From: an uncultured Candidatus Saccharibacteria bacterium
Lineage (GTDB): Bacteria; Patescibacteriota; Doudnabacteria; UBA920
Length of the DNA stretch: 64,000 nucleotides
Reading direction: 5' to 3'
Assembly: GCA_964612745.1 (NCBI GenBank)
Contig: CAZTCH010000001.1
Span: forward strand, 77,387 to 141,386
Of the stretch, positions 1-64,000 are shown one piece after another. The notes beneath the pieces were generated by a model, which did not search any database, was not told the DNA's origin, and saw only the letters and a list, made by a program, of their open reading frames with translations. The translations under genes were made by a program, and so were the position numbers. Positions within the stretch are counted from its first letter, which is position 1; the number at the start of each line of letters is the position of its first letter.

Positions 1-22
1 CGAACAAGAGCTTGGTGTTATA

Positions 23-304
23 TTGTATCAAATTATTTTTTTTGTGTTACAAGGAGTCTATGTATTAATCACATTCTTTACTCCAGTAAAAAATAAAATA
101 AAAAAAATCTGGTATAGAGTATTACTTTTTGCAGCATTTCTTATGTATGCTTCATTTGTGGGTTGGTTTAATATAGCAACTGCTGGTTTTGGCATTTTAT
201 TGTTTATTCCATCTGTCTGTGTTTTTTCTGGTTTGTTATGGCTAGGGTATGTAATAGAACTGGTGCGACCTAATCAAAATGTTAGTATGTCTGAAGTTAA
301 ATAG
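23..304 (+). CDS. Small hydrophobic membrane protein of unknown function. TTG start at the window edge; may be 5-prime truncated.
   Basis: 93-aa ORF with two or three predicted TM helices. No recognisable family. Start is uncertain. Confidence 0.3.
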   Translation: MYQIIFFVLQGVYVLITFFTPVKNKIKKIWYRVLLFAAFLMYASFVGWFNIATAGFGILLFIPSVCVFSGLLWLGYVIELVRPNQNVSMSEVK

Positions 305-306
305 TT

Positions 307-1884
307 ATGTATGACCTTTTAATAAAAAAAGCGACAGTGGTTGACGGGAGTGGCCAAGCAAGTTTTGTGGCTGATGTTGCCGTGAGTGGTGACGAGATTG
401 TGCAGATCGCTCCAAATATTTCTGCTCGCGCGGTGCAGGTTATTGAAGCCGAAGGACTGGTGCTCACTCCTGGGTTTGTAGATGTACAAAATCATAGTGA
501 TAGCTTCTGGAATTTGTTCGACACCCCAGGGTTAGATAGTTTAGTGCTCCAAGGCTATACTAGTGCGCTGGTGGGGCAGTGTGGGACGAGTCTTGCGCCG
601 TTGCTCAGTCCTGCGGCACTCCGTTCGTCTCAAAAGTGGCATGCTTTGTCGGGGAGTAACTTTAACTGGGATAGCTTTGCAGATTTTGCTAAGCATTTTT
701 CCAAGTCTCATTTTGGGATTAACATTGGGAGTCTCGTGGGGTACAGCACGCTGCGCCGAGGGTTACTGTTGGATTCGCAGCGTACGTTGACTCCGCAGGA
801 AGGCGAAGTGCTCAATACAGCACTTCACCGAGCGTTAGACGAAGGCGCCTTCGGTGTTTCCAGTGGGTTGTCGTATACCCACGAAGCCAGTGTGAGTGAA
901 CTGGAACTTTTTGAACTTGCTCGTTCTGCACAGGCGCACGACGCATTATTTTCCATACATTTAAAAAGCGAAGGGTCGGGTGTTGTACGAGAAGTACGAG
1001 AAATGTTGGAAATAGCAGAGCGCTCTGGAGTGAGACTCAAGATTTCGCATTTAAAAATTCGGGGTAAACAAAATTGGCACCAGTTAGAAGAAGTGCTAAG
1101 CGAAATAGAGAACGCAGTGCACCGCGGGTTGGACATTACGTTTGATGTGTACCCGTACCCAACAACGTGGAAACCCCTTTATACCTACTTGCCATCGTGG
1201 GCTACTTTGGGTGGGCGCGAAGAGATGCTTCGGGCGTTGGCTGATCCTACGCAATACAGAAAAGTGTTGGCGCATTTACACGATACGCAACACCGGTACC
1301 AAGATATGATTGTGGCTTCGACGAGCTATCCTATGCGTGTTGTTTCGAAAACATTTGGTCAGATTGCAAAAGGGTTGGGTGTGTCGAGCGAAGAAGCAAT
1401 ATTGGAAGTGTTAAAAAATGGTGGATCAGAAATATTGGTACTCGACCATTGTCTGCACGAAGAGCATGTGGACAGCTTGCTTTCGCACCCATTGTCCATG
1501 GTAGCAACCGACGGTGGTGGGTTTGCAGAACGCGCTTCTGTCGGTAGACAAGAAAAACTCGTGCACCCTCGTTGCTACGGTACCAGCGCACAGTTTTTGG
1601 GCCGCATGAAAACTACAAAGCTACTCACACTGGAAGCTGCTATTGCAAAGTTGACTGGTATGCCAGCCCGCACGTGGGGTTTGGCGGATCGTGGGGTAAT
1701 TGCTATTGGTGCGAAAGCAGATTTAGTGCTTTTGAATCCATTGCACGTGTACGACAAAGCAACATTGGCCGATCCATTTCAGTCTCCTGCAGGTGTGGTG
1801 CATGTGTGGGTCAATGGAGCGCATGCGGTAAAAGATGGAGCTTTGACTGGAGTCCGGTCTGGTAATTTCTTACGGAAAGGGTAA
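307..1884 (+). CDS. N-acyl-D-amino-acid deacylase (D-aminoacylase) family amidohydrolase
   Basis: 525 aa. N-terminus (KKATVVDGSG...VLTPGFVDVQNHSD) and overall length match the Amidohydro_3 D-aminoacylase family. Stop overlaps the murD start (TAATG). Confidence 0.7.
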   Translation: MYDLLIKKATVVDGSGQASFVADVAVSGDEIVQIAPNISARAVQVIEAEGLVLTPGFVDVQNHSDSFWNLFDTPGLDSLVLQGYTSALVGQCGTSLAPLLSPAALRSSQKWHALSGSNFNWDSFADFAKHFSKSHFGINIGSLVGYSTLRRGLLLDSQRTLTPQEGEVLNTALHRALDEGAFGVSSGLSYTHEASVSELELFELARSAQAHDALFSIHLKSEGSGVVREVREMLEIAERSGVRLKISHLKIRGKQNWHQLEEVLSEIENAVHRGLDITFDVYPYPTTWKPLYTYLPSWATLGGREEMLRALADPTQYRKVLAHLHDTQHRYQDMIVASTSYPMRVVSKTFGQIAKGLGVSSEEAILEVLKNGGSEILVLDHCLHEEHVDSLLSHPLSMVATDGGGFAERASVGRQEKLVHPRCYGTSAQFLGRMKTTKLLTLEAAIAKLTGMPARTWGLADRGVIAIGAKADLVLLNPLHVYDKATLADPFQSPAGVVHVWVNGAHAVKDGALTGVRSGNFLRKG

Positions 1885-3323
1885 TGCATATGCAGTATAC
1901 AGATTCGCTGGTTGGAAAACATATTGGCATTGTTGGTTTTGGAAAAGAAGGTCAGGCAGTAGCACAATTTTTGCTGACTGCTGGTTTGACTGCGCACATT
2001 TTTGACGCAAAACAAGCAGCAGATTTTTCTGCTGAGCTGGTGGCGCGTTACCAAACTGCTGGGTTTACTTTTGTGTTCGGACATGACTTCTCAGACTTTG
2101 GTTCTTTGGATTGCATCTTTCGGAGCCCGGGGGTGCCGTTGGTAACAGCTGGGCTTGTACAGGCGCAAGCTCGTGGTTGTGAAATAACCAGTCAGACAAA
2201 GTTCTTTTTTAAGCACACTCCAGCAAAAATTATTGGGGTTACCGGTACAAAAGGTAAGGGGACAACTACTAGTCTTATTTATGCTTTACTCAGGCAAGCG
2301 GTAGAGTTGGGGCTACCACAAAACATTGTGGGACAGAGTGGTTCGGTTTTTCTGACTGGCAACATTGGCAAAGAAGACCCGCTGGCTTTATTGCCTACGC
2401 TTACAGAACGAGATGTTGTCGTGTTTGAAATGTCTAGTTTCCAGTTGGAAGATTTGGAGCAGAGTCCACACATTGGTGTGTGTTTAATGGTTACCAGTGA
2501 CCATTTGGACCACCATGCAAATCTTACTGAATACCACGCAGCAAAAGAAGCAATAGCAAAGTTCCAAACTCCTGCGGATACGTTACTATTTTGCGATGAC
2601 TACCCAGCGACCAAAGCGATTGGTGCTCTGGGCGCGGGGAAGAAATACGCTTTTTCCCGAACACACTCGTTACCTGAAGGCGCGTATGCACAAGGTCAAG
2701 AATTGTTTGTGCAGACTGCACAAGGTGCTCTGCATCTTGCAGTGGCCAAGCGACAATTGCGCGGTGATCACAACTTAGAAAATTTATTGGCTGCAGCGCT
2801 TGTCGGATCTGTGGTTGGGCTGCCTGAGTCACACATCAACTCGGTACTGACAGAGTTTAAAGGATTAGAGCATCGTTTGGAATATGTGGGAACATTTGCC
2901 GATGTCTCTTTTTATAACGACTCAATTGCCACTGTGCCCGAAAGTGCGATTGCTGCAGTGCGTTCGTTTCATGAGCCGATCGTGCTTATACTGGGCGGTT
3001 CGGATAAGGGCGCAGATTTTACGGGGTTAGCCACAGAAATTGCTGCGAAACCGAATGTAAAAGCAATCATAGTAGTTGGGCAAACCACCAATCAGATCGC
3101 TACTGCATTGGAAGCAGCTACTGTACCCACGGAACGTGTCTTTCGTGGAGCAGAAAACATGGGAGAGATATTTGCGCAGATAGCGAGTGTGGCATCTGCG
3201 GGCGATGTTGTGTTGCTCAGTCCCGCATGTGCATCGTTTGGTATGTTCCAAAGCTATGCAGATAGAGGACAGCAGTTCCGGTTGCACGCACAAAATTTTA
3301 AGCGACAAGACCATACAGCTTAG
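1884..3323 (+). CDS. murD: UDP-N-acetylmuramoyl-L-alanine--D-glutamate ligase
   Basis: Rossmann N-terminus GIVGFGKEG, Mur ligase P-loop GVTGTKGKGTT, length 479 aa. ftsW lies downstream, consistent with dcw-cluster context. Confidence 0.85.
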   Translation: MHMQYTDSLVGKHIGIVGFGKEGQAVAQFLLTAGLTAHIFDAKQAADFSAELVARYQTAGFTFVFGHDFSDFGSLDCIFRSPGVPLVTAGLVQAQARGCEITSQTKFFFKHTPAKIIGVTGTKGKGTTTSLIYALLRQAVELGLPQNIVGQSGSVFLTGNIGKEDPLALLPTLTERDVVVFEMSSFQLEDLEQSPHIGVCLMVTSDHLDHHANLTEYHAAKEAIAKFQTPADTLLFCDDYPATKAIGALGAGKKYAFSRTHSLPEGAYAQGQELFVQTAQGALHLAVAKRQLRGDHNLENLLAAALVGSVVGLPESHINSVLTEFKGLEHRLEYVGTFADVSFYNDSIATVPESAIAAVRSFHEPIVLILGGSDKGADFTGLATEIAAKPNVKAIIVVGQTTNQIATALEAATVPTERVFRGAENMGEIFAQIASVASAGDVVLLSPACASFGMFQSYADRGQQFRLHAQNFKRQDHTA

Positions 3324-3328
3324 TTCAC

Positions 3329-4465
3329 ATGGAAAAAAGAAAATTTTCAGATTTTTTTATAAACAAAAAGGGAAAGGTAGATGTAGCGTTAGCACTGGTA
3401 GTGGCGCTGTTGTTTGTGGTGGGCATGATCATGCTCTACTCCGCATCTACTGTTGAGTCGTTAGAGCGTTTTGGCAGTACGACACATTTTGTAAAGAACC
3501 AGTTATTGCAAGGAGGGCTTGTGGGGCTGGTGGCACTCTATATTTGCAGCAAAATGGATTATCGTATTTGGCAACGACTCGTCCCACTTGCGCTGGTGGG
3601 GAGTGTTATCCTGCTGCTATTGGTAAAAGTGCCAGGGGTTGGTTTTTCTGCGGGTGGTGCAAGTCGGTGGATTCATATTGGTCCATTATTTTTGCAGCCG
3701 GCAGAACTGGCAAAGCTTGCCATTGTAATTTATGGTGCTTCGTGGATGGCAAATAAGCGCCAGCAACTCCATCAGTTCATGGCTGGGGTGTTTCCAATGC
3801 TCGTGGTGGTTGGGTTGCTTTCGGTGCTTATTTTGTGGCAACCAGATTTTGGGACAATGTTGGTGTTGCTGGGCACAGCGTTTTTGATGCTGATTGCTGC
3901 AGGCACGCCATGGAAATGGCTTGGGGCAGTGGTGGGGGCTGGTACGCTGGTGTTGTTGCTCCTGATTTGGTTAGAACCGTACCGCGCTGCTCGGTTGTTT
4001 ACTTTTTTAAACCCACAACATGATCCTTCGGGGGCTGGGTACCAAGTGAACCAATCACTCCTTGCCGTTGGTTCTGGTGGTGTGTGGGGGTTGGGATATG
4101 GACAGTCTCGACAGAAGCATAATTTTTTACCAGAAGTCCTTGGTGACTCTATATTTCCGGTTATTGCAGAAGAGTTGGGGTATGTGCGTGTATTAGGTTT
4201 GCTGGGATTATTTGTTGCATTTTTATTGCGTGGCTTCCGAGTTGCTGCAGCAGCGCCAGACCAGTTTGGGAGATTACTTGCCGCAGGGCTTACTTCCATG
4301 ATACTGATTCAAGCGTTTATTAACATTGGGGCGAGCATTGGCTTGTTGCCGCTCACTGGAATCCCGCTTCCATTTTTTAGCTATGGGAGTAGTTCACTTA
4401 TTGTGACAATGGCTGCGTGCGGTATATTGCTGCAGATAAGTCGCCACGTAAGGGTAAGCTCGTAA
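3329..4465 (+). CDS. ftsW: SEDS-family peptidoglycan glycosyltransferase FtsW/RodA
   Basis: 378 aa, about 10 TM helices. Conserved SEDS loops (FQPAELAKL, GYGQSRQK). Immediately follows murD. Confidence 0.8.
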   Translation: MEKRKFSDFFINKKGKVDVALALVVALLFVVGMIMLYSASTVESLERFGSTTHFVKNQLLQGGLVGLVALYICSKMDYRIWQRLVPLALVGSVILLLLVKVPGVGFSAGGASRWIHIGPLFLQPAELAKLAIVIYGASWMANKRQQLHQFMAGVFPMLVVVGLLSVLILWQPDFGTMLVLLGTAFLMLIAAGTPWKWLGAVVGAGTLVLLLLIWLEPYRAARLFTFLNPQHDPSGAGYQVNQSLLAVGSGGVWGLGYGQSRQKHNFLPEVLGDSIFPVIAEELGYVRVLGLLGLFVAFLLRGFRVAAAAPDQFGRLLAAGLTSMILIQAFINIGASIGLLPLTGIPLPFFSYGSSSLIVTMAACGILLQISRHVRVSS

Positions 4466-4466
4466 T

Positions 4467-6623
4467 ATGAGATTATTTAAAAAACATACTGCAGAGGTGC
4501 GATTGCCTGGTGGACGGAGTATGGGGGCTGATACTCGCGGGTTTTGGCGCAATCTCTTCCGTATGTTTTTTTCTCTGTGCTATGCCGTGGGTGTGGCGGT
4601 AGTTTCTATTCCGAAGTTTTTTGGTTTCGCACTCGAACGAGTATGGCTTGGGTTTGTGTCTGATGTTGGACGCACAGTCGCAAGTGTGGGAAGTCGTGGG
4701 ACAAAGTTGCTTGCGCGCTCTACGGTGTTTAATATTGTTTTTCTGTTTTTGTTTGCGGTGGTCTGGGTGTTTGGATTGCAAGCAGTTTCACTCTTTGCCG
4801 AAGGGTTGGGTCTGCAGCGGGTGGTAGTAGGTCAAGCGGAAACTGCACTTGAGTCACTTGCACAAGGGACAGATAAGTTATCGCAAGAAGAATATGCAGC
4901 AGCAGGAGCTCGTTTCGCTACAGCGGTACAGAAGTTTGGGAGCGCGCAGCAGGTGCTCGCCGAATCGAATGCGTTGGTCAGGGCTCTGCTCGACGTAACA
5001 CCGCAAGGAAAAGATGCGCAGCGATTGTTGCGTGCTGGTGAGCAGGGGAGTCAGGCAGCAAAACAGTTTGGTGATTTTTTATCTACCTTAAAACAAATTT
5101 CTTTTGGGTCTACTGGTTTGGAATTGCGTAACCCTCAGGTTACCGTTGCATATGCTGGCGCACAGTTTCGTGTGCTCAGGGAGCAAGTTGACGCTGCACT
5201 TGCGCTTGTTAGGGAAGTAGACCCAGCGCATGTACCAGATAAATATGCGGACAGACTTGCAAGTGTGCAAAAACAAGTCTTGGGGCTCAAGACTTCGCTT
5301 GCGACTGTGGCGAATGCATTTTCGGTACTTGAGTATGCGGCAACGGGGAATAAAGAGCTGCTCGTATTGCTCCAAAATAGCAACGAGCTCCGCCCGAGCG
5401 GAGGCTTTATTGGGACGTATGGTGCTTTTACTGTGCAAGATGGGGTTATTCTGAATCAAACGGTGAGTAGTATTTATGACATAGACGGTCAACTGCGCAC
5501 AGTCTATGAACCACCACTTCCTATTCGAGCGGTGAATCCTCGTTGGTATATTCGTGACGCGAATTGGTTTGCTTCGTTTCCCGAGTCTGCGCGGGCGGTT
5601 TCGGAAATGTACACCGAGGTGACCCAACGTGCGCCCGATTTAGTTATGGCAATTACTCCAGCACTTGTTGTGCGTGCGCTTGAGCTGACGGGGCCAGTAG
5701 TTGTTCCGGGGTATACGACTCCACTGACTGCAGAAAATTTTGTAGAAGTCACACAAGTAGAGACTTCGGTTACGTATGACCGAACAGAAAATAAGCCAAA
5801 GAAAATGTTGTCAGAGTTCCTCCCTATTTTTTTGGAGCGACTGTCTGCAGTGGTGCAAGAAGAGCCGCTGGCAGTTTTGCAAGTGCTGGTCTCTTCGGTT
5901 GCTGCAAAAGATGTACAACTGTATTCACCAAATACGACAGTACAAGCACAGGTACGAGCGCTGGCATGGTCAGGTGAAATAGTAGAGACGGCACGAGACT
6001 ACTTCAGTATAGTTTCTGCAAATTTAGGTGGGACAAAAACAGATTTAGAGCTTGAACAAAGTGCGGTTTTGCACAGTGCCATAGATGCAAGTGGTGCTGT
6101 GGTCAATACGTTGACTCTTCGGCGGGCTAATCCATTGCCAGATAAAAAGGGGTTGGAGAACAAATCTTTTGTTCGGGTGTTGGTTCCATTGGGGAGCACG
6201 CTGCTTTCGAGTAAAGGTTTTAGCGAGGTTGTGTTAGATGAACCAAAGGAACGCGATGGCGTAGTGCACCCACAAGCACAGAGTTGGCAAAAAGCTGCGG
6301 TGCAACAGACTGCCGATGGTACCATAATTGGAGTTGAGGCAGGGAAGACTTATTTTGGCAATTGGATAGTTTTGTCCGGTGGGCAAACAGCGCGGGTGGA
6401 ATTGTCATGGCGGTTGCCGTACACGCTCTCTGCGCTTGATCGTCAAAGTTTGACTGTGCAAAAGCAGTCTGGTGCGGTAGGCTACTCTTTTCAATATAAG
6501 CTAGAGTTCCCACAGCGGCGGGTGTTGTGGTCGACACAAGATGGTATATCCACTTCCTTTGGATTAGAAAAAGAATGGCAAGTTACTACAGATAGTTTTT
6601 TTGGTGTAGTATTGAGTAAGTAA
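4467..6623 (+). CDS. Membrane-anchored extracytoplasmic protein of unknown function, possibly DUF4012-like
   Basis: 718 aa with N-terminal TM segments then a large soluble domain (motif RPSGGFIGTYGAF). Family assignment is from memory only. Confidence 0.45.
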   Translation: MRLFKKHTAEVRLPGGRSMGADTRGFWRNLFRMFFSLCYAVGVAVVSIPKFFGFALERVWLGFVSDVGRTVASVGSRGTKLLARSTVFNIVFLFLFAVVWVFGLQAVSLFAEGLGLQRVVVGQAETALESLAQGTDKLSQEEYAAAGARFATAVQKFGSAQQVLAESNALVRALLDVTPQGKDAQRLLRAGEQGSQAAKQFGDFLSTLKQISFGSTGLELRNPQVTVAYAGAQFRVLREQVDAALALVREVDPAHVPDKYADRLASVQKQVLGLKTSLATVANAFSVLEYAATGNKELLVLLQNSNELRPSGGFIGTYGAFTVQDGVILNQTVSSIYDIDGQLRTVYEPPLPIRAVNPRWYIRDANWFASFPESARAVSEMYTEVTQRAPDLVMAITPALVVRALELTGPVVVPGYTTPLTAENFVEVTQVETSVTYDRTENKPKKMLSEFLPIFLERLSAVVQEEPLAVLQVLVSSVAAKDVQLYSPNTTVQAQVRALAWSGEIVETARDYFSIVSANLGGTKTDLELEQSAVLHSAIDASGAVVNTLTLRRANPLPDKKGLENKSFVRVLVPLGSTLLSSKGFSEVVLDEPKERDGVVHPQAQSWQKAAVQQTADGTIIGVEAGKTYFGNWIVLSGGQTARVELSWRLPYTLSALDRQSLTVQKQSGAVGYSFQYKLEFPQRRVLWSTQDGISTSFGLEKEWQVTTDSFFGVVLSK

Positions 6624-6631
6624 GAGACGCT

Positions 6632-8248
6632 ATGCAAGAACAGAATACAAAAAAAGTTTCGCGGTGGGGTTCGTGGCTGCCTACAGTGTCTGGTGTGGGT
6701 GGTGCTGCTTTGGTGGTAGCACTTTTGACGTTACTTTCTCGAATCTCAGGGTTGATACGAGTGCGTATTTTTGCGAGCGAATTTGGTGCGGGTGAGGTGC
6801 TCGACATGTACTACGCGGGGTTTCGTATCCCAGATTTTTTGATGGGCGTGCTTATAGTGGGCACACTGTCTATTGCTGCTTTGCCTGTTATTTCACAAGC
6901 ACTCAAGAAGAGTGATGCAGAAGCGAGTAAACTCGTTTCGGTGTTACTCAATTATACTTTTTTGGGAATGGTTATTGTGTGCGCACTCGTTGCACTCGCT
7001 GCGCCATGGCTCGTGCGTTTAGTCGTGCCAGGGTTTACGGACGTGCAGTTAGTGCAGGTGGTGTTGCTGACTCGGATTATTTTAGTCGCACAAATCTTTT
7101 TGGCATTGGCAAATGTCATGTCAGCCACACTCAACTCGGTCAAGCGATTTTTTTGGGCTGGGTTTTCTCCGGTGTTGTATAACGCTGGGCTGATAGTGGG
7201 TGCGGTTTGGTTGTATCCTCGCTTTGGGATAGTTGGGTTAGGGTATGGAGTATTGCTGGGCGCAGTGGTGCACAGCACAGCGCAGTTAATAGATTTTTAT
7301 CGTGCGGGGTTTTCGGTTAATCCCAGCGCGTGGACATTGGGAACGTTGCGCGGGGTGGGGAAGTTGTACTTACCAAGGCTGTTTACGCTTGATTTGTCAC
7401 AAGTCATTTTAATTGTCGCGTCCGTAGTTGGTTCACACTTGGCAGCTGGTAGTATCTCTGTATTTACGTTAGGTTTTGATATCCAAGCGATGCCTGTGGG
7501 GGTGTTTGCGTTTGCGGTGGCGACGGCCTCGTTTCCGTATTTTGCCGAACATTACTCGAGCGCAGACGCGAGTGCGTTTATGCGTTTGTTGCGCGAAAGT
7601 ATAGTGCGCATATTGTTTTACATGACTCCTGTAGCAATTGCGCTCTTGTTGCTCCGTGCGCAAGCGGTGCGAATATTGTATGGTGCTGGTCAGTTTGGTT
7701 GGGACGACACCAGAGCAACATTCGAAGTGCTTGGTGTGCTGGCTTTTTCACTCATCGGACAGTCGCTCGTCCCGTTATTTTCCAGAGCATTGTTGGCGCG
7801 GCATAAGACGTGGACACCGGTCTTAGTTAATTTACTCTCTATGTGGATTGCTATTGTTGCTGGGTATGTCTTATCTGGGGCGCATGGCATAAATGGGGTT
7901 GCTGCAGCATATGTGATTGGTGTCTCTGTGAACGCTGCTGTGCTCTATGTCTTAGTGCGCAACTCGTTGCTCGAAGCAGCTGGCACGGAAGCAGCGGTAC
8001 ATGCAGAGGAGGGTAATACGTTGCAACTTATCGGAAAGGTGATTGTAGCTTCTGCAGGTTTTGCTGTTGCGCTCTATGGTGGGTTATATGCTGGATCCCT
8101 TGTGGTAAATACCCACACGTGGTTGGGGTTAGTGCTGCAAACAGCGATTGCTTCTTTCTGCGGTGGTTTGGTGTACCTGGTTATTGGCGCTACTTCTGGC
8201 CTGCCCGATGCAAAAGCACTCGTGGGAAAAGTTTTAAAAAGAGCATAA
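6632..8248 (+). CDS. murJ: Lipid II flippase MurJ (MviN)
   Basis: 538 aa polytopic membrane protein. N-terminal signature LSRISGLIRVRIFASEFGAGEVLDMYYAGFRIPDF is typical of MurJ. Confidence 0.85.
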   Translation: MQEQNTKKVSRWGSWLPTVSGVGGAALVVALLTLLSRISGLIRVRIFASEFGAGEVLDMYYAGFRIPDFLMGVLIVGTLSIAALPVISQALKKSDAEASKLVSVLLNYTFLGMVIVCALVALAAPWLVRLVVPGFTDVQLVQVVLLTRIILVAQIFLALANVMSATLNSVKRFFWAGFSPVLYNAGLIVGAVWLYPRFGIVGLGYGVLLGAVVHSTAQLIDFYRAGFSVNPSAWTLGTLRGVGKLYLPRLFTLDLSQVILIVASVVGSHLAAGSISVFTLGFDIQAMPVGVFAFAVATASFPYFAEHYSSADASAFMRLLRESIVRILFYMTPVAIALLLLRAQAVRILYGAGQFGWDDTRATFEVLGVLAFSLIGQSLVPLFSRALLARHKTWTPVLVNLLSMWIAIVAGYVLSGAHGINGVAAAYVIGVSVNAAVLYVLVRNSLLEAAGTEAAVHAEEGNTLQLIGKVIVASAGFAVALYGGLYAGSLVVNTHTWLGLVLQTAIASFCGGLVYLVIGATSGLPDAKALVGKVLKRA

Positions 8249-8351
8249 GTATATGAAGCAAGTTTGCATAACGTTTTCTTAATTTTCAACTCGTTTGGAA
8301 ATTGCGCACGATGCATCGCGGCAGTTCATGCAGTCATAGGTCTTCTTGGTA

Positions 8352-8386
8352 TAGTCCAAAAGTAGACGGTCGTCTACTTTTGGACT
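8352..8386 (+). terminator. Perfect 15-bp-stem hairpin downstream of murJ
   Basis: agtccaaaagtagacg/gtcgtctacttttggact inverted repeat followed by a T-rich stretch. Confidence 0.4.
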
Positions 8387-8485
8387 TTTGCGTTACTGGT
8401 GGCATGTGGGAATAGTGCTTAGAGATTTATATGTTTGCATGTTTTTATGCTTGTATGGTTGCATGTTTTGCCTCGCGGTGTGCCT

Positions 8486-8514
8486 TGTGGATAAGGGTTT
8501 TGGCGTGGTAGAAT
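8486..8514 (+). promoter_or_regulatory. Consensus DnaA box (TTATCCACA on the minus strand) next to an extended -10 (TGGTAGAAT) 6 nt upstream of the lepA ATG
   Basis: tgtggataa at 8486-8494; tggtagaat at 8506-8514; lepA ATG at 8521, implying a leaderless transcript. Confidence 0.35.
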
Positions 8515-8520
8515 ACTGCT

Positions 8521-10371
8521 ATGTCAGACCTCTCAAATATACGGAATTTTTGCATTATTGCTCATATTGACCACGGAAAGTCGACCCTTGCGGATCGGCT
8601 TTTAGAAATGACCAACACCGTGAGTAAACGGGAAATGAAGGATCAGTTGTTGGACAGTATGGACCTTGAGCGAGAGCGTGGAATTACCATCAAGCTGCAG
8701 CCAGCGAGAATGCAGTATCAATACGAAGGGTCAAGCGCTAAGGGCCAAGCGCTCAGTGAAGCAGAGCATATAACCTTTAGCCCTCGGAACTATATCCTCA
8801 ACTTAATCGATACTCCTGGGCATGTGGACTTTGCATATGAAGTATCACGAAGCCTTGCGTGTTGCGAAGGTGCAATTTTAGTTGTAGATAGTACGCAAGG
8901 TATTGAAGCGCAAACTTTGGCAAATGCCTACTTGGCGATGGAACACAATTTAAAGCTCATTCCAGTAGTCAACAAAATTGACCTTCCGAATAGTGATAGG
9001 GAGAAAACTGCGAGCGAACTAAAAGCTGCGTTTGGGTTTACCGATGACGAAATTTTGTACGCCTCAGGAAAGACTGGCGAAGGCGTGCTCTCTATTTTAG
9101 ATGCAGTTGTCGAACGTGTTCCAGCGCCAACGGGTAACACCGATGGTGATTTGCGCGCCCTGATTTTTGATTCTGCTTACGACATTCACCGCGGGGTGAT
9201 TTGTTTTGTTCGCGTGTTTGATGGTGTCTTGTTGCCACGGCAGAAAATTTACACGTTAGGAAGTAAAACAGAAGCAGAGAGTTTAGAGATTGGGTACTTT
9301 AAACCGAAAATGGAAAAGTCCGATGCTATTCGTTGCGGTGAAGTGGGGTATATCGTGACAGGGCTCCGAGATGTTTCCAAAGCACGTGTGGGTGACACAA
9401 TTACTTTGCATGGGCAAAGAACAACTACGCAACCACTCCCTGGGTACGAGCACGTAAAGCCAATGGTCTACGCAACCATTTTTCCTGTCTCTGGAGACGA
9501 CTATCCAAGTCTGCGGGATGCCATGGACAAGTTACGTTTGAGTGACGCGTCTTTAGAATTTGAACCAGAGCATATTCCAAGCATTGGGTTTGGGTTCCGT
9601 ACCGGCTTTTTGGGGTTGCTACACATGGATATTGTGCAGGAGCGCTTAACTCGTGAATACGATTTGGACCTTATTTTAACTGCGCCAAGCGTTGCGTACA
9701 AAGTGATTAAGACTTCTGGAGAAGAAGTAATGGTGCAATCGGCAGCGCAGTTTCCAGACCCATCTACCGTGCGGGAAGTACAAGAACCGTGGATGAAAGT
9801 AAATATCTTAACACCACAAGAGTACATCGGTCCGATATTAGAAATAGTTACGAAACGACGAGGGATTTCTGGCGACATTACCTACTTGGGACAAGACCGT
9901 GTAGATATGCACTTTGAAATGCCTTTGGGGAATATTATTATTGATTTTTACGATAAACTAAAAAGTGTTTCTAGCGGCTATGCTTCGCTGAACTACGACT
10001 TTTTGGAACTTCGCTATGGAGAATTGGTAAAAGTGGATGTATTAGTTGCAAACGAAAAAGTAGAAGCGCTTTCTACTATGATGCATCGCTCGGTTGCAGA
10101 AGTTGAAGGACGTGATTTGGTCATGAAATTAAAAGAGCTTATTCCAAGACAGCAGTTTGAAATAGCAATTCAGGCGGCTATTGGAGGCAAGGTGATTGCT
10201 CGCGAGACTATTAGCGCACTACGCAAAGATGTTACTGGCTATTTGTATGGTGGTGACGTAACCCGAAAAATGAAACTCCTGAACAAACAGAAAAAAGGAA
10301 AGAAACGGATGAAAAAGATTGGTAAGGTAGATATTCCACAAGAGGCGTTTTTGGCAATTTTGAAGAAGTAG
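8521..10371 (+). CDS. lepA: Elongation factor 4 (LepA)
   Basis: 616 aa. G1 motif AHIDHGKST, DTPGHVDF, and the unique LepA C-terminal domain (GKKRMKKIGKVDIPQEAF). Confidence 0.9.
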   Translation: MSDLSNIRNFCIIAHIDHGKSTLADRLLEMTNTVSKREMKDQLLDSMDLERERGITIKLQPARMQYQYEGSSAKGQALSEAEHITFSPRNYILNLIDTPGHVDFAYEVSRSLACCEGAILVVDSTQGIEAQTLANAYLAMEHNLKLIPVVNKIDLPNSDREKTASELKAAFGFTDDEILYASGKTGEGVLSILDAVVERVPAPTGNTDGDLRALIFDSAYDIHRGVICFVRVFDGVLLPRQKIYTLGSKTEAESLEIGYFKPKMEKSDAIRCGEVGYIVTGLRDVSKARVGDTITLHGQRTTTQPLPGYEHVKPMVYATIFPVSGDDYPSLRDAMDKLRLSDASLEFEPEHIPSIGFGFRTGFLGLLHMDIVQERLTREYDLDLILTAPSVAYKVIKTSGEEVMVQSAAQFPDPSTVREVQEPWMKVNILTPQEYIGPILEIVTKRRGISGDITYLGQDRVDMHFEMPLGNIIIDFYDKLKSVSSGYASLNYDFLELRYGELVKVDVLVANEKVEALSTMMHRSVAEVEGRDLVMKLKELIPRQQFEIAIQAAIGGKVIARETISALRKDVTGYLYGGDVTRKMKLLNKQKKGKKRMKKIGKVDIPQEAFLAILKK

Positions 10372-10533
10372 GAGGAGAGAAGAAATAGAAGAGTGAGAAG
10401 AAGTAGAAGAATTAGTAAGACGGAGAGTAGTAAAGAGTAAATGGTAAGTAGTAATTAGACAATACGTAATACGAAATTCGCAATTCGCAATTCATAATAC
10501 GCAATACGTAATTCTTAATTCCTAATTCCTCAA
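10372..10533. repeat. Intergenic low-complexity heptamer repeats (purine-rich gaagaag/tagtaag, then acgtaatacg/aattcgc family)
   Basis: Visible tandem 7-nt periodic units. Same motif family as other intergenic regions in this window. Confidence 0.6.
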
Positions 10534-11091
10534 GTGAAAGAGCAAGATTTATTGGTGCGGGTCGGCGTTGTGGCGGATGCTGCACAGCTGGCGGCAATAC
10601 AACAGCAGACGTGGGTTGCTACATATCCCAATGCGGAGTTGGGGGTGACCGCAGAAGGTATAGAGCAGTTAGGGTTTACTACCCCCGAAGCGGTGGCGCG
10701 TTGGGAGAAGATACTTGCACAGTTTACCGAAGAACGCTGTGTATTTGTCGTAGAGTGCGATGGTGTGGTTGTGGGGTATTGTTTTGTACGACGAGCTGAG
10801 ACCTTTGGTAAAATTCAAGCACTCTATGTGTTGCCAGAGCATCACGGAAAAGGGTTTGGGGGTGCTTTACTCCGTGCTGCATATGCCTATATCGGGGCGA
10901 ATATACCCATTGTGCTCTTGGTGGCTGACTACAACATCCGCAGTATCCAATTTTACGAACACCAAGGGTTCCATATGAGTGGAAAGACAAGTGTAACTCC
11001 ACCAGAACTTTCACCCAATGGAGTTCGTATTACGCAGTTGGAGATGTGCCGGCAACCTAAGAGTACAGAAGGATTACCTGCAGAATATTAG
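10534..11091 (+). CDS. GNAT family N-acetyltransferase
   Basis: 185 aa. Acetyl-CoA binding motif VLPEHHGKGFGGALL. Confidence 0.7.
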   Translation: MKEQDLLVRVGVVADAAQLAAIQQQTWVATYPNAELGVTAEGIEQLGFTTPEAVARWEKILAQFTEERCVFVVECDGVVVGYCFVRRAETFGKIQALYVLPEHHGKGFGGALLRAAYAYIGANIPIVLLVADYNIRSIQFYEHQGFHMSGKTSVTPPELSPNGVRITQLEMCRQPKSTEGLPAEY

Positions 11092-11116
11092 CTATTTATG
11101 GTATAATATACACACC

Positions 11117-11224
11117 ATGTTGCGAGATAGAAAAAAAGTACAACGATTATTCAGCATACTTGCTGCACTGATGGTGCTTGCTATGATTGCCATGGCAATT
11201 GGACCGTCCTTTTTAGGCTTTTAA
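11117..11224 (+). CDS. 35-aa small hydrophobic peptide, leaderless
   Basis: MLRDRKKVQRLFSILAALMVLAMIAMAIGPSFLGF. Preceded by the extended -10 tggtataat at 11099-11107, 9 nt before the ATG. No SD. Confidence 0.3.
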   Translation: MLRDRKKVQRLFSILAALMVLAMIAMAIGPSFLGF

Positions 11225-11258
11225 TTTTTTGTGTAGCTGGTTCTGCACATAAAACTGT

Positions 11259-11801
11259 ATGCGAAATGTAATCCTGAAGCCAAACGAAGAGATTGTAGTG
11301 GTGTTTCGCCAAAGCAGTGCAGTGCTGGTTCCTGCAGCAGTTCTTGCTTTGCTATTGCTCGTTGCCCCATTATGGTACGCTGCCCGTCATGCTGCTCTTG
11401 GGGGTTTGTTTGCGGTGTATCCAGTTTGGGCGCTGCTCGTTGTGGTGTGGTTCTTGCACAAGTTTTTTTTGTGGCACAGAGAAGTATATGTAATTTCGAC
11501 TGGCCGGTTTATAAAAATGTCTCACGAGAGCTTGTTTCGCAGAACAGTTTCTGAAACGGCGCTCGATCGAGTTTTAAATGTCAGCTTGCGCACGACTGGG
11601 CCATGGTCAATGCTCGCTGGCTTTGGGGATATAGATGTGCAAGTGGTCGGTAGGGTAGAACCGCTTGTAGTGCGCTCGGTGGCGAGACCAGCAGAGGTAA
11701 AAGAGTTCTTGTGGCGATTACACGAACAAGTATTGGAACGTTCGGGTAGGGTGCATGGTATGCAGGAGTTTTCCACGCCACAGCAAAAAATAGTAAATTA
11801 G
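11259..11801 (+). CDS. Membrane protein with bacterial PH (bPH_2, YdbS/T-like) domain
   Basis: 180 aa: two TM helices then a soluble domain. Pattern resembles bPH_2. Confidence 0.5.
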   Translation: MRNVILKPNEEIVVVFRQSSAVLVPAAVLALLLLVAPLWYAARHAALGGLFAVYPVWALLVVVWFLHKFFLWHREVYVISTGRFIKMSHESLFRRTVSETALDRVLNVSLRTTGPWSMLAGFGDIDVQVVGRVEPLVVRSVARPAEVKEFLWRLHEQVLERSGRVHGMQEFSTPQQKIVN

Positions 11802-11805
11802 TTTC

Positions 11806-12183
11806 ATGCTTCCACAAAAACCAAAAATATCTTTCATGTCGAGCCGGTTTGTGGTTGTGTTACTTTTAGGCAGTCTGGCGATTCTTTCTTTGTCCCAGTA
11901 TCAAAAGTGGGAAGCACAGAAAAAGATTCAAAAGCAAATAGACGCACTCAAAGCAGAGTCGCAAGAAATTGGTGAAAAAAATGCGCAGTTGGAAAGTTCG
12001 CTGCAGTACTTGGCAAGCGCAGCAGCTACCGAACGCTTAGCAAGGCAGCAGTTAAATATGAAAAAAGATGGAGAAGTTGCTGTGGTGTTTCTTGCGGGAA
12101 CCAAAGAGACAGCCGAGCAAGTAGCAGAATCCAAGCAAATTCCTGTTTGGAAGCAGTGGTGGGAGTATTTCTTTGTACATTAG
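11806..12183 (+). CDS. Septum formation initiator family protein (FtsB/DivIC-like)
   Basis: 125 aa: N-terminal TM, coiled coil, and conserved ERLARQQLNMKKDGE motif. Confidence 0.6.
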   Translation: MLPQKPKISFMSSRFVVVLLLGSLAILSLSQYQKWEAQKKIQKQIDALKAESQEIGEKNAQLESSLQYLASAAATERLARQQLNMKKDGEVAVVFLAGTKETAEQVAESKQIPVWKQWWEYFFVH

Positions 12184-12186
12184 TAT

Positions 12187-13029
12187 TTGCACTCTATGAA
12201 AATTGAACAGACGCATATTCGTAAGTTTCTCTTAGTGGCGGGCGGTGCGGTGTTGATTGCCTTGTTGTTTGTGTTGTGCGCGACTGCTTGGTTTTATATG
12301 GGCTCGCCCAGTGAAACCAAGGAGCGCTTTGCCGCAGCGGCTGGTATACCACTCGGTAAAGTGGGTGGAAGGTACATAGGCGCAGACGAAGTCATGGCTT
12401 GGTCTACAGCTGCTACAAAAACGACCCTCCCTGAAGGGTATTCACTTTCTGAGTCACTCTCACTCCGAGCTGTGGCAGATGGAAAAGTTGGCGTGTCTTC
12501 TGGTGATATAGTTTTGGCAACACAAGCATTGGGCCAAGACGCGGAATATGTAAAGTATTCTCAGGCTGTGGGTACAGATGTTGCTGCGCGAACGGTACTA
12601 ACTGATTTTGTTTTGGGTTATAAACTACGTCAGTGGTATGCCCAGCACTCTGAATTGGAACCGGCATTTCAAAAACAAGTAGAACAAGTGAAGACAGCTT
12701 TTACCAAAGGGCAAGACTTTAACACTGTCGCTACTGCTTATAGTGCTGATTTAGCAACCAAATATTTTTCTGGAGACTTGGGGTATATTGATGTGTCCGA
12801 AGCTGTGCCAGAGTACGCAGAGGCGGTAGAAAAATTAGAGAAAAATAAACTGACTGTTGTGTATACTCGGTATGGTGTGCACTTTGTAGAATTGCTCGAC
12901 ACTGTTTTAAACGGACAAAAGACCATGGTGAAGCTTCGTGAAGTAGTGGTAGAACCGCAGCAGTTTGATGTGTGGCTTGCCTCTGAGGTTTCCAAGCAAA
13001 AAACAACGTGGTACTATGGCCGTAAATAG
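12187..13029 (+). CDS. Membrane-anchored PpiC-type (parvulin) peptidyl-prolyl isomerase, PrsA/SurA-like
   Basis: 280 aa: N-terminal TM and a C-terminal parvulin domain (DLGYIDVSEAVPEYAEAV...YGVHFVEL). Confidence 0.7.
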   Translation: MHSMKIEQTHIRKFLLVAGGAVLIALLFVLCATAWFYMGSPSETKERFAAAAGIPLGKVGGRYIGADEVMAWSTAATKTTLPEGYSLSESLSLRAVADGKVGVSSGDIVLATQALGQDAEYVKYSQAVGTDVAARTVLTDFVLGYKLRQWYAQHSELEPAFQKQVEQVKTAFTKGQDFNTVATAYSADLATKYFSGDLGYIDVSEAVPEYAEAVEKLEKNKLTVVYTRYGVHFVELLDTVLNGQKTMVKLREVVVEPQQFDVWLASEVSKQKTTWYYGRK

Positions 13030-13092
13030 GCATTGTGCAAAGTAGTCAGAACTTGGTAAAATACGAACTGTGACCTTCAAGTGGTCACTCTT

Positions 13093-13166
13093 GCGGGATT
13101 AGTACAATGGTAGTATGAGACCTTCCCAAGGTTTAGACACGGGTTCGATTCCCGTATCCCGCTCCA
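13093..13166 (+). tRNA. tRNA-Gly (anticodon CCC)
   Basis: Hand-folded cloverleaf: acceptor GCGGGAT/ATCCCGC, D-stem GTAC, anticodon stem AGACC/GGTTT with loop TTCCCAA, T-arm ACGGG-TTCGATT-CCCGT. CCA is encoded. Confidence 0.85.
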
Positions 13167-13376
13167 ACACAAATACTCCCAAAGCGGAGTATTTGTGTTG
13201 GATAAGGCGGTAGGGAATCGAAAAGAGCGCTCCCGACGTTACGTCGGGGCTGCGCCGCGACCATTTGGAGCGGTGCAGAGCGGCGGGGTTGCGTTAGGCG
13301 TCGTACGAATCGACCATGAGCTTGTCGAATGGAAGATGAGTACAGCCGTGGGCGACCGATTCCCGTATCCCGCAAA
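13167..13376 (+). repeat. GC-rich structured spacer ending in a 17-nt direct copy of the tRNA-Gly 3-prime end (cgattcccgtatcccgc, 13360-13376)
   Basis: Exact 17-nt duplicate of the tRNA T-loop/acceptor 3-prime half about 195 bp downstream. Internal hairpins are present (acacaaatactcc/ggagtatttgtgt; cccgacgttacgtcggg). Confidence 0.5.
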
Positions 13377-13452
13377 AGCGTTTGAGTAAAGATTTGTGAC
13401 TGAACTATGCAAATCTTTCACTCCGAAGGTGTCGTCTAAAGACTACTATAGT

Positions 13453-13965
13453 ATGGAAATCACACTTTACATTGCAACTACCGCTGATGGTTTTATAGCT
13501 ACTTCTGATGGGAATTCAGACTGGGTGTCCAGTGCTGACGCTGCATCATTCGAGGCAGCTGCGAAAGAACAAGGTGCAATTATCTTAGGAAGAAAAACCT
13601 TTGAGCAATTCCAAGGTGAAATTTACCCTATCCAAGGTATTCGTAACTATGTATTAACCTCTTCTTTGCCTAGGGAGTCGTCTGAAGTATTGGTTAAGTT
13701 TGTAGGTGGGGAGCCACAAGATATAGTTAAGAGTATAGAGGTTGAGGGTGTCGTAAAAGCTTTGTTAGTAGGCGGGAGCCACGCAAATGGCGCTTTTTTC
13801 CGCGCTGGTTTGATAGATAAAGTGATCATTAGTGTGCACCCATTGTTTTTAGGGAGTGGTATGCCTGTATTTGCAGATTCTGAGATGGTGCAAAAATTAC
13901 GGTTTGATTCTTCAGAACGAATGGACGACGGCTTAATTAAACTATATTATACCGTTATCAAATAA
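13453..13965 (+). CDS. Dihydrofolate reductase family protein (RibD C-terminal domain-like)
   Basis: N-terminus MEITLYIATTADGFIATSDG...ILGRKTFEQ is typical of the DHFR-like family. The ORF could extend back to 13396. Confidence 0.65.
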   Translation: MEITLYIATTADGFIATSDGNSDWVSSADAASFEAAAKEQGAIILGRKTFEQFQGEIYPIQGIRNYVLTSSLPRESSEVLVKFVGGEPQDIVKSIEVEGVVKALLVGGSHANGAFFRAGLIDKVIISVHPLFLGSGMPVFADSEMVQKLRFDSSERMDDGLIKLYYTVIK

Positions 13966-13971
13966 CAACTT

Positions 13972-14047
13972 GCCGGCTTAGCTCATCTGGTAGAGCGAGG
14001 GTATCGTAAACCCTAGGTGATCGGTTCGAGTCCGATAGCCGGCTCCA
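13972..14047 (+). tRNA. tRNA-Thr (anticodon CGT)
   Basis: Hand-folded cloverleaf: acceptor GCCGGCT/AGCCGGC, D-arm GCTC..GAGC, anticodon stem AGGGT/ACCCT with loop ATCGTAA, T-arm ATCGG-TTCGAGT-CCGAT. CCA is encoded. Confidence 0.85.
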
Positions 14048-14051
14048 GCCT

Positions 14052-14220
14052 TCGCCAAGGCTATGGCTGGCTTACGCCACTGTAGATTTTGTGAGGATTG
14101 GCACTGCGGTTATAGTATTTACGAAAAAGAAGGCTGCGCGCCGAAGCTTCACGCGAAGGCGGGCATTTTATCGCCAAGGCTACGGCTGGCTTACGCCACT
14201 GTAGATTTTGTGAAGATTGA
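14052..14220 (+). repeat. Two 49-bp near-identical direct repeats (14052-14100 and 14172-14220) immediately 3-prime of tRNA-Thr
   Basis: cgccaaggctatggctggcttacgccactgtagattttgtgaggattg versus cgccaaggctacggctggcttacgccactgtagattttgtgaagattg. Each contains the hairpin agcctt-cgcc-aaggct. Confidence 0.7.
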
Positions 14221-14277
14221 AAACCTGTGATTATTTAGGATGTAAAGCATATTTTATAGTGTTTATTATTCCTTCTA

Positions 14278-15303
14278 ATGGATAAACAACTTTTAGCTAA
14301 GATTAATTCTCTGTATAGCCTCCCAACGCTGTCTTACAAAGGTAAAGCCAAGGGTGGTTTTTTAAGTGATAACTACGTTTTACAAACCAAGACAAGTACA
14401 TATTTTCTTAAAAAGTATCGTCAGTCTGTCGGTGATAGATTACCAGTTATAACCAAGACAGAGCAATTTTTTGCAAACGCAGATATTCCAATTATTTTAC
14501 CAATCCTCACTAAAAAGGGCAGCAGTTTTTTTAGTGTCGAAGGGTATCACTATAGTCTTTACCCATTTATTTCAGGGAAAACATTTGACCATAATAATAG
14601 AGTTCCGACCATGGCGATGGTTGCATCGATTGCAAGAAATCTTGCCAAGATGCACCAAATTAGTCGGAAGGGTTTTCCGTTGTTTTCAAAAGCACAACTG
14701 AGTGAATGGGATGTGAATAGAATAATGAGCGATGAGTCACGAGACGGCTTTTATTTGTATGCACACAAGATCCTAGACGTGCTAAAAGCAAAAAAGAGGA
14801 AAACTAAATTTGATTTGTTGGCGGCGAAAGTAGTAAAGCTGAAATTGGGAATAGTGCAGTCTGTGCCTACCTCTTTCAAAGGGTTTACTTTAGGGAAGCC
14901 GCACATTGTGCATGGAGACTATCATGCGCAAAATGTATTTCTGAACGGTAAGGGGGAAGTAACACATGTGTTTGATTTGGAAAAAACAGATGCAAGGCCA
15001 AGGAGTTTGGAGTTGGTAAGGTCCATGTTGTTAATTTGTTTTTCAGGTCAGTTTACTTCAGCGCGTTTTGCTTTAGCAAAAAAATATTTGGCTGCATATA
15101 ACGAAATATATCCAATACCTGCAATAGAAGTAGAGAGTAGCATTCGCTTGCTTTACTATAAACACACACTCAATTTGTGGATAGAAAAAGGGCACTATTT
15201 TAACGACTTTACTCGAGCAGATGTATTGCTCGATGGCGAGCTGAGGTATCTTCGGTATATGTCCAAGAATATGAACCATTTTATTAAGCGTGTTTTGTCA
15301 TAA
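14278..15303 (+). CDS. Protein-kinase-fold phosphotransferase (aminoglycoside phosphotransferase / homoserine kinase type II family)
   Basis: 341 aa. Catalytic motif HGDYHAQNVF plus VFDLEKT. By eye the gene and flanks are noticeably more AT-rich than the surroundings. Confidence 0.6.
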   Translation: MDKQLLAKINSLYSLPTLSYKGKAKGGFLSDNYVLQTKTSTYFLKKYRQSVGDRLPVITKTEQFFANADIPIILPILTKKGSSFFSVEGYHYSLYPFISGKTFDHNNRVPTMAMVASIARNLAKMHQISRKGFPLFSKAQLSEWDVNRIMSDESRDGFYLYAHKILDVLKAKKRKTKFDLLAAKVVKLKLGIVQSVPTSFKGFTLGKPHIVHGDYHAQNVFLNGKGEVTHVFDLEKTDARPRSLELVRSMLLICFSGQFTSARFALAKKYLAAYNEIYPIPAIEVESSIRLLYYKHTLNLWIEKGHYFNDFTRADVLLDGELRYLRYMSKNMNHFIKRVLS

Positions 15304-15345
15304 GGTATTGGCATGCAGCATCTTTTGGGTGTTTTTAGCTTCATC

Positions 15346-15370
15346 AACCGCGAAAGCGGTTTTAATTTTG
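15346..15370 (+). terminator. Rho-independent terminator with GAAA tetraloop
   Basis: aaccgc-gaaa-gcggtt followed by ttaattttgctcttt. Confidence 0.55.
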
Positions 15371-15384
15371 CTCTTTCTGGTACT

Positions 15385-15413
15385 TTGACCCCATAGGTGC
15401 AAAGTGCTATATT
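15385..15413 (+). promoter_or_regulatory. Sigma70-like promoter of the atp operon (TTGACC, 17 nt, TATATT), 9 nt upstream of the first ATG
   Basis: -35 at 15385-15390, -10 at 15408-15413, ATG at 15423. Leaderless-type architecture. Confidence 0.5.
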
Positions 15414-15422
15414 TAAGCTGAA

Positions 15423-15767
15423 ATGATAGAAAAAACGACCAAAATCAGCGATACGACCCAAAATCCAGTAGACATGGAGCAACTGGCGCAAGAAGAAGCT
15501 CGTCTGAAAGCTTTTACTGGAACAGACCACGCTTCTCCAGTGGCAACTGGTAAGATGTTTGTTGCGGTGTCGTTGTATGGAGCTGCGGTTGATTTTGGAC
15601 TCGCAATTTTAGTGCCATTACTTGCTGCTGTCTATGGGGGAAGGTGGCTTGCCGAACGAATTGGTCATCCCAGTATAGTGCCACTGGCAATAGTACTTGC
15701 CTTGGCAATATCGGCTGTAGCCATATATAAACAAATTCTCTCATTAAAGCGGAAGGCAGGGCTATGA
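15423..15767 (+). CDS. Small membrane protein preceding atpB (AtpI/AtpZ-like, putative)
   Basis: 114 aa with hydrophobic segments. Position at the head of the atp operon and overlap with atpB. Confidence 0.4.
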   Translation: MIEKTTKISDTTQNPVDMEQLAQEEARLKAFTGTDHASPVATGKMFVAVSLYGAAVDFGLAILVPLLAAVYGGRWLAERIGHPSIVPLAIVLALAISAVAIYKQILSLKRKAGL

Positions 15768-16630
15768 TTGTAGCGTTACCGCCACTCGCGGCAGAACAAT
15801 TATTTACTGTATCAGGATTGCCTGTTACCAACACCATGGTGAATGCATGGTTGGCTTTGGCAGTCTTTTTTGTGCTTGGAGTTTGTGTCCGGTTCTTTTG
15901 GATAAAAAATGTATCTGCACTGGGCGCTCCATTGGGCGCGCTTAATTTTATGGAACGCCTTGTCGAGCTCGTACTTGACTATATGGATAGAGTGACCAAT
16001 AACCGTGCTCGGTCGCTTCGGTTATTACCAATTGTTGGCAGCTTATTTTTGTTTATATTGACTGCGAACTGGATGGGTTTGCTCCCCGGTACGGGGTCTA
16101 TTGGACTTTGGGTGACGCATGAAGGTGCAAAAGAATTTTTACCACTCTTTAGACCAGCAAATACAGATTTAAATATGACATTGGCCATGGCGGTGTTAGC
16201 TGTGGTAGCTTCGCATGTGCTGGGTGCAGTAACGATTGGGTTTGCTTCCTATGCTGGTAGATTTCTAAAAATTGCGCCGCTCGTAAAAGCCTTCCGTGAT
16301 GTAAGTCCTGTGGGCATACTTGTCGCTGTGGTGGAATTCTTTGTGGGCATAATAGAAATTTTTTCAGAGGTTGCGAAGATGGTTTCTCTGTCGTTGCGTT
16401 TGTACGGCAACATTTTTGCAGGGGAGGTACTACTGACGGTTATCGCGTCTTTGGTGAGTTTTTTTGTGCCACTACCTTTTATGGTGTTGGAAATTATTGT
16501 CGGCTTAGTGCAAGCGACAGTATTTTCTATGTTAACGCTAGTCTATTTGAATATGGCAATGACAGAGCATGGAGGACATGTAGAAGCTCACGAAGGCCCT
16601 GTTGTGATAGAAACAGGGGTGCGTGGGTAA
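15764..16630 (+). CDS. atpB: F0F1 ATP synthase subunit a
   Basis: 288 aa. Conserved NWMGLLPG and LSLRLYGNIFAGE motifs. Confidence 0.85.
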   Translation: MIVALPPLAAEQLFTVSGLPVTNTMVNAWLALAVFFVLGVCVRFFWIKNVSALGAPLGALNFMERLVELVLDYMDRVTNNRARSLRLLPIVGSLFLFILTANWMGLLPGTGSIGLWVTHEGAKEFLPLFRPANTDLNMTLAMAVLAVVASHVLGAVTIGFASYAGRFLKIAPLVKAFRDVSPVGILVAVVEFFVGIIEIFSEVAKMVSLSLRLYGNIFAGEVLLTVIASLVSFFVPLPFMVLEIIVGLVQATVFSMLTLVYLNMAMTEHGGHVEAHEGPVVIETGVRG

Positions 16631-16762
16631 CCATTAGCGAGGTGGTCTTGGTTTAAAATATTTTAAACCAGAGCCTGCTTGTTAATTAATCAGTAAGGCA
16701 AGTCTTGACGTTAATAATACAATCATACCCGTCAGTTGGACTTTCTTACGCAAAGGAACGTT

Positions 16763-16981
16763 ATGGAGTCAGAAGCAATTATCGCAATCGCAAAAGCATT
16801 TACTATCGCCATTGGCGGTATGATTCCTGCACTCGCAATTGGTAAGACTGCATCGAAAGCGATGGAAGCAATTGGCCGAAACCCAGAAGCAGCAGACAAG
16901 GTGTTTGTACCGATGTTGCTATCTTTGGCTTTTGCTGAAGCTATTGCTATTTATGCGTTGGTCGTTACCTTTACTTTGTAA
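16763..16981 (+). CDS. atpE: F0F1 ATP synthase subunit c
   Basis: 72-aa two-helix proteolipid with GRNPE loop and the essential Glu in LAFAEAIAIYALV. RBS aagga. Upstream in-frame ATG at 16736 is less likely. Confidence 0.8.
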   Translation: MESEAIIAIAKAFTIAIGGMIPALAIGKTASKAMEAIGRNPEAADKVFVPMLLSLAFAEAIAIYALVVTFTL

Positions 16982-17058
16982 ATTTCTATCGGTGCATGAG
17001 TTGTGTACTAAGGGGTTGGCCCTTGGTGCATGCTCTCAGTAACTGATGATGTAATTTT

Positions 17059-17652
17059 ATGGACTTTTCTTTCATTGAACTTTTTATACACACTGCTCAT
17101 GCTGCAGAGGTCGCTCATGAAGCGACAGAGTCTGTTAGCGGTGTTGCTGCGCTCGGTGTAAATGGTACTTTGTTTGTCGCGCAGCTGGTTAACTTCACTA
17201 TTATATTCTTTGTGCTATGGCGTTGGGTGTTTAAGCCTATTGCGGGACATCTGGCTGAACGGACGCAAAAAATTGAGCAATCACTCAAAGACGCAGCCCT
17301 CATTAGGGAACAAAAAGAAGTATTCACCTCATGGCAAGCAGAACAGATGAAATTAGCTCGTGTTGAAGCAGCGGAGATTGTTGGAAATGCCAAGCAAGAA
17401 GCAGAACTGTTGAAGTCCGAGATACTAACCAAAGCAAAAGAAGAGCAGCAAGCGATTATAGCTTCTGGGCATGCACTGTTAGAGCGTGAACAAGAGCACA
17501 TGCTTGTAGAAGCAGAGCAAAAACTAGCTAGTCTGGTAGTACTTGCTACAGAAAAGGTCCTCCGCGAAAAACTGACAAATGAGTCAGACGCAAAACTCGT
17601 GGCACATGCAGTTCAAGCAGTTACCACAGCACAAACTAAATCAAACGTATGA
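17059..17652 (+). CDS. atpF: F0F1 ATP synthase subunit b
   Basis: 197 aa: N-terminal TM then a long charged coiled coil. Operon position. Confidence 0.7.
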   Translation: MDFSFIELFIHTAHAAEVAHEATESVSGVAALGVNGTLFVAQLVNFTIIFFVLWRWVFKPIAGHLAERTQKIEQSLKDAALIREQKEVFTSWQAEQMKLARVEAAEIVGNAKQEAELLKSEILTKAKEEQQAIIASGHALLEREQEHMLVEAEQKLASLVVLATEKVLREKLTNESDAKLVAHAVQAVTTAQTKSNV

Positions 17653-18041
17653 AGCCCACTGTAGAACACTATGCCCACGCGTTTGTTGCTGCATGTCATG
17701 ACTCTGGTGACGCAGCAGTAGATGCAATTATCGAAAACTTGTTACTGGTAGTACGCGCAGATGGCAATGAGTCGCTTATTCCTGAAATAGTACACGCAAT
17801 AGAAGCCTTGCTCGAAACAGAGCGTACTGCGCCAGAAGGTAGCGCGACATTTGCCCGAGTCACAACAGCAGATAAATCTACGTTCGATACACTGCACACT
17901 GCCGCGGGCGCTGTGCTCCGTGATCACAAAGGGGTTGATGATGCCTTGGTTGGCGGAGTGGTCATTCGAGTAGATGACACGTTGGTAGATGGTAGTATCA
18001 AGGGTGAACTTGCGCGTATGCAAGAGCAGTTGTCTGAATAA
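17649..18041 (+). CDS. atpH: F0F1 ATP synthase subunit delta (OSCP), unusually short
   Basis: 130 aa. Operon position between b and alpha, overlapping stop/start. Weak family resemblance. Confidence 0.55.
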   Translation: MKPTVEHYAHAFVAACHDSGDAAVDAIIENLLLVVRADGNESLIPEIVHAIEALLETERTAPEGSATFARVTTADKSTFDTLHTAAGAVLRDHKGVDDALVGGVVIRVDDTLVDGSIKGELARMQEQLSE

Positions 18042-18064
18042 TGTGAATTTTAAAGAGTAATACT

Positions 18065-19597
18065 ATGCAAAAAGCAGATGCAATTTTAAATACACTCAAA
18101 GCACGGCTACAAGATTATTCTGCAGCGCCGGAAGTGCAGCATGTGGGCACTGTATTGGAAGTGGGTGATGGTGTTGCGCGCGTATCTGGTCTGTTTAAAG
18201 TAGCGAGCATGGAAATGGTAGAGTTTTTGCCGAGCGAACACAGCAATGGTGACCCATCGAAAGTATATGGTGTTGCTCTGAACTTAGAAGAGCGTGTAGT
18301 TGGTGTTATTGTGCTAGGCGATTTTCATGCAATCAGACAAGGTGATACAGTACGCGCTACCGGAAGGATTTTGTCTGTGCCCGTAACCGAACTACTTATT
18401 GGACGAGTTGTATCCGCGCTTGGCGAAGCAAAAGACGGTAAGGGTGAGATTAAAAGTAAACTGACCTACCCAGTAGAAAAGTTGGCACCAGGGGTTATAG
18501 ACAGACAATCAGTCAAAATCCCTGTGCAAACAGGTGTGAAAGCAATCGACGCACTTATCCCAATTGGCCGAGGGCAACGTGAATTGATAATTGGCGACAG
18601 GCAGACAGGGAAGACCGCGTTGGCTATTGATACTATCTTAAACCAGCACAATCAAGACATGATTTGTGTCTATGTTGCGATTGGGCAAAAAGAAAGCAAA
18701 GTGGCAAAGATTGTTGCAGAATTGGAAGAGCGAGGGGCGATGCGGTATACCATTGTGGTTTCGGCATCTGCGTCTGAACCGGCGGCATTGCAGTATATTG
18801 CTCCCTACGCTGCTACATCTATGGCAGAGTATTTTATGGATCAGGGGAAAGATGTACTCATTGTGTACGACGATTTGTCTAAGCAGGCGGTGGCGTATCG
18901 CGAGATTAGTTTGCTTCTGCGTAGACCACCAGGGCGAGAAGCATACCCTGGCGATGTGTTTTACCTCCACTCCCGGTTGCTTGAACGTGCTGCAAAATTG
19001 AGTGATGCACGTGGCGGTGGGTCAATTACTGCATTGCCAATAATCGAAACGCAAGCGGGTGACGTTTCTGCGTACATTCCTACCAACGTTATTTCTATTA
19101 CTGACGGACAAATTTTCTTGGAAAGCGATTTGTTTTACAAAGGTGTGCGCCCAGCGTTGAATGTGGGTATTTCGGTGTCTCGTGTTGGATCAAGCGCACA
19201 AACCAAAGCAATGAAAAAAGTGGCTGGGAAGTTAAAGCTCGCGCTGGCGCAGTTCCGTGAGTTGGAAAGCTTTGCACAGTTCGGCTCAGATTTAGATGAA
19301 GCAACACGTAAATCGCTTGAGCTGGGAAGGCGAGTTACAGAAATTTTGAAGCAGCCACAATACTCACCAGTACCATTGGAAGAGCAGGTAGTTGTGTTGT
19401 ACGCCGTGAACAACGGTTATATGGATGCAGTCCCTGTGGAAGAGGTGCGAGCGTGGGAGAAGGGTTGTATAGAGTACATGCGTACGCAAGGCAGAGAAGT
19501 GTTAAAAGCGATTGCTACACGAAAAGAGCTTTCTGAAGACATAGAGCAACAACTTATTGCAGCATTGCAGAATTTTCAAACTACTCGAGAGGTTTAA
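18065..19597 (+). CDS. atpA: F0F1 ATP synthase subunit alpha
   Basis: 510 aa. P-loop GDRQTGKTA and a highly conserved alpha-subunit sequence throughout. Confidence 0.9.
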
Positions 19598-19615
19598 CGG
19601 AGAAGTCAAAGAGAC

Positions 19616-20518
19616 ATGCCAGGAACACAAGAACTTACACGACGAATAAAAAGCATAAAGAGTACGCGTAAAGTCACGCGCGCTATGCAAATGGTGTCTG
19701 CGAGTAAGATGCGGAAAAGCCAAGTGGCAGCGCTTGCAAGTCGCGCGTATGCGCTCCAAGCAGAAAAACTCTTGCGCGTATTGCACTACGAAGCTACTGA
19801 CGACGCTGCTACTCAAGATGACGCAGAAGAAGTTATCCCAGCCATCTCTGGGCTCTTACAGCAAAGCCCAAGTGCACGACGTGTGGCTGTGGTTGTGGTG
19901 TCTACCAATAGAGGGTTGGTCGGTAGTTTTAACGCAAACTTGTGGTATACGCTTCGTGAGCTTGAACGGCTGCATGGGGCAGATGCCATAGATTACTATA
20001 TAGTAGGTCAGAAAGCTATGGATGTGGCCGTTCGGTTAGGAAGATCTGTCGCAGCGCACTTTGTGAAAGCAGATGCGCCGCGTATGGATACAGATGTCTA
20101 TCCAATGGCGCTCTTACTTGAGAAAGGGTTTCGAGAAGGGGTATATAGTCAGGTGTGTGTGGTATATAACAAATTTATTTCTACCTTGGCGCAAAAAGTA
20201 GTAACGGAACAGCTCCTCCCATTGCAGCTGCAAGCGCATGAGACGGGGAGCGAGAATAATTCAGATTTTCTGTTTGAGCCAGACCCTGTAGGGGTTCTTA
20301 CACAGTTACTGCCGAAAGTATTTGAAAGCAGGTTGTATCAAGCGCTGCTCGAAAATGATGCGGCAGAACACAGTGCGCGGATGCTTATGATGAAGAACGC
20401 AACCGATAGTGCTGGAGATATTATTGCAGACTTAACCCTGACGTATAACCAGTTGCGACAGAATAAGATTACAACAGAGTTAAGTGAGATTACGGCGGGG
20501 AAGATAGCACTTGAGTGA
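19616..20518 (+). CDS. atpG: F0F1 ATP synthase subunit gamma
   Basis: 300 aa. N-terminus LTRRIKSIKSTRKVTRAMQMVSASKMRK and C-terminus NKITTELSEITAGKIALE are typical. Confidence 0.85.
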   Translation: MPGTQELTRRIKSIKSTRKVTRAMQMVSASKMRKSQVAALASRAYALQAEKLLRVLHYEATDDAATQDDAEEVIPAISGLLQQSPSARRVAVVVVSTNRGLVGSFNANLWYTLRELERLHGADAIDYYIVGQKAMDVAVRLGRSVAAHFVKADAPRMDTDVYPMALLLEKGFREGVYSQVCVVYNKFISTLAQKVVTEQLLPLQLQAHETGSENNSDFLFEPDPVGVLTQLLPKVFESRLYQALLENDAAEHSARMLMMKNATDSAGDIIADLTLTYNQLRQNKITTELSEITAGKIALE

Positions 20519-20552
20519 CGAGTCATCAAACATTGAAGCATTAAACATATAA

Positions 20553-22004
<1,452 letters not shown>

Positions 22005-22021
22005 ATTCAAACCATCTTTGT

Positions 22022-22477
22022 ATGAGTCAATTACAGTTAGTTTTGGTGAGTCCAGAGCGAACTATGTATAGTGGTTTTGCCGAGAGCGTGAGTTGCCAAA
22101 CAGAAGACGGCGAGATTACTATTTTACCGCACCATACGCCGTTGTTAACAACACTACGCGCTGGTGAGTTGCGCGTACTGGTAGATGGACAGGTGCAGCT
22201 ATTCCACGTTGGGGGCGGTTTTGCAGAAGTGCAAGCTGGATCTTTGGTTATTATTTTGGCAGACGCCAGTGAACGTGTCTCAGAAATTGATGCAGAACGC
22301 GCGGCAGATGCATTGCAAAGAGCGAAAGAACGGTTAGCGCAAGAATCGTTAACCGATAGGGAATATGCAGCTGTTGCATCGTTAATAGAACGAAATGCAG
22401 CTCGCTTGCAAATTACTCGAAAGCATTCACACAGAAGGCGCAGTCCGGTGACGAGTGAGGGAGTGTTGGAGGAATAG
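22022..22477 (+). CDS. atpC: F0F1 ATP synthase subunit epsilon
   Basis: 151 aa. Final gene of the operon, with a beta-sandwich plus helical C-terminal pattern. Confidence 0.75.
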   Translation: MSQLQLVLVSPERTMYSGFAESVSCQTEDGEITILPHHTPLLTTLRAGELRVLVDGQVQLFHVGGGFAEVQAGSLVIILADASERVSEIDAERAADALQRAKERLAQESLTDREYAAVASLIERNAARLQITRKHSHRRRSPVTSEGVLEE

Positions 22478-22965
22478 AGAATAGAGAATAGAGGGTAGAG
22501 GGTAGAGGGTAAAAAAACTTTTTGCATAGCAAAAAGTTTTTTTAGTACTATTTTCGAATTACGAATTACGAATTACGAATTACGCATTACGAATTACGCA
22601 TTACGAATTACGCATTACGTATTTTGATTTTCTACTTACTACTTTCTACTTACTGATTACTAATTCTTCTATTTCTTCTGTACTTATTACGCATTACGAA
22701 TTACGCATTACGTATTTTGATTTTCTACTTACTACTTTCTACTTACTGATTACTAATTCTTCTATTTCTTCTGTACTTATTACGCATTACGAATTACGCA
22801 TTACGTATTTGTAATTATCTGTTGTGGATATATTATTTTGTATTTGAATTTCTCTTTCAATTCTCTACTCTCTATTCTCTTTTTACTATTTTCTACTTAC
22901 TAATTACTCTTTACTATTCTCTACTCTCTATTCTCTACCCTCTATTTTAAAAAGTTATCAACAAT
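22478..22965. repeat. Composite intergenic repeat region: purine-rich heptamer arm, aattacg/cattacg heptamer tandem, a 91-bp tandem repeat (about 2.3 copies, 22599-22810), and a pyrimidine-rich arm that is the reverse complement of the first arm
   Basis: Direct reading. gagaata/gagggta units at 22478-22510. The 91-bp unit (ttacgcattacgaattacgcattacgtattttgattttctacttactactttctacttactgattactaattcttctatttcttctgtacttat) repeats at about 22599 and 22689. ctctaccctctatt arm at 22900-22960. Confidence 0.7.
22511..22543. terminator. Strong bidirectional rho-independent terminator after the atp operon
   Basis: aaaaactttttgc-ata-gcaaaaagttttt perfect stem, flanked by A and T runs. Confidence 0.6.
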
Positions 22966-22971
22966 TTTTTC

Positions 22972-23001
22972 TTGACATTGAATTTCGTTACTCGCTATAA
23001 T
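22972..23001 (+). promoter_or_regulatory. Consensus sigma70-like promoter (TTGACA, 18 nt, TATAAT)
   Basis: -35 at 22972-22977, -10 at 22996-23001, at the end of the repeat region. Confidence 0.5.
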
Positions 23002-23235
23002 TGATGTGTACAGTTTTTCTTTTACAAAAAAAGAAATAGAAAATATTCCTACACACGTAGGTTGATGAAAAATAAAAATCATCAAAGCGTATCACGCACT
23101 ACAAGAAACACAGAAAGAAATTTATTCTATCCTACTTGCGATCTGCTAAAAGGTTACAACCTCTCTGCAGAGCGGTAGAAAAATTAAGGAACACAATCTT
23201 TAAATTAAATTTGTGTTCCACGGAGACTCAAAAAA

Positions 23236-23319
23236 ATGGCAGCAAAGAAAAAAGCCAAAAAGGCTACAAAGAAGACCGTCAAGAAGGCAACCAAAAAGGC
23301 CTCCAAGAAGCGTCTTTAA
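23236..23319 (+). CDS. 27-aa Lys/Ala-rich basic peptide (MAAKKKAKKATKKTVKKATKKASKKRL), histone H1/Hc1-tail-like
   Basis: ATG with a GGAG SD 10 nt upstream, in-frame TAA, followed within 30 nt by a perfect terminator hairpin. Not in the supplied ORF track because it is under 60 aa. Confidence 0.45.
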   Translation: MAAKKKAKKATKKTVKKATKKASKKRL

Positions 23320-23348
23320 TTTGTTCTTCGCTTAGGCGAAAACAAATA

Positions 23349-23385
23349 TAAAACCACTAAGTTTTTACTTAGTGGTTTTATTTAT
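23349..23385 (+). terminator. Rho-independent terminator
   Basis: aaaccactaagt-tttt-acttagtggttt then tatttatg. Confidence 0.6.
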
Positions 23386-23484
23386 GCCTAAAATTGACTT
23401 GCAAAAAGTCTTAAATTGTTGTACAATATAGATTCTCTTGTGCAGAGTATTCTGCTACTAGGGAGCTCTATTATATTGAACTAT

Positions 23485-24234
23485 ATGTCTGAACCACATT
23501 TTGAGTTACCTAAAAATTTAACACCACGAGACCCTGCAGATAACGATAGGGAGATAGAAGAAATAGTAAGCCCTATCCAGCCAGAACCAAAGCACAAACA
23601 TTTTAAAAGTGGGCTTATCCCTTTGTTGTTAGTTCTTTTGTGCGCAGGTGTGGGTGCGGTTGTGCTCTACGATGCGTGGCCAAAGTTTGAGTACGGTGCA
23701 AAAGAAGCGAAAGCACCAGAAGTTGTTGCGCAAGCAGTCGTACCAACACCATCAGTCATAGAATCCGTACAAGTACCAACACCTACACCACTCGTCTCAA
23801 GCATTGCGACTGATGTACCCAGTGTAGTTGCTGTGGTGCCAGCACCAACTCCAGTAGTAAAGGTTGCAGGAACGAGTACGACTCGTACGAAAAAAGCTAC
23901 AACGTACACCGCAGTAGATGGCGTACGCATAGCGCTTGCTGCAGGGGAAACCGCTTCTACCGGCGAAGGTGTTACGGTGGTATATGCTGCTAGTGGTGCT
24001 GTATTGCTTCGTGTTGAACAGTCTGCATTCTTGCTGGACACACCAGCAGCGCTCGGGTATCAGCTTGCTTTAAGCCCAGATATCTCTCGCTTGCAGTCTA
24101 CATTCTTTGGTGATTATCCAGCGTTCTCTTATGTCCAAGCAGGGCACAAAGGCATGGCGATTATCCGTGGTCAGGTTGTGTACTATGTTACCGAACGTGC
24201 CCAAAATCAGCTTTCTAAATTTTCTGTACAATAA
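23485..24234 (+). CDS. Membrane-anchored protein with Pro/Thr/Val-rich linker and C-terminal globular domain, unknown function
   Basis: Start chosen at MSEPHFELPK, downstream of a TTGCAA, 17 nt, TACAAT promoter-like element at about 23399-23428. Single TM near residue 50. Confidence 0.45.
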   Translation: MSEPHFELPKNLTPRDPADNDREIEEIVSPIQPEPKHKHFKSGLIPLLLVLLCAGVGAVVLYDAWPKFEYGAKEAKAPEVVAQAVVPTPSVIESVQVPTPTPLVSSIATDVPSVVAVVPAPTPVVKVAGTSTTRTKKATTYTAVDGVRIALAAGETASTGEGVTVVYAASGAVLLRVEQSAFLLDTPAALGYQLALSPDISRLQSTFFGDYPAFSYVQAGHKGMAIIRGQVVYYVTERAQNQLSKFSVQ

Positions 24235-24240
24235 CAAACA

Positions 24241-24648
24241 ATGAAACATATTTTAGGAATATTTAATCCCGAATGGGAACTCGTAGCGGTTGTTGAGTTT
24301 GCAGGTAGCGATATGCATCTGCGAACACTCGGCGAGCATTCCTGTGAGCAGATTGTGGTAGACACACTCACTCGTCTCCGGGGAAACGCAGCCGAATCGA
24401 GGCAGCCAGAAAAAGATGAAACAGGTTGTGTTACAGGGTTTAAATCTTTTACTCCCGAAGAAGACGGCTATATCGGAGCAGTGGGCGATGAACTGAGAAA
24501 AGTTGGTGCTCGAGTATTTGAGTTCGACGCAGAGCTTGAAGCATTAGTCCGGCTTATCCCTGTTCCTGCTCGGCAACAATTGTTGCCCGAAGTGCTCTTT
24601 ATGGAAGCTTCGCTTGCTCGTGAAGTGCTATCGCATATTACTATGTAA
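24241..24648 (+). CDS. Hypothetical cytoplasmic protein
   Basis: 135-aa ORF with no recognisable motif. Tightly follows the previous gene. Confidence 0.45.
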   Translation: MKHILGIFNPEWELVAVVEFAGSDMHLRTLGEHSCEQIVVDTLTRLRGNAAESRQPEKDETGCVTGFKSFTPEEDGYIGAVGDELRKVGARVFEFDAELEALVRLIPVPARQQLLPEVLFMEASLAREVLSHITM

Positions 24649-24704
24649 TTATCCGTGCACATGCATGTTGGAATACAACGCACATGTGCGCATAAGGAAC
24701 TTCT

Positions 24705-25958
24705 ATGACAAAAATTTTACAAAATAAGAAAGTGTTCGCTGCCTTTTTAGGTATCGTGTTTGCACTTTCTGCGTTCCAGTTCGCTGGTGCGTCTCTGAAT
24801 TCGAATTATACTGCTATTAAAAATAGACAAGCGCGTTTTGCAGACACAACGACCGGTGGTGCGGTTATTACTGCTCCAGATCGTTTGCCAGTGGTTACAC
24901 CAACGCCTACACCAGCTGCTCCTTGTGCGATCATTCGCCCAGTTTCTGCAGTTGCTTCTGCTGTGCTTTCTGCTCCAACCGATGCAGTAAAAGCAATAGA
25001 CAACGACGTGAATACCATGTGGAATTCAGGTCAGTTTGCAACACAAGAAACACCAGTGTGGATCGAATTAAACTTAGGGGCAGTGTACGATGTGCAAGGT
25101 CTCCGAGTGCATGTTGCACAAAATCCAGATGCGAGCAGCCAACCAAAGCCTGCAGCACCTTTCCATGTCATTTTGACTGGTGAAAAGGCAAATCCAACCA
25201 CTGTTTCTACTACTTTGCACAAAGACTTGTACAACAAGACTTGGGAAGAAGTATCATTTAATACAGTCGCCACGCGAACACAATATGTACGTGTATTGAC
25301 TAAAAGCTCTCCTTCTTGGGTAGCTTGGTACGAGTTAGAAGTATGTGGAAACCCTTCTGGTCCAGTGGTAACGCTGTGCCCACAAGCACGAGTACAGATA
25401 ACGCAGCTGGCTTTGACTGTCGGTCAGACCACGACCGTTTCTGCTCCAGCGAATTGGTATGGTGGTTCCTTCCACACCACAAACCCTCAGGTAGTTACCG
25501 TAAATGGCACTACCATCACCGCAGTGGCTGCTGGTACTGCATCTATCTACGGAATGGGGTTCCGTGTTGGTCAGAACTGGCCATGTACAGCTGATGCTGT
25601 TATGGTTACCGTTACTGCGCCACAGATACAACCTTTTATTGGTGGATACGGTGTAGTCAGTACTTGTATGAGCCGCATGCATACCATTTCTGCAGTTTCT
25701 CCAGTACCAGCGGAGATTCGCTTTACTGAACTTCGCCTTGAAAAAACTCCTGCGAACCCAGGAAATTACACTGGGCCTCGGGTAGTTACTCTGACGAAGC
25801 AAGCAGATGGTGTATACCGTGGTAGTATTACGGTATCGACAAACCATTTCCCTGCAGGTACTGCTGCAATCTTTCGATTGTTTAGTACCTCTGGTGTGCA
25901 AATTCACCCAGGGTATGGTGCAGTCAGTCATGATTATGACGCACACTGCGGAAGCTAG
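24705..25958 (+). CDS. Secreted protein with F5/8 type C (discoidin) domain and a bacterial Ig-like (Big_2) domain
   Basis: Signal peptide. Discoidin motif AIDNDVNTMWNSG...WIELNLG. Big_2-like VTVNGTTITAVAAGTASI. Confidence 0.6.
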   Translation: MTKILQNKKVFAAFLGIVFALSAFQFAGASLNSNYTAIKNRQARFADTTTGGAVITAPDRLPVVTPTPTPAAPCAIIRPVSAVASAVLSAPTDAVKAIDNDVNTMWNSGQFATQETPVWIELNLGAVYDVQGLRVHVAQNPDASSQPKPAAPFHVILTGEKANPTTVSTTLHKDLYNKTWEEVSFNTVATRTQYVRVLTKSSPSWVAWYELEVCGNPSGPVVTLCPQARVQITQLALTVGQTTTVSAPANWYGGSFHTTNPQVVTVNGTTITAVAAGTASIYGMGFRVGQNWPCTADAVMVTVTAPQIQPFIGGYGVVSTCMSRMHTISAVSPVPAEIRFTELRLEKTPANPGNYTGPRVVTLTKQADGVYRGSITVSTNHFPAGTAAIFRLFSTSGVQIHPGYGAVSHDYDAHCGS

Positions 25959-26014
25959 TGTGATGAATAGCAAATATGAAACCCGTACGAATTTCGTACG
26001 GGTTTTTTGTTGGG

Positions 26015-27280
26015 CTATTCTTGGCTAACTGGTTGCCAGCGAATGGTGTAGAGGCTCGATTTTTCTGTTCTTTGATACAGTTTTGCTTTTGGGTTTTCCT
26101 CTTTGTAAGCTTGGTATGTTACGAAGTCTGCAAATGGGCGCAGCCCAGTTTGTTCGATTAAAAAGATGGTGGGATTATTTTTGAATTGCACCATGCTCCC
26201 AACTTTGATGCTTGTCGGCAATTTTGCAGGATTAGCCCTGCTGGGGAAGTTAAGGACGATGTCCATTTGGGGTTTCTGCTTGCCTTCTTCTGGCTCTATA
26301 GAAAGTGGGTAATCGCCCCACCACGGGCCGCTTGACCAGTATATGGCTCCAACGAGCTCGTCGTTGTTGTCGACTGTGTCGAGCATGTTTCGCATGATTG
26401 CGAGCGCTTGTGGGTCAGCGCTGGGGGCTCCGTATTCGGTAAGTATACCGCGTACTTTATGTGTTTTGAGCCATTGAAGGAAGGGGAGGATGCGCTCAGT
26501 GCCCAACGTGGCTGCGCTGGTGACTTTGCTTGCATATGTGCCGGTGAAATCTTTGTCAAAGTAGATGTGCGCTGCATAGAGTAGTTTTCCTGCAGGGTCA
26601 GCAATGAGCAAATCGCGGTTGTTGTCCTGCCAAAAATAGGCGCTTTGCCAGCTATATCCAGGGATAAGCAGAGTAGTTTTGGTGTCTACTTTTCGAATTT
26701 CGGTCACGGTGGTTTGCATGATGTTTTTCCATGCAGTACTACCACCCGGTAAGTCGTGTGGCTCGTTCATGAGTTCGGCTCCCCACAACGCTGGTTTTTG
26801 CTTTAACGCAGTGAGTAGCTTTACCCAAACGTCGGCAAGGGCAGCGTTATCTTCTTCTTGTAACGGTGTGTGGTAGTAGCGTCCGTAATTGTGCAGATCA
26901 AGAATTACTTTGGTGTTTGCTGTTGCAGCAGAGTCTAAAAATGCCGCAAGCGCGGTAACGCCGCTCTGGTTTAGTTCGCCAAATTTTTTTGCTTGGAGGC
27001 GTTCCCAGAGAAAGGGGAGTCGGACCACGGTTAAGCCTTTGCTGGAAAATGAGGTAAGAATTTCTGTATCGGTTGGGTATATATAGTCTTTGCCTTCTAC
27101 CCCTGGGAGCTTCTGGGGGCCGAATTCTGCTCCGCTGCGGTTAACGCCATATACTTTTTCTGGGCGGGGTGCGCTTGCTCCGTCTGCTCGGTTGCTACCG
27201 GACACAAATGGAAAAACCACCGTAAATAAGCAGAAAAGCAATAAAATTTTGTGTGATTTAGCCATTGACTTTTTTCTCAA
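26015..27280 (-). CDS. Secreted glycoside hydrolase family 5 (cellulase-like)
   Basis: Signal peptide. GH5 acid/base NEP motif (ELMNEPHD) and nucleophile TEYG motif (GILTEYGAP). Confidence 0.75.
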   Translation of the reverse strand: MRKKSMAKSHKILLLFCLFTVVFPFVSGSNRADGASAPRPEKVYGVNRSGAEFGPQKLPGVEGKDYIYPTDTEILTSFSSKGLTVVRLPFLWERLQAKKFGELNQSGVTALAAFLDSAATANTKVILDLHNYGRYYHTPLQEEDNAALADVWVKLLTALKQKPALWGAELMNEPHDLPGGSTAWKNIMQTTVTEIRKVDTKTTLLIPGYSWQSAYFWQDNNRDLLIADPAGKLLYAAHIYFDKDFTGTYASKVTSAATLGTERILPFLQWLKTHKVRGILTEYGAPSADPQALAIMRNMLDTVDNNDELVGAIYWSSGPWWGDYPLSIEPEEGKQKPQMDIVLNFPSRANPAKLPTSIKVGSMVQFKNNPTIFLIEQTGLRPFADFVTYQAYKEENPKAKLYQRTEKSSLYTIRWQPVSQE

Positions 27281-27359
27281 AATATGATTTAATTACATAA
27301 CTAAGCCAAGAATTGGCCAGTTAGTCAAGGACTCACAGTATAACCTATTTTGGCCCGCT

Positions 27360-29444
27360 ATGCACCATTCCGTAATTGTCATTCCTACATATAACGAAAA
27401 AGAGAACATTGGTACGATTGTGCCAATGATTTTTTCTGTTGCAAAAAAACTGGAACGAGAGGCGATAATTTCAATTCTGGTAGTAGACGATACTTCTCCA
27501 GACGGTACGGCAGATGTGGTTCGGGCAATGCAAGCGCAGTATCCAAACTTGCAACTAATTCTGGGGAAAAAAGAAGGCTTGGGGAAAGCCTACGTCCGAG
27601 GAATGCATCATGCGTTAACGGTCTTGGGTGCGGACTCAGTATTTGAAATGGACGCAGATTTGTCCCACGACCCAGAGGCAATCCCAAGCATGCTCAGAGA
27701 AATTTTGTCTGACAGTGCCGATTTTGTGATTGGTTCACGATACGTTTCTGGTGGGTCTATCCCACTCGAGTGGCCTTTCATGCGCAAGCTCAATTCATGG
27801 GCAGGAAACTTTGTTGCTCGCGTAGTTATTGGGCTCTATGGTATTCGTGATTGTACCGGTGGTTTTCGTGCCATTCGTGCTTCGGTGCTTCAAGCTGTGC
27901 ATTTAGAAGAAATTCCAGTTGCAGGCTACGCTTTTCAAGTTAGCTTATTGCAACGAGCTGTTTTGGTTGGAGCACGGATATTGGAAGTACCAATTACTTT
28001 TCGTGACCGCGAAATTGGTGTGTCAAAGTTGCGACTGAAAGATCAAATTGAATTTATTTATAAATCCTTTACGTTACGCATTCATAGCCTGACTGTGCGC
28101 TACGGATTATTTGCATTACTATTTTCTGTTGTTGTAGCATTTTTCGCTGCTGTATACATGTCTACTGAGCACGTTGCTGCGTTTGTGGTAGGTATTTCTG
28201 TTTTGCTGTTGGCACAAGGTGTGTGGAATTTGTGGCTCATGATCCAAGTGTGGGATAACCCACATAAGACAGGTGAATATGGTTCACCAAAGACATATGA
28301 AGCGCCACAGTATTCTTTTACCGCACTGTTGCCTGCGCTACACGAAGAAGTAGTGATTGGAGATACTATTCGCGCTGTGCATGCAGTGGATTACCCAAGC
28401 CACTTAAAGCAGATTTTAGTCATTTGCCGGTACGACGACACGGGGACAATTGCAGCAGCAGAACAAGCGATTGCAGGTCTGGGCGAAGGTGCCAATGCGA
28501 AAGTACTGGTATATAACCGTATCCCAAGCAACAAGCCGAAACAAATGAACTTTGCTTTGGCAGAAACCACTGGGGATGTCGTTGTACCATTTGACGCAGA
28601 AGATGGACCACACAAAGATTTGTACCACATTGTAAACACCACCATGATTCGCCAGAATGCAGATGTTGTGCAGTCTGGGGTACAGCTCATGAACTTTGAA
28701 AGCAACTGGTATTCGGTGTACAACGTGTTGGAGTATTTCTTCTGGTTTAAGTCTGTCCTTCCGTATTTTGCTGCGCGTGGTGCAGTGCCTTTGGGTGGAA
28801 ACACCGTATTCTTTAAACGAAAGTGGCTAGAACGAATTGGTGGCTGGGACGAAGAATGTTTAACAGAAGATGCAGAAATTGGGATGAAGTTGTCCCAAGC
28901 TGGTGCGCGTATTCGAGTTATTTACGAAGAACAGCACGCAACCCAAGAAGAAGCACCGCTTTCACTGGGCGTGTTTATTAAGCAACGTACCCGTTGGCAC
29001 CAAGGGTTCATGCAAGTTATTGGCAAGGGTCAATGGCGTAAGTTTTTGACCGTAAGGCAGCAAGCATTGTCTTTGTACGTACTGGCATGGCCAGAAATCC
29101 AAGCGGTGTTGTTCTTGTACGCTTTTGTCTCTGCGGTTGCTTTGTTCTTTATTAAGCTTCCTGCATGGGCGACGGTCGTTTCTATATTGCCGTTGTATTT
29201 ACTCGTTGTATTGTTTGTTGTGTGTGTTGTTGCACTCTACCAATTTTGCCAAAGTTACAACAAGAAGTTTCCGTGGTGGATGCCGTTTAAAATGTTAGTA
29301 GCATTTTATCCTTTTCAGATTTTACTTGGAGTATCTGCGCTGCGAGCTGTGTACCGACTATTGAAAGGTTCAACTGGTTGGGAAAAGACTGTGCACGTTG
29401 GGGCACACCGTGTGAGCGTACCGCTAGAAGTACCGTTAGAATAA
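27360..29444 (+). CDS. Polyprenol-phosphate mannose synthase (Dpm1/Ppm1-like GT2) fused to a membrane domain and a second GT2 domain
   Basis: N-terminus VIVIPTYNEKENI, DDTSPDGT, MDADLSHDP, DCTGGFR matches DPM synthase. TM region at residues about 240-300. Second GT2 with FDAEDGP DXD motif. C-terminal TM helices. Confidence 0.75.
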   Translation: MHHSVIVIPTYNEKENIGTIVPMIFSVAKKLEREAIISILVVDDTSPDGTADVVRAMQAQYPNLQLILGKKEGLGKAYVRGMHHALTVLGADSVFEMDADLSHDPEAIPSMLREILSDSADFVIGSRYVSGGSIPLEWPFMRKLNSWAGNFVARVVIGLYGIRDCTGGFRAIRASVLQAVHLEEIPVAGYAFQVSLLQRAVLVGARILEVPITFRDREIGVSKLRLKDQIEFIYKSFTLRIHSLTVRYGLFALLFSVVVAFFAAVYMSTEHVAAFVVGISVLLLAQGVWNLWLMIQVWDNPHKTGEYGSPKTYEAPQYSFTALLPALHEEVVIGDTIRAVHAVDYPSHLKQILVICRYDDTGTIAAAEQAIAGLGEGANAKVLVYNRIPSNKPKQMNFALAETTGDVVVPFDAEDGPHKDLYHIVNTTMIRQNADVVQSGVQLMNFESNWYSVYNVLEYFFWFKSVLPYFAARGAVPLGGNTVFFKRKWLERIGGWDEECLTEDAEIGMKLSQAGARIRVIYEEQHATQEEAPLSLGVFIKQRTRWHQGFMQVIGKGQWRKFLTVRQQALSLYVLAWPEIQAVLFLYAFVSAVALFFIKLPAWATVVSILPLYLLVVLFVVCVVALYQFCQSYNKKFPWWMPFKMLVAFYPFQILLGVSALRAVYRLLKGSTGWEKTVHVGAHRVSVPLEVPLE

Positions 29445-29445
29445 T

Positions 29446-32130
29446 ATGAACGAACAAGAGATTTCACAATTACGCGCGGTTGGGTTACTCCCACAGTCTG
29501 AACAGACTGTGGCTCCTTCGGCGCACCCAACAGCGGCACCGACACATGTGCAGCATGTGCTTGCCACAGCAGACGATGCACTGGTGACCGAGCGTGGGGT
29601 GGTGACAACTCCAAAGATTTCTAAAATGTGGGAAATTGCACTGGTGGCAATCTTGCTCATTATTACTGCAGTAGCACATGGTACCAACATGTTGCAGTAC
29701 CCATACTACGAAAACGACGAAGGGACTTATATGTCACAAGCGTGGTCCGTGGTTACCTCTGGAACTTTGAGCCCGTACACGTACTGGTATGACCATGCAC
29801 CTGCTGGGTGGTTCTTTATTGCTGCATTTACCAAATTGGTTGGCGGATTCTTTGCATTTGGCACGAGCATAGACACGGGCCGAGTATTTATGTGGCTACT
29901 GCACGTGGTATCTGTATTTTTCGTCTATAGTATTGCCAAGCAACTCACCAAGGGGCGAGTACTGGCTGGGCTTGTCGCTGGATTAGTGTTTGCGTTATCT
30001 CCTCTGGCTCTCTACTTTGGCAGACGGGTGTTGCTAGATAATATGATGGTGTTCTGGGTGTTGTTGTCCTTGTGGACGTTAGTACGGGCAAAGGTGACCT
30101 TGCGCGCAACAGTGTTTGCAGCAGCTGCGTTTGGGGTTGCGGTGCTTACCAAAGAAACTGCGGTGTTTTTCTTGCCAGCATTTCTCTATGTGGTTTGGGC
30201 TGGTGTGCATAAATCACACCGTGTGTTTGGTTTGTCGCTCTGGGTGACTATCTCTGGCTTAGTGATTTCGCTGTATCCGTTGTACGCACTTATAAAGTCA
30301 GAATTCTTTCCTGCAAGCTGGTTTGGTTCGGGAAAGCACGTGAGTCTTTTGGAAACACTCAAGTTTCAGGCAGGGCGTGGTTCAGGGTTGCCGTTTTGGA
30401 ATACCCAGAGTGAGTTTTACACCAACTTGGTAGAGTGGTTTCACCGCGATACCGCACTTATGGTTATAGGTGGGAGCGCCCTGCTCCTTGGGCTTGTGTT
30501 TGCATATGCACGCAAAGAGTTTCGCGCGCCGTTGCTATTTGCAGTGTGTATGCTGTGGTTTTTGATGCGTGGTGGTATTATTATCAACTTTTACATTTTG
30601 CCACTGATTCCATTTCTCGCTTTGCTGATTGGTCTTGTGGTGTCACTGCTTGCAGAATCATTTAGTAAATTTTTGGTGAGCATAGACTGGGCGAAAGGAA
30701 TTGCGTATACGTATGCCGGTGCTGCAGTGGTTGCATGTGCGTTGTTCGTGGTGCCAATGCTTGCACAGTCTGGGGCGATTTACACAACAGACGAAACCGC
30801 GCCAATGAAACAGGCGCTCGAGTGGACCAAGCAAAACTTAGATCCGACTGCAGTTATGGTAGTGGACAACGCTATTTTTGTGGATTTGCGTGAAAGCCGT
30901 TTTGCTGGGGACCCTGCATTCAGCAATGCCGAGTGGTTTTGGAAAGTAGAAAAAGACCCAACAGTGTTTGCAGAGCGTATTGGTGGTGACTGGTTACACG
31001 TTGACTACGTGTTGTTGTCTCACGAAATGGTTCGCCAAATTAGTGACTATCAAATAACGTTGACCAAAGACATTTTGCCGCACACAAGTCTGGTGACTGG
31101 GTGGACTGGTGGGGGAGCGTTCTTGGATTTAGATAAATATATAAGTACAAATGGTGACTGGATGCGGGTGTACAAAGTGCATAGCCAAGAAGAGTTTGTA
31201 GGGGAAACACTCTGGCGTGCAGATGTAGCGCAGTATGTGCACAGCTATGGCCAAGTTGTGCCAGAGTCTGGTGTGACTACTGCAAGCACCCAAGCAGATA
31301 TGCTGCTTCGTGCAGTGCTGGTAGATGACCAGAAGACTTTTGCTGGGTTGTGGGCATGGACCCGTGACCATATGCAACACCGACAAGGGGATAAGCTCGT
31401 TTCCGAAGGCTGGCAGAATGGTTCTGCTGCAGTAGATTACAACGCGTACCTTGCCCCAAATCAAGATATCGCTACTGCGCTTATTTTGGCAGGACGCAAG
31501 TGGAAACAAGCAGAGTACACAACAGCAGGAACAGAAATTGTTGCAGACATTTGGAACAAACTCGCTATTTCTGCAAATGGACAAACACTGCTTGCAAGTT
31601 CTACGAAGCAAGGTGTGCAAGAAAGCAGACTGGTTAACACCAGCTTGCTTGCTCCGGCGTCCTACCGACTCTTTGCGCAAGTGGATAAAAGCCGCCCATG
31701 GGCTACACTAGCAGACCAAAGCTATACGTTGTTGCCAAACACAACTGCAACACTTACGAAAGAACTTACTGTTTCTAAATCCGGGGTAATTACCAAAGTT
31801 ACTTCTGGTGCATATGCACCTGCTGTTGTAGAGAAGCATGTAGCACAAGATGCTGTGTGGTTCGAAACTGATACTGCTCAGGCTTGGTTTACTACAAGCA
31901 CTGGCGAAGTTGCAAGTCTGACTACGGCAACTGTGAAAGACAAGCAATTGGCACAAGAGCTGTACGCGGAAGCCATTGCAACACACTTTAACAGAACAGA
32001 AAAAGCATGGGCTACAGAACTCGGATTTACAGAAAAGAGTGCTCTGTGGCAAGCATTTAGTTTGTTTGCTCCAGACCAGCGACTTATATCGGTTCTGCGA
32101 AATATAACCCCAGTAGTAGCAACGAAATAG
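29446..32130 (+). CDS. GT-C fold glycosyltransferase family 39 (PMT/ArnT-like) with large C-terminal extracytoplasmic domain, possibly an (alpha/alpha)6 glycosidase-like fold
   Basis: DE motif just after the first TM (YYENDEGTYMSQAW), about 11 TM helices, then about 450 aa soluble domain with GH8-like hints (DIATALILAGRKW). Confidence 0.65.
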   Translation: MNEQEISQLRAVGLLPQSEQTVAPSAHPTAAPTHVQHVLATADDALVTERGVVTTPKISKMWEIALVAILLIITAVAHGTNMLQYPYYENDEGTYMSQAWSVVTSGTLSPYTYWYDHAPAGWFFIAAFTKLVGGFFAFGTSIDTGRVFMWLLHVVSVFFVYSIAKQLTKGRVLAGLVAGLVFALSPLALYFGRRVLLDNMMVFWVLLSLWTLVRAKVTLRATVFAAAAFGVAVLTKETAVFFLPAFLYVVWAGVHKSHRVFGLSLWVTISGLVISLYPLYALIKSEFFPASWFGSGKHVSLLETLKFQAGRGSGLPFWNTQSEFYTNLVEWFHRDTALMVIGGSALLLGLVFAYARKEFRAPLLFAVCMLWFLMRGGIIINFYILPLIPFLALLIGLVVSLLAESFSKFLVSIDWAKGIAYTYAGAAVVACALFVVPMLAQSGAIYTTDETAPMKQALEWTKQNLDPTAVMVVDNAIFVDLRESRFAGDPAFSNAEWFWKVEKDPTVFAERIGGDWLHVDYVLLSHEMVRQISDYQITLTKDILPHTSLVTGWTGGGAFLDLDKYISTNGDWMRVYKVHSQEEFVGETLWRADVAQYVHSYGQVVPESGVTTASTQADMLLRAVLVDDQKTFAGLWAWTRDHMQHRQGDKLVSEGWQNGSAAVDYNAYLAPNQDIATALILAGRKWKQAEYTTAGTEIVADIWNKLAISANGQTLLASSTKQGVQESRLVNTSLLAPASYRLFAQVDKSRPWATLADQSYTLLPNTTATLTKELTVSKSGVITKVTSGAYAPAVVEKHVAQDAVWFETDTAQAWFTTSTGEVASLTTATVKDKQLAQELYAEAIATHFNRTEKAWATELGFTEKSALWQAFSLFAPDQRLISVLRNITPVVATK

Positions 32131-32137
32131 TTACTAT

Positions 32138-32192
32138 GCATACTCGGGCAGTGCTGTGTGTGTAAAACTTGCACCCACGGCACTGCCCGAGT
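32138..32192 (+). terminator. Long hairpin (15-bp stem) after the GT-C gene
   Basis: atactcgggcagtgc ... gcactgcccgagtat inverted repeat. Confidence 0.5.
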
Positions 32193-32438
32193 ATGGGGCT
32201 TTGCAAATCTAGCATTTGTGCTAAAATATCCGCTGGTAAAAATGCCGTTTGAAACGTGCACGTAAGACTCTGGACGCCCAGAAATACTTGCGTTTGCGAA
32301 CAGATGGTAGCACTGATTCCGCTACAATTTGTTGGGTGCCATACAGGTAGCCCGCCTCCACTCATTGTTTCCCAGAAATATGGGCCGACAATGTTTCGGA
32401 TAGTGTCCACGAATCCATAAAAGCCGAAGGAGGCAATT

Positions 32439-33188
32439 ATGAAACGCAGTTTATTTCGGTTGCTGCTGGTATTATTGATGAGCACAACTGCTCTCGCACA
32501 ATATCAGATACCTGAAAGAGTAAGCGCAGCGCTCCCTGAGCGCATGTGCAACTCTTGCACAACACAGATTGCGCCACTGACCTGCTCGCCGATTATTGAA
32601 TTTGATTTCTTTAGCGGCAACTCGGGCGGCGATCAACCGCGCCAGCTTGGCCACTTCGTTTTTAACCAGTTTTCCGAAGATTGGAAAACGGAATACTTCA
32701 CGACAGATACATTCACTAACGCTTATGGCAAGACAGTAATCGGCCGTGACGAAGCGAAAAGTTGGGTGAAGTATAAAATCAGCATGAGTGGCTGGGTAGA
32801 GATTGAAGCCTGGCTCCAAGGGGCGAGTGTCCAAACAAGCGGAGAAAACCATTTTAGCGGGGGCGCTATCGAAATGCGCCTACGCGGGTATAAGAACACT
32901 CTTGGCGGCTTTACAGTTGTTGAGATGTGGTCTTCACCAGAGGGTTTTCGTCTCAGTTCATTTGGTTCGACATTGAATTATGGGAGCTTCGCTGGACTTC
33001 CCAGTATGCAATGTTGGAGCAATATGTCCATTAATGCGCCGGCGTACGGCGGATACAACCGGGTTGTTTTGAATCAAATCTTAAACGACTGGGACATGTT
33101 GTATTACCGGCCAGTCGAAGTTGGAAAGCCTGGGACGGACGTTTTGTTCAATTTTTTACCGGTTAAGATCACTTTTCCTGGCTGTTAA
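32439..33188 (+). CDS. Secreted protein of unknown function
   Basis: Signal peptide MKRSLFRLLLVLLMSTTALAQ. 249 aa, Cys-containing, no known motif. Confidence 0.5.
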   Translation: MKRSLFRLLLVLLMSTTALAQYQIPERVSAALPERMCNSCTTQIAPLTCSPIIEFDFFSGNSGGDQPRQLGHFVFNQFSEDWKTEYFTTDTFTNAYGKTVIGRDEAKSWVKYKISMSGWVEIEAWLQGASVQTSGENHFSGGAIEMRLRGYKNTLGGFTVVEMWSSPEGFRLSSFGSTLNYGSFAGLPSMQCWSNMSINAPAYGGYNRVVLNQILNDWDMLYYRPVEVGKPGTDVLFNFLPVKITFPGC

Positions 33189-33459
33189 AATCTGCGCGTT
33201 TCGCAGGGGGTGGTTTAGCTATTTGGTTTGTTAGTTAGTGTTAAAACTAATGTAACAACCAAAGATGCTAAGCCACCCACCTTTTCCATTTCTGGTTAGT
33301 AGAGGTTTGTGCGTAAAGTATTTGCGCATGTACCTGTATTCAAACCAGTATATAGTTTCAAAAAACAAATATACACGTTTGCATGCAAAACTTCGACGCC
33401 TATGAAGTTATAGGATTGTTGGAGTTGTCCTTTCTCAATTCTCAGGGGGAGAAAAAGAA

Positions 33460-34236
33460 ATGAAACAGTTCATTGTTTCAGTATTGCTTTGCGTGCTTCT
33501 ATCGTTTGCTGTATTTGCACAAAGCTCAATCTTAGAGCGTCGTGTAGTAAATGCAGCGAGCTTTGAAGACGCAGTAGCGCCTGGGTCAATCGCAGCGATT
33601 TTTACCAATCCTACGCTTCATACCTCGGCTTCACTCAAAAACACGAAAATTACAATCACGGATCGCAGAAAAATTGCGCATTCGATTGAGACGATTTTCT
33701 TTTCAGCGCCTACGCAGACAAATTTCTACATTCCGAAAAATGTGGCAACTGGCCCTGCGGAGGTTGAAGTAAAAACTGGTGCTTTTGAGATTTCAAAAAC
33801 TACGATAATCCTAACGCATATCGCACCTGGCCTGTTTTCCGCAAACTCCAACGGTGTTGGGGTTCCGGCGGCGGTTCTACTGCGTGTGTCACCTGGAGGA
33901 GTACAGACGTACATCCCTCTGTTTCGCTTTAGTGAAATAGAGCGGAAGTATGTACCTATTCCTATTGACCTTGCGACTGACAAAGTATTTTTGGTTCTGT
34001 TTGGAACTGGAATACGGAACAATCCTGCTTTAGAGGATGTAAAAGTCTTTTTGGGAAACGTGAGCGTGCCAGTGTATTACGCTGGCTCACAAGGACTACC
34101 AAGTACCGAACGGGAATTTTTGGGGTTGGATCAAGTTAATGTGTTGTTGCCGACAAACTTACCCTCTGGGCAGTATGTCGTGTCAATGAACACCGCCAAT
34201 CTGCCAACTAACAACCTTGTCATACAAGTTCGCTAA
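33460..34236 (+). CDS. Secreted protein with Ig-like domain resembling TIGR03437 (Soli_cterm) family
   Basis: Signal peptide. Motif RRVVNAASFEDAVAPGSIAAIFTN is typical of that Ig-like family. Confidence 0.5.
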   Translation: MKQFIVSVLLCVLLSFAVFAQSSILERRVVNAASFEDAVAPGSIAAIFTNPTLHTSASLKNTKITITDRRKIAHSIETIFFSAPTQTNFYIPKNVATGPAEVEVKTGAFEISKTTIILTHIAPGLFSANSNGVGVPAAVLLRVSPGGVQTYIPLFRFSEIERKYVPIPIDLATDKVFLVLFGTGIRNNPALEDVKVFLGNVSVPVYYAGSQGLPSTEREFLGLDQVNVLLPTNLPSGQYVVSMNTANLPTNNLVIQVR

Positions 34237-34248
34237 AGGAGCATCGTC

Positions 34249-34917
34249 ATGAACAGATTATTCGCAGCCGTACTTCTTAGTGCGGTATGTTTTTATTCAT
34301 CTTCAGAGCAAGTATCTGCGCAAACAGCTCCTACGATAAGAATCACAGTCGTCAATGATTCTGAAGGAGTAAATAGGACCGCTCAGGGGCCGGTGCTTAC
34401 AGTGCCTGCGTATGGTAAGGTGATCGCTATTTCAAACGCAGAAGCATACGGAAGATTGCCCAACGGTGGGTACGTGTGGAACGACGACCCTTCTAACCCA
34501 TCACCGGGGATGAACGAAGAGTTGGTGGCGTTTATTGCCTGGGTCACCCCAAATATTTTTGACGTATGGCTTTCGGTGGAAAAGTTTTATCTTCCAACGA
34601 AAGACATTTTTCCAAGAGGCTTTGGCCCAGAGGTTGCCCTGCGTGTGACAATAAGCCACAAAGATGGCAAGCCACAGCTTCTTGTTCAAAACAAGCAGAC
34701 TAAAATGGGGTTCCTGCAGTTTAACGTTCCAGGTGGTGATGCAACATTACCTCAAACGTTGAAAGACAGGCAACTCTCGGGGGTTGTGTGGACAACGCCT
34801 GACGGTACACAATTGATTTGTGGTCTTCAAACAAGTCCCGAAACATATACAGCCATGAGGATTAAAAAACCTGATGGTAAGTTTGTTGACTTTGTCACAC
34901 TCACTCTTGAGCCGTGA
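34249..34917 (+). CDS. Secreted protein of unknown function
   Basis: Signal peptide MNRLFAAVLLSAVCF. 222 aa. Confidence 0.5.
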   Translation: MNRLFAAVLLSAVCFYSSSEQVSAQTAPTIRITVVNDSEGVNRTAQGPVLTVPAYGKVIAISNAEAYGRLPNGGYVWNDDPSNPSPGMNEELVAFIAWVTPNIFDVWLSVEKFYLPTKDIFPRGFGPEVALRVTISHKDGKPQLLVQNKQTKMGFLQFNVPGGDATLPQTLKDRQLSGVVWTTPDGTQLICGLQTSPETYTAMRIKKPDGKFVDFVTLTLEP

Positions 34918-35123
34918 TTCGGTTGTTTCATTTCAAAACAAAAGCGATTGCTAGTTCTGGGGTGTTTATCCTAGAGTTAGTAATCGCTTTTTCCTTTTTT
35001 ACTCTAGCCAGAGGTGCGAACTTCTGGCATACTGAAGGCAAACAAACAGTGCTGGTAAGCGAAGTGCTTGCCCATGCACTGTTTATTTATTTTCAAAATA
35101 AAATCACATACTGAGGAGGGGTG

Positions 35124-35297
35124 ATGACTAAAAGAGAGATAGTATTTTGGTTTGTTGTTTTGTTCTTGCTAACGGCGCTGTTCTGCTTTGGGCCGTTAGT
35201 GGTTCAGATGATGATTGAATCTAAGAATACGAGCGCTGCTATGCCTTCGTATACGTTCTCAACACAAAAGGGTTACCCTTGCGCTTTGCATGGGTAA
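35124..35297 (+). CDS. 57-aa small membrane peptide
   Basis: Strong SD (gaggagg) 4-5 nt upstream of the ATG, one TM helix. Stop lies inside the terminator hairpin. Under 60 aa, so absent from the ORF track. Confidence 0.35.
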   Translation: MTKREIVFWFVVLFLLTALFCFGPLVVQMMIESKNTSAAMPSYTFSTQKGYPCALHG

Positions 35298-35306
35298 CCC
35301 TTTTTC
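35268..35306. terminator. Bidirectional terminator hairpin (aaagggttaccc...gggtaaccctttt)
   Basis: 12-bp stem with T-run on the + strand and A-run (T-run on the minus strand). Serves the convergent genes. The same gggttaccc motif recurs at 55664-55700. Confidence 0.6.
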
Positions 35307-35317
35307 TTTTTTATACT

Positions 35318-37423
35318 TTATTTTATTGTTGTGCCGGTGCGGTAGGTGACGAATTCTGCTTGGTTTACGGTGACTACTTTTGCGGGGTCAATGTTCAGTC
35401 TGGTTGCAGCTGCAGGTGTGATGTAGCGTTTAACGCTGCCTTCTATTTTGTAGACTCTGGCGTTGTTCGCTACTTTTATGTATTCCACATCGTCGTACGA
35501 GTCGAGGATTTCTTGGTTTACCATAACCACGTCTTCCCATTTCCCGCCGTAGCTCAAGAATATTTGTGCATTGAGTACGGGCATTTTTGCGCCCCACAAG
35601 GTTACCCAGTATACAGTTGGGTCACCATCTACTCGCACATATTTACCCATTGGGGAGTTTGGGGTGTTGCTACCAATCGTAAATGCCTGTTTTGCTGTTT
35701 CGCTTAAGGTAAGTGCGAATGAGTCTAAAGTTGCTTGGGTCAAGCGATAGGTGCCAGTTTGTCCAATGAGCACTGTTGGGTTTAGGGTGAAGCCAGTAGC
35801 TGTACTAAATGCATTCACGCCGTATTTTGTTTGCAAGTAGTTTGCAACGTCGGTGCGCACTTGTGTTGGTGCCCAAGATGTAGCAACCACTGCGCCGGTT
35901 ATCGTGTTCTGAAACGAAAAGACAATGACCGGAGTAAGGATGTTTGCGCTATTGTACGCCCAGCCAGACAATGTAGTCGCGCTGACGCTGTCTACATATC
36001 CTTCTGCTACTTTGGCGGTAGGAGTGGTTGCAGGCTTCACGACAAATGTAAATACTTTTTGAGCGGTTGCGCCAGTAGCATCAGTGACTTTTACGGGTAC
36101 TTGGTAAGTGCCGGCAAAGGGCATTATTTGTCCGGAGTTTATCGAAACAAATGTACCATTGCTATTTAGCTGCGTGTAGCAGCAAGGGTAGGCGTTGTAT
36201 TGCCCCGAAAGAGTGCTCCAAGTGTATGGAGCGGTGCCCCCAGAAGCAGCAAGGGAGATGCTGTACGCTGCACCAACCATGCCATCTTGGAGTTGGTCAG
36301 GAGTGGTAATGGCAAGTATTTGCGAGGTTGTACCGGTAATAGTGAATGTTGGGCCGTAGAATGGCGTTGCAGGTGTGCTGGTGACTGGTGTGCCATTGTT
36401 TTGTAGCGCGTCTAACCCAAGTCGCATAGTGCCAGCACTCGCTGCGCCAATAGATGCACTGACTTCGAGGCTCACGGTGGTGTTCGCCGGAATAGTCAGG
36501 GCAGGAGAAAAGGTAATGGTGGCATAGCGAGTAGCACCTTCTACCATGTTCAGTGTGATCGCTGTCGTGCCGACAAATGCAGTGCGATCTTTGTACAGTC
36601 TCATGTTGCTAAACTGGTCGCGGCTCGCAGAGTCAGAAACAACACGCAGAGAAGTGACAGTTGCAGGAGTGTTCCCAGCGCGTAGTCCGAAGTTGGCAAA
36701 AGTGTAGTTGCTGGTGCTGGCAGGGATAACGGTGGCAACACCAGACAATGACTCGCTCAGAGTAAGGGTACCGTTCGCGAGAGTGCCCGCAGCTGCGACT
36801 GGAATGCTTCTGCTACTGCTAGTGCCAGATTGGTTTGTAACGGCGAACGTAGCAGTACCTGTGCCATTACCCAGCAGTACATTGATTTGTGTTGCGCTTT
36901 GGAAGCTAATGGTACCAGTGATAGTCCCAGTAGAAACGAGCTGGTTACCGGTTGCTGCAAACGTGCCATAGAGCACGACGAATGCGCCGCTAGTTGCTTG
37001 CGAGTTGTTGTACTGTGGAGTGGCGTTTGGGTCAAAGCCTTGAATGCCGGTGAGTGTTGGGGCAGTGCTTGTGGTCCCACTGGCATTTACTTTCCAAGGG
37101 ATAATACTGTACACACCAAGACCACTTCCGTCAGTCACGTGGACACCAAGTTCAAACGTGCCTGCTTGGGTTGGGGTGCCACTAAACACGCCAGAGCTTG
37201 CAAGCGTCATGCTTGTTCCGGGGTGTGTCAGGTACCATTTTTCAAAAACAATAGTGCCACTTCCAGTTGCAGAAAGCTGGGAGGAGTACGCTTGACCGAC
37301 GGTGCCGTCTGGTAAACTTGTGGTGACTACCATGGGGGCAGCAAGGGCAGCGCGAGGTACGCCGGCGAGAGTCAAGGCGCACACCAGCGAAAATAGCCCA
37401 AAAACCTTTAGAAATCTGTGCAT
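35318..37423 (-). CDS. Large secreted cell-surface protein with He_PIG (putative Ig) domains, Thr/Ser/Gly-rich
   Basis: Signal peptide. Two motifs LPDGTVGQAYSSQLSATGSG and GMVGAAYSISLAASGGTAPYTW are typical of PF05345. 701 aa, beta-rich. Confidence 0.6.
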   Translation of the reverse strand: MHRFLKVFGLFSLVCALTLAGVPRAALAAPMVVTTSLPDGTVGQAYSSQLSATGSGTIVFEKWYLTHPGTSMTLASSGVFSGTPTQAGTFELGVHVTDGSGLGVYSIIPWKVNASGTTSTAPTLTGIQGFDPNATPQYNNSQATSGAFVVLYGTFAATGNQLVSTGTITGTISFQSATQINVLLGNGTGTATFAVTNQSGTSSSRSIPVAAAGTLANGTLTLSESLSGVATVIPASTSNYTFANFGLRAGNTPATVTSLRVVSDSASRDQFSNMRLYKDRTAFVGTTAITLNMVEGATRYATITFSPALTIPANTTVSLEVSASIGAASAGTMRLGLDALQNNGTPVTSTPATPFYGPTFTITGTTSQILAITTPDQLQDGMVGAAYSISLAASGGTAPYTWSTLSGQYNAYPCCYTQLNSNGTFVSINSGQIMPFAGTYQVPVKVTDATGATAQKVFTFVVKPATTPTAKVAEGYVDSVSATTLSGWAYNSANILTPVIVFSFQNTITGAVVATSWAPTQVRTDVANYLQTKYGVNAFSTATGFTLNPTVLIGQTGTYRLTQATLDSFALTLSETAKQAFTIGSNTPNSPMGKYVRVDGDPTVYWVTLWGAKMPVLNAQIFLSYGGKWEDVVMVNQEILDSYDDVEYIKVANNARVYKIEGSVKRYITPAAATRLNIDPAKVVTVNQAEFVTYRTGTTIK

Positions 37424-37451
37424 AAAATCAAATATTACGAATGAGTGTACC

Positions 37452-39092
37452 TTATTGTACCAGATATTTGGTCACAACAATCCATGTGCCAGAATATGGC
37501 CTGACATCGGCAAAACCGGCTTCGTCGGCCTGCTTCCAATTGCTGGGCACTGTTGGTTTGTTGCTCCCAAACGCGTTGGTCCATAACAGCCACACGGTGT
37601 CACCTGTTTTTACTGCATCGGCAAAGGAGGGGAGTAAATCTGCATCTGTGAGAATGGCGGTACCTACAAAGTGAGGCAGATTTTTTACAGATGTATTGCC
37701 GCCAGAGTAGAGCATGGGTCTGGGCCATTCTGCAGTCCGGTCCAAGGTTCGTATTTGTGCGGGCGGTGCGTCATCGCTTAAATCTTCGAGGCTGTATCGC
37801 GAAGACGACATGGTAGTGGTTTGGGTGACGATTGCTGCGGGTGGGGTAAGTTGCGATAAGTAGTATTTTAGGTTAAAGAATTCAAAGCTCGTCCCTACAT
37901 AGAGTTTGTCGGTTGGTGTCGCGTGACTCTGTAAGTAGGTCGCAGCTCCAGCCATACCAGTTTTTTTAGTAATGTCTAACTTCTGCCAGTTATTGGCAAA
38001 CACAAGTACACACACAATGGCGTATGCAGCTGTTGCGGTCCAAATAAGCCACGAACGTTTCCACGAGTCTATCCAGAGTGCGAGAGCTGCCAGAAGAAAA
38101 GCTGATGCGTACAAAAAGTATCGCACAAGGTAAACCGAAGAGCTTTGGCCTTTTACAAATGCAAGCAGTGCAAACAGGAGAGAGCCTGCAAAGGGTGCGG
38201 CAAACAGAAATGCCACGAGCCACACGTGAGTATTTTTTTGTTTTTTGAGAAGGAGGGCAAAAATACTGACGAGTACAATGGTGGTAACTGCCAAAGTGAT
38301 TTTGGTCGTTGTTTTTGCAATGTCCGACTCAAGGCCAAATGTGACCTGCCACAGTGTGGAAGGAATGCTCCACCAATTGAGTGGTGGAATCCAATACCCC
38401 GCACCAACTTGTTTAAACTGGAAGATAAACCAATTTGTCCACGGTAAAAACAAGAGGATTGTGGTCAGGTATCCAGTGGCGAGTGGTGCGTAGGCGCGTA
38501 TATCTTTTTTGAAATGCACTGCGGTGTAGAGTAAGGCGTACACGCATGCAGCTACCACAGAAAAAAGTAAGTAGTAGTGGGTGAGCGCAGCAATCCCTGC
38601 CAGAGCTCCAAACGCGACAAATAATTTGAATTTATTTTTTATTTCCGTGCTGTTCAGGGCTTTTGCCAGCACCCACGCCATGCTTACCGCGAGAAATGCG
38701 CCAAATGTGTACATACGTGCTTCGGTGGCGTATTGGATTTGAAATGGGTTGACGACTATAGCAAGTGCGGCGATTGTCGCAGCTCTGGGGCTTTTAAAGA
38801 TATCTCGCACAAATCCGTACGTAGTTGCTGCTGTTGCCAGCCCAAAGAATACCGAAAAGCCACGCAGGGCGAGCAGTGAGTCGCCAAGCAGCATGCTCCA
38901 TAACCGGAGCGCAACGTAATACGCTGGTGGGTGCACGTCCAGACCGATACGGTAGAACATCTCACCCCACGGGTAGTGAATGAGCAGTGCGGAAAATGCT
39001 TCGTCATGCCACAAAGAAATGCTCGTGTTGTGGTAGAGGCGAAGGAAAAGACCAAAGGCAAGGATAGAGACGAGAGCGAGGTATTTTTTCAT
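37452..39092 (-). CDS. GT-C fold glycosyltransferase family 39 (ArnT/PMT-like)
   Basis: N-terminal TM then a DE motif (LWHDEAFSALL). About 12 TM helices plus a C-terminal soluble domain. Confidence 0.7.
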   Translation of the reverse strand: MKKYLALVSILAFGLFLRLYHNTSISLWHDEAFSALLIHYPWGEMFYRIGLDVHPPAYYVALRLWSMLLGDSLLALRGFSVFFGLATAATTYGFVRDIFKSPRAATIAALAIVVNPFQIQYATEARMYTFGAFLAVSMAWVLAKALNSTEIKNKFKLFVAFGALAGIAALTHYYLLFSVVAACVYALLYTAVHFKKDIRAYAPLATGYLTTILLFLPWTNWFIFQFKQVGAGYWIPPLNWWSIPSTLWQVTFGLESDIAKTTTKITLAVTTIVLVSIFALLLKKQKNTHVWLVAFLFAAPFAGSLLFALLAFVKGQSSSVYLVRYFLYASAFLLAALALWIDSWKRSWLIWTATAAYAIVCVLVFANNWQKLDITKKTGMAGAATYLQSHATPTDKLYVGTSFEFFNLKYYLSQLTPPAAIVTQTTTMSSSRYSLEDLSDDAPPAQIRTLDRTAEWPRPMLYSGGNTSVKNLPHFVGTAILTDADLLPSFADAVKTGDTVWLLWTNAFGSNKPTVPSNWKQADEAGFADVRPYSGTWIVVTKYLVQ

Positions 39093-39378
39093 GGTAACTA
39101 AGTTACAAATACGTAATTCGTAATGCGCAATGTGAAATCAGAATTCAGAACTCCGAAACAAACTCCAATCCACAATCCGCCAAACGGCGGAGGCGGACGA
39201 AATCTAAGTTTTAAACATTGGGATTTATTCTTGATGGGCTCTGTGTATAGTTTACAGTTTTGAGTTGAAGTTTTGCGTTTTGACTTTTGAATTTTGAGTT
39301 ACATTTGTATTTATTTGGGCTTTGTCCGCCAGCTGGCGGATTGGAATTTATTTGAATTTGTTGTTTGTTATTTGGTAT
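39093..39378. repeat. Dispersed intergenic element containing a 52-bp conserved motif (39250-39301) flanked by an internal inverted repeat (ccaatccgcc...ggcggattgg)
   Basis: gtttacagttttgagttgaagttttgcgttttgacttttgaattttgagtta is identical to 44719-44770. Heptamer ttttgNN periodicity. Confidence 0.55.
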
Positions 39379-41190
39379 TTACTGTATTTCATACACTGCC
39401 AACACTGCTTGACCGAATTTGTTGCGCATTTCTGTTTGCAACTTGGCGTTGGGGTAAAATGCTTTAAACTTTTTTACATCGAACATGCTGGATTGGGTGA
39501 AGACCACTTGCATACCAGGGAGTAAGCCGTGAGGGTAGGTTGATTTGCCGCGGATAATGTCGGAAGGGGCAAGCCACGCATCTTCTGGGTCCACTTGCAT
39601 GTACGGCATGTTTTTTGGATTATCGACGCAGTTTGGTACACGGAATGCTTCGGTGCGGTCACAGGCACGTGCGCCATCTACTGTGGTGAGGTAGTCAACG
39701 GTTTGCACAGAAAACTTGTCGAGTACTAAATATGTAGTGTTTCTATCTCCATGCTTTTTCAAGTAGTCACTCACGACTGTTAAGTCACTGCGAAAAGCAA
39801 AATAATTTTCTGGGCTATGTGCTGCACCAATAAAATAGTGGGCGTACGTTTGGATAGGTACCCCAATAAAGAAACACACTGCAAGTATTTGCAAAGAAAT
39901 TTGCACTGCTCGTTCCATGCGCGGGCTGCCATGGGGGTGTTTGGTTACTACGTGCCAGACAAACGACCCAACGGTGTGCAAGCCATATGCGGTGATTATG
40001 AACACTGCAGGAATAGTCCCAATAGCTCTGAGGCCGTGGGGGATTCCTTCTGCAGTCGTAATGACCGGTAAAAGGAAAGAAACGAACCAGCCTGCCAAAA
40101 CAAAGCTTGGGTAATGTCGTTTCTGTTGGATAGGGGAGAACATGTAGCGCAGTGCATTCCAAATCACCAGTAACAACCCAAACGCAAAGAATGGGGAAAC
40201 GAGAGGGGAGAGGAAGGCAAGCCCAGAAATATTGTGTCGCCAGTTTAGGTCGCCTTCGGTAAAGTAGCCAAGAAAACTAACTCGCGTTACTTCCAGTACC
40301 GTGCCAATCAAATCACCCTTGTTCAGTTCTGGGTTAAATACGCTTACTTGGCCGCTTCTACCAATAAAGGCATCTGGGTGTGTGTAAAAATAGTGCGCTA
40401 AAGGAGTTATACAAATCGCAAAAGCAATAATTGCCAGAGCGGTCGCTTTCCAGTATGGCGAAAGAGTGGCAACGAGTCCTCGTTCTTTTAAGTGCGCAAG
40501 GAGTGGCCAAATAATGTACAAAGCAAGCAGTGGGGCGAGTACCCGATAGGCAATGTATGTGTAAAACCCAAGTGCAAAGCTTGCACCGAGCGCAATAGCA
40601 TATGCATATTGTGTTTTGCGAGGTTGGTCGCTTTGGTATGTTTTGAGGAGGAAGAGTACAGTGGCGGTAACAAAGAGCGGAATCATGTTTGCACGAAACG
40701 CAGTGCGAGAAAGTACTACATGCCATGTAGAAGTTGCCATGATAAACGTGGCGAGCAGGGCTACTATATTTGCAGATCCAACAGTTTGCTGCACTTGCTC
40801 TACCAATGTTTGTCTGCCAATTTGTACGGTGCGTTCTGCGTGTGTGTCTTCTTCTCTTCCGACTAGTTTTCTAAACAGAGCCTTTGTGACATAAAAACAA
40901 AGTACTGTGGCGCCAATGCCAACGAGGGCGGAGACGACGTGGTGCGCAAATGGGCTTCTGCCGAATAGCTTTACAGAAGCGTACAAGAAGTAAAAGAATA
41001 AAGCTTCACGACCATTGCCTCGTTCGTAAAACGGCTGGAAGAAGCCTTGGTCCATCGAGTTTATGTCTAGTCCATTTGCTGCTTCGTCAGGGAATAAACC
41101 GCCCGGAAGACTGCCAATATGGTACAGTCGAAAGAATAGAGCAAGGGCAAACGTGAGGATTGTTATGGCGAGAAATATCTTTTTATTCAT
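39379..41190 (-). CDS. GT-C fold glycosyltransferase family 39 (ArnT/PMT-like)
   Basis: N-terminal TM then a DE motif (GLFPDEAANGLD). Polytopic, 603 aa. Confidence 0.7.
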   Translation of the reverse strand: MNKKIFLAITILTFALALFFRLYHIGSLPGGLFPDEAANGLDINSMDQGFFQPFYERGNGREALFFYFLYASVKLFGRSPFAHHVVSALVGIGATVLCFYVTKALFRKLVGREEDTHAERTVQIGRQTLVEQVQQTVGSANIVALLATFIMATSTWHVVLSRTAFRANMIPLFVTATVLFLLKTYQSDQPRKTQYAYAIALGASFALGFYTYIAYRVLAPLLALYIIWPLLAHLKERGLVATLSPYWKATALAIIAFAICITPLAHYFYTHPDAFIGRSGQVSVFNPELNKGDLIGTVLEVTRVSFLGYFTEGDLNWRHNISGLAFLSPLVSPFFAFGLLLVIWNALRYMFSPIQQKRHYPSFVLAGWFVSFLLPVITTAEGIPHGLRAIGTIPAVFIITAYGLHTVGSFVWHVVTKHPHGSPRMERAVQISLQILAVCFFIGVPIQTYAHYFIGAAHSPENYFAFRSDLTVVSDYLKKHGDRNTTYLVLDKFSVQTVDYLTTVDGARACDRTEAFRVPNCVDNPKNMPYMQVDPEDAWLAPSDIIRGKSTYPHGLLPGMQVVFTQSSMFDVKKFKAFYPNAKLQTEMRNKFGQAVLAVYEIQ

Positions 41191-41228
41191 TTGCTTTTTA
41201 GTTCAATTTTTTGTATAATTATTTTTAA

Positions 41229-41570
41229 GTGACACTCATGACTCAGCATAAATACTATTTCATTTTGTTGTTTCTACTTGCCGTTGTTATACATATCATA
41301 ACATGGCTCTTAATTGTGAGTTATGCACCAACCAGTGGGCAACTCGTTCCAATCCACTACAACGTTATTAGCGGGTACGACGAACTGGGTAGCAGAGCAG
41401 ATTTATTGCAAGTACCAGTGTTTGGGATGCTCGTTGTGGTGGTGAATGCGGTCATTGCGTGGCTGTTTCGTTCAACTGGCCGGTTTGTGGGATCGCTTGC
41501 AGTAGGAGTGGCTTTAGCAGTGTCTCTGGTGTTGTTGCTCAGTACCTTGTTGCTTGTGGTACAAGCTTAA
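41229..41570 (+). CDS. Small membrane protein, unknown function
   Basis: 113 aa, 3 TM helices. tgtataatt -10 at about 41200. Confidence 0.4.
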   Translation: MTLMTQHKYYFILLFLLAVVIHIITWLLIVSYAPTSGQLVPIHYNVISGYDELGSRADLLQVPVFGMLVVVVNAVIAWLFRSTGRFVGSLAVGVALAVSLVLLLSTLLLVVQA

Positions 41571-41591
41571 TTTTGAATATATCTATATTGT

Positions 41592-43259
41592 ATGTTTCGT
41601 AAACGCACGCTCACAGAACGTTTTTGGGAAGTACTCCCTGGTTTGCAGTTTTGGTCTGCTTTTTTAGGTGCCATTGCACTTGCAAAGTACCAACCTGTTT
41701 GGGCAGCGTTATTTATTATTTGTTTTGATTTATATTGGGTGCTCAAAGCCTGCAATGTTGGCTTGCACCTGCTTTCCAGTTACCGCAAGTTTCGTGTGCA
41801 TGTAACCATCGATTGGCTTTCGGAAGTACGTGCGATAACGACAGATGTAACGTCGTACATTGCGAAGCTAACACAACAAGCAGAGACGGATACTCGCGTG
41901 GTAGCGAGGCACTACTTTGCGCATGAAGTAGAAAGACTCCAAAAGCTTCTTGCTTCGGGTAAGACGATACGGTCGTACGAAGACATCGTGCATTTGGTGT
42001 TGTTTCCTTTTGTAGACGAGTCGGTAGAAGTGTTGTCTTCGACGTTGGACGCCATGCTCGCAGTGAACTACCCGAAAGAGAAGATCTTTATTATATTGGC
42101 GAGCGAAGGACGCATGGGCGAGCCTGCGCAAGAAACAGCCCGGATACTGAGAGAAAAATACGCCAAGCACTTTGGCAATTTCTTTGTCACCGTGCACCCC
42201 GATGGTTTGGAAGGGGAAATAAAAGGGAAAAGTGCCAATGCGAGCTGGGCTGTGCAAGCAGTTATGCCAGAGTTGGAGCGTTTAGGCATAGCTGTGCCTG
42301 ACTGTATGGTGTCGAACTTCGACAGTGACACGGTGGTGCACCCACAATATTTTGCGCGCGTGACCTACGAGTTTTTGACCGCAGAAAAGCCATATCGTTC
42401 CAGCTACCAACCAATCGCTATCTACAACAACAACATTTGGGACGCACCAGCATTTATTCGGGTGATTAGCGTATCCAACTCTTTTTGGCAGTTTACTGAA
42501 AGCAGCAGGCCAGACCGATTACGTACGTTTAGCTCTCATTCCATGACGCTGCAAGCACTGGTAGAGGTTGGTTTTTGGAAAAAAGATTTGGTGAACGAAG
42601 ACGGGTTTATTTTCTGGCAATGCTACTTGCACTACGAAGGGGATTACTCCGTCGTGCCTTTGTTTATCCCTATTAGCTTGGACACCTGTTTAGCAGAGAC
42701 AACGTGGCAAACGTTTAAGAACCAGTACTTACAAAAGCGTCGTTGGGCGTACAACGTAGAGTATTACCCACACTTAATTTGGCCACTCATACGTTCGAAA
42801 GCGCCATTTTGGGATAAGTTTTTGAAGCTCTACCAGTATGTGGAAGGGAACTTTAACTGGGCAACTGCTAGTGTTTTGATTTCTACGCTCGGACTTTTAC
42901 CACTGTTCTTGGGTGGTCCAGAGTTTTTGGATAGTGTTGTGGCGTACAACTTGCCACACGTGACCCAAACGTTATTGCGCGTGTCGTTGGTGTTTATTTC
43001 TGCGAGTGTGTACGTGAACTTGGTGTTATTACCTCCACGTCCAGCAAAATATGGCCGTTTCCGCAGCGTCATGATGTACTTGCAGTGGTTGCTAGTTCCT
43101 TTTGTGTCACTTATTTTTGGAAGTATTCCTGCGATTGAAGCGCATACACGGTTAATGCTGGGTAAGTATTTAGAGTTCTGGGTGACCCCGAAAGTTCGCA
43201 AAGGGGAGAGTACAGGGTTGACCATGAAAGAAATGCAAAAAGTTGGGGAGAATAAGTAG
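41592..43259 (+). CDS. Membrane-embedded processive family 2 glycosyltransferase (cellulose/chitin synthase-like)
   Basis: Ordered motifs D, DSD (NFDSDTV), ED (NEDGF), and QKRRW (QxxRW), with flanking TM helices. Confidence 0.65.
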   Translation: MFRKRTLTERFWEVLPGLQFWSAFLGAIALAKYQPVWAALFIICFDLYWVLKACNVGLHLLSSYRKFRVHVTIDWLSEVRAITTDVTSYIAKLTQQAETDTRVVARHYFAHEVERLQKLLASGKTIRSYEDIVHLVLFPFVDESVEVLSSTLDAMLAVNYPKEKIFIILASEGRMGEPAQETARILREKYAKHFGNFFVTVHPDGLEGEIKGKSANASWAVQAVMPELERLGIAVPDCMVSNFDSDTVVHPQYFARVTYEFLTAEKPYRSSYQPIAIYNNNIWDAPAFIRVISVSNSFWQFTESSRPDRLRTFSSHSMTLQALVEVGFWKKDLVNEDGFIFWQCYLHYEGDYSVVPLFIPISLDTCLAETTWQTFKNQYLQKRRWAYNVEYYPHLIWPLIRSKAPFWDKFLKLYQYVEGNFNWATASVLISTLGLLPLFLGGPEFLDSVVAYNLPHVTQTLLRVSLVFISASVYVNLVLLPPRPAKYGRFRSVMMYLQWLLVPFVSLIFGSIPAIEAHTRLMLGKYLEFWVTPKVRKGESTGLTMKEMQKVGENK

Positions 43260-43576
43260 GGGGTAAGAGAGAATAGAGAGTAGAGGTTAGAGAATAGTAA
43301 GACAGGAATGAGGAGTTAGGAATTAGGTTGTCGTTCGACCCTGAGCTCACGGCCTAAGGGTAGGGAGTAGTAAAATAAATTCCAAATCTCAAGCACCAAA
43401 TAACAATAAATTCCAAAATCCAAAGTAAAAACTAGTAAGTCAAAACTGTAAACTTTCAATACATTTCAGTTTTGAGTTTACAGTTGCAGTTTTGCGTTTT
43501 GACCTTTCAGTTCTCAGTTTTATGCTTTTATTTAGCATTTAGCATTTAGCACTTAGCACTTAGTACTCGTTCAACT
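43260..43576. repeat. Intergenic heptamer-repeat element (purine arm, 52-bp motif variant at 43467-43522, ttagcat/ttagcac tandem)
   Basis: Direct reading. Same architecture as 39093-39378 and 44633-44930. Confidence 0.55.
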
Positions 43577-44632
43577 ATGAACTACTTACTCTATTGCGGT
43601 ATTGCATGTGTGTTGGCACTGGTGATTACGCCTTTGGTGCGTAAGCTGGCTTTTCGCCTTGGGTGCGTCGATAGACCGCAGGGCGGCAGGCATATTCACA
43701 CGAAAGAAACTGCTTTACTGGGCGGTTTAGCTGTTATCTTCTCTATGGTGTTAGCGGGTGGACTCTATGTGCTTTCTGGTAGTTTTGATTTTTCTGTGGT
43801 TCCTACCAAATTTGTGGTTGGCATTGTCACCGGCGTGTTCCTGCTAGTGTTGGGTGGATTTTTTGATGATAAATATACGCTACCCGCTCGCTACTCGTTT
43901 GTGTTTCCAGCGCTTGCTGCGGCGGCGGTAGTAGCTTCGGGGGTAGGTGTGGGGATCACTATATTGACCAACCCATTTGGTGGCGTAGTCCACTTGGGTA
44001 CTCTGTGGTTGGGTGTGCCAATCTCCGCGGTCTTCGTGTGGTTGTGGATTGTAGGTATGACGTACACCACCAAGCTACTGGACGGCTTAGATGGTTTAGC
44101 TGCAGGAGTGTCGCTCATTGGTGGTTTGGTTATGTTTGCTCTGTCACTCACAGATAAAGTTAACCAACCAGTCACGGCAACCCTGGCAATAATTTTTGTG
44201 GGGGCACTTGCTGGCTACTTGTTTTACGCGTTTAATCCTGCCTCTATCTTTTTAGGTGAAATTGGCAGCACATTTCTTGGCTTCTTTCTCGCGGTGCTCG
44301 CGGTGTTAACGGGAGCAAAAATTGCTACTGCGGTACTTGTGATGGGGATTCCGATTTTTGATGTAGCTTGGGCAATTGTCCGCAGACTCTGGCGACGACA
44401 AAATCCATTTGTGGGGGATAGAGAGCATTTGCATTTTCTGCTACTCGATGCAGGGCTTTCACAGCGACAAGCGGTGTTGGTGTTTTACGCACTTGCAGGC
44501 TTGTTTGGCTTTGTAGCAGTGTTCCTACAAAGCATGGGTAAGCTGGTGGCGCTATTTTTACTTTTGGCAGTCATGGTGGGGATTGTAGGGGCTCTGGCGA
44601 GAGTGTATAGGAAGAAGACTAGTAACGAGTAA
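43577..44632 (+). CDS. Glycosyltransferase family 4 polyprenyl-phosphate sugar-1-phosphate transferase (WecA/MraY family)
   Basis: 351 aa, 10-11 TM helices. The N-terminal pattern and conserved cytoplasmic loops match the MraY/WecA superfamily. Confidence 0.7.
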   Translation: MNYLLYCGIACVLALVITPLVRKLAFRLGCVDRPQGGRHIHTKETALLGGLAVIFSMVLAGGLYVLSGSFDFSVVPTKFVVGIVTGVFLLVLGGFFDDKYTLPARYSFVFPALAAAAVVASGVGVGITILTNPFGGVVHLGTLWLGVPISAVFVWLWIVGMTYTTKLLDGLDGLAAGVSLIGGLVMFALSLTDKVNQPVTATLAIIFVGALAGYLFYAFNPASIFLGEIGSTFLGFFLAVLAVLTGAKIATAVLVMGIPIFDVAWAIVRRLWRRQNPFVGDREHLHFLLLDAGLSQRQAVLVFYALAGLFGFVAVFLQSMGKLVALFLLLAVMVGIVGALARVYRKKTSNE

Positions 44633-44930
44633 CTAGTTGCGAGTTGCGAGAAAGATTAAGGAAAAGAGAGTAGAGAGTAGAGAATAGAGAGTAGAACTCA
44701 AAACTGTATTGCATTGAAGTTTACAGTTTTGAGTTGAAGTTTTGCGTTTTGACTTTTGAATTTTGAGTTAAGCTTGTGTTTATTTGTGCTTTTGATATTG
44801 TAATTTATTTGATATTTCGTGCTTGTTATTTGGTGCTTCTTGCAACCTACCCTCTATTTCTTCTAACTCTTCTAACTCTTCTCCTTCTAAAACTCTCCTA
44901 AAACTGGGCATTTTGGCTTACCACCCCTAA
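44633..44930. repeat. Intergenic heptamer-repeat element with the 52-bp motif (44719-44770)
   Basis: Purine arm gagagtagagaatagag, the exact 52-bp motif, a T-rich middle, and a pyrimidine arm ctctatttcttctaactcttc. Confidence 0.55.
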
Positions 44931-44931
44931 T

Positions 44932-44960
44932 TTGACATAATTTATACCAAAAGGTATAAT
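44932..44960 (+). promoter_or_regulatory. Consensus sigma70-like promoter for rplU (TTGACA, 17 nt, TATAAT)
   Basis: -35 at 44932-44937, -10 at 44955-44960. Confidence 0.55.
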
Positions 44961-45028
44961 ATTTGGGCAATTTGTTGAGGTTTTTCTCATTTTTGTTTTA
45001 CGATAAATATTTTTAAATTCCTGCATTT

Positions 45029-45334
45029 ATGATCGCTGTATTCGAAACTGGTGGAAAGCAATACTTGGTTTCCAAAGGAACAAAAGTCCAGGTGGAAAAG
45101 CTCCCGGGCGTAAAAGGTGACAAACTTGTTTTTGACAAAGTATTGTTTACTGCTGAAGGTACTGATTACTCCGTTGGCAAGCCATACATTTCTGGCGCAA
45201 GCGTAGAAGCAGAGATCTCCAAGCAGGGCCGTGGCAAAAAGATCGAAGTGCTCAAGTACAAGGCAAAGTCCAAGTACCGCCGCAAGATTGGTCATCGCCA
45301 AGCATATACTGAAGTAGAAATCACCAAGATATAA
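45029..45334 (+). CDS. rplU: 50S ribosomal protein L21
   Basis: 101 aa. MIAVFETGGKQYLVSKGTKV is a conserved L21 N-terminus. No rpmA follows. Confidence 0.9.
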   Translation: MIAVFETGGKQYLVSKGTKVQVEKLPGVKGDKLVFDKVLFTAEGTDYSVGKPYISGASVEAEISKQGRGKKIEVLKYKAKSKYRRKIGHRQAYTEVEITKI

Positions 45335-45336
45335 AA

Positions 45337-45367
45337 AAACGACTCCCTCGAGGAGTCTTTTTTTATA
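45337..45367. terminator. Bidirectional rho-independent terminator
   Basis: aaaaaacgactcc-tcgagg-agtcttttttt. Confidence 0.6.
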
Positions 45368-45529
45368 GCTTCTTAGCTTTCAGCTTCTTAGCTTACAGCT
45401 TCTCAGGCGAGCTCCTAACTCCTATCTTACTATTCTCTAACCTCTACTCTCTACTCTCTCATTCGTCATTACCCCCATCGTTACCTGTATTCCTAAAAGC
45501 TAAGAAGCTAAAAAGCTAGCAGCTAGCTT

Positions 45530-46153
45530 TTAGTATTCTCTCCGTCCTTCCATCGCGCGGGAGAGCGTAATTTCGTCTGCGTATTCTAAATCTCCACCCA
45601 TAGGAAGTCCGCGAGCGATGCGGGTAATGCTCAGGTCAGGGAATTGCGTGCGCAGCTGTTTGGAAAGGTGGAGCGCAGTTGTTTCGCCTTCGAGTGTTGG
45701 ATTTGTAGCAATGATTATTTCTGTAATAGGGGTACCGCTTTCTGCTCTGCTCGTTTCTATGCGGTGGAGTAGAGAGCGGATGTTTAGCTTGTCTGGGCCA
45801 ATTCCTTCCATAGGGTTCAGAACACCACCCAAGACGTGGAATGCCCCTTTAAAGCTCCCTGGTTTGTCTATAGCAATGGCATCCATGGATTCTTCTACAA
45901 CACACACCAGTTGCTGGTCGCGACTGGTGTTGGCGCATGTAGCGCATGTAGTGCTATCTGCCATAATGTGGCACGTGGCACAGTACTGCACCCCATCTTT
46001 CAGTCTACGGACACTTTCGGAAAACATGTCTAGTTCAACAGCGTCACGCTTTAACAGGTAAAAGACGAGGCGTTGTGCAGACTTGGGGCCAACACCGGGG
46101 AGTTTTGCAAATTCATTTATTGCTCGTTCGAGCGATTGTGGTAGGGAAGTCAT
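45530..46153 (-). CDS. recR: Recombination protein RecR
   Basis: 207 aa. HhH LPGVGPKSAQRL, C4 zinc finger CATCHIMADSTTCATC, and a Toprim domain. Confidence 0.85.
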   Translation of the reverse strand: MTSLPQSLERAINEFAKLPGVGPKSAQRLVFYLLKRDAVELDMFSESVRRLKDGVQYCATCHIMADSTTCATCANTSRDQQLVCVVEESMDAIAIDKPGSFKGAFHVLGGVLNPMEGIGPDKLNIRSLLHRIETSRAESGTPITEIIIATNPTLEGETTALHLSKQLRTQFPDLSITRIARGLPMGGDLEYADEITLSRAMEGRREY

Positions 46154-46199
46154 AATAAGAGGGCTAAGTAAAAAATGCTGAGTGCGAAGTGCTTAGTGC

Positions 46200-46562
46200 T
46201 TAGTGAATGCCGGAGATTAGCTTGTTGAGCATTTTCTGGATTTCTATGGTTAGTGGTAGTGCCTTATCGTTTGGAACTGTTGGATACATCATTTGTATAA
46301 TAAGAAGCTGAGTTTCCACTTCCGCAGCAGAAGCATCTGCAATTTTTAGGAATTGCTTAAACTCAGCTCTGCCATTTCTTTTGAAACCCTCTGCAATGTT
46401 TGAGGGTATAGAGATTGCTGCCCTTGTGATTTGAGCACTGAGAATGTATGTTTCTGTGCGAGGGAGCATATTTGTGATCTTGTAGATTTCTCTTACAAGG
46501 ACCATACCTTTTTGCCAGACAACTAAGTCTTTAAAATTGGTAATAGGCATATTTGTAATCAC
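46200..46562 (-). CDS. Four-helix-bundle protein (TIGR02436 family, as often found in rRNA intervening sequences)
   Basis: 120 aa. Motif ISIPSNIAEGFKRNGRAEFKQFLKIADASAAEVETQLLI. Confidence 0.6.
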   Translation of the reverse strand: MITNMPITNFKDLVVWQKGMVLVREIYKITNMLPRTETYILSAQITRAAISIPSNIAEGFKRNGRAEFKQFLKIADASAAEVETQLLIIQMMYPTVPNDKALPLTIEIQKMLNKLISGIH

Positions 46563-46575
46563 TAAGCACTAAGAA

Positions 46576-47985
46576 CTAAGCACTTTCTTCTGTTGGGGGC
46601 GCAGACACGCTATTCATCACCGCTTGTGGGCTGGTGTCGAACGTGCGGTCGAGGTTTTTGAAGCTCGCTTTTTCTGCGTCAAAGAACAAGTCGACTTGGC
46701 CGACTGGTCCGTTTCTATGCTTGCGAACATGGATTTCTGCTACGTTTGGTCGTCTGGAGTCGCGACCCTTGTACATGTCTTCACGGTAAATAAACATAAC
46801 GACGTCCGCATCTTGTTCAATAGATCCAGATTCACGAAGGTCAGATAGCTGTGGCACTTTGTCTGGTCTGTTTTCTACGTTACGAGACAGCTGGGAGAGT
46901 GCGAGTACTGGTACGTTTAACTCACGAGCCAGAATTTTTAAGTTACGAGAAATTTCGCTTACTTCTTGTACGCGGTTGTCGCCACCTGCGTTCTTACCTT
47001 GCATAAGCTGCAAGTAGTCAATTACCAGCAAGCTAATACCGTGCTCGCTTTGCAAACGTCTGGCTTTGGTGCGGACTTCCATAACGTTGGCACCAGCAGC
47101 ATCATCAATATAAATAGGAGCTTCGGACAGCGCACCCATAGCTTCGCCCAGAAGGCTAAAGTCGTCGTCGGTCAGGTGTCCTGTTCGAATTTTAAATAAG
47201 TTTACGCCACTCTGGGACGAGAGGAGACGGTCTACCAATTCGTCCTTACCCATTTCTAGAGAAAATATAGCTACTGGCTTTTTGCTGTGCACACCGACAT
47301 GGCGAATAATGTCCAACGCGAGGGACGTTTTACCCATGGAAGGACGAGCAGCCAAAATAACAAGGTTGGATTTTTGCAGCCCACTCAGGAGTTTGTCCAA
47401 GTCCAAAAAGCCGGTTGGGACACCACGGAGTGCGCCTGCGTCACGGTGGAGCTCGTCAATTCGCTCAAACGTTTCGTGCAAAATAGTATTAATTGCAACA
47501 AAGTTTTGCTTTAAGTGTTTTTGCGAAACGCCATACAACCGTTGTTCTGCTGTGTCTAAAATGTCTTCTACTTCACCTTCTTCGCGGTAGGCGAGTCGGG
47601 TAATTTCTGTGGCGCTATCTATCAGTCTTCTGAGTGTTCCTTTTTTTCTGACAATGCCAGCGTAGTGCACCACGTGAGCAGAGGTTGGCACGGCATTTAC
47701 CAGACTGGTGATGTAGCCAGCGCCACCAGCACGTTCCAAAAGTCCTTGCTCTTCCAGCAAGTTAGACACGGTCAAGATGTCTATGGAAATGCTTTTTTCG
47801 AACAAATCTAAAATGGCACCGTACACCGTTCTGTGCCGTACATCGTAAAAATCTTCTTGAATAACTAAATCCGCCACTTTAATAATGGCGTCTTTGTCGA
47901 GCATTAAACAACCCAAAACAGATTGCTCTGCTTCGAGGTTTTGTGGGGGGAGTTTGTCCAGTGCGGAAATGGTGACTTGGTTCAT
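46576..47985 (-). CDS. dnaB: Replicative DNA helicase DnaB
   Basis: 469 aa. Walker A ARPSMGKTS and conserved DnaB N-terminal and C-terminal domains. Confidence 0.9.
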   Translation of the reverse strand: MNQVTISALDKLPPQNLEAEQSVLGCLMLDKDAIIKVADLVIQEDFYDVRHRTVYGAILDLFEKSISIDILTVSNLLEEQGLLERAGGAGYITSLVNAVPTSAHVVHYAGIVRKKGTLRRLIDSATEITRLAYREEGEVEDILDTAEQRLYGVSQKHLKQNFVAINTILHETFERIDELHRDAGALRGVPTGFLDLDKLLSGLQKSNLVILAARPSMGKTSLALDIIRHVGVHSKKPVAIFSLEMGKDELVDRLLSSQSGVNLFKIRTGHLTDDDFSLLGEAMGALSEAPIYIDDAAGANVMEVRTKARRLQSEHGISLLVIDYLQLMQGKNAGGDNRVQEVSEISRNLKILARELNVPVLALSQLSRNVENRPDKVPQLSDLRESGSIEQDADVVMFIYREDMYKGRDSRRPNVAEIHVRKHRNGPVGQVDLFFDAEKASFKNLDRTFDTSPQAVMNSVSAPPTEESA

Positions 47986-48193
47986 ACGGAAGTAGTGCTA
48001 AGTGCTCAGTGCTCAGTGTCTAGTCAGGAAGAAGACGAAGGAACACTCCAGTTGTCTGTATGGATTGTAGCAATTTACCGGTAGAATAGCTATTGACTTT
48101 TGTGCACATTTTCTGCATAATACAAGAAAATGCAATGGTTTTTTTGCAAGCGCAAATAAAGCTGTTGTCCCCAAAAATCTGTGGAGGAGAATT

Positions 48194-48493
48194 ATGAGAC
48201 AAATGACAACTCGTGAGCACATCCTTTTTACTATTGTTCTTACGCTAGCTACTTACTTAATCTGCCTAGGGGTAGTCGATCTCGCTAAGCGGTATAACCT
48301 CAATATGTACGCGACTACACAAGGATGCCAGATCCAGTCACTAGTACCATTAGTATGCGCCGAGCATCCTGATGCTGCCTCTCACGGTTGCGCAAAAAAT
48401 GACGTCATTATATACCATATTTTGTGCAAAAATGGTCGAAAGGCTGTGTACAAAACTGCGAAAGATGGCTCCACTTGGAGCTGGAAAAAATAG
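48194..48493 (+). CDS. Small membrane-anchored or secreted Cys-containing protein, unknown function
   Basis: 99 aa: N-terminal TM then an extracytoplasmic domain with 6 Cys. Confidence 0.4.
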   Translation: MRQMTTREHILFTIVLTLATYLICLGVVDLAKRYNLNMYATTQGCQIQSLVPLVCAEHPDAASHGCAKNDVIIYHILCKNGRKAVYKTAKDGSTWSWKK

Positions 48494-48567
48494 CGCGGTA
48501 TTTGAACTGTGCTAACTAAAATCTCAACTCGCAAGCGTTTGCTTGCTTTTCCTTTGGAGGTCGGTTT

Positions 48568-48897
48568 ATGTCCACTGAGAGAGCTTTTATTGCATTCCTG
48601 GTCTGTTTTACGGTGGTTGCGTGTGGTTGCGTGATGGCGCTTTTATTTGTAACCCCGAGGACTGATCCTTCACCCGTGCCGGCTTACCGCTCAGAGCTGG
48701 AGCTAAAAATGAAGCCTAAAGGCTATGCTCCGGTTACTATTGTTATTCACCAATGCCCTGCTAGTCAGGACTGTGAGCCGGGTGACAGGTTGTGGATTGA
48801 AGGACGCACAGCTGGCGCAGACTGTTATTCTATTCACGCCTCAATCAAGACTGGACTGGAAGGCAGGGAGGTCAAAATTTTTCCTTGCAAAAAATGA
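48568..48897 (+). CDS. Small membrane-anchored or secreted Cys-rich protein, unknown function
   Basis: 109 aa: N-terminal TM, 7 Cys. RBS tggaggtcgg. Confidence 0.4.
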   Translation: MSTERAFIAFLVCFTVVACGCVMALLFVTPRTDPSPVPAYRSELELKMKPKGYAPVTIVIHQCPASQDCEPGDRLWIEGRTAGADCYSIHASIKTGLEGREVKIFPCKK

Positions 48898-48908
48898 TTG
48901 CAGCTCTC

Positions 48909-48955
48909 GAAAGCTTGTGTTTGTACATTGTACGGACACAAGCTTTCTTTTTAAT
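48909..48955 (+). terminator. Rho-independent terminator (11-bp stem with internal tgtacattgtaca palindrome, then T-run)
   Basis: gaaagcttgtg ... cacaagctttc then tttttaatt. Confidence 0.45.
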
Positions 48956-49146
48956 TACCAGCAAACCACGGACGCGTGCCCCTATAGAAACCCCGCAGTC
49001 AACCGTTGCATCAGCACGAGTCCGTGGATGAATGGAACCGCTCTTTTCAAAACCATCCCCGTTTTGAAAAGCACGTTACGTATTCCTGAATGCGCCATTA
49101 AAAGGATACCCCGGGTAAAGGCTTTGCGGTACCCGGGGAGGAGGTC

Positions 49147-49181
49147 ATTTTTGTAAAACAAAAGACGAGGGGTATCCTCGT
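49147..49181 (-). terminator. Rho-independent terminator of cysS
   Basis: gacgagg-ggtat-cctcgtc hairpin with a T-run on the minus strand. Confidence 0.5.
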
Positions 49182-49187
49182 CAGTTG

Positions 49188-50600
49188 TTATTGTGGTTTG
49201 ATAGTTTGGCCGTCTTTGGTGTCTAGTACACTGAAGCCGGCTTTTTCTATTTCTACTCGGAGTCTATCTGATTCCGCAAAGTCTTTGGTCGCTCGAGCGG
49301 TTTCGCGCTGCGAGGCGAGCTCGAGGATTCCTGCGGGGAGTGTTGCGAGTTCTCTTTTGTCTGCAAGTCCTAGTCCGAGTACTTCGTCGAACGAAAGGAG
49401 GAGTGCGCGTTTGCCTGCGGGTGGTAGCGTGTGGTCGCCAACGGCTTCCCAGAGTACAGCGAGTGCTTTGGAAGTATTTAAGTCTGCTTCGAGCGCTTCT
49501 CGGAATGCTGTTTCGTATGCGGTGAGATTACCTCCGTTGGTGTCTGCAGGTGCGTCACCAAGGTTATCTATGTGTGCGTACAACCGTTCGAGAGTTGTTT
49601 TGGCTGCGTGTAGGCTCTCTTCGGTAAAGTTAAACGCTTTGCGGAAATCTGTTTGCAAGCACAAGTATCGAAATGCCAGAGGGTAGAGCGGACCTTTATC
49701 TACGAGATCTTTCAGAGTTATGTAGTTGCCGTCCCGCTTCGCCATTTTTTTGCCATTGACCTGTAGATGTTCGCAGTGTGCCCAGAACTTGGCAAATGGT
49801 TTGCCGAACGGTTGGCTTTGTGCGATTTCGTTGGTGTGGTGGGGGAAGATTAAATCTACACCGCCGGTGTGGATATCTGTGGGCTTGCCGCCAAACGCCA
49901 CTTGGTTAATAACCGAGCATTCAATGTGCCACCCAGGGCGACCTTTGCCCAGTGTGGGGTGGTCCCAAAAAATTTGCCCGTCGTCCTCGGTGTGTGCTTT
50001 CCAGAGCGCAAAGTCGCTTAGGTTTTCTTTTTCGTAGTCGTCTACTTTTACGCGCGCTCCGACTTGCTTGCCTTCTAAAAACTTTGTGCCCACGAGTTCG
50101 CCGTAATCACCAAAATCGGCTTGGTATCTTTCTATACTAAAGAACACGCCGTCTTCTGTCGTGTAGGCGTATCCTTTTTCTATAAGCGCGAGGATAAACT
50201 CCTGAATCTGGGGGATAACATCGGCAACACGAATTATGGAAATTGCACTGTGGTCAATGTGAAGTGTAGACAGTTCCTTTAGGAAAATATCTAGGTAGGT
50301 GTTCGTGTAGGTGCGCAAATCATCCACGCTGCTGGCAGGTCCGAACTGTTTGATGCTGTCCCGAATAGTTTTGTCGTCTACATCGGTAATGTTCATAGCC
50401 CATGTCGTCGGGATGCCGACATACCGCAAACTGCGAACAAGAATATCGGTAAAGAGATAGGAACGAAAGTTGCCAATGTGAGCGTAGTTATACACGGTAG
50501 GACCACAGGAGTACAACCGAAGAGAATCTTTGGTCCCGTGGAGATGGTAATAGTCGTCCAGTGAGTCTGCGTGCTTGGTGAGCGTGTTATATAACTTCAT
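49188..50600 (-). CDS. cysS: Cysteine--tRNA ligase
   Basis: 470 aa. HIGH motif (YAHIGNFR), KMSKS-region equivalent, and conserved CysRS N-terminus. Confidence 0.9.
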   Translation of the reverse strand: MKLYNTLTKHADSLDDYYHLHGTKDSLRLYSCGPTVYNYAHIGNFRSYLFTDILVRSLRYVGIPTTWAMNITDVDDKTIRDSIKQFGPASSVDDLRTYTNTYLDIFLKELSTLHIDHSAISIIRVADVIPQIQEFILALIEKGYAYTTEDGVFFSIERYQADFGDYGELVGTKFLEGKQVGARVKVDDYEKENLSDFALWKAHTEDDGQIFWDHPTLGKGRPGWHIECSVINQVAFGGKPTDIHTGGVDLIFPHHTNEIAQSQPFGKPFAKFWAHCEHLQVNGKKMAKRDGNYITLKDLVDKGPLYPLAFRYLCLQTDFRKAFNFTEESLHAAKTTLERLYAHIDNLGDAPADTNGGNLTAYETAFREALEADLNTSKALAVLWEAVGDHTLPPAGKRALLLSFDEVLGLGLADKRELATLPAGILELASQRETARATKDFAESDRLRVEIEKAGFSVLDTKDGQTIKPQ

Positions 50601-50773
50601 ATTCAGATAGTACCATACCAGCCCACACCCGCCAACTCATTTATTGGATTGTATATGTCTATCAAATTCGAAAACTGTGCATGTTAGTAGTACATTGCAT
50701 TTGAAGAGTGGTTAGTTTTATGTGCCAATGTATTTTTGTCTTGTGTGATAGTCTTTCACCTTATTCGTTCTGT

Positions 50774-50807
50774 GGACCTAATTGTGACGGCCGTCACAAT
50801 TAGGTCC
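50774..50807. promoter_or_regulatory. 34-bp perfect palindrome (GGACCTAATTGTGACGGCCGTCACAATTAGGTCC), copy 1, overlapping the 3-prime end of the regulator gene
   Basis: Exact palindrome. Identical copy at 51377-51410. Confidence 0.6.
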
Positions 50808-51360
50808 TAACACGAAACAGCTTACGAAGGTCTGTGTCGTCTTCAAAGTTTGCGCGAGCAATACGGATATATCGTAACAGTCCTGATTTTTTAAGTAGCG
50901 CTAGCGCTTCTGGGCTAATTGGATGTGGGCTTACATAGATACTTGCTTGCAGGCACAAAAACCCTAAATCGCGTAATGAGTGGCGTAGCTGTGCTCGTAT
51001 GCTGCGCGCTTGTTCGGGTATATCGAACATAATCAGTCGCCAACTACCATCCCAAATTACCGGTTTAGGGTGCATGTGTACAGCAGCGATGAGTGCTTCT
51101 ATTTCTCCTTTGTTTGTGAGACGAAAGATTTTTCGCGCTTCTTTGTATTCAGTTTTAATCCAGCCTTGGTTATGCAGTCTGCGAAGTGTTCGGTCTAGTT
51201 TCTTTTCTCGAAAGTAGCGAGCAACCTCAGGAGCGGCTGCACTGCTCAGTGACTTGCGTCCTAGTGTATCTCCAAAAGCTGATTGGGCAGCTAAAAGGTA
51301 TAAAAGAACGTGAGTGGTCTTGGTTAACTGTTTGCTGTCTCGTACATAAAGTGTCTGCAT
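50800..51360 (-). CDS. PaaX-like winged-helix transcriptional regulator (Cas2-fold C-terminal domain)
   Basis: 186 aa. C-terminal motif WDGSWRLIMFDIPEQARSIRAQLRHSLRDLGFLCLQASIYVSP matches the PaaX_C pattern. N-terminal wHTH. Confidence 0.55.
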   Translation of the reverse strand: MQTLYVRDSKQLTKTTHVLLYLLAAQSAFGDTLGRKSLSSAAAPEVARYFREKKLDRTLRRLHNQGWIKTEYKEARKIFRLTNKGEIEALIAAVHMHPKPVIWDGSWRLIMFDIPEQARSIRAQLRHSLRDLGFLCLQASIYVSPHPISPEALALLKKSGLLRYIRIARANFEDDTDLRKLFRVRT

Positions 51361-51376
51361 ATAGTATTTTTCTTTT

Positions 51377-51410
51377 GGACCTAATTGTGACGGCCGTCAC
51401 AATTAGGTCC
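51377..51410. promoter_or_regulatory. 34-bp perfect palindrome, copy 2, 17 nt upstream of the regulator start codon
   Basis: Identical to 50774-50807. Candidate operator. Confidence 0.6.
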
Positions 51411-51571
51411 TGAGTTAATTGATAGGGCGCTGCAGAGTTTGGTGTGTGGTGAATTTGTTTTGCATCAAGACTGAAGTATCTAACGTATGCTCAGTTTGTA
51501 TCGGCCAATGTTTCTGAGCTTGTGCTGGTATGTAGTTCTTTTAGCTGCTGTTAAACATAAAAGCACTGGCC

Positions 51572-53266
51572 TTAGAGGGCGAGTGCTTTTAAGTGTTGTG
51601 TTTTTAGGTGAGAGAGTTGTTGGTGGGGGTGGGGGTGTTTCAGAATTTTGCTTAAGTGTAGTCCGTTAATGTAGTGAGGTAACAGCACATAGTCCACTTC
51701 GTATTGGTAGAGTGCCCGTGCGTCTGCCTCGTTTTGTGCAGTTACGATGAGCTTAGCGTGGAGGTGCTGGTTTTTGACTGACTCCGCTATTGCCCGGTTA
51801 TCGGATGCACCAGGGAGGGTAGACACAATCATACGCGCGGAACGCAGGTTGGCAAGCTCTTGGATGTACGGGTCAGATGCATCACCACAAATAGCAGGTA
51901 CGCCAAGGCGTGAGTAGTGTTCGGCAACTTCTGGGTTAAAGTCTATTATTACAAATTTCTGTCCATGCCGGAGGAATGACTCTGCTAACTCTTTTCCGGT
52001 ACGGTGCGCGCCAAGGAGGACGATGTGATTTTTGAGTGCTGTAATTTTCAGGTGGCGTTCTGCGCTGCCATCTTTAAAGTCAAACCAATCGAGCATACCA
52101 GCAAGTCGGTCGTAGATGGATTCACCACGCATAATAAAGAATGAGGAAATGGCAATGGTGACAATTGCAACCAGCGTCATGAGACTGCCAATGGTACTGT
52201 CGACGTGGCCAATCTTAATAGCAAGGGCGAGCAAGATTAAGCTAAACTCGGAGACTTGCCCCACAGTAAGCCCAGTCATGAACCCTGTGCGTGGTTTGTA
52301 CCCAAGGGTGGACATGATTACCAGCACGATGAGTGGCTTGCCAATCAGTACAAACAAAGACAGTAGTATTGCTGGAATAATTAAATTGCCCATGCCGGCA
52401 AACTGCAGCTGACTACCGAGTACCACAAAGAAAATCATAATAAAGAAGTCGCGCAAGCTGCGAATGCGCGCAGATACTTCGTGGTGTAAACTGCTGCGGG
52501 AGAGTGCGAGCCCAGCCAAGAATCCGCCAATCTCCAAAGAGAAACCCATGAAAGGGAGTTTTACAAACGACGCAAAACCAATTGCCCATGCAAGGGAGAA
52601 TATTAGGAGGAGTTCGTCTGACTTGCCAATAAATTTGAGCAGCCGAGGGAAGACGAATTTGCTTACCAGAGCGATAATAGCTACAAGTACCGTTGCTTTG
52701 CCTGCAGTAAACAGCAACGTGCCCCATAAAGGGAGTGCGTTTCCTGCCGTGTCGCTCCCACCTGCGCTCGACAGTGTCATGAGCATGACCAGTGCGACCA
52801 AATCTTGCACGAGAAATATTCCCAGTGCGAGTCTACCGTACAGACTTTGCAGTTCACGTTTTTCCGAAAGGAGCTTTACGACAATAATGGTAGAAGAGAA
52901 GCTCAAGCCTACTGCTACATAAATTGCAGCAATAGGCGGCAGTCCAAACCCGAGTGCGAGTACTAAACCCAGTGCGCCCGTTATAGTGACTTGTGCAGCT
53001 CCGGCAATAAGTGCTTTCCTGCCGATTTTTTTCAGTTCAGAAATATCTAACTCAAGTCCTACCATGAACAAAAGTAGTGTAATACCGATTTCCGAAAGAG
53101 AGTGTAAGATTTCGCCTTGGTTTATTTTCCACAATCCGAGTGGGCCAAGTAAAAGACCAGCGAAGATGTAGGCGAGTACCGTTGGCTGCTTAAACAAATT
53201 AACGAGCAACGCACAGCCGCCAGCAACAAGGAGGACAAGTGTGAGTTCTGCAAATAAATTTTCCAT
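51572..53266 (-). CDS. Monovalent cation:proton antiporter-2 (CPA2, KefB/KefC-like) with C-terminal RCK/TrkA-N domain
   Basis: 564 aa, 12-13 TM helices. Rossmann motif VLLGAHRTGKEL...VIIDFNPE. Confidence 0.8.
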   Translation of the reverse strand: MENLFAELTLVLLVAGGCALLVNLFKQPTVLAYIFAGLLLGPLGLWKINQGEILHSLSEIGITLLLFMVGLELDISELKKIGRKALIAGAAQVTITGALGLVLALGFGLPPIAAIYVAVGLSFSSTIIVVKLLSEKRELQSLYGRLALGIFLVQDLVALVMLMTLSSAGGSDTAGNALPLWGTLLFTAGKATVLVAIIALVSKFVFPRLLKFIGKSDELLLIFSLAWAIGFASFVKLPFMGFSLEIGGFLAGLALSRSSLHHEVSARIRSLRDFFIMIFFVVLGSQLQFAGMGNLIIPAILLSLFVLIGKPLIVLVIMSTLGYKPRTGFMTGLTVGQVSEFSLILLALAIKIGHVDSTIGSLMTLVAIVTIAISSFFIMRGESIYDRLAGMLDWFDFKDGSAERHLKITALKNHIVLLGAHRTGKELAESFLRHGQKFVIIDFNPEVAEHYSRLGVPAICGDASDPYIQELANLRSARMIVSTLPGASDNRAIAESVKNQHLHAKLIVTAQNEADARALYQYEVDYVLLPHYINGLHLSKILKHPHPHQQLSHLKTQHLKALAL

Positions 53267-53530
53267 TTTTTATTTCTGTAGTGAACTAGATATGTAAGTA
53301 TTGTATCAAGAAAGTTTACTTGGGGGAATGGAGAAGGCGATAGAGAATAGAGAGTAGAGAGTAGAGAATAGTAAGATAGAAATAAGGAGTTAGGAATTAG
53401 AAATTAGTAACGAGTAACCAGTAGCTAGTAACGAGACAGAAAAAATTGAAAATTAAAAATTAAAAATTATATTCTCTCTAACTCTTCTATTTCTTCTAGC
53501 TTCCTAATACCTAGAAAGCTGAAAAGCTAA
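53267..53530. repeat. Intergenic heptamer-repeat region (purine arm gagaatagagagtag, then aaattaaaaatt, then pyrimidine arm)
   Basis: Direct reading. Confidence 0.5.
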
Positions 53531-53545
53531 CAAGCTAGTAAAATT

Positions 53546-53574
53546 TGCTCAAAAGCCCTCCAAACTGGTATAAT
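53546..53574 (+). promoter_or_regulatory. Promoter with extended -10 (TTGCTC, 17 nt, TGGTATAAT) 6 nt upstream of the ATG, implying a leaderless transcript
   Basis: tggtataat at 53566-53574. ATG of MNTPDAIFFIG at 53581. Confidence 0.45.
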
Positions 53575-53580
53575 TTACAC

Positions 53581-54156
53581 ATGAATACACCTGATGCAAT
53601 ATTTTTTATAGGACGGTCTGGTGCTGGAAAAGGAACTCAAGCACGTGAACTTTCCGAGCGACTTGGGTTTTTTTATTGGGAGATGGGCGCAATTTTGCGT
53701 GCCGAAATTTCTCGTGGTACGCCTATTGGCAAGGAAATCCAAGCACTTGTGAACCAAGGGTTGTTTTTGGGTGACCACCACATGTTCAAAGTTATTGCGA
53801 GTCATATCGACGAAATCCCCGAAGGCAAAGGCATTATTTTCGACGGACTACCACGGCGCATGAGCCAAGCACCATATGTTATCGGCTTACTCCATGGTTT
53901 GGGTCGCAAAGATTTGGCAACGTTGTTTTTAGATGTTCCCCGAGAAGACTCAGTTGAACGTTTGCTCAAGCGAGCAACTGTCGAACACCGACCAGACGAC
54001 ACAGAAGAAGTAATCAACCGTAGACTCGACCAGTTCGAACAAGAAACGTTACCTGTGCTGGACTTCTTGCAAGAGATGACACGTTTTTATCGGATAGATG
54101 GCAGGCCAGCAATTCCAGAAGTGACTACCGCCATTAACACACTGCTCGAAATCTAA
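53581..54156 (+). CDS. Adenylate kinase family nucleoside monophosphate kinase (short LID type)
   Basis: P-loop GRSGAGKGTQA, NMP-binding and FDGLPRRMSQA motifs. Start chosen at the leaderless ATG rather than 53545. Confidence 0.7.
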   Translation: MNTPDAIFFIGRSGAGKGTQARELSERLGFFYWEMGAILRAEISRGTPIGKEIQALVNQGLFLGDHHMFKVIASHIDEIPEGKGIIFDGLPRRMSQAPYVIGLLHGLGRKDLATLFLDVPREDSVERLLKRATVEHRPDDTEEVINRRLDQFEQETLPVLDFLQEMTRFYRIDGRPAIPEVTTAINTLLEI

Positions 54157-54806
54157 TGCCAACAGCGCGTACCAAAGTAGCGAAGAAGACACCAGCGAAG
54201 GCGGAGCAGCCGCTCAATATTTTTGTGCTCGGTGACTTAGGTGCGGGTAAAGGGACGCAGTCGGTGCTACTGCAAAATCTGTTTCCGTTGTACGAAATAG
54301 ACATGGGGATAGAGCAAGAGCTGCAGCGACGTAAAGATCCAAAGCTCGATGCGCTGCTTAAGCGAACTGTGGATCAAGGTAAGCTGAATAACACTACCGT
54401 GTACCGACGCTTAGTGAAAAACGCAGTGTTGCGGGCACCGAAGAGTAAAGGTATTTTGTTTGCTGGGCATCCGAAAATGCCAGACGAAGTGCGCTATGTA
54501 AATCGCTTTTTGCGCACTCTGGGTAGGACTCGGGCGATCGCTGTGTACATTACGATTCCATGGAAAGAAACAGTGCGCAGAAATTCGCAACGCAAAGGTT
54601 ACTTCGGAAACAAGAAGCGGCCAGACGATTCGCTTGCTGCAATCGCAGTTCGCAGGAAAAATGCCCAAGCTAGTTTGCGCCAGTCGCGCAGTGTGTACAA
54701 AGAGTTGTACCCGTACTTGCAGATTAGTGGCATGGGGACTGTGCGCGGTGTGCACGGCAGAGTCATGCAGGCAATACAAAAGCTGACTAAAAAGCTGGAC
54801 TCGTAA
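54156..54806 (+). CDS. Second, divergent adenylate kinase-like NMP kinase paralog
   Basis: P-loop LGDLGAGKGTQS. Divergent NMP-binding region (FAGHPKMPDEV). Start overlaps the stop of the previous gene. Confidence 0.55.
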   Translation: MPTARTKVAKKTPAKAEQPLNIFVLGDLGAGKGTQSVLLQNLFPLYEIDMGIEQELQRRKDPKLDALLKRTVDQGKLNNTTVYRRLVKNAVLRAPKSKGILFAGHPKMPDEVRYVNRFLRTLGRTRAIAVYITIPWKETVRRNSQRKGYFGNKKRPDDSLAAIAVRRKNAQASLRQSRSVYKELYPYLQISGMGTVRGVHGRVMQAIQKLTKKLDS

Positions 54807-54820
54807 TTGGAATATATTTT

Positions 54821-55582
54821 ATGAAACATGGTCAGATTAAAACCGCATCAGAGATAGAAATCATTGCCGAAGGAGGCGCGCTCCTGCGGGATATTTTGCA
54901 TAAGACAGCAGCACGAGTCGCTCCGGGGGTTTCTACTTTGGAGTTGAGCGATTTTGCAGATGCAGCTATTCGAGCGATTGGTGGTAGGCCAAGCTTTGTT
55001 GGGTATGGTGAAAAGAATAATCCATTTCCAGCTGCATTGTGTACGTCACCAAATGACGTAGTCGTGCATGGCATTCCCAGTGCGAAAGTAATTTTGCAAG
55101 CAGGGGATATTATTGGGCTCGACATTGGCATGGAGTACAAAGGTTTGTTTACCGACACCGCAATTACCGTGCCGGTTGGCACGATTACCCCTGCAGTGCA
55201 GAAGTTGGTGGAAGCAACCAAGCGCAGTATGGAGCTGGGCATTGCGCAAGCGGTGGCTGGTAACCGCATAGGCGATATTGGTTTTGCGGTACAACAATAT
55301 GCTGAGAAAAATGGTTTTTCTGTGGTGCGCGATTTAGTTGGGCATGGGGTTGGTTACGATGTGCACGAAGATCCCCAAGTACCAAACTATGGAAAAAAAG
55401 GAAGTGGTGCCAAGTTGGTAGAAGGCATGGTCATAGCTATAGAACCAATGTTGTGCACTGGTGGGTACCATGTGTATTTTGAAGATGACGACTGGACTAT
55501 TCGTACCGAAGACGGTGGGCTTTCTGCTCATTTTGAGCACACTGTGGCGGTAACGAAAAAGGGACCGAGGATTTTAACCTAA
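54821..55582 (+). CDS. map: Methionine aminopeptidase type I
   Basis: 253 aa. Metal-binding residues in VVVHGIPS, DIGMEYKG, and HGVGYDVHEDP. Confidence 0.85.
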   Translation: MKHGQIKTASEIEIIAEGGALLRDILHKTAARVAPGVSTLELSDFADAAIRAIGGRPSFVGYGEKNNPFPAALCTSPNDVVVHGIPSAKVILQAGDIIGLDIGMEYKGLFTDTAITVPVGTITPAVQKLVEATKRSMELGIAQAVAGNRIGDIGFAVQQYAEKNGFSVVRDLVGHGVGYDVHEDPQVPNYGKKGSGAKLVEGMVIAIEPMLCTGGYHVYFEDDDWTIRTEDGGLSAHFEHTVAVTKKGPRILT

Positions 55583-55663
55583 GCACAAAATTCGAAAATA
55601 GATAATTTAAAACTCAAAAGTCAAAACTTCAGGTCAAAACTTTAAACTCTTGAAAAGGGTTAC

Positions 55664-55700
55664 CCTTGTGCAGCACAAAGGTAACCCTTTTGCGTTCTCT
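55664..55700 (+). terminator. Rho-independent terminator after map (gggttaccc hairpin family)
   Basis: aaaagggttacccttgtgcagcacaaaggtaaccctttt. Confidence 0.55.
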
Positions 55701-55901
55701 ACGTTCCATCTGTCAGTGCATGTTAGATGGTGCCCTCAAGTCCTAACTGAAAGTTTCTAACTTTTGAGTTGCAGTTTTGCGTTTTGACTTTTGATTTTTG
55801 GGTTAAAGGTTTAAGTCTTTATCTATCTTTTCAAGCCCATATTTCTTTGTTTTTCCGCTATAATTGGACATATTTTCCATATTGCCGTGTTCCTGAATGT
55901 G

Positions 55902-55910
55902 TGGTATAAT
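55902..55910 (+). promoter_or_regulatory. Extended -10 element TGGTATAAT, with about 190-nt structured 5-prime UTR before the RRM protein gene
   Basis: gtggtataatttaca. The same 14-mer type is seen at 11099 and 53566. Confidence 0.4.
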
Positions 55911-56102
55911 TTACATATCATCTTAAGTCTAGTTTCTTTACATTTGTTCGGGCTACTTTTTGGTTAGTGATTTTGAGACTGCGTTGCAGTCCAGCTCATC
56001 GTACGGTCTGTGAGCCAGTGGGCAATAGATAGTGAGAACGAAACTTGTTTTATATATATAGTTAGAGTGGAAGATGAGCTCTAACCAAAGGAAGCCAAAC
56101 AA

Positions 56103-56501
56103 ATGGCAGTAAAATTATACGTCGGTAACCTCTCTTACGGTGCTACCGATCAGGCTCTTGAAGAAGCTTTTGGTAAAGCTGGTAAAGTAGAGTCTGCACA
56201 AGTTGTCATCGACAAAATGACCGGTCGCTCTCGCGGTTTCGGTTTTGTAGAGATGGACACCAAAGAAGCAGCAGATGCAGCTATCGAACTTTGGAATGGC
56301 AAAGAACTCGATGGTCGCACCTTGACTGTAAACGAAGCTCGTCCTCGTGAAGAACGCCCAGCAGGCGGTCGCGGTGGATTCGGCGGCGGTAACCGTGGCG
56401 GTTTCGGCGGCGGTCGCGGTGGTGACCGTGGTGGCCGTGGTGGTTTTGGTGGTGGTCAAAACGACAACAACCAAGACGGCGGACGCACTTGGCAGTTCTA
56501 G
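56103..56501 (+). CDS. RRM-type glycine-rich RNA-binding protein
   Basis: RNP2 LYVGNL and RNP1 RGFGFVEM motifs. C-terminal GGRGGFGGG repeats. Confidence 0.8.
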   Translation: MAVKLYVGNLSYGATDQALEEAFGKAGKVESAQVVIDKMTGRSRGFGFVEMDTKEAADAAIELWNGKELDGRTLTVNEARPREERPAGGRGGFGGGNRGGFGGGRGGDRGGRGGFGGGQNDNNQDGGRTWQF

Positions 56502-56610
56502 TTCTTTTCAGAACTTTAGAAGAGTCTCGCAGCAATGCGAGGCTCTTTTTTATATGTAAACTGTTTTCAATTTGCTATACTAGTTTGGTAACTAATCAAA
56601 CATAATTTCC

Positions 56611-56982
56611 ATGGCAGACATTCAATCTGTATTTAACCGGATAAAAGAAACAAAGCGTAAAGCAAAAGAAATAAAGCGCATGTACAAAGATGCGCTGGAA
56701 TCCAGTTTTGAATATCGCGAAGTGTTAGAAAAGCTCGAAAATATTAAAGCACGCAAAAAGCAGTTGGAAACGCAGATCAAAGAAGAATCCGCAGGGGAGT
56801 TTGCCAAACTCGATGCGTACAAGATGCACATTAAAACAGATAACGAACTGTTGTCCGACCTTGCAATGAACACGCTCATGGCAGGGGAGACAGTCACCGT
56901 AAAAGACGAAAACGAAGAAGCCTACGAACCAATATTCTCCGTACGTTTTAAGAAAGCCGGCTTGGTCCAGAAAGAACAATAA
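56611..56982 (+). CDS. Charged coiled-coil protein, unknown function
   Basis: 123 aa, K/E-rich, no recognisable motif. Confidence 0.4.
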   Translation: MADIQSVFNRIKETKRKAKEIKRMYKDALESSFEYREVLEKLENIKARKKQLETQIKEESAGEFAKLDAYKMHIKTDNELLSDLAMNTLMAGETVTVKDENEEAYEPIFSVRFKKAGLVQKEQ

Positions 56983-57150
56983 AAGCTTCTTAGCTTGCTA
57001 GAAGCAGAAGAAATAGAAGAAATAGAAGAGTTAGAAAAAGGCGCTTAGAGATTGGTTTTTCTACTCTCCCCGCACTTTGCGGGGTCTCGATACTGCATCG
57101 GGGCTAATCTCTACTCTCTACTCTCTATTCTCTCGTTATTTACTCCTAAT
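56983..57150. repeat. Intergenic heptamer repeats (purine arm agaagaaatagaag, pyrimidine arm tctactctctattctc)
   Basis: Direct reading. Confidence 0.5.
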
Positions 57151-57152
57151 TT

Positions 57153-57488
57153 ATGTCTTTACTCCTCAATTGGTTTTTGTCCGCTCTTGCGGTGTTGGTT
57201 ACGTCCTACGTGCTCCCAGGGGTGCATGTCTCTGGGTTATTTGCCGCGCTTGTTGTGGTGATTGTGCTTGGGCTCATTAACCTCGTGGTCAAGCCGCTGC
57301 TCCTGCTTTTGACTTTGCCAGTAAATATTTTGACCCTGGGGTTGTTTACTTTTGTTATAAACGCGGCACTTATTTTGCTCGCAAGTAAAATAGTAGAAGG
57401 GTTTGCAGTAGACGGCTTTGGTTGGGCGCTGCTGTTTAGCGTGGTGCTCTCCTTGGTCAACGCAGTCCTCCGCCAGTTCCAGAAATAG
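57153..57488 (+). CDS. DUF360 / phage holin 4_2 family membrane protein (YvlD-like)
   Basis: 111 aa, 4 TM. Motif LPGVHVSGLFAALVVVIVLGLINLVVKPLLLLLTLPVNILTLGLF closely resembles that family. Confidence 0.6.
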   Translation: MSLLLNWFLSALAVLVTSYVLPGVHVSGLFAALVVVIVLGLINLVVKPLLLLLTLPVNILTLGLFTFVINAALILLASKIVEGFAVDGFGWALLFSVVLSLVNAVLRQFQK

Positions 57489-57532
57489 CCAAAGTCCCAA
57501 CAAATACTGTGTAAAAAGCCAATACGAAAGTA

Positions 57533-57561
57533 TTGACTTTTTTTGTTCTTTTCAGTATAAT
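57533..57561 (+). promoter_or_regulatory. Consensus sigma70-like promoter (TTGACT, 17 nt, TATAAT) overlapping a short terminator hairpin
   Basis: -35 at 57533-57538, -10 at 57556-57561. caatac-gaaa-gtattg hairpin just upstream. Confidence 0.5.
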
Positions 57562-57757
57562 GCCAATCGGTACATTTACAAATTGGCGCAACACTGAAGA
57601 TTTGGCTTGTTAATATGCAAAAAGCATCTATTTACCAGCCAAACCTTCAGTGTATATGAGGTAGTATTTCTGGAATCCGAAACCGCTCGGACTTTCTGAA
57701 AAAAACTACAGTCATAGCCACATATGGAGGAAACATGTCGATAAGGAGACATTTTAT

Positions 57758-58678
57758 ATGAGTAAGCCTACTGACAACAACCTGTTTACGCAAAACCCCT
57801 TTGCTCGGCTATTCGGTAGTGAGGGTGAAGGTGAAGGCGGCGTCCCTGCTGGATTTCGGATTCTATTTAGCGTTGCTAGTGATGGTGGCGCTGAGGATGC
57901 GTTTGAGCCGAAAAGTGAAGAGCCCCCCAATGGTCGTTGGTATGATGCTGCGACTCGCTTGGAAGCCGATGGCATCACCAAAGGTTACAATATCAAACAA
58001 GCGATTGATATGGCTTTTGGCCAAGAAATATTTAACGCTATTCGTGCGCAGTGGAAAAATGCTTCAGATGGAACTGATTGGATTGAATTAATTCAGCAAC
58101 GCTTGGGAGCTTTGGCATCTTCCAACGCGCACTTAGAAGCAGAAAATAAAGATCTTCGCAAAAACGTAGGTGAATTGCTTCAATACCTGTCGGAAGCAAA
58201 AGCCGACAAAGACGCAATGATTGAGCGGGTGGATGAGCTAGTTGAAATGCTCGACGAACGTGGGAAACACTACAGACGCAAGTTGGTAGTCCAACTCTTA
58301 CGGTTTGCGACAGGTCAAGAGGCAATGCCTGAACTACCTACCAAGGCACTGAAAGTAGAGAAAGAAGCGGCTCGTTTTGCTGAGGTCGCCGAGTTCTTGT
58401 CGGATAAAAATAGCGTCCCTGCTGATTTTGTTATGTCAGCCTATCTTTCGGAAACGCCTTTAGCAGACCTCTGGGTCGCTTATCAGAACATCCAAGAACC
58501 TGCTCAGGTGGTCGTTGACGAAGAGCAAGCCGTTCCCGAAGCTGGGCTGGAAACCGATGGCGCAGTCGCGGCAGAAGCAGTGCCGCAAATTGCTGAAGAA
58601 ATGCCTGTGGTTTCGGAAGAAGCACCAGCACCACCCTCGGCAAGCGAGCCGGCGGACGAAAAAGGCGACTATATTTAA
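57758..58678 (+). CDS. Acidic coiled-coil protein of unknown function
   Basis: 306 aa. Very acidic C-terminus. SD aggag. Preceded by about 195-nt leader. Confidence 0.5.
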   Translation: MSKPTDNNLFTQNPFARLFGSEGEGEGGVPAGFRILFSVASDGGAEDAFEPKSEEPPNGRWYDAATRLEADGITKGYNIKQAIDMAFGQEIFNAIRAQWKNASDGTDWIELIQQRLGALASSNAHLEAENKDLRKNVGELLQYLSEAKADKDAMIERVDELVEMLDERGKHYRRKLVVQLLRFATGQEAMPELPTKALKVEKEAARFAEVAEFLSDKNSVPADFVMSAYLSETPLADLWVAYQNIQEPAQVVVDEEQAVPEAGLETDGAVAAEAVPQIAEEMPVVSEEAPAPPSASEPADEKGDYI

Positions 58679-58893
58679 AGTCGCAAATATCAACCTTATC
58701 AAACCCAAGAGGCGTTCGTACATTTTGTGCGAACGTCTTTTGCTTTTTCTGGAATCGATTTTTGTAAAGTATTGTTTATCTGTAACTTATCCACCGTACT
58801 CGTGCGAAATACTGCTGCGCATGCGATATACTACTAGCAGTAGAAGTTAACGTGTAAAAGTTACCTTCATTAATTGAGGGGAGGTGAATACGT

Positions 58894-59103
58894 TTGAAAT
58901 TTTTACATAAGCTTGCGTTTACCTTGTTGGTAGTAGGTGGGTTGAACTGGTTACTCCTTGGTGTCTTCTGGTGGGACATTGGTCACTTGTTTGCAGGAGA
59001 CATGATGAGCATTCCAGCTCGCGTTATTTACACAGTAGTAGGTATTGCTACTATCTATGTAGTTGCTACTCACAAATCTGACTGTAAGGCATGCGCAATG
59101 TAG
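58894..59103 (+). CDS. DUF378 family small membrane protein (TTG start)
   Basis: 69 aa. Motif VVGGLNWLLLGVFWWDI...RVIYTVVGIATIYVV is typical of DUF378. SD gaggggagg. Confidence 0.5.
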   Translation: MKFLHKLAFTLLVVGGLNWLLLGVFWWDIGHLFAGDMMSIPARVIYTVVGIATIYVVATHKSDCKACAM

Positions 59104-59149
59104 TCGATGCAATTTCGACAGCGCCCCTGGACAAAAACAGAACTGCGAT

Positions 59150-59187
59150 AACAAAACACTTGTAGCAATAGCCGCAAGTGTTTTGTT
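59150..59187 (+). terminator. Rho-independent terminator (13-bp stem)
   Basis: aacaaaacacttg ... caagtgttttgtt then ttcttt. Confidence 0.5.
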
Positions 59188-59201
59188 TTCTTTACCACTC
59201 C

Positions 59202-59248
59202 GTTACAATGGTCACCTTCGTAACGGTTACGAAGGTGACCATTGTAAC
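59202..59248. promoter_or_regulatory. 47-bp perfect palindrome (23-bp arms) about 90 bp upstream of the ABC-F gene
   Basis: gttacaatggtcaccttcgtaac g gttacgaaggtgaccattgtaac. Exact reverse-complement arms. Confidence 0.6.
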
Positions 59249-59339
59249 CAGTTGCAAAAAGAGCAGAAAGTTCGTATACTATGTGGAGTAAAAGAGCCCG
59301 TTTTGGGGCTTTTGTGTATTCTGAATTTAGAATCTATCT

Positions 59340-60803
59340 ATGGCAAACGAAGTTGTATTACGTTTCTCCGAAGTCACTTTTGAATACTCACACCAGCGTC
59401 ACCTGCTAGAAGAGGCGTCTTTTTCTGTGCGTTCAGGAAGCCGTATGGCACTGATGGGTCAGAATGGGGCAGGGAAGTCCACGTTGTTCAAAATGATTAC
59501 CGGTGAACTGCAACCAAACGAAGGACAGGTTATTTTAACCCCGCGCGACACCACTGTAGCGATTGCAAGGCAAGTCATGCCTGCAGAGCACATGGATTTG
59601 TCTGTACGCGATTACTTTGCGACTGCGTTTACCGAGAAGAAATACAACCTAGACAAGCTTATTGTCAACGTGTTTGCTGTGGTGAACTTGGACGTTCCTC
59701 TGGAAAAAACTATCCGAGAGTTTTCCGGTGGGCAACAGGCACGATTGCTTTTGGCGTACGCTATTATCCAAGAGCCGGACATTCTGCTGCTCGACGAGCC
59801 TACCAACAACCTAGACCAAGCAGGTATAGAACACCTGACAGGGTTTTTGATGATGTACGAAAAGACCTGTATTGTTATTTCCCACGATGCGGATTTCTTG
59901 AACGCATTTACCGATGGTGTGTTGTACTTGGATTCATTTACTAAAAAAGTAGAACAGTACACAGGGAACTACTACGACGTGGTAGAAGAAATTGGCAAAC
60001 GGATTGAGCGAGAAAACATGCAGAATGCTCGAGCAGAAGGGGAAGTTAAACGCCTCAAAGCACAAGCAGAACAATTCGCCCACAAAGGGGGAAAACTGCG
60101 TGCAGTAGCAAAGCGTATGCGTGAGTCTGCCGAAGAAGCAGAAGACACCATGGTAGATGTGCGCAAAGAAGATAAGACAATTCGCGAGTTTACTATTCCT
60201 ACACAAGAGTATCCGAACTTCTTTAATGGACAAGTAGTGCAAGTTACTTCTGTCTTTGCAGTAAAGCACGGCAAAGTGCAAGAAAAAGAAAAAGAGATTA
60301 CTGTCCGCCGTGGGAGCCATATCCTTATTTCTGGACCAAACGGTATTGGCAAGAGCACATTTTTGGACGCACTCGCACATGGTAAAGCAGCTGGCGCAAA
60401 GATTGCCGATGGCATTGTGACTGGCTACTACAAACAAGATTTCTCCATGCTCAATTTTGCGGAGACTGGCTTGGACTCGCTCCTTGGGGTTATGCAGGAA
60501 AAGGATGAGCAGTTTGCTCGCTCTGTGGCAGCAGGATTTTTGCTTGATGGAAAAGTGTTGGCAACAGATATCGGTGCTATGTCCGAAGGGCAAAAAGGTT
60601 TGCTTGCGTTCTGCCGACTGGTGTTAATGAAACCAGGGTTGCTAATATTGGACGAGCCGACCAACCATATTAACTTCCGCCACTTACCGGTAATCGCCAA
60701 AGCGCTGGATGAATTCGAAGGCGCGCTGATAATGGTGTCCCATATTCCTGATTTCGTGTCGCAGATTCGCATAGACGAAGTAGTAGATTTGAGTACCATA
60801 TAA
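59340..60803 (+). CDS. ABC-F family ATPase (tandem ABC domains, no TMD; EttA/Uup/YbiT-like)
   Basis: Two Walker A motifs (GQNGAGKST; GPNGIGKST), two signature motifs (SGGQQ; SEGQK), and a charged inter-domain linker of about 80 aa. Confidence 0.8.
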   Translation: MANEVVLRFSEVTFEYSHQRHLLEEASFSVRSGSRMALMGQNGAGKSTLFKMITGELQPNEGQVILTPRDTTVAIARQVMPAEHMDLSVRDYFATAFTEKKYNLDKLIVNVFAVVNLDVPLEKTIREFSGGQQARLLLAYAIIQEPDILLLDEPTNNLDQAGIEHLTGFLMMYEKTCIVISHDADFLNAFTDGVLYLDSFTKKVEQYTGNYYDVVEEIGKRIERENMQNARAEGEVKRLKAQAEQFAHKGGKLRAVAKRMRESAEEAEDTMVDVRKEDKTIREFTIPTQEYPNFFNGQVVQVTSVFAVKHGKVQEKEKEITVRRGSHILISGPNGIGKSTFLDALAHGKAAGAKIADGIVTGYYKQDFSMLNFAETGLDSLLGVMQEKDEQFARSVAAGFLLDGKVLATDIGAMSEGQKGLLAFCRLVLMKPGLLILDEPTNHINFRHLPVIAKALDEFEGALIMVSHIPDFVSQIRIDEVVDLSTI

Positions 60804-60964
60804 GAGAGAGTAGAGAATAGAGAATAGGGTATACAAAAAGACCGCTTAAGCGGTCTTTTTGTTTTACTACAACCTAGCTCCTAATTCCTAGCTCCTTTTT
60901 TCTTGTGTATACTGAACGTACTTGTAGGATCAAAAATAAGGCACACTCAAAGAAAGGAGGAGTT

Positions 60965-61117
60965 ATGTCTGAACTAGTAATCATTCGACCAATCGACATG
61001 GAGCGAGCCGGTAGAGAGTTACTGGCAGGGCTTGAAGCTTTGGAGTTGTCTCTGGCTGAGCAGGAAGTAACAAAATTGGTTAGCACAAAGCTGACTTTGT
61101 ATCGCTTTACTGTGTAG
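60965..61117 (+). CDS. 50-aa small protein of unknown function
   Basis: Strong SD aaggagg 4-9 nt upstream. Extended -10 tgtgtatact at about 60905. Confidence 0.4.
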   Translation: MSELVIIRPIDMERAGRELLAGLEALELSLAEQEVTKLVSTKLTLYRFTV

Positions 61118-61275
61118 TAAGGCACTCTCTGTTTTGGGGAAGAGATTCCCCATTTTTTTATGTTATACTAAGGTAGACGAGAGTACACCCTAAACACATA
61201 TAAACATAGAGCATGTAAGCATTTAAGCAAGGAAAAGAAACTTATGTTTAGATGTTTATATGATTCAATGTTAAA

Positions 61276-62493
61276 ATGACTCCTATGCAGCCTCTTGCAG
61301 CACGGCTCCGGCCAAACAATTTAGATGAGTATGTAGGCCAAGAACACTTGGTCGCTTTGGGTAAGCCGTTGCGCATGGCAATAGAGCAGAAGCATTTGTT
61401 TAGTTTTATTCTTTGGGGGCCACCAGGGGTGGGTAAGACTACCTTGGCGCGCATATATGCACAGGCGCTCGGTGCAGAATTCTACGAGCTCTCTGCAGTC
61501 TCTGCCGGCAAAGAAGATATAAGAAAAATTGTAGAGCCATCCAAATCTACGAATGAGACGAATCTACAGATACCTACAAATAAATCCCAAATACTTTTTT
61601 TAGATGAAATCCACCGCTTTAACAAAGCACAGCAAGATTTTTTGCTGCCATATGTAGAAAGTGGAAAGCTGACTTTAATTGGTGCGACTACAGAAAATCC
61701 GAGCTTCGAAGTTATCCCTGCACTCCTGTCCCGTTGCAGAGTATTTACCTTAAAGGAGCTTACGGAAAGCCAGATGCGCGAAGTTATTACTCGTGCGCTT
61801 GCATCACTGCAAACTGATCCCTCAGGTTCCTCCCCTAAAATAGGGGAGGGTAGGTGGGGTATGGACGAAGAAGCAATCACGTGGCTGGTATCCATGGCAA
61901 ATGGCGATGCGCGCCAAGCTTTGACCATGTTGGACAACACCGCACAGCTGTACTCAGAAATTACCATAGAGACACTGAAAGAAACATTGCAGTCGAAAAC
62001 GCTGCGCTACGACAAAGCAGGGGAAGAGCACTACAATACCATTAGCGCGTTTATTAAAAGCATGCGCGCTTCGCAGCCAGATGCAGCGCTCTACTACTTG
62101 GCGCGCATGGTGGAAGCAGGGGAAGACCCTCTGTTTATTGCCAGACGTATGGTGATTTTTGCTTCGGAGGACATTGGGCTTGCGCAACCAACTGCACTTG
62201 TTGTTGCCAACGCTGTGTTTGCAGCGTGCCAGAGTATTGGGTATCCTGAATGCGCTATTAATCTTGCGCATGGGGTGGCGTATCTTGCCCAGTGCAAAAA
62301 AGACCGCAGCGCGTACGACGGCCTGCGAGCGGCGCAAGCTGACGTAAAGAACATGGGTAACTTGCCCATTCCACTTAAGGTACGCAACGCACCCACCAAG
62401 CTTATGAAGGCAGAGGGGTATGGCAAAGGGTACGAAATGTATTCAGACGAAAGCTTTTTGCCAGAAGAATTGAACAAGCGCAAGTATTTGTAA
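61276..62493 (+). CDS. rarA: Replication-associated recombination protein A (AAA+ ATPase RarA/MgsA)
   Basis: 405 aa. RLRPNNLDEYVGQEHL, Walker A GPPGVGKTT, and conserved C-terminal MgsA domains. Confidence 0.85.
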   Translation: MTPMQPLAARLRPNNLDEYVGQEHLVALGKPLRMAIEQKHLFSFILWGPPGVGKTTLARIYAQALGAEFYELSAVSAGKEDIRKIVEPSKSTNETNLQIPTNKSQILFLDEIHRFNKAQQDFLLPYVESGKLTLIGATTENPSFEVIPALLSRCRVFTLKELTESQMREVITRALASLQTDPSGSSPKIGEGRWGMDEEAITWLVSMANGDARQALTMLDNTAQLYSEITIETLKETLQSKTLRYDKAGEEHYNTISAFIKSMRASQPDAALYYLARMVEAGEDPLFIARRMVIFASEDIGLAQPTALVVANAVFAACQSIGYPECAINLAHGVAYLAQCKKDRSAYDGLRAAQADVKNMGNLPIPLKVRNAPTKLMKAEGYGKGYEMYSDESFLPEELNKRKYL

Positions 62494-62498
62494 TATAT

Positions 62499-63032
62499 AT
62501 GAAAATAATTGACCTCACACAAACTATTGAAAGCGGGATGCAGGTGTACACAGGAGATCCGAAAGTCGAAATAGAGACAGTACAGTCGGGGGGCGCGGAA
62601 GGGTGGCGATTGCAGAAACTAACTCTTGGCTCGCACACTGGTTCGCATGTAGATGCGCCGTACCATATGGCGGAAGCTGGTGCGACACTCGACACGTTAC
62701 CACTCGAACGCTTTTTTGGTGATGCCGTTATTGCAAGTACGGACACAGAATTTCCCAAACATGTGGGACTCGTGTTTCGAGACGAGCAGTTGGGCGAAGA
62801 CTTGTTGCCACGATTTATTTTGGCTGGTACGCCTTTTGTGGTAGTAGGGGACAAAGCGCATATGGAGCTAGCGCTCGAACGGCAACTGCTGAGCCGAGAT
62901 ATTTTAACGTTTACTGATTTGATTAATTTGTCCGAACTGCCTTCCGAAAAGCACTTTGCGTTTTACGGTATTCCACTAAAGATAAAGAATAGTGATGGCT
63001 CACCTATACGCGCGTTTGCGATTGTGGACTAA
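62499..63032 (+). CDS. Cyclase family protein (kynurenine formamidase-like)
   Basis: 177 aa. Metal-binding motif HTGSHVDAPYH. Confidence 0.65.
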   Translation: MKIIDLTQTIESGMQVYTGDPKVEIETVQSGGAEGWRLQKLTLGSHTGSHVDAPYHMAEAGATLDTLPLERFFGDAVIASTDTEFPKHVGLVFRDEQLGEDLLPRFILAGTPFVVVGDKAHMELALERQLLSRDILTFTDLINLSELPSEKHFAFYGIPLKIKNSDGSPIRAFAIVD

Positions 63033-63121
63033 GTAGGCAGAAGTAGCGAGTAACTAGTAGCTAGTAACGAGAAAGAAAAGAGTCGTTACACCATAAAGAA
63101 TAATAAATAAGATACAAATCC

Positions 63122-63152
63122 TATTAAAAAAGCCGGCATGTGTCTCGCCGGC
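63122..63152 (-). terminator. Rho-independent terminator for the minus-strand gene
   Basis: gccggc-atgtgtctc-gccggc hairpin with a T-run on the minus strand. Confidence 0.5.
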
Positions 63153-63177
63153 ATTAGCTTTTCTAGAATTTTACCCA

Positions 63178-63438
63178 CTACTGAATTGATTTTACTGCTT
63201 CGCTGGCACTTACTATTAACATGTGCCATTTCTTTCCAAAAGCTTTTGTGAGAACTGGTACGATTTGTTCTTCTGTCTCAATAATATGGTCAGCAGTTGT
63301 GGCTTTGGTGGCATTCTTTGCCACCACAAGCGCAGTTGCTGTTCGGTTTTCATCAAGGCTGCATTGCACAAAGGCTTGCATATTTTTATGAGCTAAGAAG
63401 ATTGTAAAATGGTATGGTGGTAATTCCTCGTTCATCAT
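63178..63438 (-). CDS. Hypothetical protein
   Basis: 86-aa ORF with its own terminator. No recognisable motif. Confidence 0.4.
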   Translation of the reverse strand: MMNEELPPYHFTIFLAHKNMQAFVQCSLDENRTATALVVAKNATKATTADHIIETEEQIVPVLTKAFGKKWHMLIVSASEAVKSIQ

Positions 63439-63696
63439 CGCTCCTTTTGCGCCAAAGAATAGATTTGGTTCATTCCAAACGTATAAATTGACAAATTATT
63501 GTATATCTTTTACCTTAGTCTGTAAATATTTGTTTTTAGATGGTGCCCTTCTAAATATTTTGTTGTTGAATAGTATTTTGTATAGTCGTGCAGCGCTGGA
63601 CATAAATCTGGTGAGGGTGTATACCGTTTGTAAGGACAACACTAGACGAGCGTCTAGTACTATATTACTCTGTTTGCTTTAGCCAAGGAGGCTGAT

Positions 63697-63813
63697 ATGA
63701 GCTTGAAATTCACAATTGAGAGAAAACCAAGCAAGGTCTTTCCGATTGCTGTTGGTGTTGCGCTAATCGGGACTGCCCTAGTTGCGCTAGGGCATGCATT
63801 TCACTTGTTCTGA
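63697..63813 (+). CDS. 38-aa small membrane peptide
   Basis: Strong SD aaggagg 6 nt upstream. Single TM helix (VFPIAVGVALIGTALVALG). Confidence 0.35.
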   Translation: MSLKFTIERKPSKVFPIAVGVALIGTALVALGHAFHLF

Positions 63814-64000
63814 TTTTCTTCATTTCGAAAGGCTTGGTTGCAGTGGTGTCCATTGCAGTCAAGCCTTTTCATTTGGGTGCTTGTCTGCATTAGGAAAGCT
63901 TAACTCCCCTAACCCCTCTTTGGAAAAGAGGGGGACAAGAGAATCACATAGCAGGTGAGGGGTTTTGACAGGTTGGGCAAAAGAGAGGAAAATATGAAGG

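Follow-up and report, generated by a model that had tools for sequence, protein, structure and literature searches.

A cellulose-synthase-like membrane glycosyltransferase, its small upstream neighbour and a WecA-like gene in Patescibacteria

Gene content of the locus

The window (the whole 64,000-nt stretch of DNA analysed here) carries, at 41592..43259 on the + strand, an open reading frame whose translation is a 555-aa membrane-embedded GT2 glycosyltransferase of the cellulose-synthase-like type, and downstream of it, at 43577..44632 on the same strand, a gene for a 351-aa polyprenyl-phosphate sugar-1-phosphate transferase. Both frames lie where an earlier note on this DNA had placed them. 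Only 21 nt upstream of the GT2 gene, at 41229..41570 (+), a small 113-aa protein is encoded, which is a candidate accessory subunit. The neighbours on the − strand are two GT-C glycosyltransferases, namely a divergent PMT-like protein of 603 aa at 39379..41190 (PF02366, E 1.8e-6) and a PMT_2 protein of 546 aa at 37452..39092 (PF13231, E 1.3e-12).

The spacer between the GT2 gene and the transferase gene (43260..43576, 317 nt) is filled with period-7 tandem repeats, as had been noted before, with units AGAGAAT, AGGAATT and ATTTAGC recognized by TRF and a repeat finder. These repeats are not special to the GT2 locus, because many other intergenic spacers in the window hold them as well, and in the closest relatives (L003-L006, L026) the same spacer measures only 58-89 nt. 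A scan of the spacer (43260-43576) for promoters and terminators gave a single promoter-like site, a weak one at 43499-43526, and nothing resembling a terminator; for the GT2 locus as a whole this type of scan was uninformative.

The 351-aa protein belongs to the MraY superfamily (GT4 Pfam family, PF00953, E 1e-26), so that its earlier description as a priming transferase of the WecA/MraY family holds, and it is nearer to WecA than to MraY. BLASTP gave E 1e-16 against E. coli WecA (25% identity over 297 residues) and 1e-7 against MraY. The score with the MraY model TIGR00445 was 44.8 bits against a cutoff of 192, and, with the weaker BLASTP match, identity as MraY was rejected. The WecA model TIGR02380 scored 90.8 bits, which is far under the equivalog cutoff of 326 that marks GlcNAc-1-P specificity. 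Like WecA and TagO, the protein shows the DD, DGxDGL and HxH motifs within PF00953, and the corresponding residues (D97-D98, D169-G-x-D172-G-L and H284/H286) are invariant in 70 sequences, comprising 69 orthologues and the window protein. The third motif of the family, FLGE(G/S)GS, has Glu in 67 of the 70 sequences, whereas the FMGD motif of WecA has Asp. From its sequence, the protein is best filed as a putative WecA/TagO-like transferase, with no sugar specificity assigned.

Motifs, topology and relatives of the GT2 protein

Pfam assignment, which the earlier note had suggested as a check, places the GT2 protein in PF13632 (Glyco_trans_2_3; E 1.6e-8, 35 bits, cutoff 27), as it places the downstream gene in PF00953. 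When the family profile was compared by hhalign with characterized enzymes, E. coli BcsA was matched at E 2.6e-11 over 242 columns and PgaC at E 2.5e-10 over 321 columns that include the C-terminal TM helices; E. coli ArnC reached a probability of only 3.5% over 20 columns, which is no real match. An ArnC/GtrB/DPMS-type polyprenyl-phosphate GT2 was thereby rejected, and the hhalign results together with a C-terminal FxVTxK motif bear out the proposed grouping with the membrane-integrated, processive-type synthases. More specific labels did not fit. No curated family model scored above its cutoff for the GT2 family; TIGR03937 (PgaC/IcaA) gave 19.1 bits against an equivalog cutoff of 422.3, far too low for a PNAG synthase; and the tripeptide WGT, part of the WGTR/KG motif of hyaluronan (HAS) and chitin synthases, is absent from the translated GT2 protein. 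In HAS and chitin synthases WGTR/KG takes the place of FxVTxK (PMC10592267), and the family here has FxVTxK, so a HAS/chitin/NodC-type synthase was rejected too. A search of PDB sequences with the single protein found nothing even at E<=10, and with the family profile BcsA was reached at E 0.08 only.

The family comprises 2,202 clusters (50% identity) at E<=1e-3 and 412 at E<=1e-30, and conservation is high, the best 120 matches all being at least 66% identical. Its members occur mostly in Patescibacteria (CPR), with an additional branch in Micrococcales that includes homologues in cultured Brevibacterium and Leucobacter. Our search of the literature on cellulose synthases or glycosyltransferases of Patescibacteria and Saccharibacteria found no paper on this family.

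Conservation of motifs was assessed in an alignment of 109 family sequences, mostly 25-45% identical to the window protein; all positions below are on the + strand. Opposite the second Asp of the UDP-binding DDG of BcsA (hhalign) stands E172, at 42105..42107 within LASEGR (family consensus LAxEER). This column is Glu in 106 of the 109 sequences, so that the literal DD(G) of BcsA is missing through a conservative swap. The counterpart of the UDP-sugar motif KAG(N), G212-K-S-A-N216 (42225..42239), aligns with AKAGN of BcsA and follows the family pattern G-K-[GS]-[AS]-N (K213 in 104, N216 in 102). The DxD metal/diphosphate motif of the GT-A domain is D244-S-D246 (42321..42329), which hhalign pairs with DCD of BcsA (D244 in 107, D246 in 104). 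E336-D337 (42597..42602), the ED motif with the putative catalytic base, aligns with TED of BcsA and PgaC; D337 is present in 108 sequences, and position 336 is E in 89 and D in 17. QxxRW is represented by Q381-K-R-R384-W385 (42732..42746), aligned with QRIRW of BcsA and QRLRW of PgaC and located on an IF2-like amphipathic helix that the structure model places at residues 371-401 (mean hydropathy −0.93). With Q381 conserved in 108, R384 in 105 and W385 in 104 sequences, this motif is not a coincidence, the possibility on which the earlier note had said its reading would fail. The series of D, DxD, ED and QxxRW proposed there stands family-wide for its last three elements; its first D (D142 in FVDES) falls in a variable column (K 38, N 31, D 8), and the conserved acidic residues nearby are E143 and E172 (106/109 each).

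The FxVTxK gating-loop motif, F529-W-V-T-P-K534 (43176..43193), was recognized from the family alignment; it had been missed in the earlier note. Its columns hold F/Y in 104, V in 80 (and I in 8), T in 89 and K in 105 of the 109 sequences. FxVTxK, which comes after IF3 and contacts UDP, is indispensable in BcsA and CesA8 (PMC10592267), and the combination of KAG and FxVTxK is the motif set reported for glucan synthases (PMC11658790). In the window protein the motif sits right after the last helix (489-522), 148 residues from QxxRW, as against 124 between QRIRW and FNVTAK in E. coli BcsA, and by the positive-inside rule this segment is probably cytoplasmic.

Hydropathy and the model agree on helices at about 7-33, 35-70, 406-440, 449-479 and 489-522, which confirms the claimed flanking TM helices; prediction gives about four TM helices, none of them beyond the gating loop. 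The chain stops 21 residues beyond K534 and so has no counterpart of TM7 and TM8, the final pair of channel helices in BcsA; a six-helix TM channel with two helices after the gating loop is not found. The GT2 protein further differs from BcsA, to which it is ~14-16% identical, in having two instead of four N-terminal TM helices and in lacking the PilZ domain. In size and layout it resembles PgaC/IcaA, whose GT2 domain likewise lies between N-terminal and C-terminal TM helices; PgaC is not known to carry FxVTxK.

The structure model was built from the 109-sequence alignment and replaced an AF2 model from 29 close sequences (pLDDT 69). Foldseek gave global TM-scores of only 0.38-0.49 against BcsA and HAS. 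The second-best structural match was PcManGT, the mannosyltransferase of Pyrobaculum calidifontis (PDB 6YV7), 322 of whose 346 residues were aligned. PcManGT has been called a 'minimal cellulose-synthase-like fold', uses GDP-Man and is not known to export a polymer; the window protein goes beyond it by two extra N-terminal TM helices, ~200 more residues and a UDP-type gating motif. Since this reportedly non-processive enzyme ranks second, the fold alone does not prove processivity. Taken together, the sequence points to a real membrane GT2 of the cellulose-synthase kind and sugar-polymerising type, whose function is putative.

Conserved gene order around the GT2 gene

The 113-aa protein has TM segments at about 12-30, 62-80 and 92-110 (hydropathy). 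In 59 of 78 related loci BLAST finds a homologue of it immediately before the GT2 gene. Ten distant loci were sampled one by one, and when an HMM of the orthologues was run against all of their ORFs, the top four hits were ORFs immediately upstream of GT2 (L086, 2e-17; L087, 4e-6; L088, 0.002; L095, 0.04). From Doudnabacteria to Saccharibacteria, a small 3-TM ORF abuts the GT2 gene on its upstream side, often overlapping it. Pfam has no family for the protein (DUF1648 matched weakly in 4 of 29 members), a PDB search gave no meaningful match, and it shows no similarity to PgaD. Its position suggests that it may act as a partner of GT2. The arrangement recalls PgaC with PgaD/IcaD, a two-gene unit of synthase and small membrane protein, although PgaD/IcaD is encoded downstream of its synthase and the window protein, with its three TM helices, upstream; PgaA and PgaB are not present with the window GT2. 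Similarly, none of the BcsB, BcsC and BcsZ partners of the Bcs complex is adjacent, and the conserved small 3-TM protein is found instead. The earlier note had also advised looking for a PilZ or BcsB partner elsewhere; neither was detected in the GT2 protein or among the plausible genes of the 64,000-nt window that were scanned (ORFs of at least 150 aa).

Among 66 same-clade loci with room downstream of GT2, the WecA-like gene is adjacent to or overlaps the GT2 gene in 53 and is found no more than 4 kb away in a further 12. In many loci the stop and start codons of the two genes overlap or are a few bases apart, which suggests translational coupling. In two of the ten distant loci (L086 and L087, GT2 40-42% identical) the WecA-like gene is adjacent as well; in the other eight, among them every Saccharibacteria and Micrococcales locus examined, it is not. 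The idea that the two enzymes work together is consequently backed by linkage within the same lineage, but not by those eight loci. In Micrococcales members both the small ORF and the WecA neighbour are absent, and therefore neither partner can be obligatory for every member of the GT2 family. Part of the conserved order is mere genome collinearity, since the synteny block of the Doudnabacteria clade runs on to L21, RecR and DnaB.

The divergent GT-C gene accompanies GT2 in all 68 close loci with room upstream, and in L086 and L087 a UvrD-type helicase takes its place. The earlier suggestion that the pair would feed the GT-C enzymes upstream is not sustained, as these neighbours are gone at 40% GT2 identity and the window has an ArnC-type domain elsewhere. 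GT-C enzymes of the PMT_2 type use polyprenyl-monophosphate sugars supplied by GT2s of the Dpm1/GtrB/ArnC type, and one such domain is present at 27360-29444 (residues 6-178, PF00535). GH5 and GH8 enzymes are encoded in the window as well, at 26015-27280 and 29446-32130.

A possible two-part synthase and its alternatives

We consider it about an even chance (probability roughly 0.5) that the products of 41229-41570 and 41592-43259 make up a membrane glycan synthase of the BcsA/CesA type with two components, with WecA-like lipid priming in the same lineage. In such a synthase, UDP-sugar would be bound by GT2 through E172, GKSAN, DxD and the C-terminal FxVTxK loop, D337 would serve as the catalytic base, and the growing beta-linked chain would be held on W385 of QxxRW, extended repeatedly and pushed through a channel at the membrane interface, for which the small 3-TM partner may supply in trans the helices that are missing relative to BcsA. 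Within this lineage, the WecA/TagO-like enzyme would most likely supply polyprenyl-PP-HexNAc, the lipid on which the polymer would be primed or anchored.

Two known systems may be likened to this arrangement by description. The capsular homopolysaccharide synthases of Mycoplasma (glucan, galactan, glucofuranan) are, like the window protein, membrane GT2s of minimal genomes; they have no PilZ and 3-6 TM helices, and the glucan synthases show DD, DxD, KAG, ED, FxVTxK and QxxRW (PMC11658790). They belong to other organisms, and descriptions of them mention neither a small partner upstream nor a WecA-like neighbour. Lipid priming would resemble the synthase-dependent O-antigen route of Salmonella O:54, in which WecA is the HexNAc-1-P transferase and WbbF the membrane GT2 that both glycosylates and translocates the Und-P-linked chain (PMC2841628). 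The window operon differs from that pathway in having no WbbE-like adaptor transferase and no ligase. Neither an outer membrane nor LPS is known from Patescibacteria.

It is quite possible, if short of an even chance, that the GT2 and WecA-like genes are unconnected, their adjacency reflecting collinear gene order and the WecA-like enzyme starting an independent wall polymer, e.g., of the teichoic-acid-like type. Consistent with this are the continuation of the block into L21, RecR and DnaB, the separation of the genes in Saccharibacteria-type, Micrococcales and other distant loci, and, in the window itself, the repeat-filled spacer with its weak promoter-like site; moreover, BcsA-type synthases are not known to need a lipid primer in general. 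The overlapping or closely spaced start and stop codons in many loci argue against it, as does adjacency in the relatives with 40-42% GT2 identity, which have other genes in place of the upstream GT-C genes. Less likely than not, in our estimate, is a GT2 that resembles PcManGT and adds one or a few sugars to the polyprenyl-PP-HexNAc of the WecA-like enzyme, using a partial tunnel to hold this lipid-linked acceptor, after which other enzymes would flip the product and pass it on to the wall or a surface protein; GT2 would then be no polymer-exporting synthase. PcManGT, so extensively matched in structure, is reportedly a non-processive enzyme with a 'half tunnel' (Gandini et al., J Mol Biol 2020). 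Against it stand the eight of ten distant loci in which the WecA-like gene is not adjacent, and the near invariance of QxxRW and FxVTxK in the family, motifs which in processive cellulose synthases hold the nascent chain and gate UDP (PMC11658790, PMC10592267).

A further alternative, in which GT2 glycosylates diacylglycerol or a similar membrane lipid in the manner of GT21-type or processive lipid glycosyltransferases with (Q/R)xxRW, and the WecA-like gene is an unrelated neighbour, appears very improbable. QxxRW-type motifs do occur in lipid glycosyltransferases, e.g., ceramide glucosyltransferase, CPR bacteria remodel scavenged lipids, and no secretion partner was found among the scanned ORFs of the window. 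However, the 555-aa protein has no match to the Pfam GT21 model, it is matched best, in sequence and in structure, by polysaccharide synthases, its FxVTxK gating loop and KAG-like motif are features of glucan synthases, and it is a multi-TM protein, the architecture that distinguished synthases from lipid GT2 enzymes (which are without TM domains) in the Mycoplasma study (PMC11658790).

It would be a speculative and unlikely extension of the two-part synthase to suppose that such a 'split' enzyme is widespread in Patescibacteria, with the 3-TM subunit completing the channel, priming in some lineages by a co-transcribed WecA-like enzyme, the product being a main surface or attachment polymer of these epibiotic bacteria, and the module exchanged between Saccharibacteria and their actinobacterial (Micrococcales) hosts. 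Should GT2 transfer single sugars instead, the locus would be an ordinary operon for envelope glycosylation. The genomes of CPR bacteria, or Patescibacteria, are tiny, the cells live attached to others, and little is known about the chemistry of their surface. If GT2 makes and exports a beta-glycan, this polymer might be the matrix or adhesin by which the cells stay on their hosts. A synthase whose chain ends at the gating loop, with channel helices perhaps taken from a separate small protein, would widen the range of cellulose-synthase-like architectures. The homologues in Brevibacterium and Leucobacter offer a tractable route to the function of this family.

A membrane glycosyltransferase related to cellulose synthases

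The family 2 glycosyltransferase (GT2) gene at 41592-43259 (+, 555 aa) and the WecA-like gene at 43577-44632 (+, 351 aa) lie exactly where the earlier note had placed them. The GT2 protein matches Pfam PF13632 (Glyco_trans_2_3) weakly, yet above the cutoff (E 1.6e-8, 35 bits vs 27). NCBIfam holds no equivalog for either protein; with the PgaC/IcaA model the GT2 reaches 19 bits, where 422 are required. Motifs were counted in a 109-sequence alignment in which most members are 25-45% identical to the query. The D, DxD, ED, QxxRW series of the earlier note stands in its last three elements, since D244 (107/109), D246 (104), D337 (108), Q381 (108), R384 (105) and W385 (104) are nearly invariant; its first Asp, D142, is not conserved. 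E143 and E172 (106 each), K213 (104) and N216 (102) are likewise retained, and in the hhalign alignment E172 faces the second Asp of DDG in BcsA. Towards the C-terminus, family members further share (F/Y)xVTxK (F/Y 104, V 80, T 89, K 105 of 109), which that first list does not contain. FxVTxK is the gating-loop motif after IF3 in BcsA and CesA, where it touches UDP and is needed for activity; hyaluronan and chitin synthases carry WGTR/KG in its place (PMC10592267). From QxxRW to this motif there are 124 residues in E. coli BcsA (QRIRW to FNVTAK), and 148 in the window GT2.

The flanking transmembrane (TM) helices first noticed in the sequence are found again in the structural model and hydropathy: two N-terminal helices (residues ~7-33 and 35-70), cytosolic helices (75-121), the GT-A domain, an IF2-like amphipathic helix with QKRRW (371-401), two further TM helices (406-440 and 449-479), and a long helix (489-522) followed by the FWVTPK loop. 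Because the loop preceding helix 489 and the tail beyond K534 are rich in Lys and Arg, we infer that helix 489-522 is an IF3-like interface helix, which would make the gating loop cytoplasmic. The chain ends 21 residues beyond K534; BcsA and CesA, in contrast, have two channel helices after the gating loop, and the PilZ domain of BcsA is also missing. In hhalign, the family profile matches E. coli BcsA with all motifs in register (E 2.6e-11, 242 columns) and PgaC with the C-terminal membrane helices included (E 2.5e-10, 321 columns). An AlphaFold model from a diverse alignment is confident (pLDDT 95, pTM 0.94), and the top group of its Foldseek matches agrees, at low global TM-scores of 0.38-0.49. 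The GT2 represents a cellulose-synthase-like subfamily of membrane GT2 enzymes that is divergent, widely conserved and uncharacterised; its distinguishing marks are a C-terminal truncation and the conservation of a small partner.

The small partner and the spread of the family

This partner is a 113-residue protein with three TM helices (41229-41570, +), ending 21 nt 5' of the GT2 and matching no known family. A BLAST homologue occupies the same place in 59 of 78 related loci, and a 116-131-residue ORF directly adjoins the GT2 start, or overlaps it, in the distant loci L086, L087, L088, L090 and L095, the last of Saccharibacteria type. When all ORFs of ten distant loci were searched with an HMM of the small protein, the four best were those upstream of the GT2 in L086, L087, L088 and L095; the L090 ORF, undetected by this HMM, is counted by its position and similar three-TM layout in alignment. 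The actinobacterial loci lack a small upstream ORF.

Close homologues of the GT2 number 1793. Among the top 120, identity is 66-99% and length 551-580 residues (551-566 in nearly all), and those few that bear a source name are labelled Candidatus Doudnabacteria or Patescibacteria. When 1.84 billion cluster representatives were searched with a profile, 2202 clusters passed E<=1e-3 and 412 passed E<=1e-30, with matches that mostly span the full length. Saccharibacteria have members too, as do three genera of actinobacteria (Brevibacterium, Leucobacter and Pseudoclavibacter), annotated only as 'hypothetical' or 'glycosyltransferase family 2', and a literature search on Patescibacteria or Saccharibacteria with cellulose synthase or glycosyltransferase found no paper on the family. 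The members from these three genera share 45-49% identity with Saccharibacteria ones and ~30% with Doudnabacteria ones (P0190, P0277, P0282, P0292, P0319, P0324 and P0394 compared with P0356, P0364, P0386 and P0391; loci L083, L096 and L095). A rough neighbour-joining tree places the Micrococcales sequences as the sister group of Saccharibacteria, nested inside Patescibacteria sequences. Identity pattern and placement together suggest gene transfer between epibionts and actinobacterial hosts. Some members, P0138 (672 aa) and P0172 (652 aa), carry an in-frame GxxExxY/PD-(D/E)XK domain (PF13366) within the GT2, which breaks the family match into four stretches and may be a mobile insertion.

The WecA-like gene and other glycan genes of the window

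The assignment of 43577-44632 to the WecA/MraY family is borne out by PF00953 (Glycos_transf_4, E 1e-26), and the protein is nearer to E. coli WecA (1e-16) than to MraY (1e-7), scoring below both NCBIfam cutoffs (90.8 vs 326 bits and 44.8 vs 192). D97-D98, DGxDGL and H284/H286 are invariant, and Glu replaces the Asp of FMGD in 67 of 70 sequences. Part of a peptidoglycan cluster, with MurD, FtsW, a 718-residue DUF4012 protein and MurJ, lies apart from it at 1884-8248; judging by this cluster, the organism makes lipid II. The 317-nt spacer between GT2 and WecA-like gene does contain tandem repeats, of period 7, and in the closest relatives it is much shorter (58-89 nt). Since similar arrays occupy many other intergenic spacers of the window, the repeats are a genome-wide trait (10460-10528, 22472-22946, 39256-39300, 43268-43563, 44665-44769, 46556-46584, 47994-48018, 53340-53469 and 57104-57133). 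Their units vary (among them CAATACG, CGAATTA x9.9 and ATTTAGC), AGTTTTG x6.6 recurs at two separate sites, and 22593-22810 holds a perfect 93-nt repeat (x2.3).

A second glycan cluster (24705-32130) encodes an F5/8-type-C protein (24705-25958), a GH5 cellulase (26015-27280, minus), a 694-residue fusion protein (27360-29444) in which a Dpm1/GtrB-like GT2 (residues 6-178) is joined to another GT2, TM-flanked and bearing ED and QRTRW, and lastly an 894-residue protein (29446-32130) in which a PMT_2 GT-C is fused to a GH8 (BcsZ-family) domain. The synthase Pfam models are matched far better here than by the target GT2. Because PMT_2-type GT-C enzymes use sugars linked to polyprenyl monophosphate, their supplier is more plausibly the Dpm1-like domain than either the target GT2 or the WecA-like enzyme. 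Of the earlier interpretation, the cellulose-synthase-like type is supported; the feeding of GT-C enzymes is not. No PilZ or BcsB partner was found among the scanned ORFs of at least 150 aa within the window. Between the two glycan clusters (32439-37423) lie three secreted proteins of 222-258 residues with an N-terminal signal-like segment and no Pfam match, beside a 701-residue Thr/Ser/Ala-rich surface protein with a He_PIG Ig-like domain (35318-37423, minus); any of these may be glycosylated by the GT-C enzymes. Farther on, a 120-residue '23S rRNA-intervening sequence protein' (PF05635, E 4.8e-32; 46200-46562, minus) sits between RecR and DnaB, as in only 4 of 80 related loci.

Possible gene partnership and mechanism

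The two divergent GT-C genes (39379-41190 and 37452-39092, both minus) are kept only in the close clade (68/68), being swapped for a helicase at 40-42% GT2 identity. That the GT2 and the WecA-like gene are mere neighbours without cooperation, a question separate from the synthase reading, is conceivable but somewhat doubtful: of 66 loci with room downstream, 53 have the two genes side by side or overlapping and 12 more have them within 4 kb, and in L086 and L087 too they adjoin. In the remaining eight distant loci they do not, which speaks for the neighbour reading; in one of these, L081, a GT4 gene lies 6 kb off. From the distribution of partners, therefore, the stable core is the small protein with the GT2, which the WecA-like gene joins as an operon member specific to the lineage, the GT-C genes being neighbours.

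With a probability of roughly 0.5, the small protein and the GT2 would form a two-part, BcsA-type, UDP-sugar-dependent synthase, extending a beta-linked chain bound on W385 and passing it through the membrane; the helices missing from the GT2 would come from the small protein. A competing reading, in which the GT2 is a PcManGT-like transferase whose acceptor is the lipid-linked compound made by the WecA-like enzyme, appears rather unlikely. PcManGT, reportedly a non-processive enzyme, ranks high among the structural matches, and the fold thus cannot prove processivity. With ArnC, a polyprenyl-phosphate GT2, the family profile shows no real similarity (probability 3.5%), so that the grouping with non-processive families raised earlier as a possible objection is not seen with ArnC-type enzymes. 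That the GT2 is a lipid glycosyltransferase seems very improbable.

If the two-part synthase operates, the WecA-like enzyme of this lineage may make a polyprenyl-PP-HexNAc that primes or anchors the chain, on the pattern of the synthase-dependent WbbF route (PMC2841628). Mycoplasma capsular synthases are such enzymes in minimal bacteria; they have 3-6 TM helices and lack PilZ, and the glucan synthases among them are marked by the combination of KAG and FxVTxK (PMC11658790); minimal-genome hosts and the lack of PilZ are shared with the window GT2. The GT2 is of an unsurprising kind, yet it gives the study of CPR surface glycans a concrete and testable starting point.

Follow-up and report, generated by a model that had tools for sequence, protein, structure and literature searches.

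A hypervariable, palindrome-bracketed gene for a PaaX-like regulator in Saccharibacteria and its relatives across the candidate phyla radiation

A gene for a 186-aa PaaX-like protein, here called X, lies between two identical, perfect 34-bp palindromes in the genome of an uncultured Candidatus Saccharibacteria bacterium, and thousands of relatives throughout the candidate phyla radiation (CPR) have the same layout. The finding comes from a stretch of 64,000 nucleotides (hereafter, the window), in which X stands between kef and cysS, the fixed place at which the module is inherited in this Saccharibacteria lineage. The most unexpected result is that the cassette is hypervariable between genomes that are otherwise near-identical, which is unusual for a housekeeping regulator. 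Judged from sequence, what is new here is most likely a PaaX-type autoregulator in a bracketed, hypervariable and CPR-wide form, with a non-negligible chance that the module is something more unusual. CPR bacteria, or Patescibacteria, have tiny genomes with few regulators, and almost nothing is known of their gene control. The features of the locus, in window coordinates, are as follows.

49188-50600, minus strand: cysS (Pfam)
50601-50642, minus strand: conserved cysS promoter region, predicted from sequence; conserved downstream edge of the cassette
50643-51551, no strand: hypervariable cassette (intergenic DNA, U, X, D, intergenic DNA), with little or no similarity to the otherwise about 90-99% identical locus L002
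50774-50807, no strand: downstream dyad D, identical 34-bp palindrome over the stop and final codons of X
50800-51360, minus strand: regulator gene X, 186 aa, winged helix plus Cas2-like/PaaX_M ferredoxin-fold domain (aa ~103-182)
51361-51376, minus strand: spacer AAAAGAAAAATACTAT between U and the ATG, 16 nt, read from sequence
51377-51410, no strand: upstream dyad U, perfect 34-bp palindrome, 16 nt 5' of the X start codon
51553-51590, minus strand: canonical intrinsic terminator of kef, stem plus UUUUAUGUUU; conserved upstream edge of the cassette
51572-53266, minus strand: kef, Kef-type Na/H exchanger with a TrkA_N domain (Pfam)
53545-54156, plus strand: adk (Pfam)

The palindrome, GGACCTAATTGTGACGGCCGTCACAATTAGGTCC, occurs at 50774-50807 and 51377-51410 with 100% identity, as the first-pass annotation had reported, and the similarity between the two copies reaches weakly beyond it, over 47 nt at 89% (repeat family D15). 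The same annotation had one copy 17 nt upstream of the start codon and the other overlapping the last codons. The upstream placement stands, with the distance corrected to 16 nt (51361-51376, the ATG being at 51360), and the overlap is borne out: D shares 8 nt with the coding sequence, namely the TAA stop, the Thr186 codon and two bases of the Arg185 codon. Several orthologous coding sequences run into their palindrome, and the proteins then end in, for example, ..DGR.. or ..SGRLN. The suggested search for further copies found, within the 64-kb window, no third 34-mer even at three mismatches (nor did any of 100 shuffles yield a match); the 18-nt core and single half-sites matched only the same two sites, and no ACGGCCGT lies in the window besides the two dyads.

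The palindromes are thus not spread over many unrelated intergenic sites, with two copies in 64 kb and, in related loci, 2.63 zero-loop dyads per kb beside X against 0.097 per kb in the rest of these loci, a 27-fold enrichment. It is accordingly very improbable that they are generic repeats, either REP-like or bidirectional terminators, with no relation to the gene between them. Some dyads of the family do have A-run/T-run arms like those of bidirectional terminators (for example, AAAAACCGCGGCCGCGGTTTTT in L005), and a few unrelated zero-loop palindromes sit in convergent gaps, but the window dyad has no T run, and the two copies of a locus agree with each other but not with those of other loci. 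Given the low copy number, the enrichment and the absence of any terminator in a dedicated scan, the generic reading is largely refuted.

What does not survive comparison is the resemblance of the TGTGAC...GTCACA core to classical HTH operators. This argument fails because the TGTGAC part is exactly what varies between orthologues, where AGTAGA, AACGGA or AATGTAAG takes its place; a CRP-like TGTGA operator was rejected on this ground. The conserved part of the dyad is instead its CGGCCG centre. A replication origin or terminus site was likewise discarded, as GC skew is uniformly positive over the window, with no switch at 50-51 kb.

The 186-aa ORF between the palindromes was described as a PaaX-like wHTH regulator, and a strong PaaX_M match with weak winged-helix matches agrees with that description. 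Specifically, Pfam PaaX_M (PF20803, 'PaaX central Cas2-like domain') scores 81.9 bits over aa 103-179 (cut-off 24, E 3.5e-23), and the Pfam PadR, PaaX and Cas2 matches are weak and below threshold, with PF07848 (PaaX winged helix) at 16.9 bits (cut-off 24.8) and Cas2 PF09827 at 18.3 (cut-off 23.8). In a phmmer search of PDB sequences, E. coli PaaX (8A39) aligns with aa 27-162 (E 4e-5); the AF2 model of the N-terminus predicts three helices plus a wing, and Foldseek with the model against the PDB ranks PaaX first, followed by Cas2 and VapD, with weak matches (E about 5e-3). The NCBIfam PaaX model TIGR02277 reaches 53.2 (cut-off 264.55) and is covered only at positions 34-162 of 279; the C-terminal effector domain, which binds phenylacetyl-CoA, is absent from X, which ends at 186 aa. 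The profile, phmmer and Foldseek results together make X, at the level of sequence and predicted fold, most probably the first two domains of a PaaX-type repressor without its C-terminal effector domain. The cas2 model TIGR01573 narrowly passes its cut-off (24.9 versus 24.5) over aa 108-144 only, and the PADLOC Cas2 models match at E about 3e-6 with their N-terminal half alone covered. Across 121 family members, D113, P115, R122, R126, Q138 and S140, which correspond to Cas2 hallmark positions, are invariant, and variability is greatest at aa 21-60, inside the winged helix. In a single pairwise phmmer alignment, PaaX has no Asp opposite D113, its SEG standing against FDI of X.

The tie between palindromes and regulator is upheld by the family at large, in which the bracket is a conserved trait. 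The 80 loci compared, at 27-47% identity, were taken from a metagenome scan in which X had at least 600 relatives. In the orthologues L002, L003, L084 and L088, X keeps its kef-X-cysS context and has a 34-38-bp dyad on each flank, the position of U being homologous and the sequences differing: two identical copies of GGTCGTAAAGTAGACGGCCGTCTACTTTACGACC in L002, GGACCTAAAACGGACGGCCGTCCCTTTTAGGTCC upstream and GGACCTAAAAAGGGCGGCCGTCCTTTTTAGGTCC downstream in L003, TGTTCGTAATGTAAGCGGCCGCTTAAATTACGAACA in L084 and GGACCTAAAAGGGACGGCCGTCCCTTTTAGGTCC in L088. A matched dyad pair surrounds the X homologue in 43 of the 72 metagenomic loci that have both flanks, with copies agreeing within a locus and disagreeing between loci; a segment of at least 12 nt is common to the upstream and downstream zones in 43 of 69 loci, compared with 2.5% in cross-locus controls. 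The most frequent centres are CGGCCG (45), CGATCG (13) and CGGTCG (9), and CTATAG, CGACCG and CCATGG also occur. The median U centre lies 46 nt 5' of the start codon and the median D centre 29 nt past the stop, with a median centre-to-centre spacing of 627 bp. Dyad similarity correlates only weakly and uninformatively with similarity of the N- or C-terminal part of the protein (rho 0.08-0.22).

The family comprises 3392 representatives at 50% identity (E<=1e-10) and at least 1953 clusters at 90% identity. Its members, where named, are proteins of Doudnabacteria or Patescibacteria that are routinely mislabelled 'CRISPR-associated Cas2' or 'PaaX'; the database name 'CRISPR-associated endonuclease Cas2' is an over-annotation. 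The kef-X-cysS position is stable down to 50% protein identity, and ORF clustering of all 80 loci yielded no conserved neighbour gene, by which an operon partner for X was rejected. The genes downstream of X include cysS, argS (5 loci), rsmA (3 loci) and ftsZ, and 17 of 63 are convergent; around X in the window the neighbours are kef, cysS and adk, with no paa catabolic genes. A CRISPR link was dismissed (no array in the window, no cas1), as was a phage origin (no relative in IMG/VR viral contigs, no PHROG match). With no conserved partner, no CRISPR array and no viral relatives, the module therefore stands alone. The Southlakia Tn-seq tables (PMC10633639), consulted on whether X is essential, yielded no identifiable X orthologue; only a genuine type II Cas2 is annotated there, and the cysS neighbours differ. 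Within the literature on PaaX, Cas2-wHTH fusions, CPR palindromes and REP/RAYT, no published description of a PaaX/Cas2-like palindrome module was found.

Whether the dyads work as duplex DNA or as RNA hairpins can be approached from their centres. When the dyad centre was located from the outer arms alone, 80 of 82 elements proved even-centred, and both central base pairs were complementary in 59 of the 82 (72%), as against the 1/16 expected for a free tetraloop. Sense-strand stem mismatches are G.T in 29 cases and A.C in 25, with no wobble preference. No U tract follows either U or D (the sequence after the D stem is ACAGAACGAAUAAGG), whereas kef in the same locus has its canonical terminator, and a scan of 50300-51900 found no intrinsic terminator for the dyads; with a GC stem lacking a U tract, this identity was rejected. 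The self-complementary centre, the lack of mismatch bias, the missing U tract and the -10-like hexamer that tends to follow U (see below) favour, as first proposed, a dimeric-protein operator over an RNA terminator, and point to the dyads as two-fold symmetric duplex-DNA sites for a dimer, not an RNA hairpin or terminator.

A function at the RNA level, with hairpins at the 5' and 3' transcript ends serving as stabilisers, as a terminator without a U tract or as binding sites for X on its own mRNA, is in this light quite improbable. Its merits are that the predicted RNA hairpins of the two copies are very stable (-27.7 and -33.7 kcal/mol, z about -6 to -7), that D certainly lies within or at the end of the X transcript, and that Cas2 and VapD relatives include RNases (PMC3351183). 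An RNA loop would not be constrained at its central four bases, however, and a stem paired as RNA would be expected to prefer G.U over A.C mismatches; the locus also has no Rfam match. Furthermore, a -10-like hexamer follows U at +6 to +36 of its centre in 25 of 43 loci (13 of 43 for D and 13-17 of 43 in mirror controls, so that the enrichment is only about two-fold), and in the many loci that have this hexamer U would be untranscribed. L086 illustrates the arrangement around U with TTGACA-palindrome-TATATT, and several loci of the family look leaderless for X.

In the window, the spacer AAAAGAAAAATACTAT holds a weak -10-like AAAAAT at 51366-51371, 5 nt from the X ATG, which is a candidate leaderless or short-leader promoter of X; a promoter scan of the window gave nothing convincing on either flank of U. 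The cysS gene has an extended -10, TGGTACTAT, at 50607-50615, 6 nt before its ATG at 50600, and it appears leaderless. Its promoter region is nearly invariant between genomes (window, L002, L003 and L084), and several X genes of the family have the same -10-to-ATG spacing as cysS.

In the best-supported model, X works as a homodimer and reads the long dyad as double-stranded DNA. The pairing of a conserved centre with an invariant Cas2-like domain, and of variable arms with a variable winged helix, suggests which domain reads which part: the Cas2-like dimer would lie over the CGGCCG centre, and the two fast-evolving winged helices would read the dyad arms. As U appears to lie on or directly before the X core promoter, binding of X there would repress transcription of X. 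D, at the stop codon, would be a second operator, which might either cooperate with U through a DNA loop of ~600 bp or, when bound, form a roadblock that separates X from the next gene; looping between U and D is plausible. Protein and sites would then constitute a self-contained specificity module that divergent alleles replace as a whole. That X is a dimeric PaaX-type repressor which binds both dyads as duplex and negatively regulates itself is, in our estimate, somewhat more probable than all else combined. Four observations sit uneasily with an autoregulator: perfect symmetry over 34-48 bp exceeds what an operator normally needs, the invariant D113, at the catalytic Asp position of Cas2, would be superfluous in a mere dimerisation domain, there are solo copies at a distance from promoters (including one in-frame within rsmA), and dyad similarity does not track the similarity of either X domain.

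The first-pass annotation had also supposed that the palindromes might delimit a mobile cassette and had called for a comparison of the locus in related strains. The kef-X-cysS locus was compared accordingly, and close relatives carry divergent versions of the module with different palindromes. The amino-acid identities (%) are as follows.

Window and L002: Kef 99, X 59, CysS 96
L084 and L089: Kef 99, X 58, CysS 93
L084 and L092: Kef not given, X 55, CysS 92
L003 and L088: Kef 92, X 80, CysS 86

At the DNA level (alignment of the window with L002, plus blastn), the two genomes are about 90% identical over kef and cysS and only 68% over X. The alignment is near-perfect up to the kef terminator, then breaks down entirely and is near-perfect again from about 40 nt before the cysS ATG; a second lineage has the same pattern. 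With conserved flanks, divergent interior and alignment breaks between them, the data indicate that an entire unit of ~0.75-0.95 kb is exchanged between close genomes, three of which have three different dyad specificities (AAGCGGCCGCTT, GGACGGCCGTCC and AACCGGCCGGTT). The module thus does swap as a cassette, but the palindromes are not its ends: the replaced segment reaches about 140 nt past them on the upstream side and about 130 nt on the downstream side, and its edges are the kef terminator on one side and the cysS promoter on the other. Homologous recombination within the conserved flanks, plausibly by way of natural transformation, is compatible with this picture, which also speaks for balancing or diversifying selection acting on the specificity of protein and site. 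Another possibility is that recombination is stimulated by the palindromes themselves. Such hypervariability hints at functions in conflict, identity or incompatibility.

The palindromes also evolve in a manner that a pure dimer-binding model does not predict. Differences between U and D of the same locus fall at mirrored positions 79 times, against 32.6 expected (none of 2000 permutations was as high), and 42 of these changes are fully compensated; one-sided differences are present as well (139). Each copy therefore tends to retain its own self-complementarity, which suggests that selection or repair acts on pairing within a strand. Template-switch 'quasipalindrome correction' could yield compensated changes without selection, and a hairpin or cruciform function could equally account for the compensated arm changes.

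Solo palindromes related to the local module lie within a few kb of it in L009, L041, L060, L032 and L076. In L076, a 38-bp palindrome (957-995) is in-frame in rsmA/ksgA, within an insertion of ~22 aa that rsmA of L019 and L032 lacks, and is reminiscent of the Rickettsia palindromic elements; in L032, a palindrome of the local module type (2780-2824) is inside the rsmA/ksgA reading frame. A scan of the genome collection found the 26-nt core of the window palindrome once more, in another Saccharibacteria MAG (CAZKVS010000007.1, L001:4844-4887), as a solo perfect palindrome of 44 bp, TACTTATAGCTAATTGTGACGGCCGTCACAATTAGCTATAAGTA, whose outer arms differ from those of the window yet are complementary. 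It is intergenic, between flippase-like and cytidylyltransferase-like genes, with no X homologue in the 8 kb of that locus. Outside the module, related loci have about 0.1 zero-loop dyads per kb, only some of them module-related, and the 17-18 kb of L084 and of L086 contain no further dyad copies. In L003, a ACGGCCGT-centred palindrome, CATTCCTGACGGCCGTCAGGAATG, lies exactly at the contig end (6041-6064), 2.5 kb away from the module, a hint that assemblies break at such palindromes and that MAGs may therefore show too few copies.

Because solo palindromes exist elsewhere, a selfish, REP/RAYT-like role of the Cas2-like domain remains the chief rival candidate. X would here belong to a mobile palindrome system, akin to REP/RAYT or to a homing element, its Cas2-like fold nicking or processing extruded hairpins or cruciforms; the palindromes would be copied to new sites, with X between two of them as RAYT genes lie between REPs, and fast diversification would reflect conflict or frequency-dependent selection. 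Such a system would explain why X is flanked by cognate palindromes that differ from genome to genome, and it would draw on the solo copies, including the in-frame one of L076 and that of L001, on the arm changes compensated within each copy, on the invariance of D113, R122, R126, Q138 and S140 and on the cassette's hypervariability between near-identical genomes. We nevertheless hold it to be unlikely. Copy number is very low for a selfish element (two in 64 kb, none further around the L084 and L086 modules), the kef-X-cysS position is stable, the replaced segment ends outside the palindromes, and no target-site duplications are seen. The only Pfam and NCBIfam matches of X are to PaaX_M, Cas2 and winged-helix models, and it has no HUH/Y1 or other transposase domain. 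Finally, a GC-rich centre disfavours cruciform extrusion, and a hairpin loop would not need the central tetranucleotide to be kept symmetric.

A more specific and still less probable version holds that X is a Cas2-fold enzyme that nicks or processes hairpins of its own palindromes at CGGCCG, the whole being an unrecognised, CPR-wide specificity cassette. If true, this would account for the spread of palindromes, even in-frame into genes, and for the rapid turnover of alleles. In function the module would then parallel REP/RAYT or homing systems, with a Cas2-like domain at its core, and it might be a free-living relative of the ancestor that supplied CRISPR adaptation with Cas2.

The window has further features. 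Strand-asymmetric low-complexity arrays with a period of 7 nt (sometimes 9 or 14 nt) occupy many of its intergenic regions, for instance as AGAGAAT/AGAGAGT or TACGAAT/TACGCAT runs, or as a 93-nt unit repeated 2.3 times at 22593-22810, and related arrays recur in both orientations. Their positions are as follows.

10378-10526, 22468-22961, 39103-39386, 43260-43542, 44610-44904, 45412-45463
53334-53517, 55753-55827, 56997-57151, 60790-60838, 63031-63079

A hairpin at 60833-60862, ACAAAAAGACCGCTTAAGCGGTCTTTTTGT, resembles an ordinary bidirectional terminator, as do two related AAAAGGGTTACCCTT...GGGTAACCCTTTT elements at 35261-35309 and 55653-55696; all are unrelated in sequence to GGACCTAATTGTGACGGCCGTCACAATTAGGTCC. 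Two adjacent genes of the adenylate-kinase family (53545-54156 and 54156-54806) stand in tandem, and the pair is also present in the syntenic L084 (ADK and ADK, then Peptidase_M24).

With a probable DNA target adjoining each gene, the family offers thousands of natural protein-site pairs, a data set suited to learning how a winged-helix/Cas2-like dimer reads DNA and how its specificity evolves, as well as a possible source of orthogonal repressor-operator pairs.

Among known systems, the closest in architecture is PaaX, the phenylacetyl-CoA-responsive repressor of E. coli and Pseudomonas (PDB 8A39, 3L09), in which, as predicted for X, a winged helix precedes a Cas2-like domain. E. coli PaaX, a dimer, represses its own promoter; its binding site, TGATTC-N27-GAATCA, is a dyad of ~39 bp (review PMC9493321). 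A dyad of ~35-40 bp is therefore a natural footprint for this architecture. Both proteins have long dyads of comparable span, but PaaX has half-sites far apart, whereas the X site is perfect, uninterrupted and present on both sides of the gene. X furthermore differs from PaaX in lacking the C-terminal effector domain and a nearby paa operon, in the hypervariability of its module and in keeping the Cas2-type FDIP and QxS motifs (the SEG of PaaX opposite FDI coming from one pairwise alignment). With Cas2 and VapD, X shares a beta1 strand that ends in Asp, an Arg-rich alpha1 and QxS in beta2; unlike Cas2, it is fused to a DNA-binding domain and is accompanied by no cas1, array or conserved neighbour. 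REP/RAYT systems likewise consist of a single-copy gene bracketed by a variant-specific palindrome, with further copies in some genomes, although RAYTs (TnpA_REP) are homologues of HUH/Y1 (IS200/IS605 TnpA-like) transposases, which X is not. REPs are imperfect, have a GTAG/CGTC head and number tens to hundreds per genome (PMC3733652, PMC3337134). The X dyads, in contrast, are perfect and CGGCCG-centred, with two copies in 64 kb. The 'immunity' modules of lambdoid phages offer an analogy: each repressor is swapped together with its cognate operators, as a cassette, between otherwise homologous genomes, and many specificity types result. The X module differs from these in being chromosomal and non-viral (without an IMG/VR relative), in having one gene and in having putative operators that flank this gene, rather than lying between divergent promoters; what the two have in common is that protein and sites are inherited and exchanged together.
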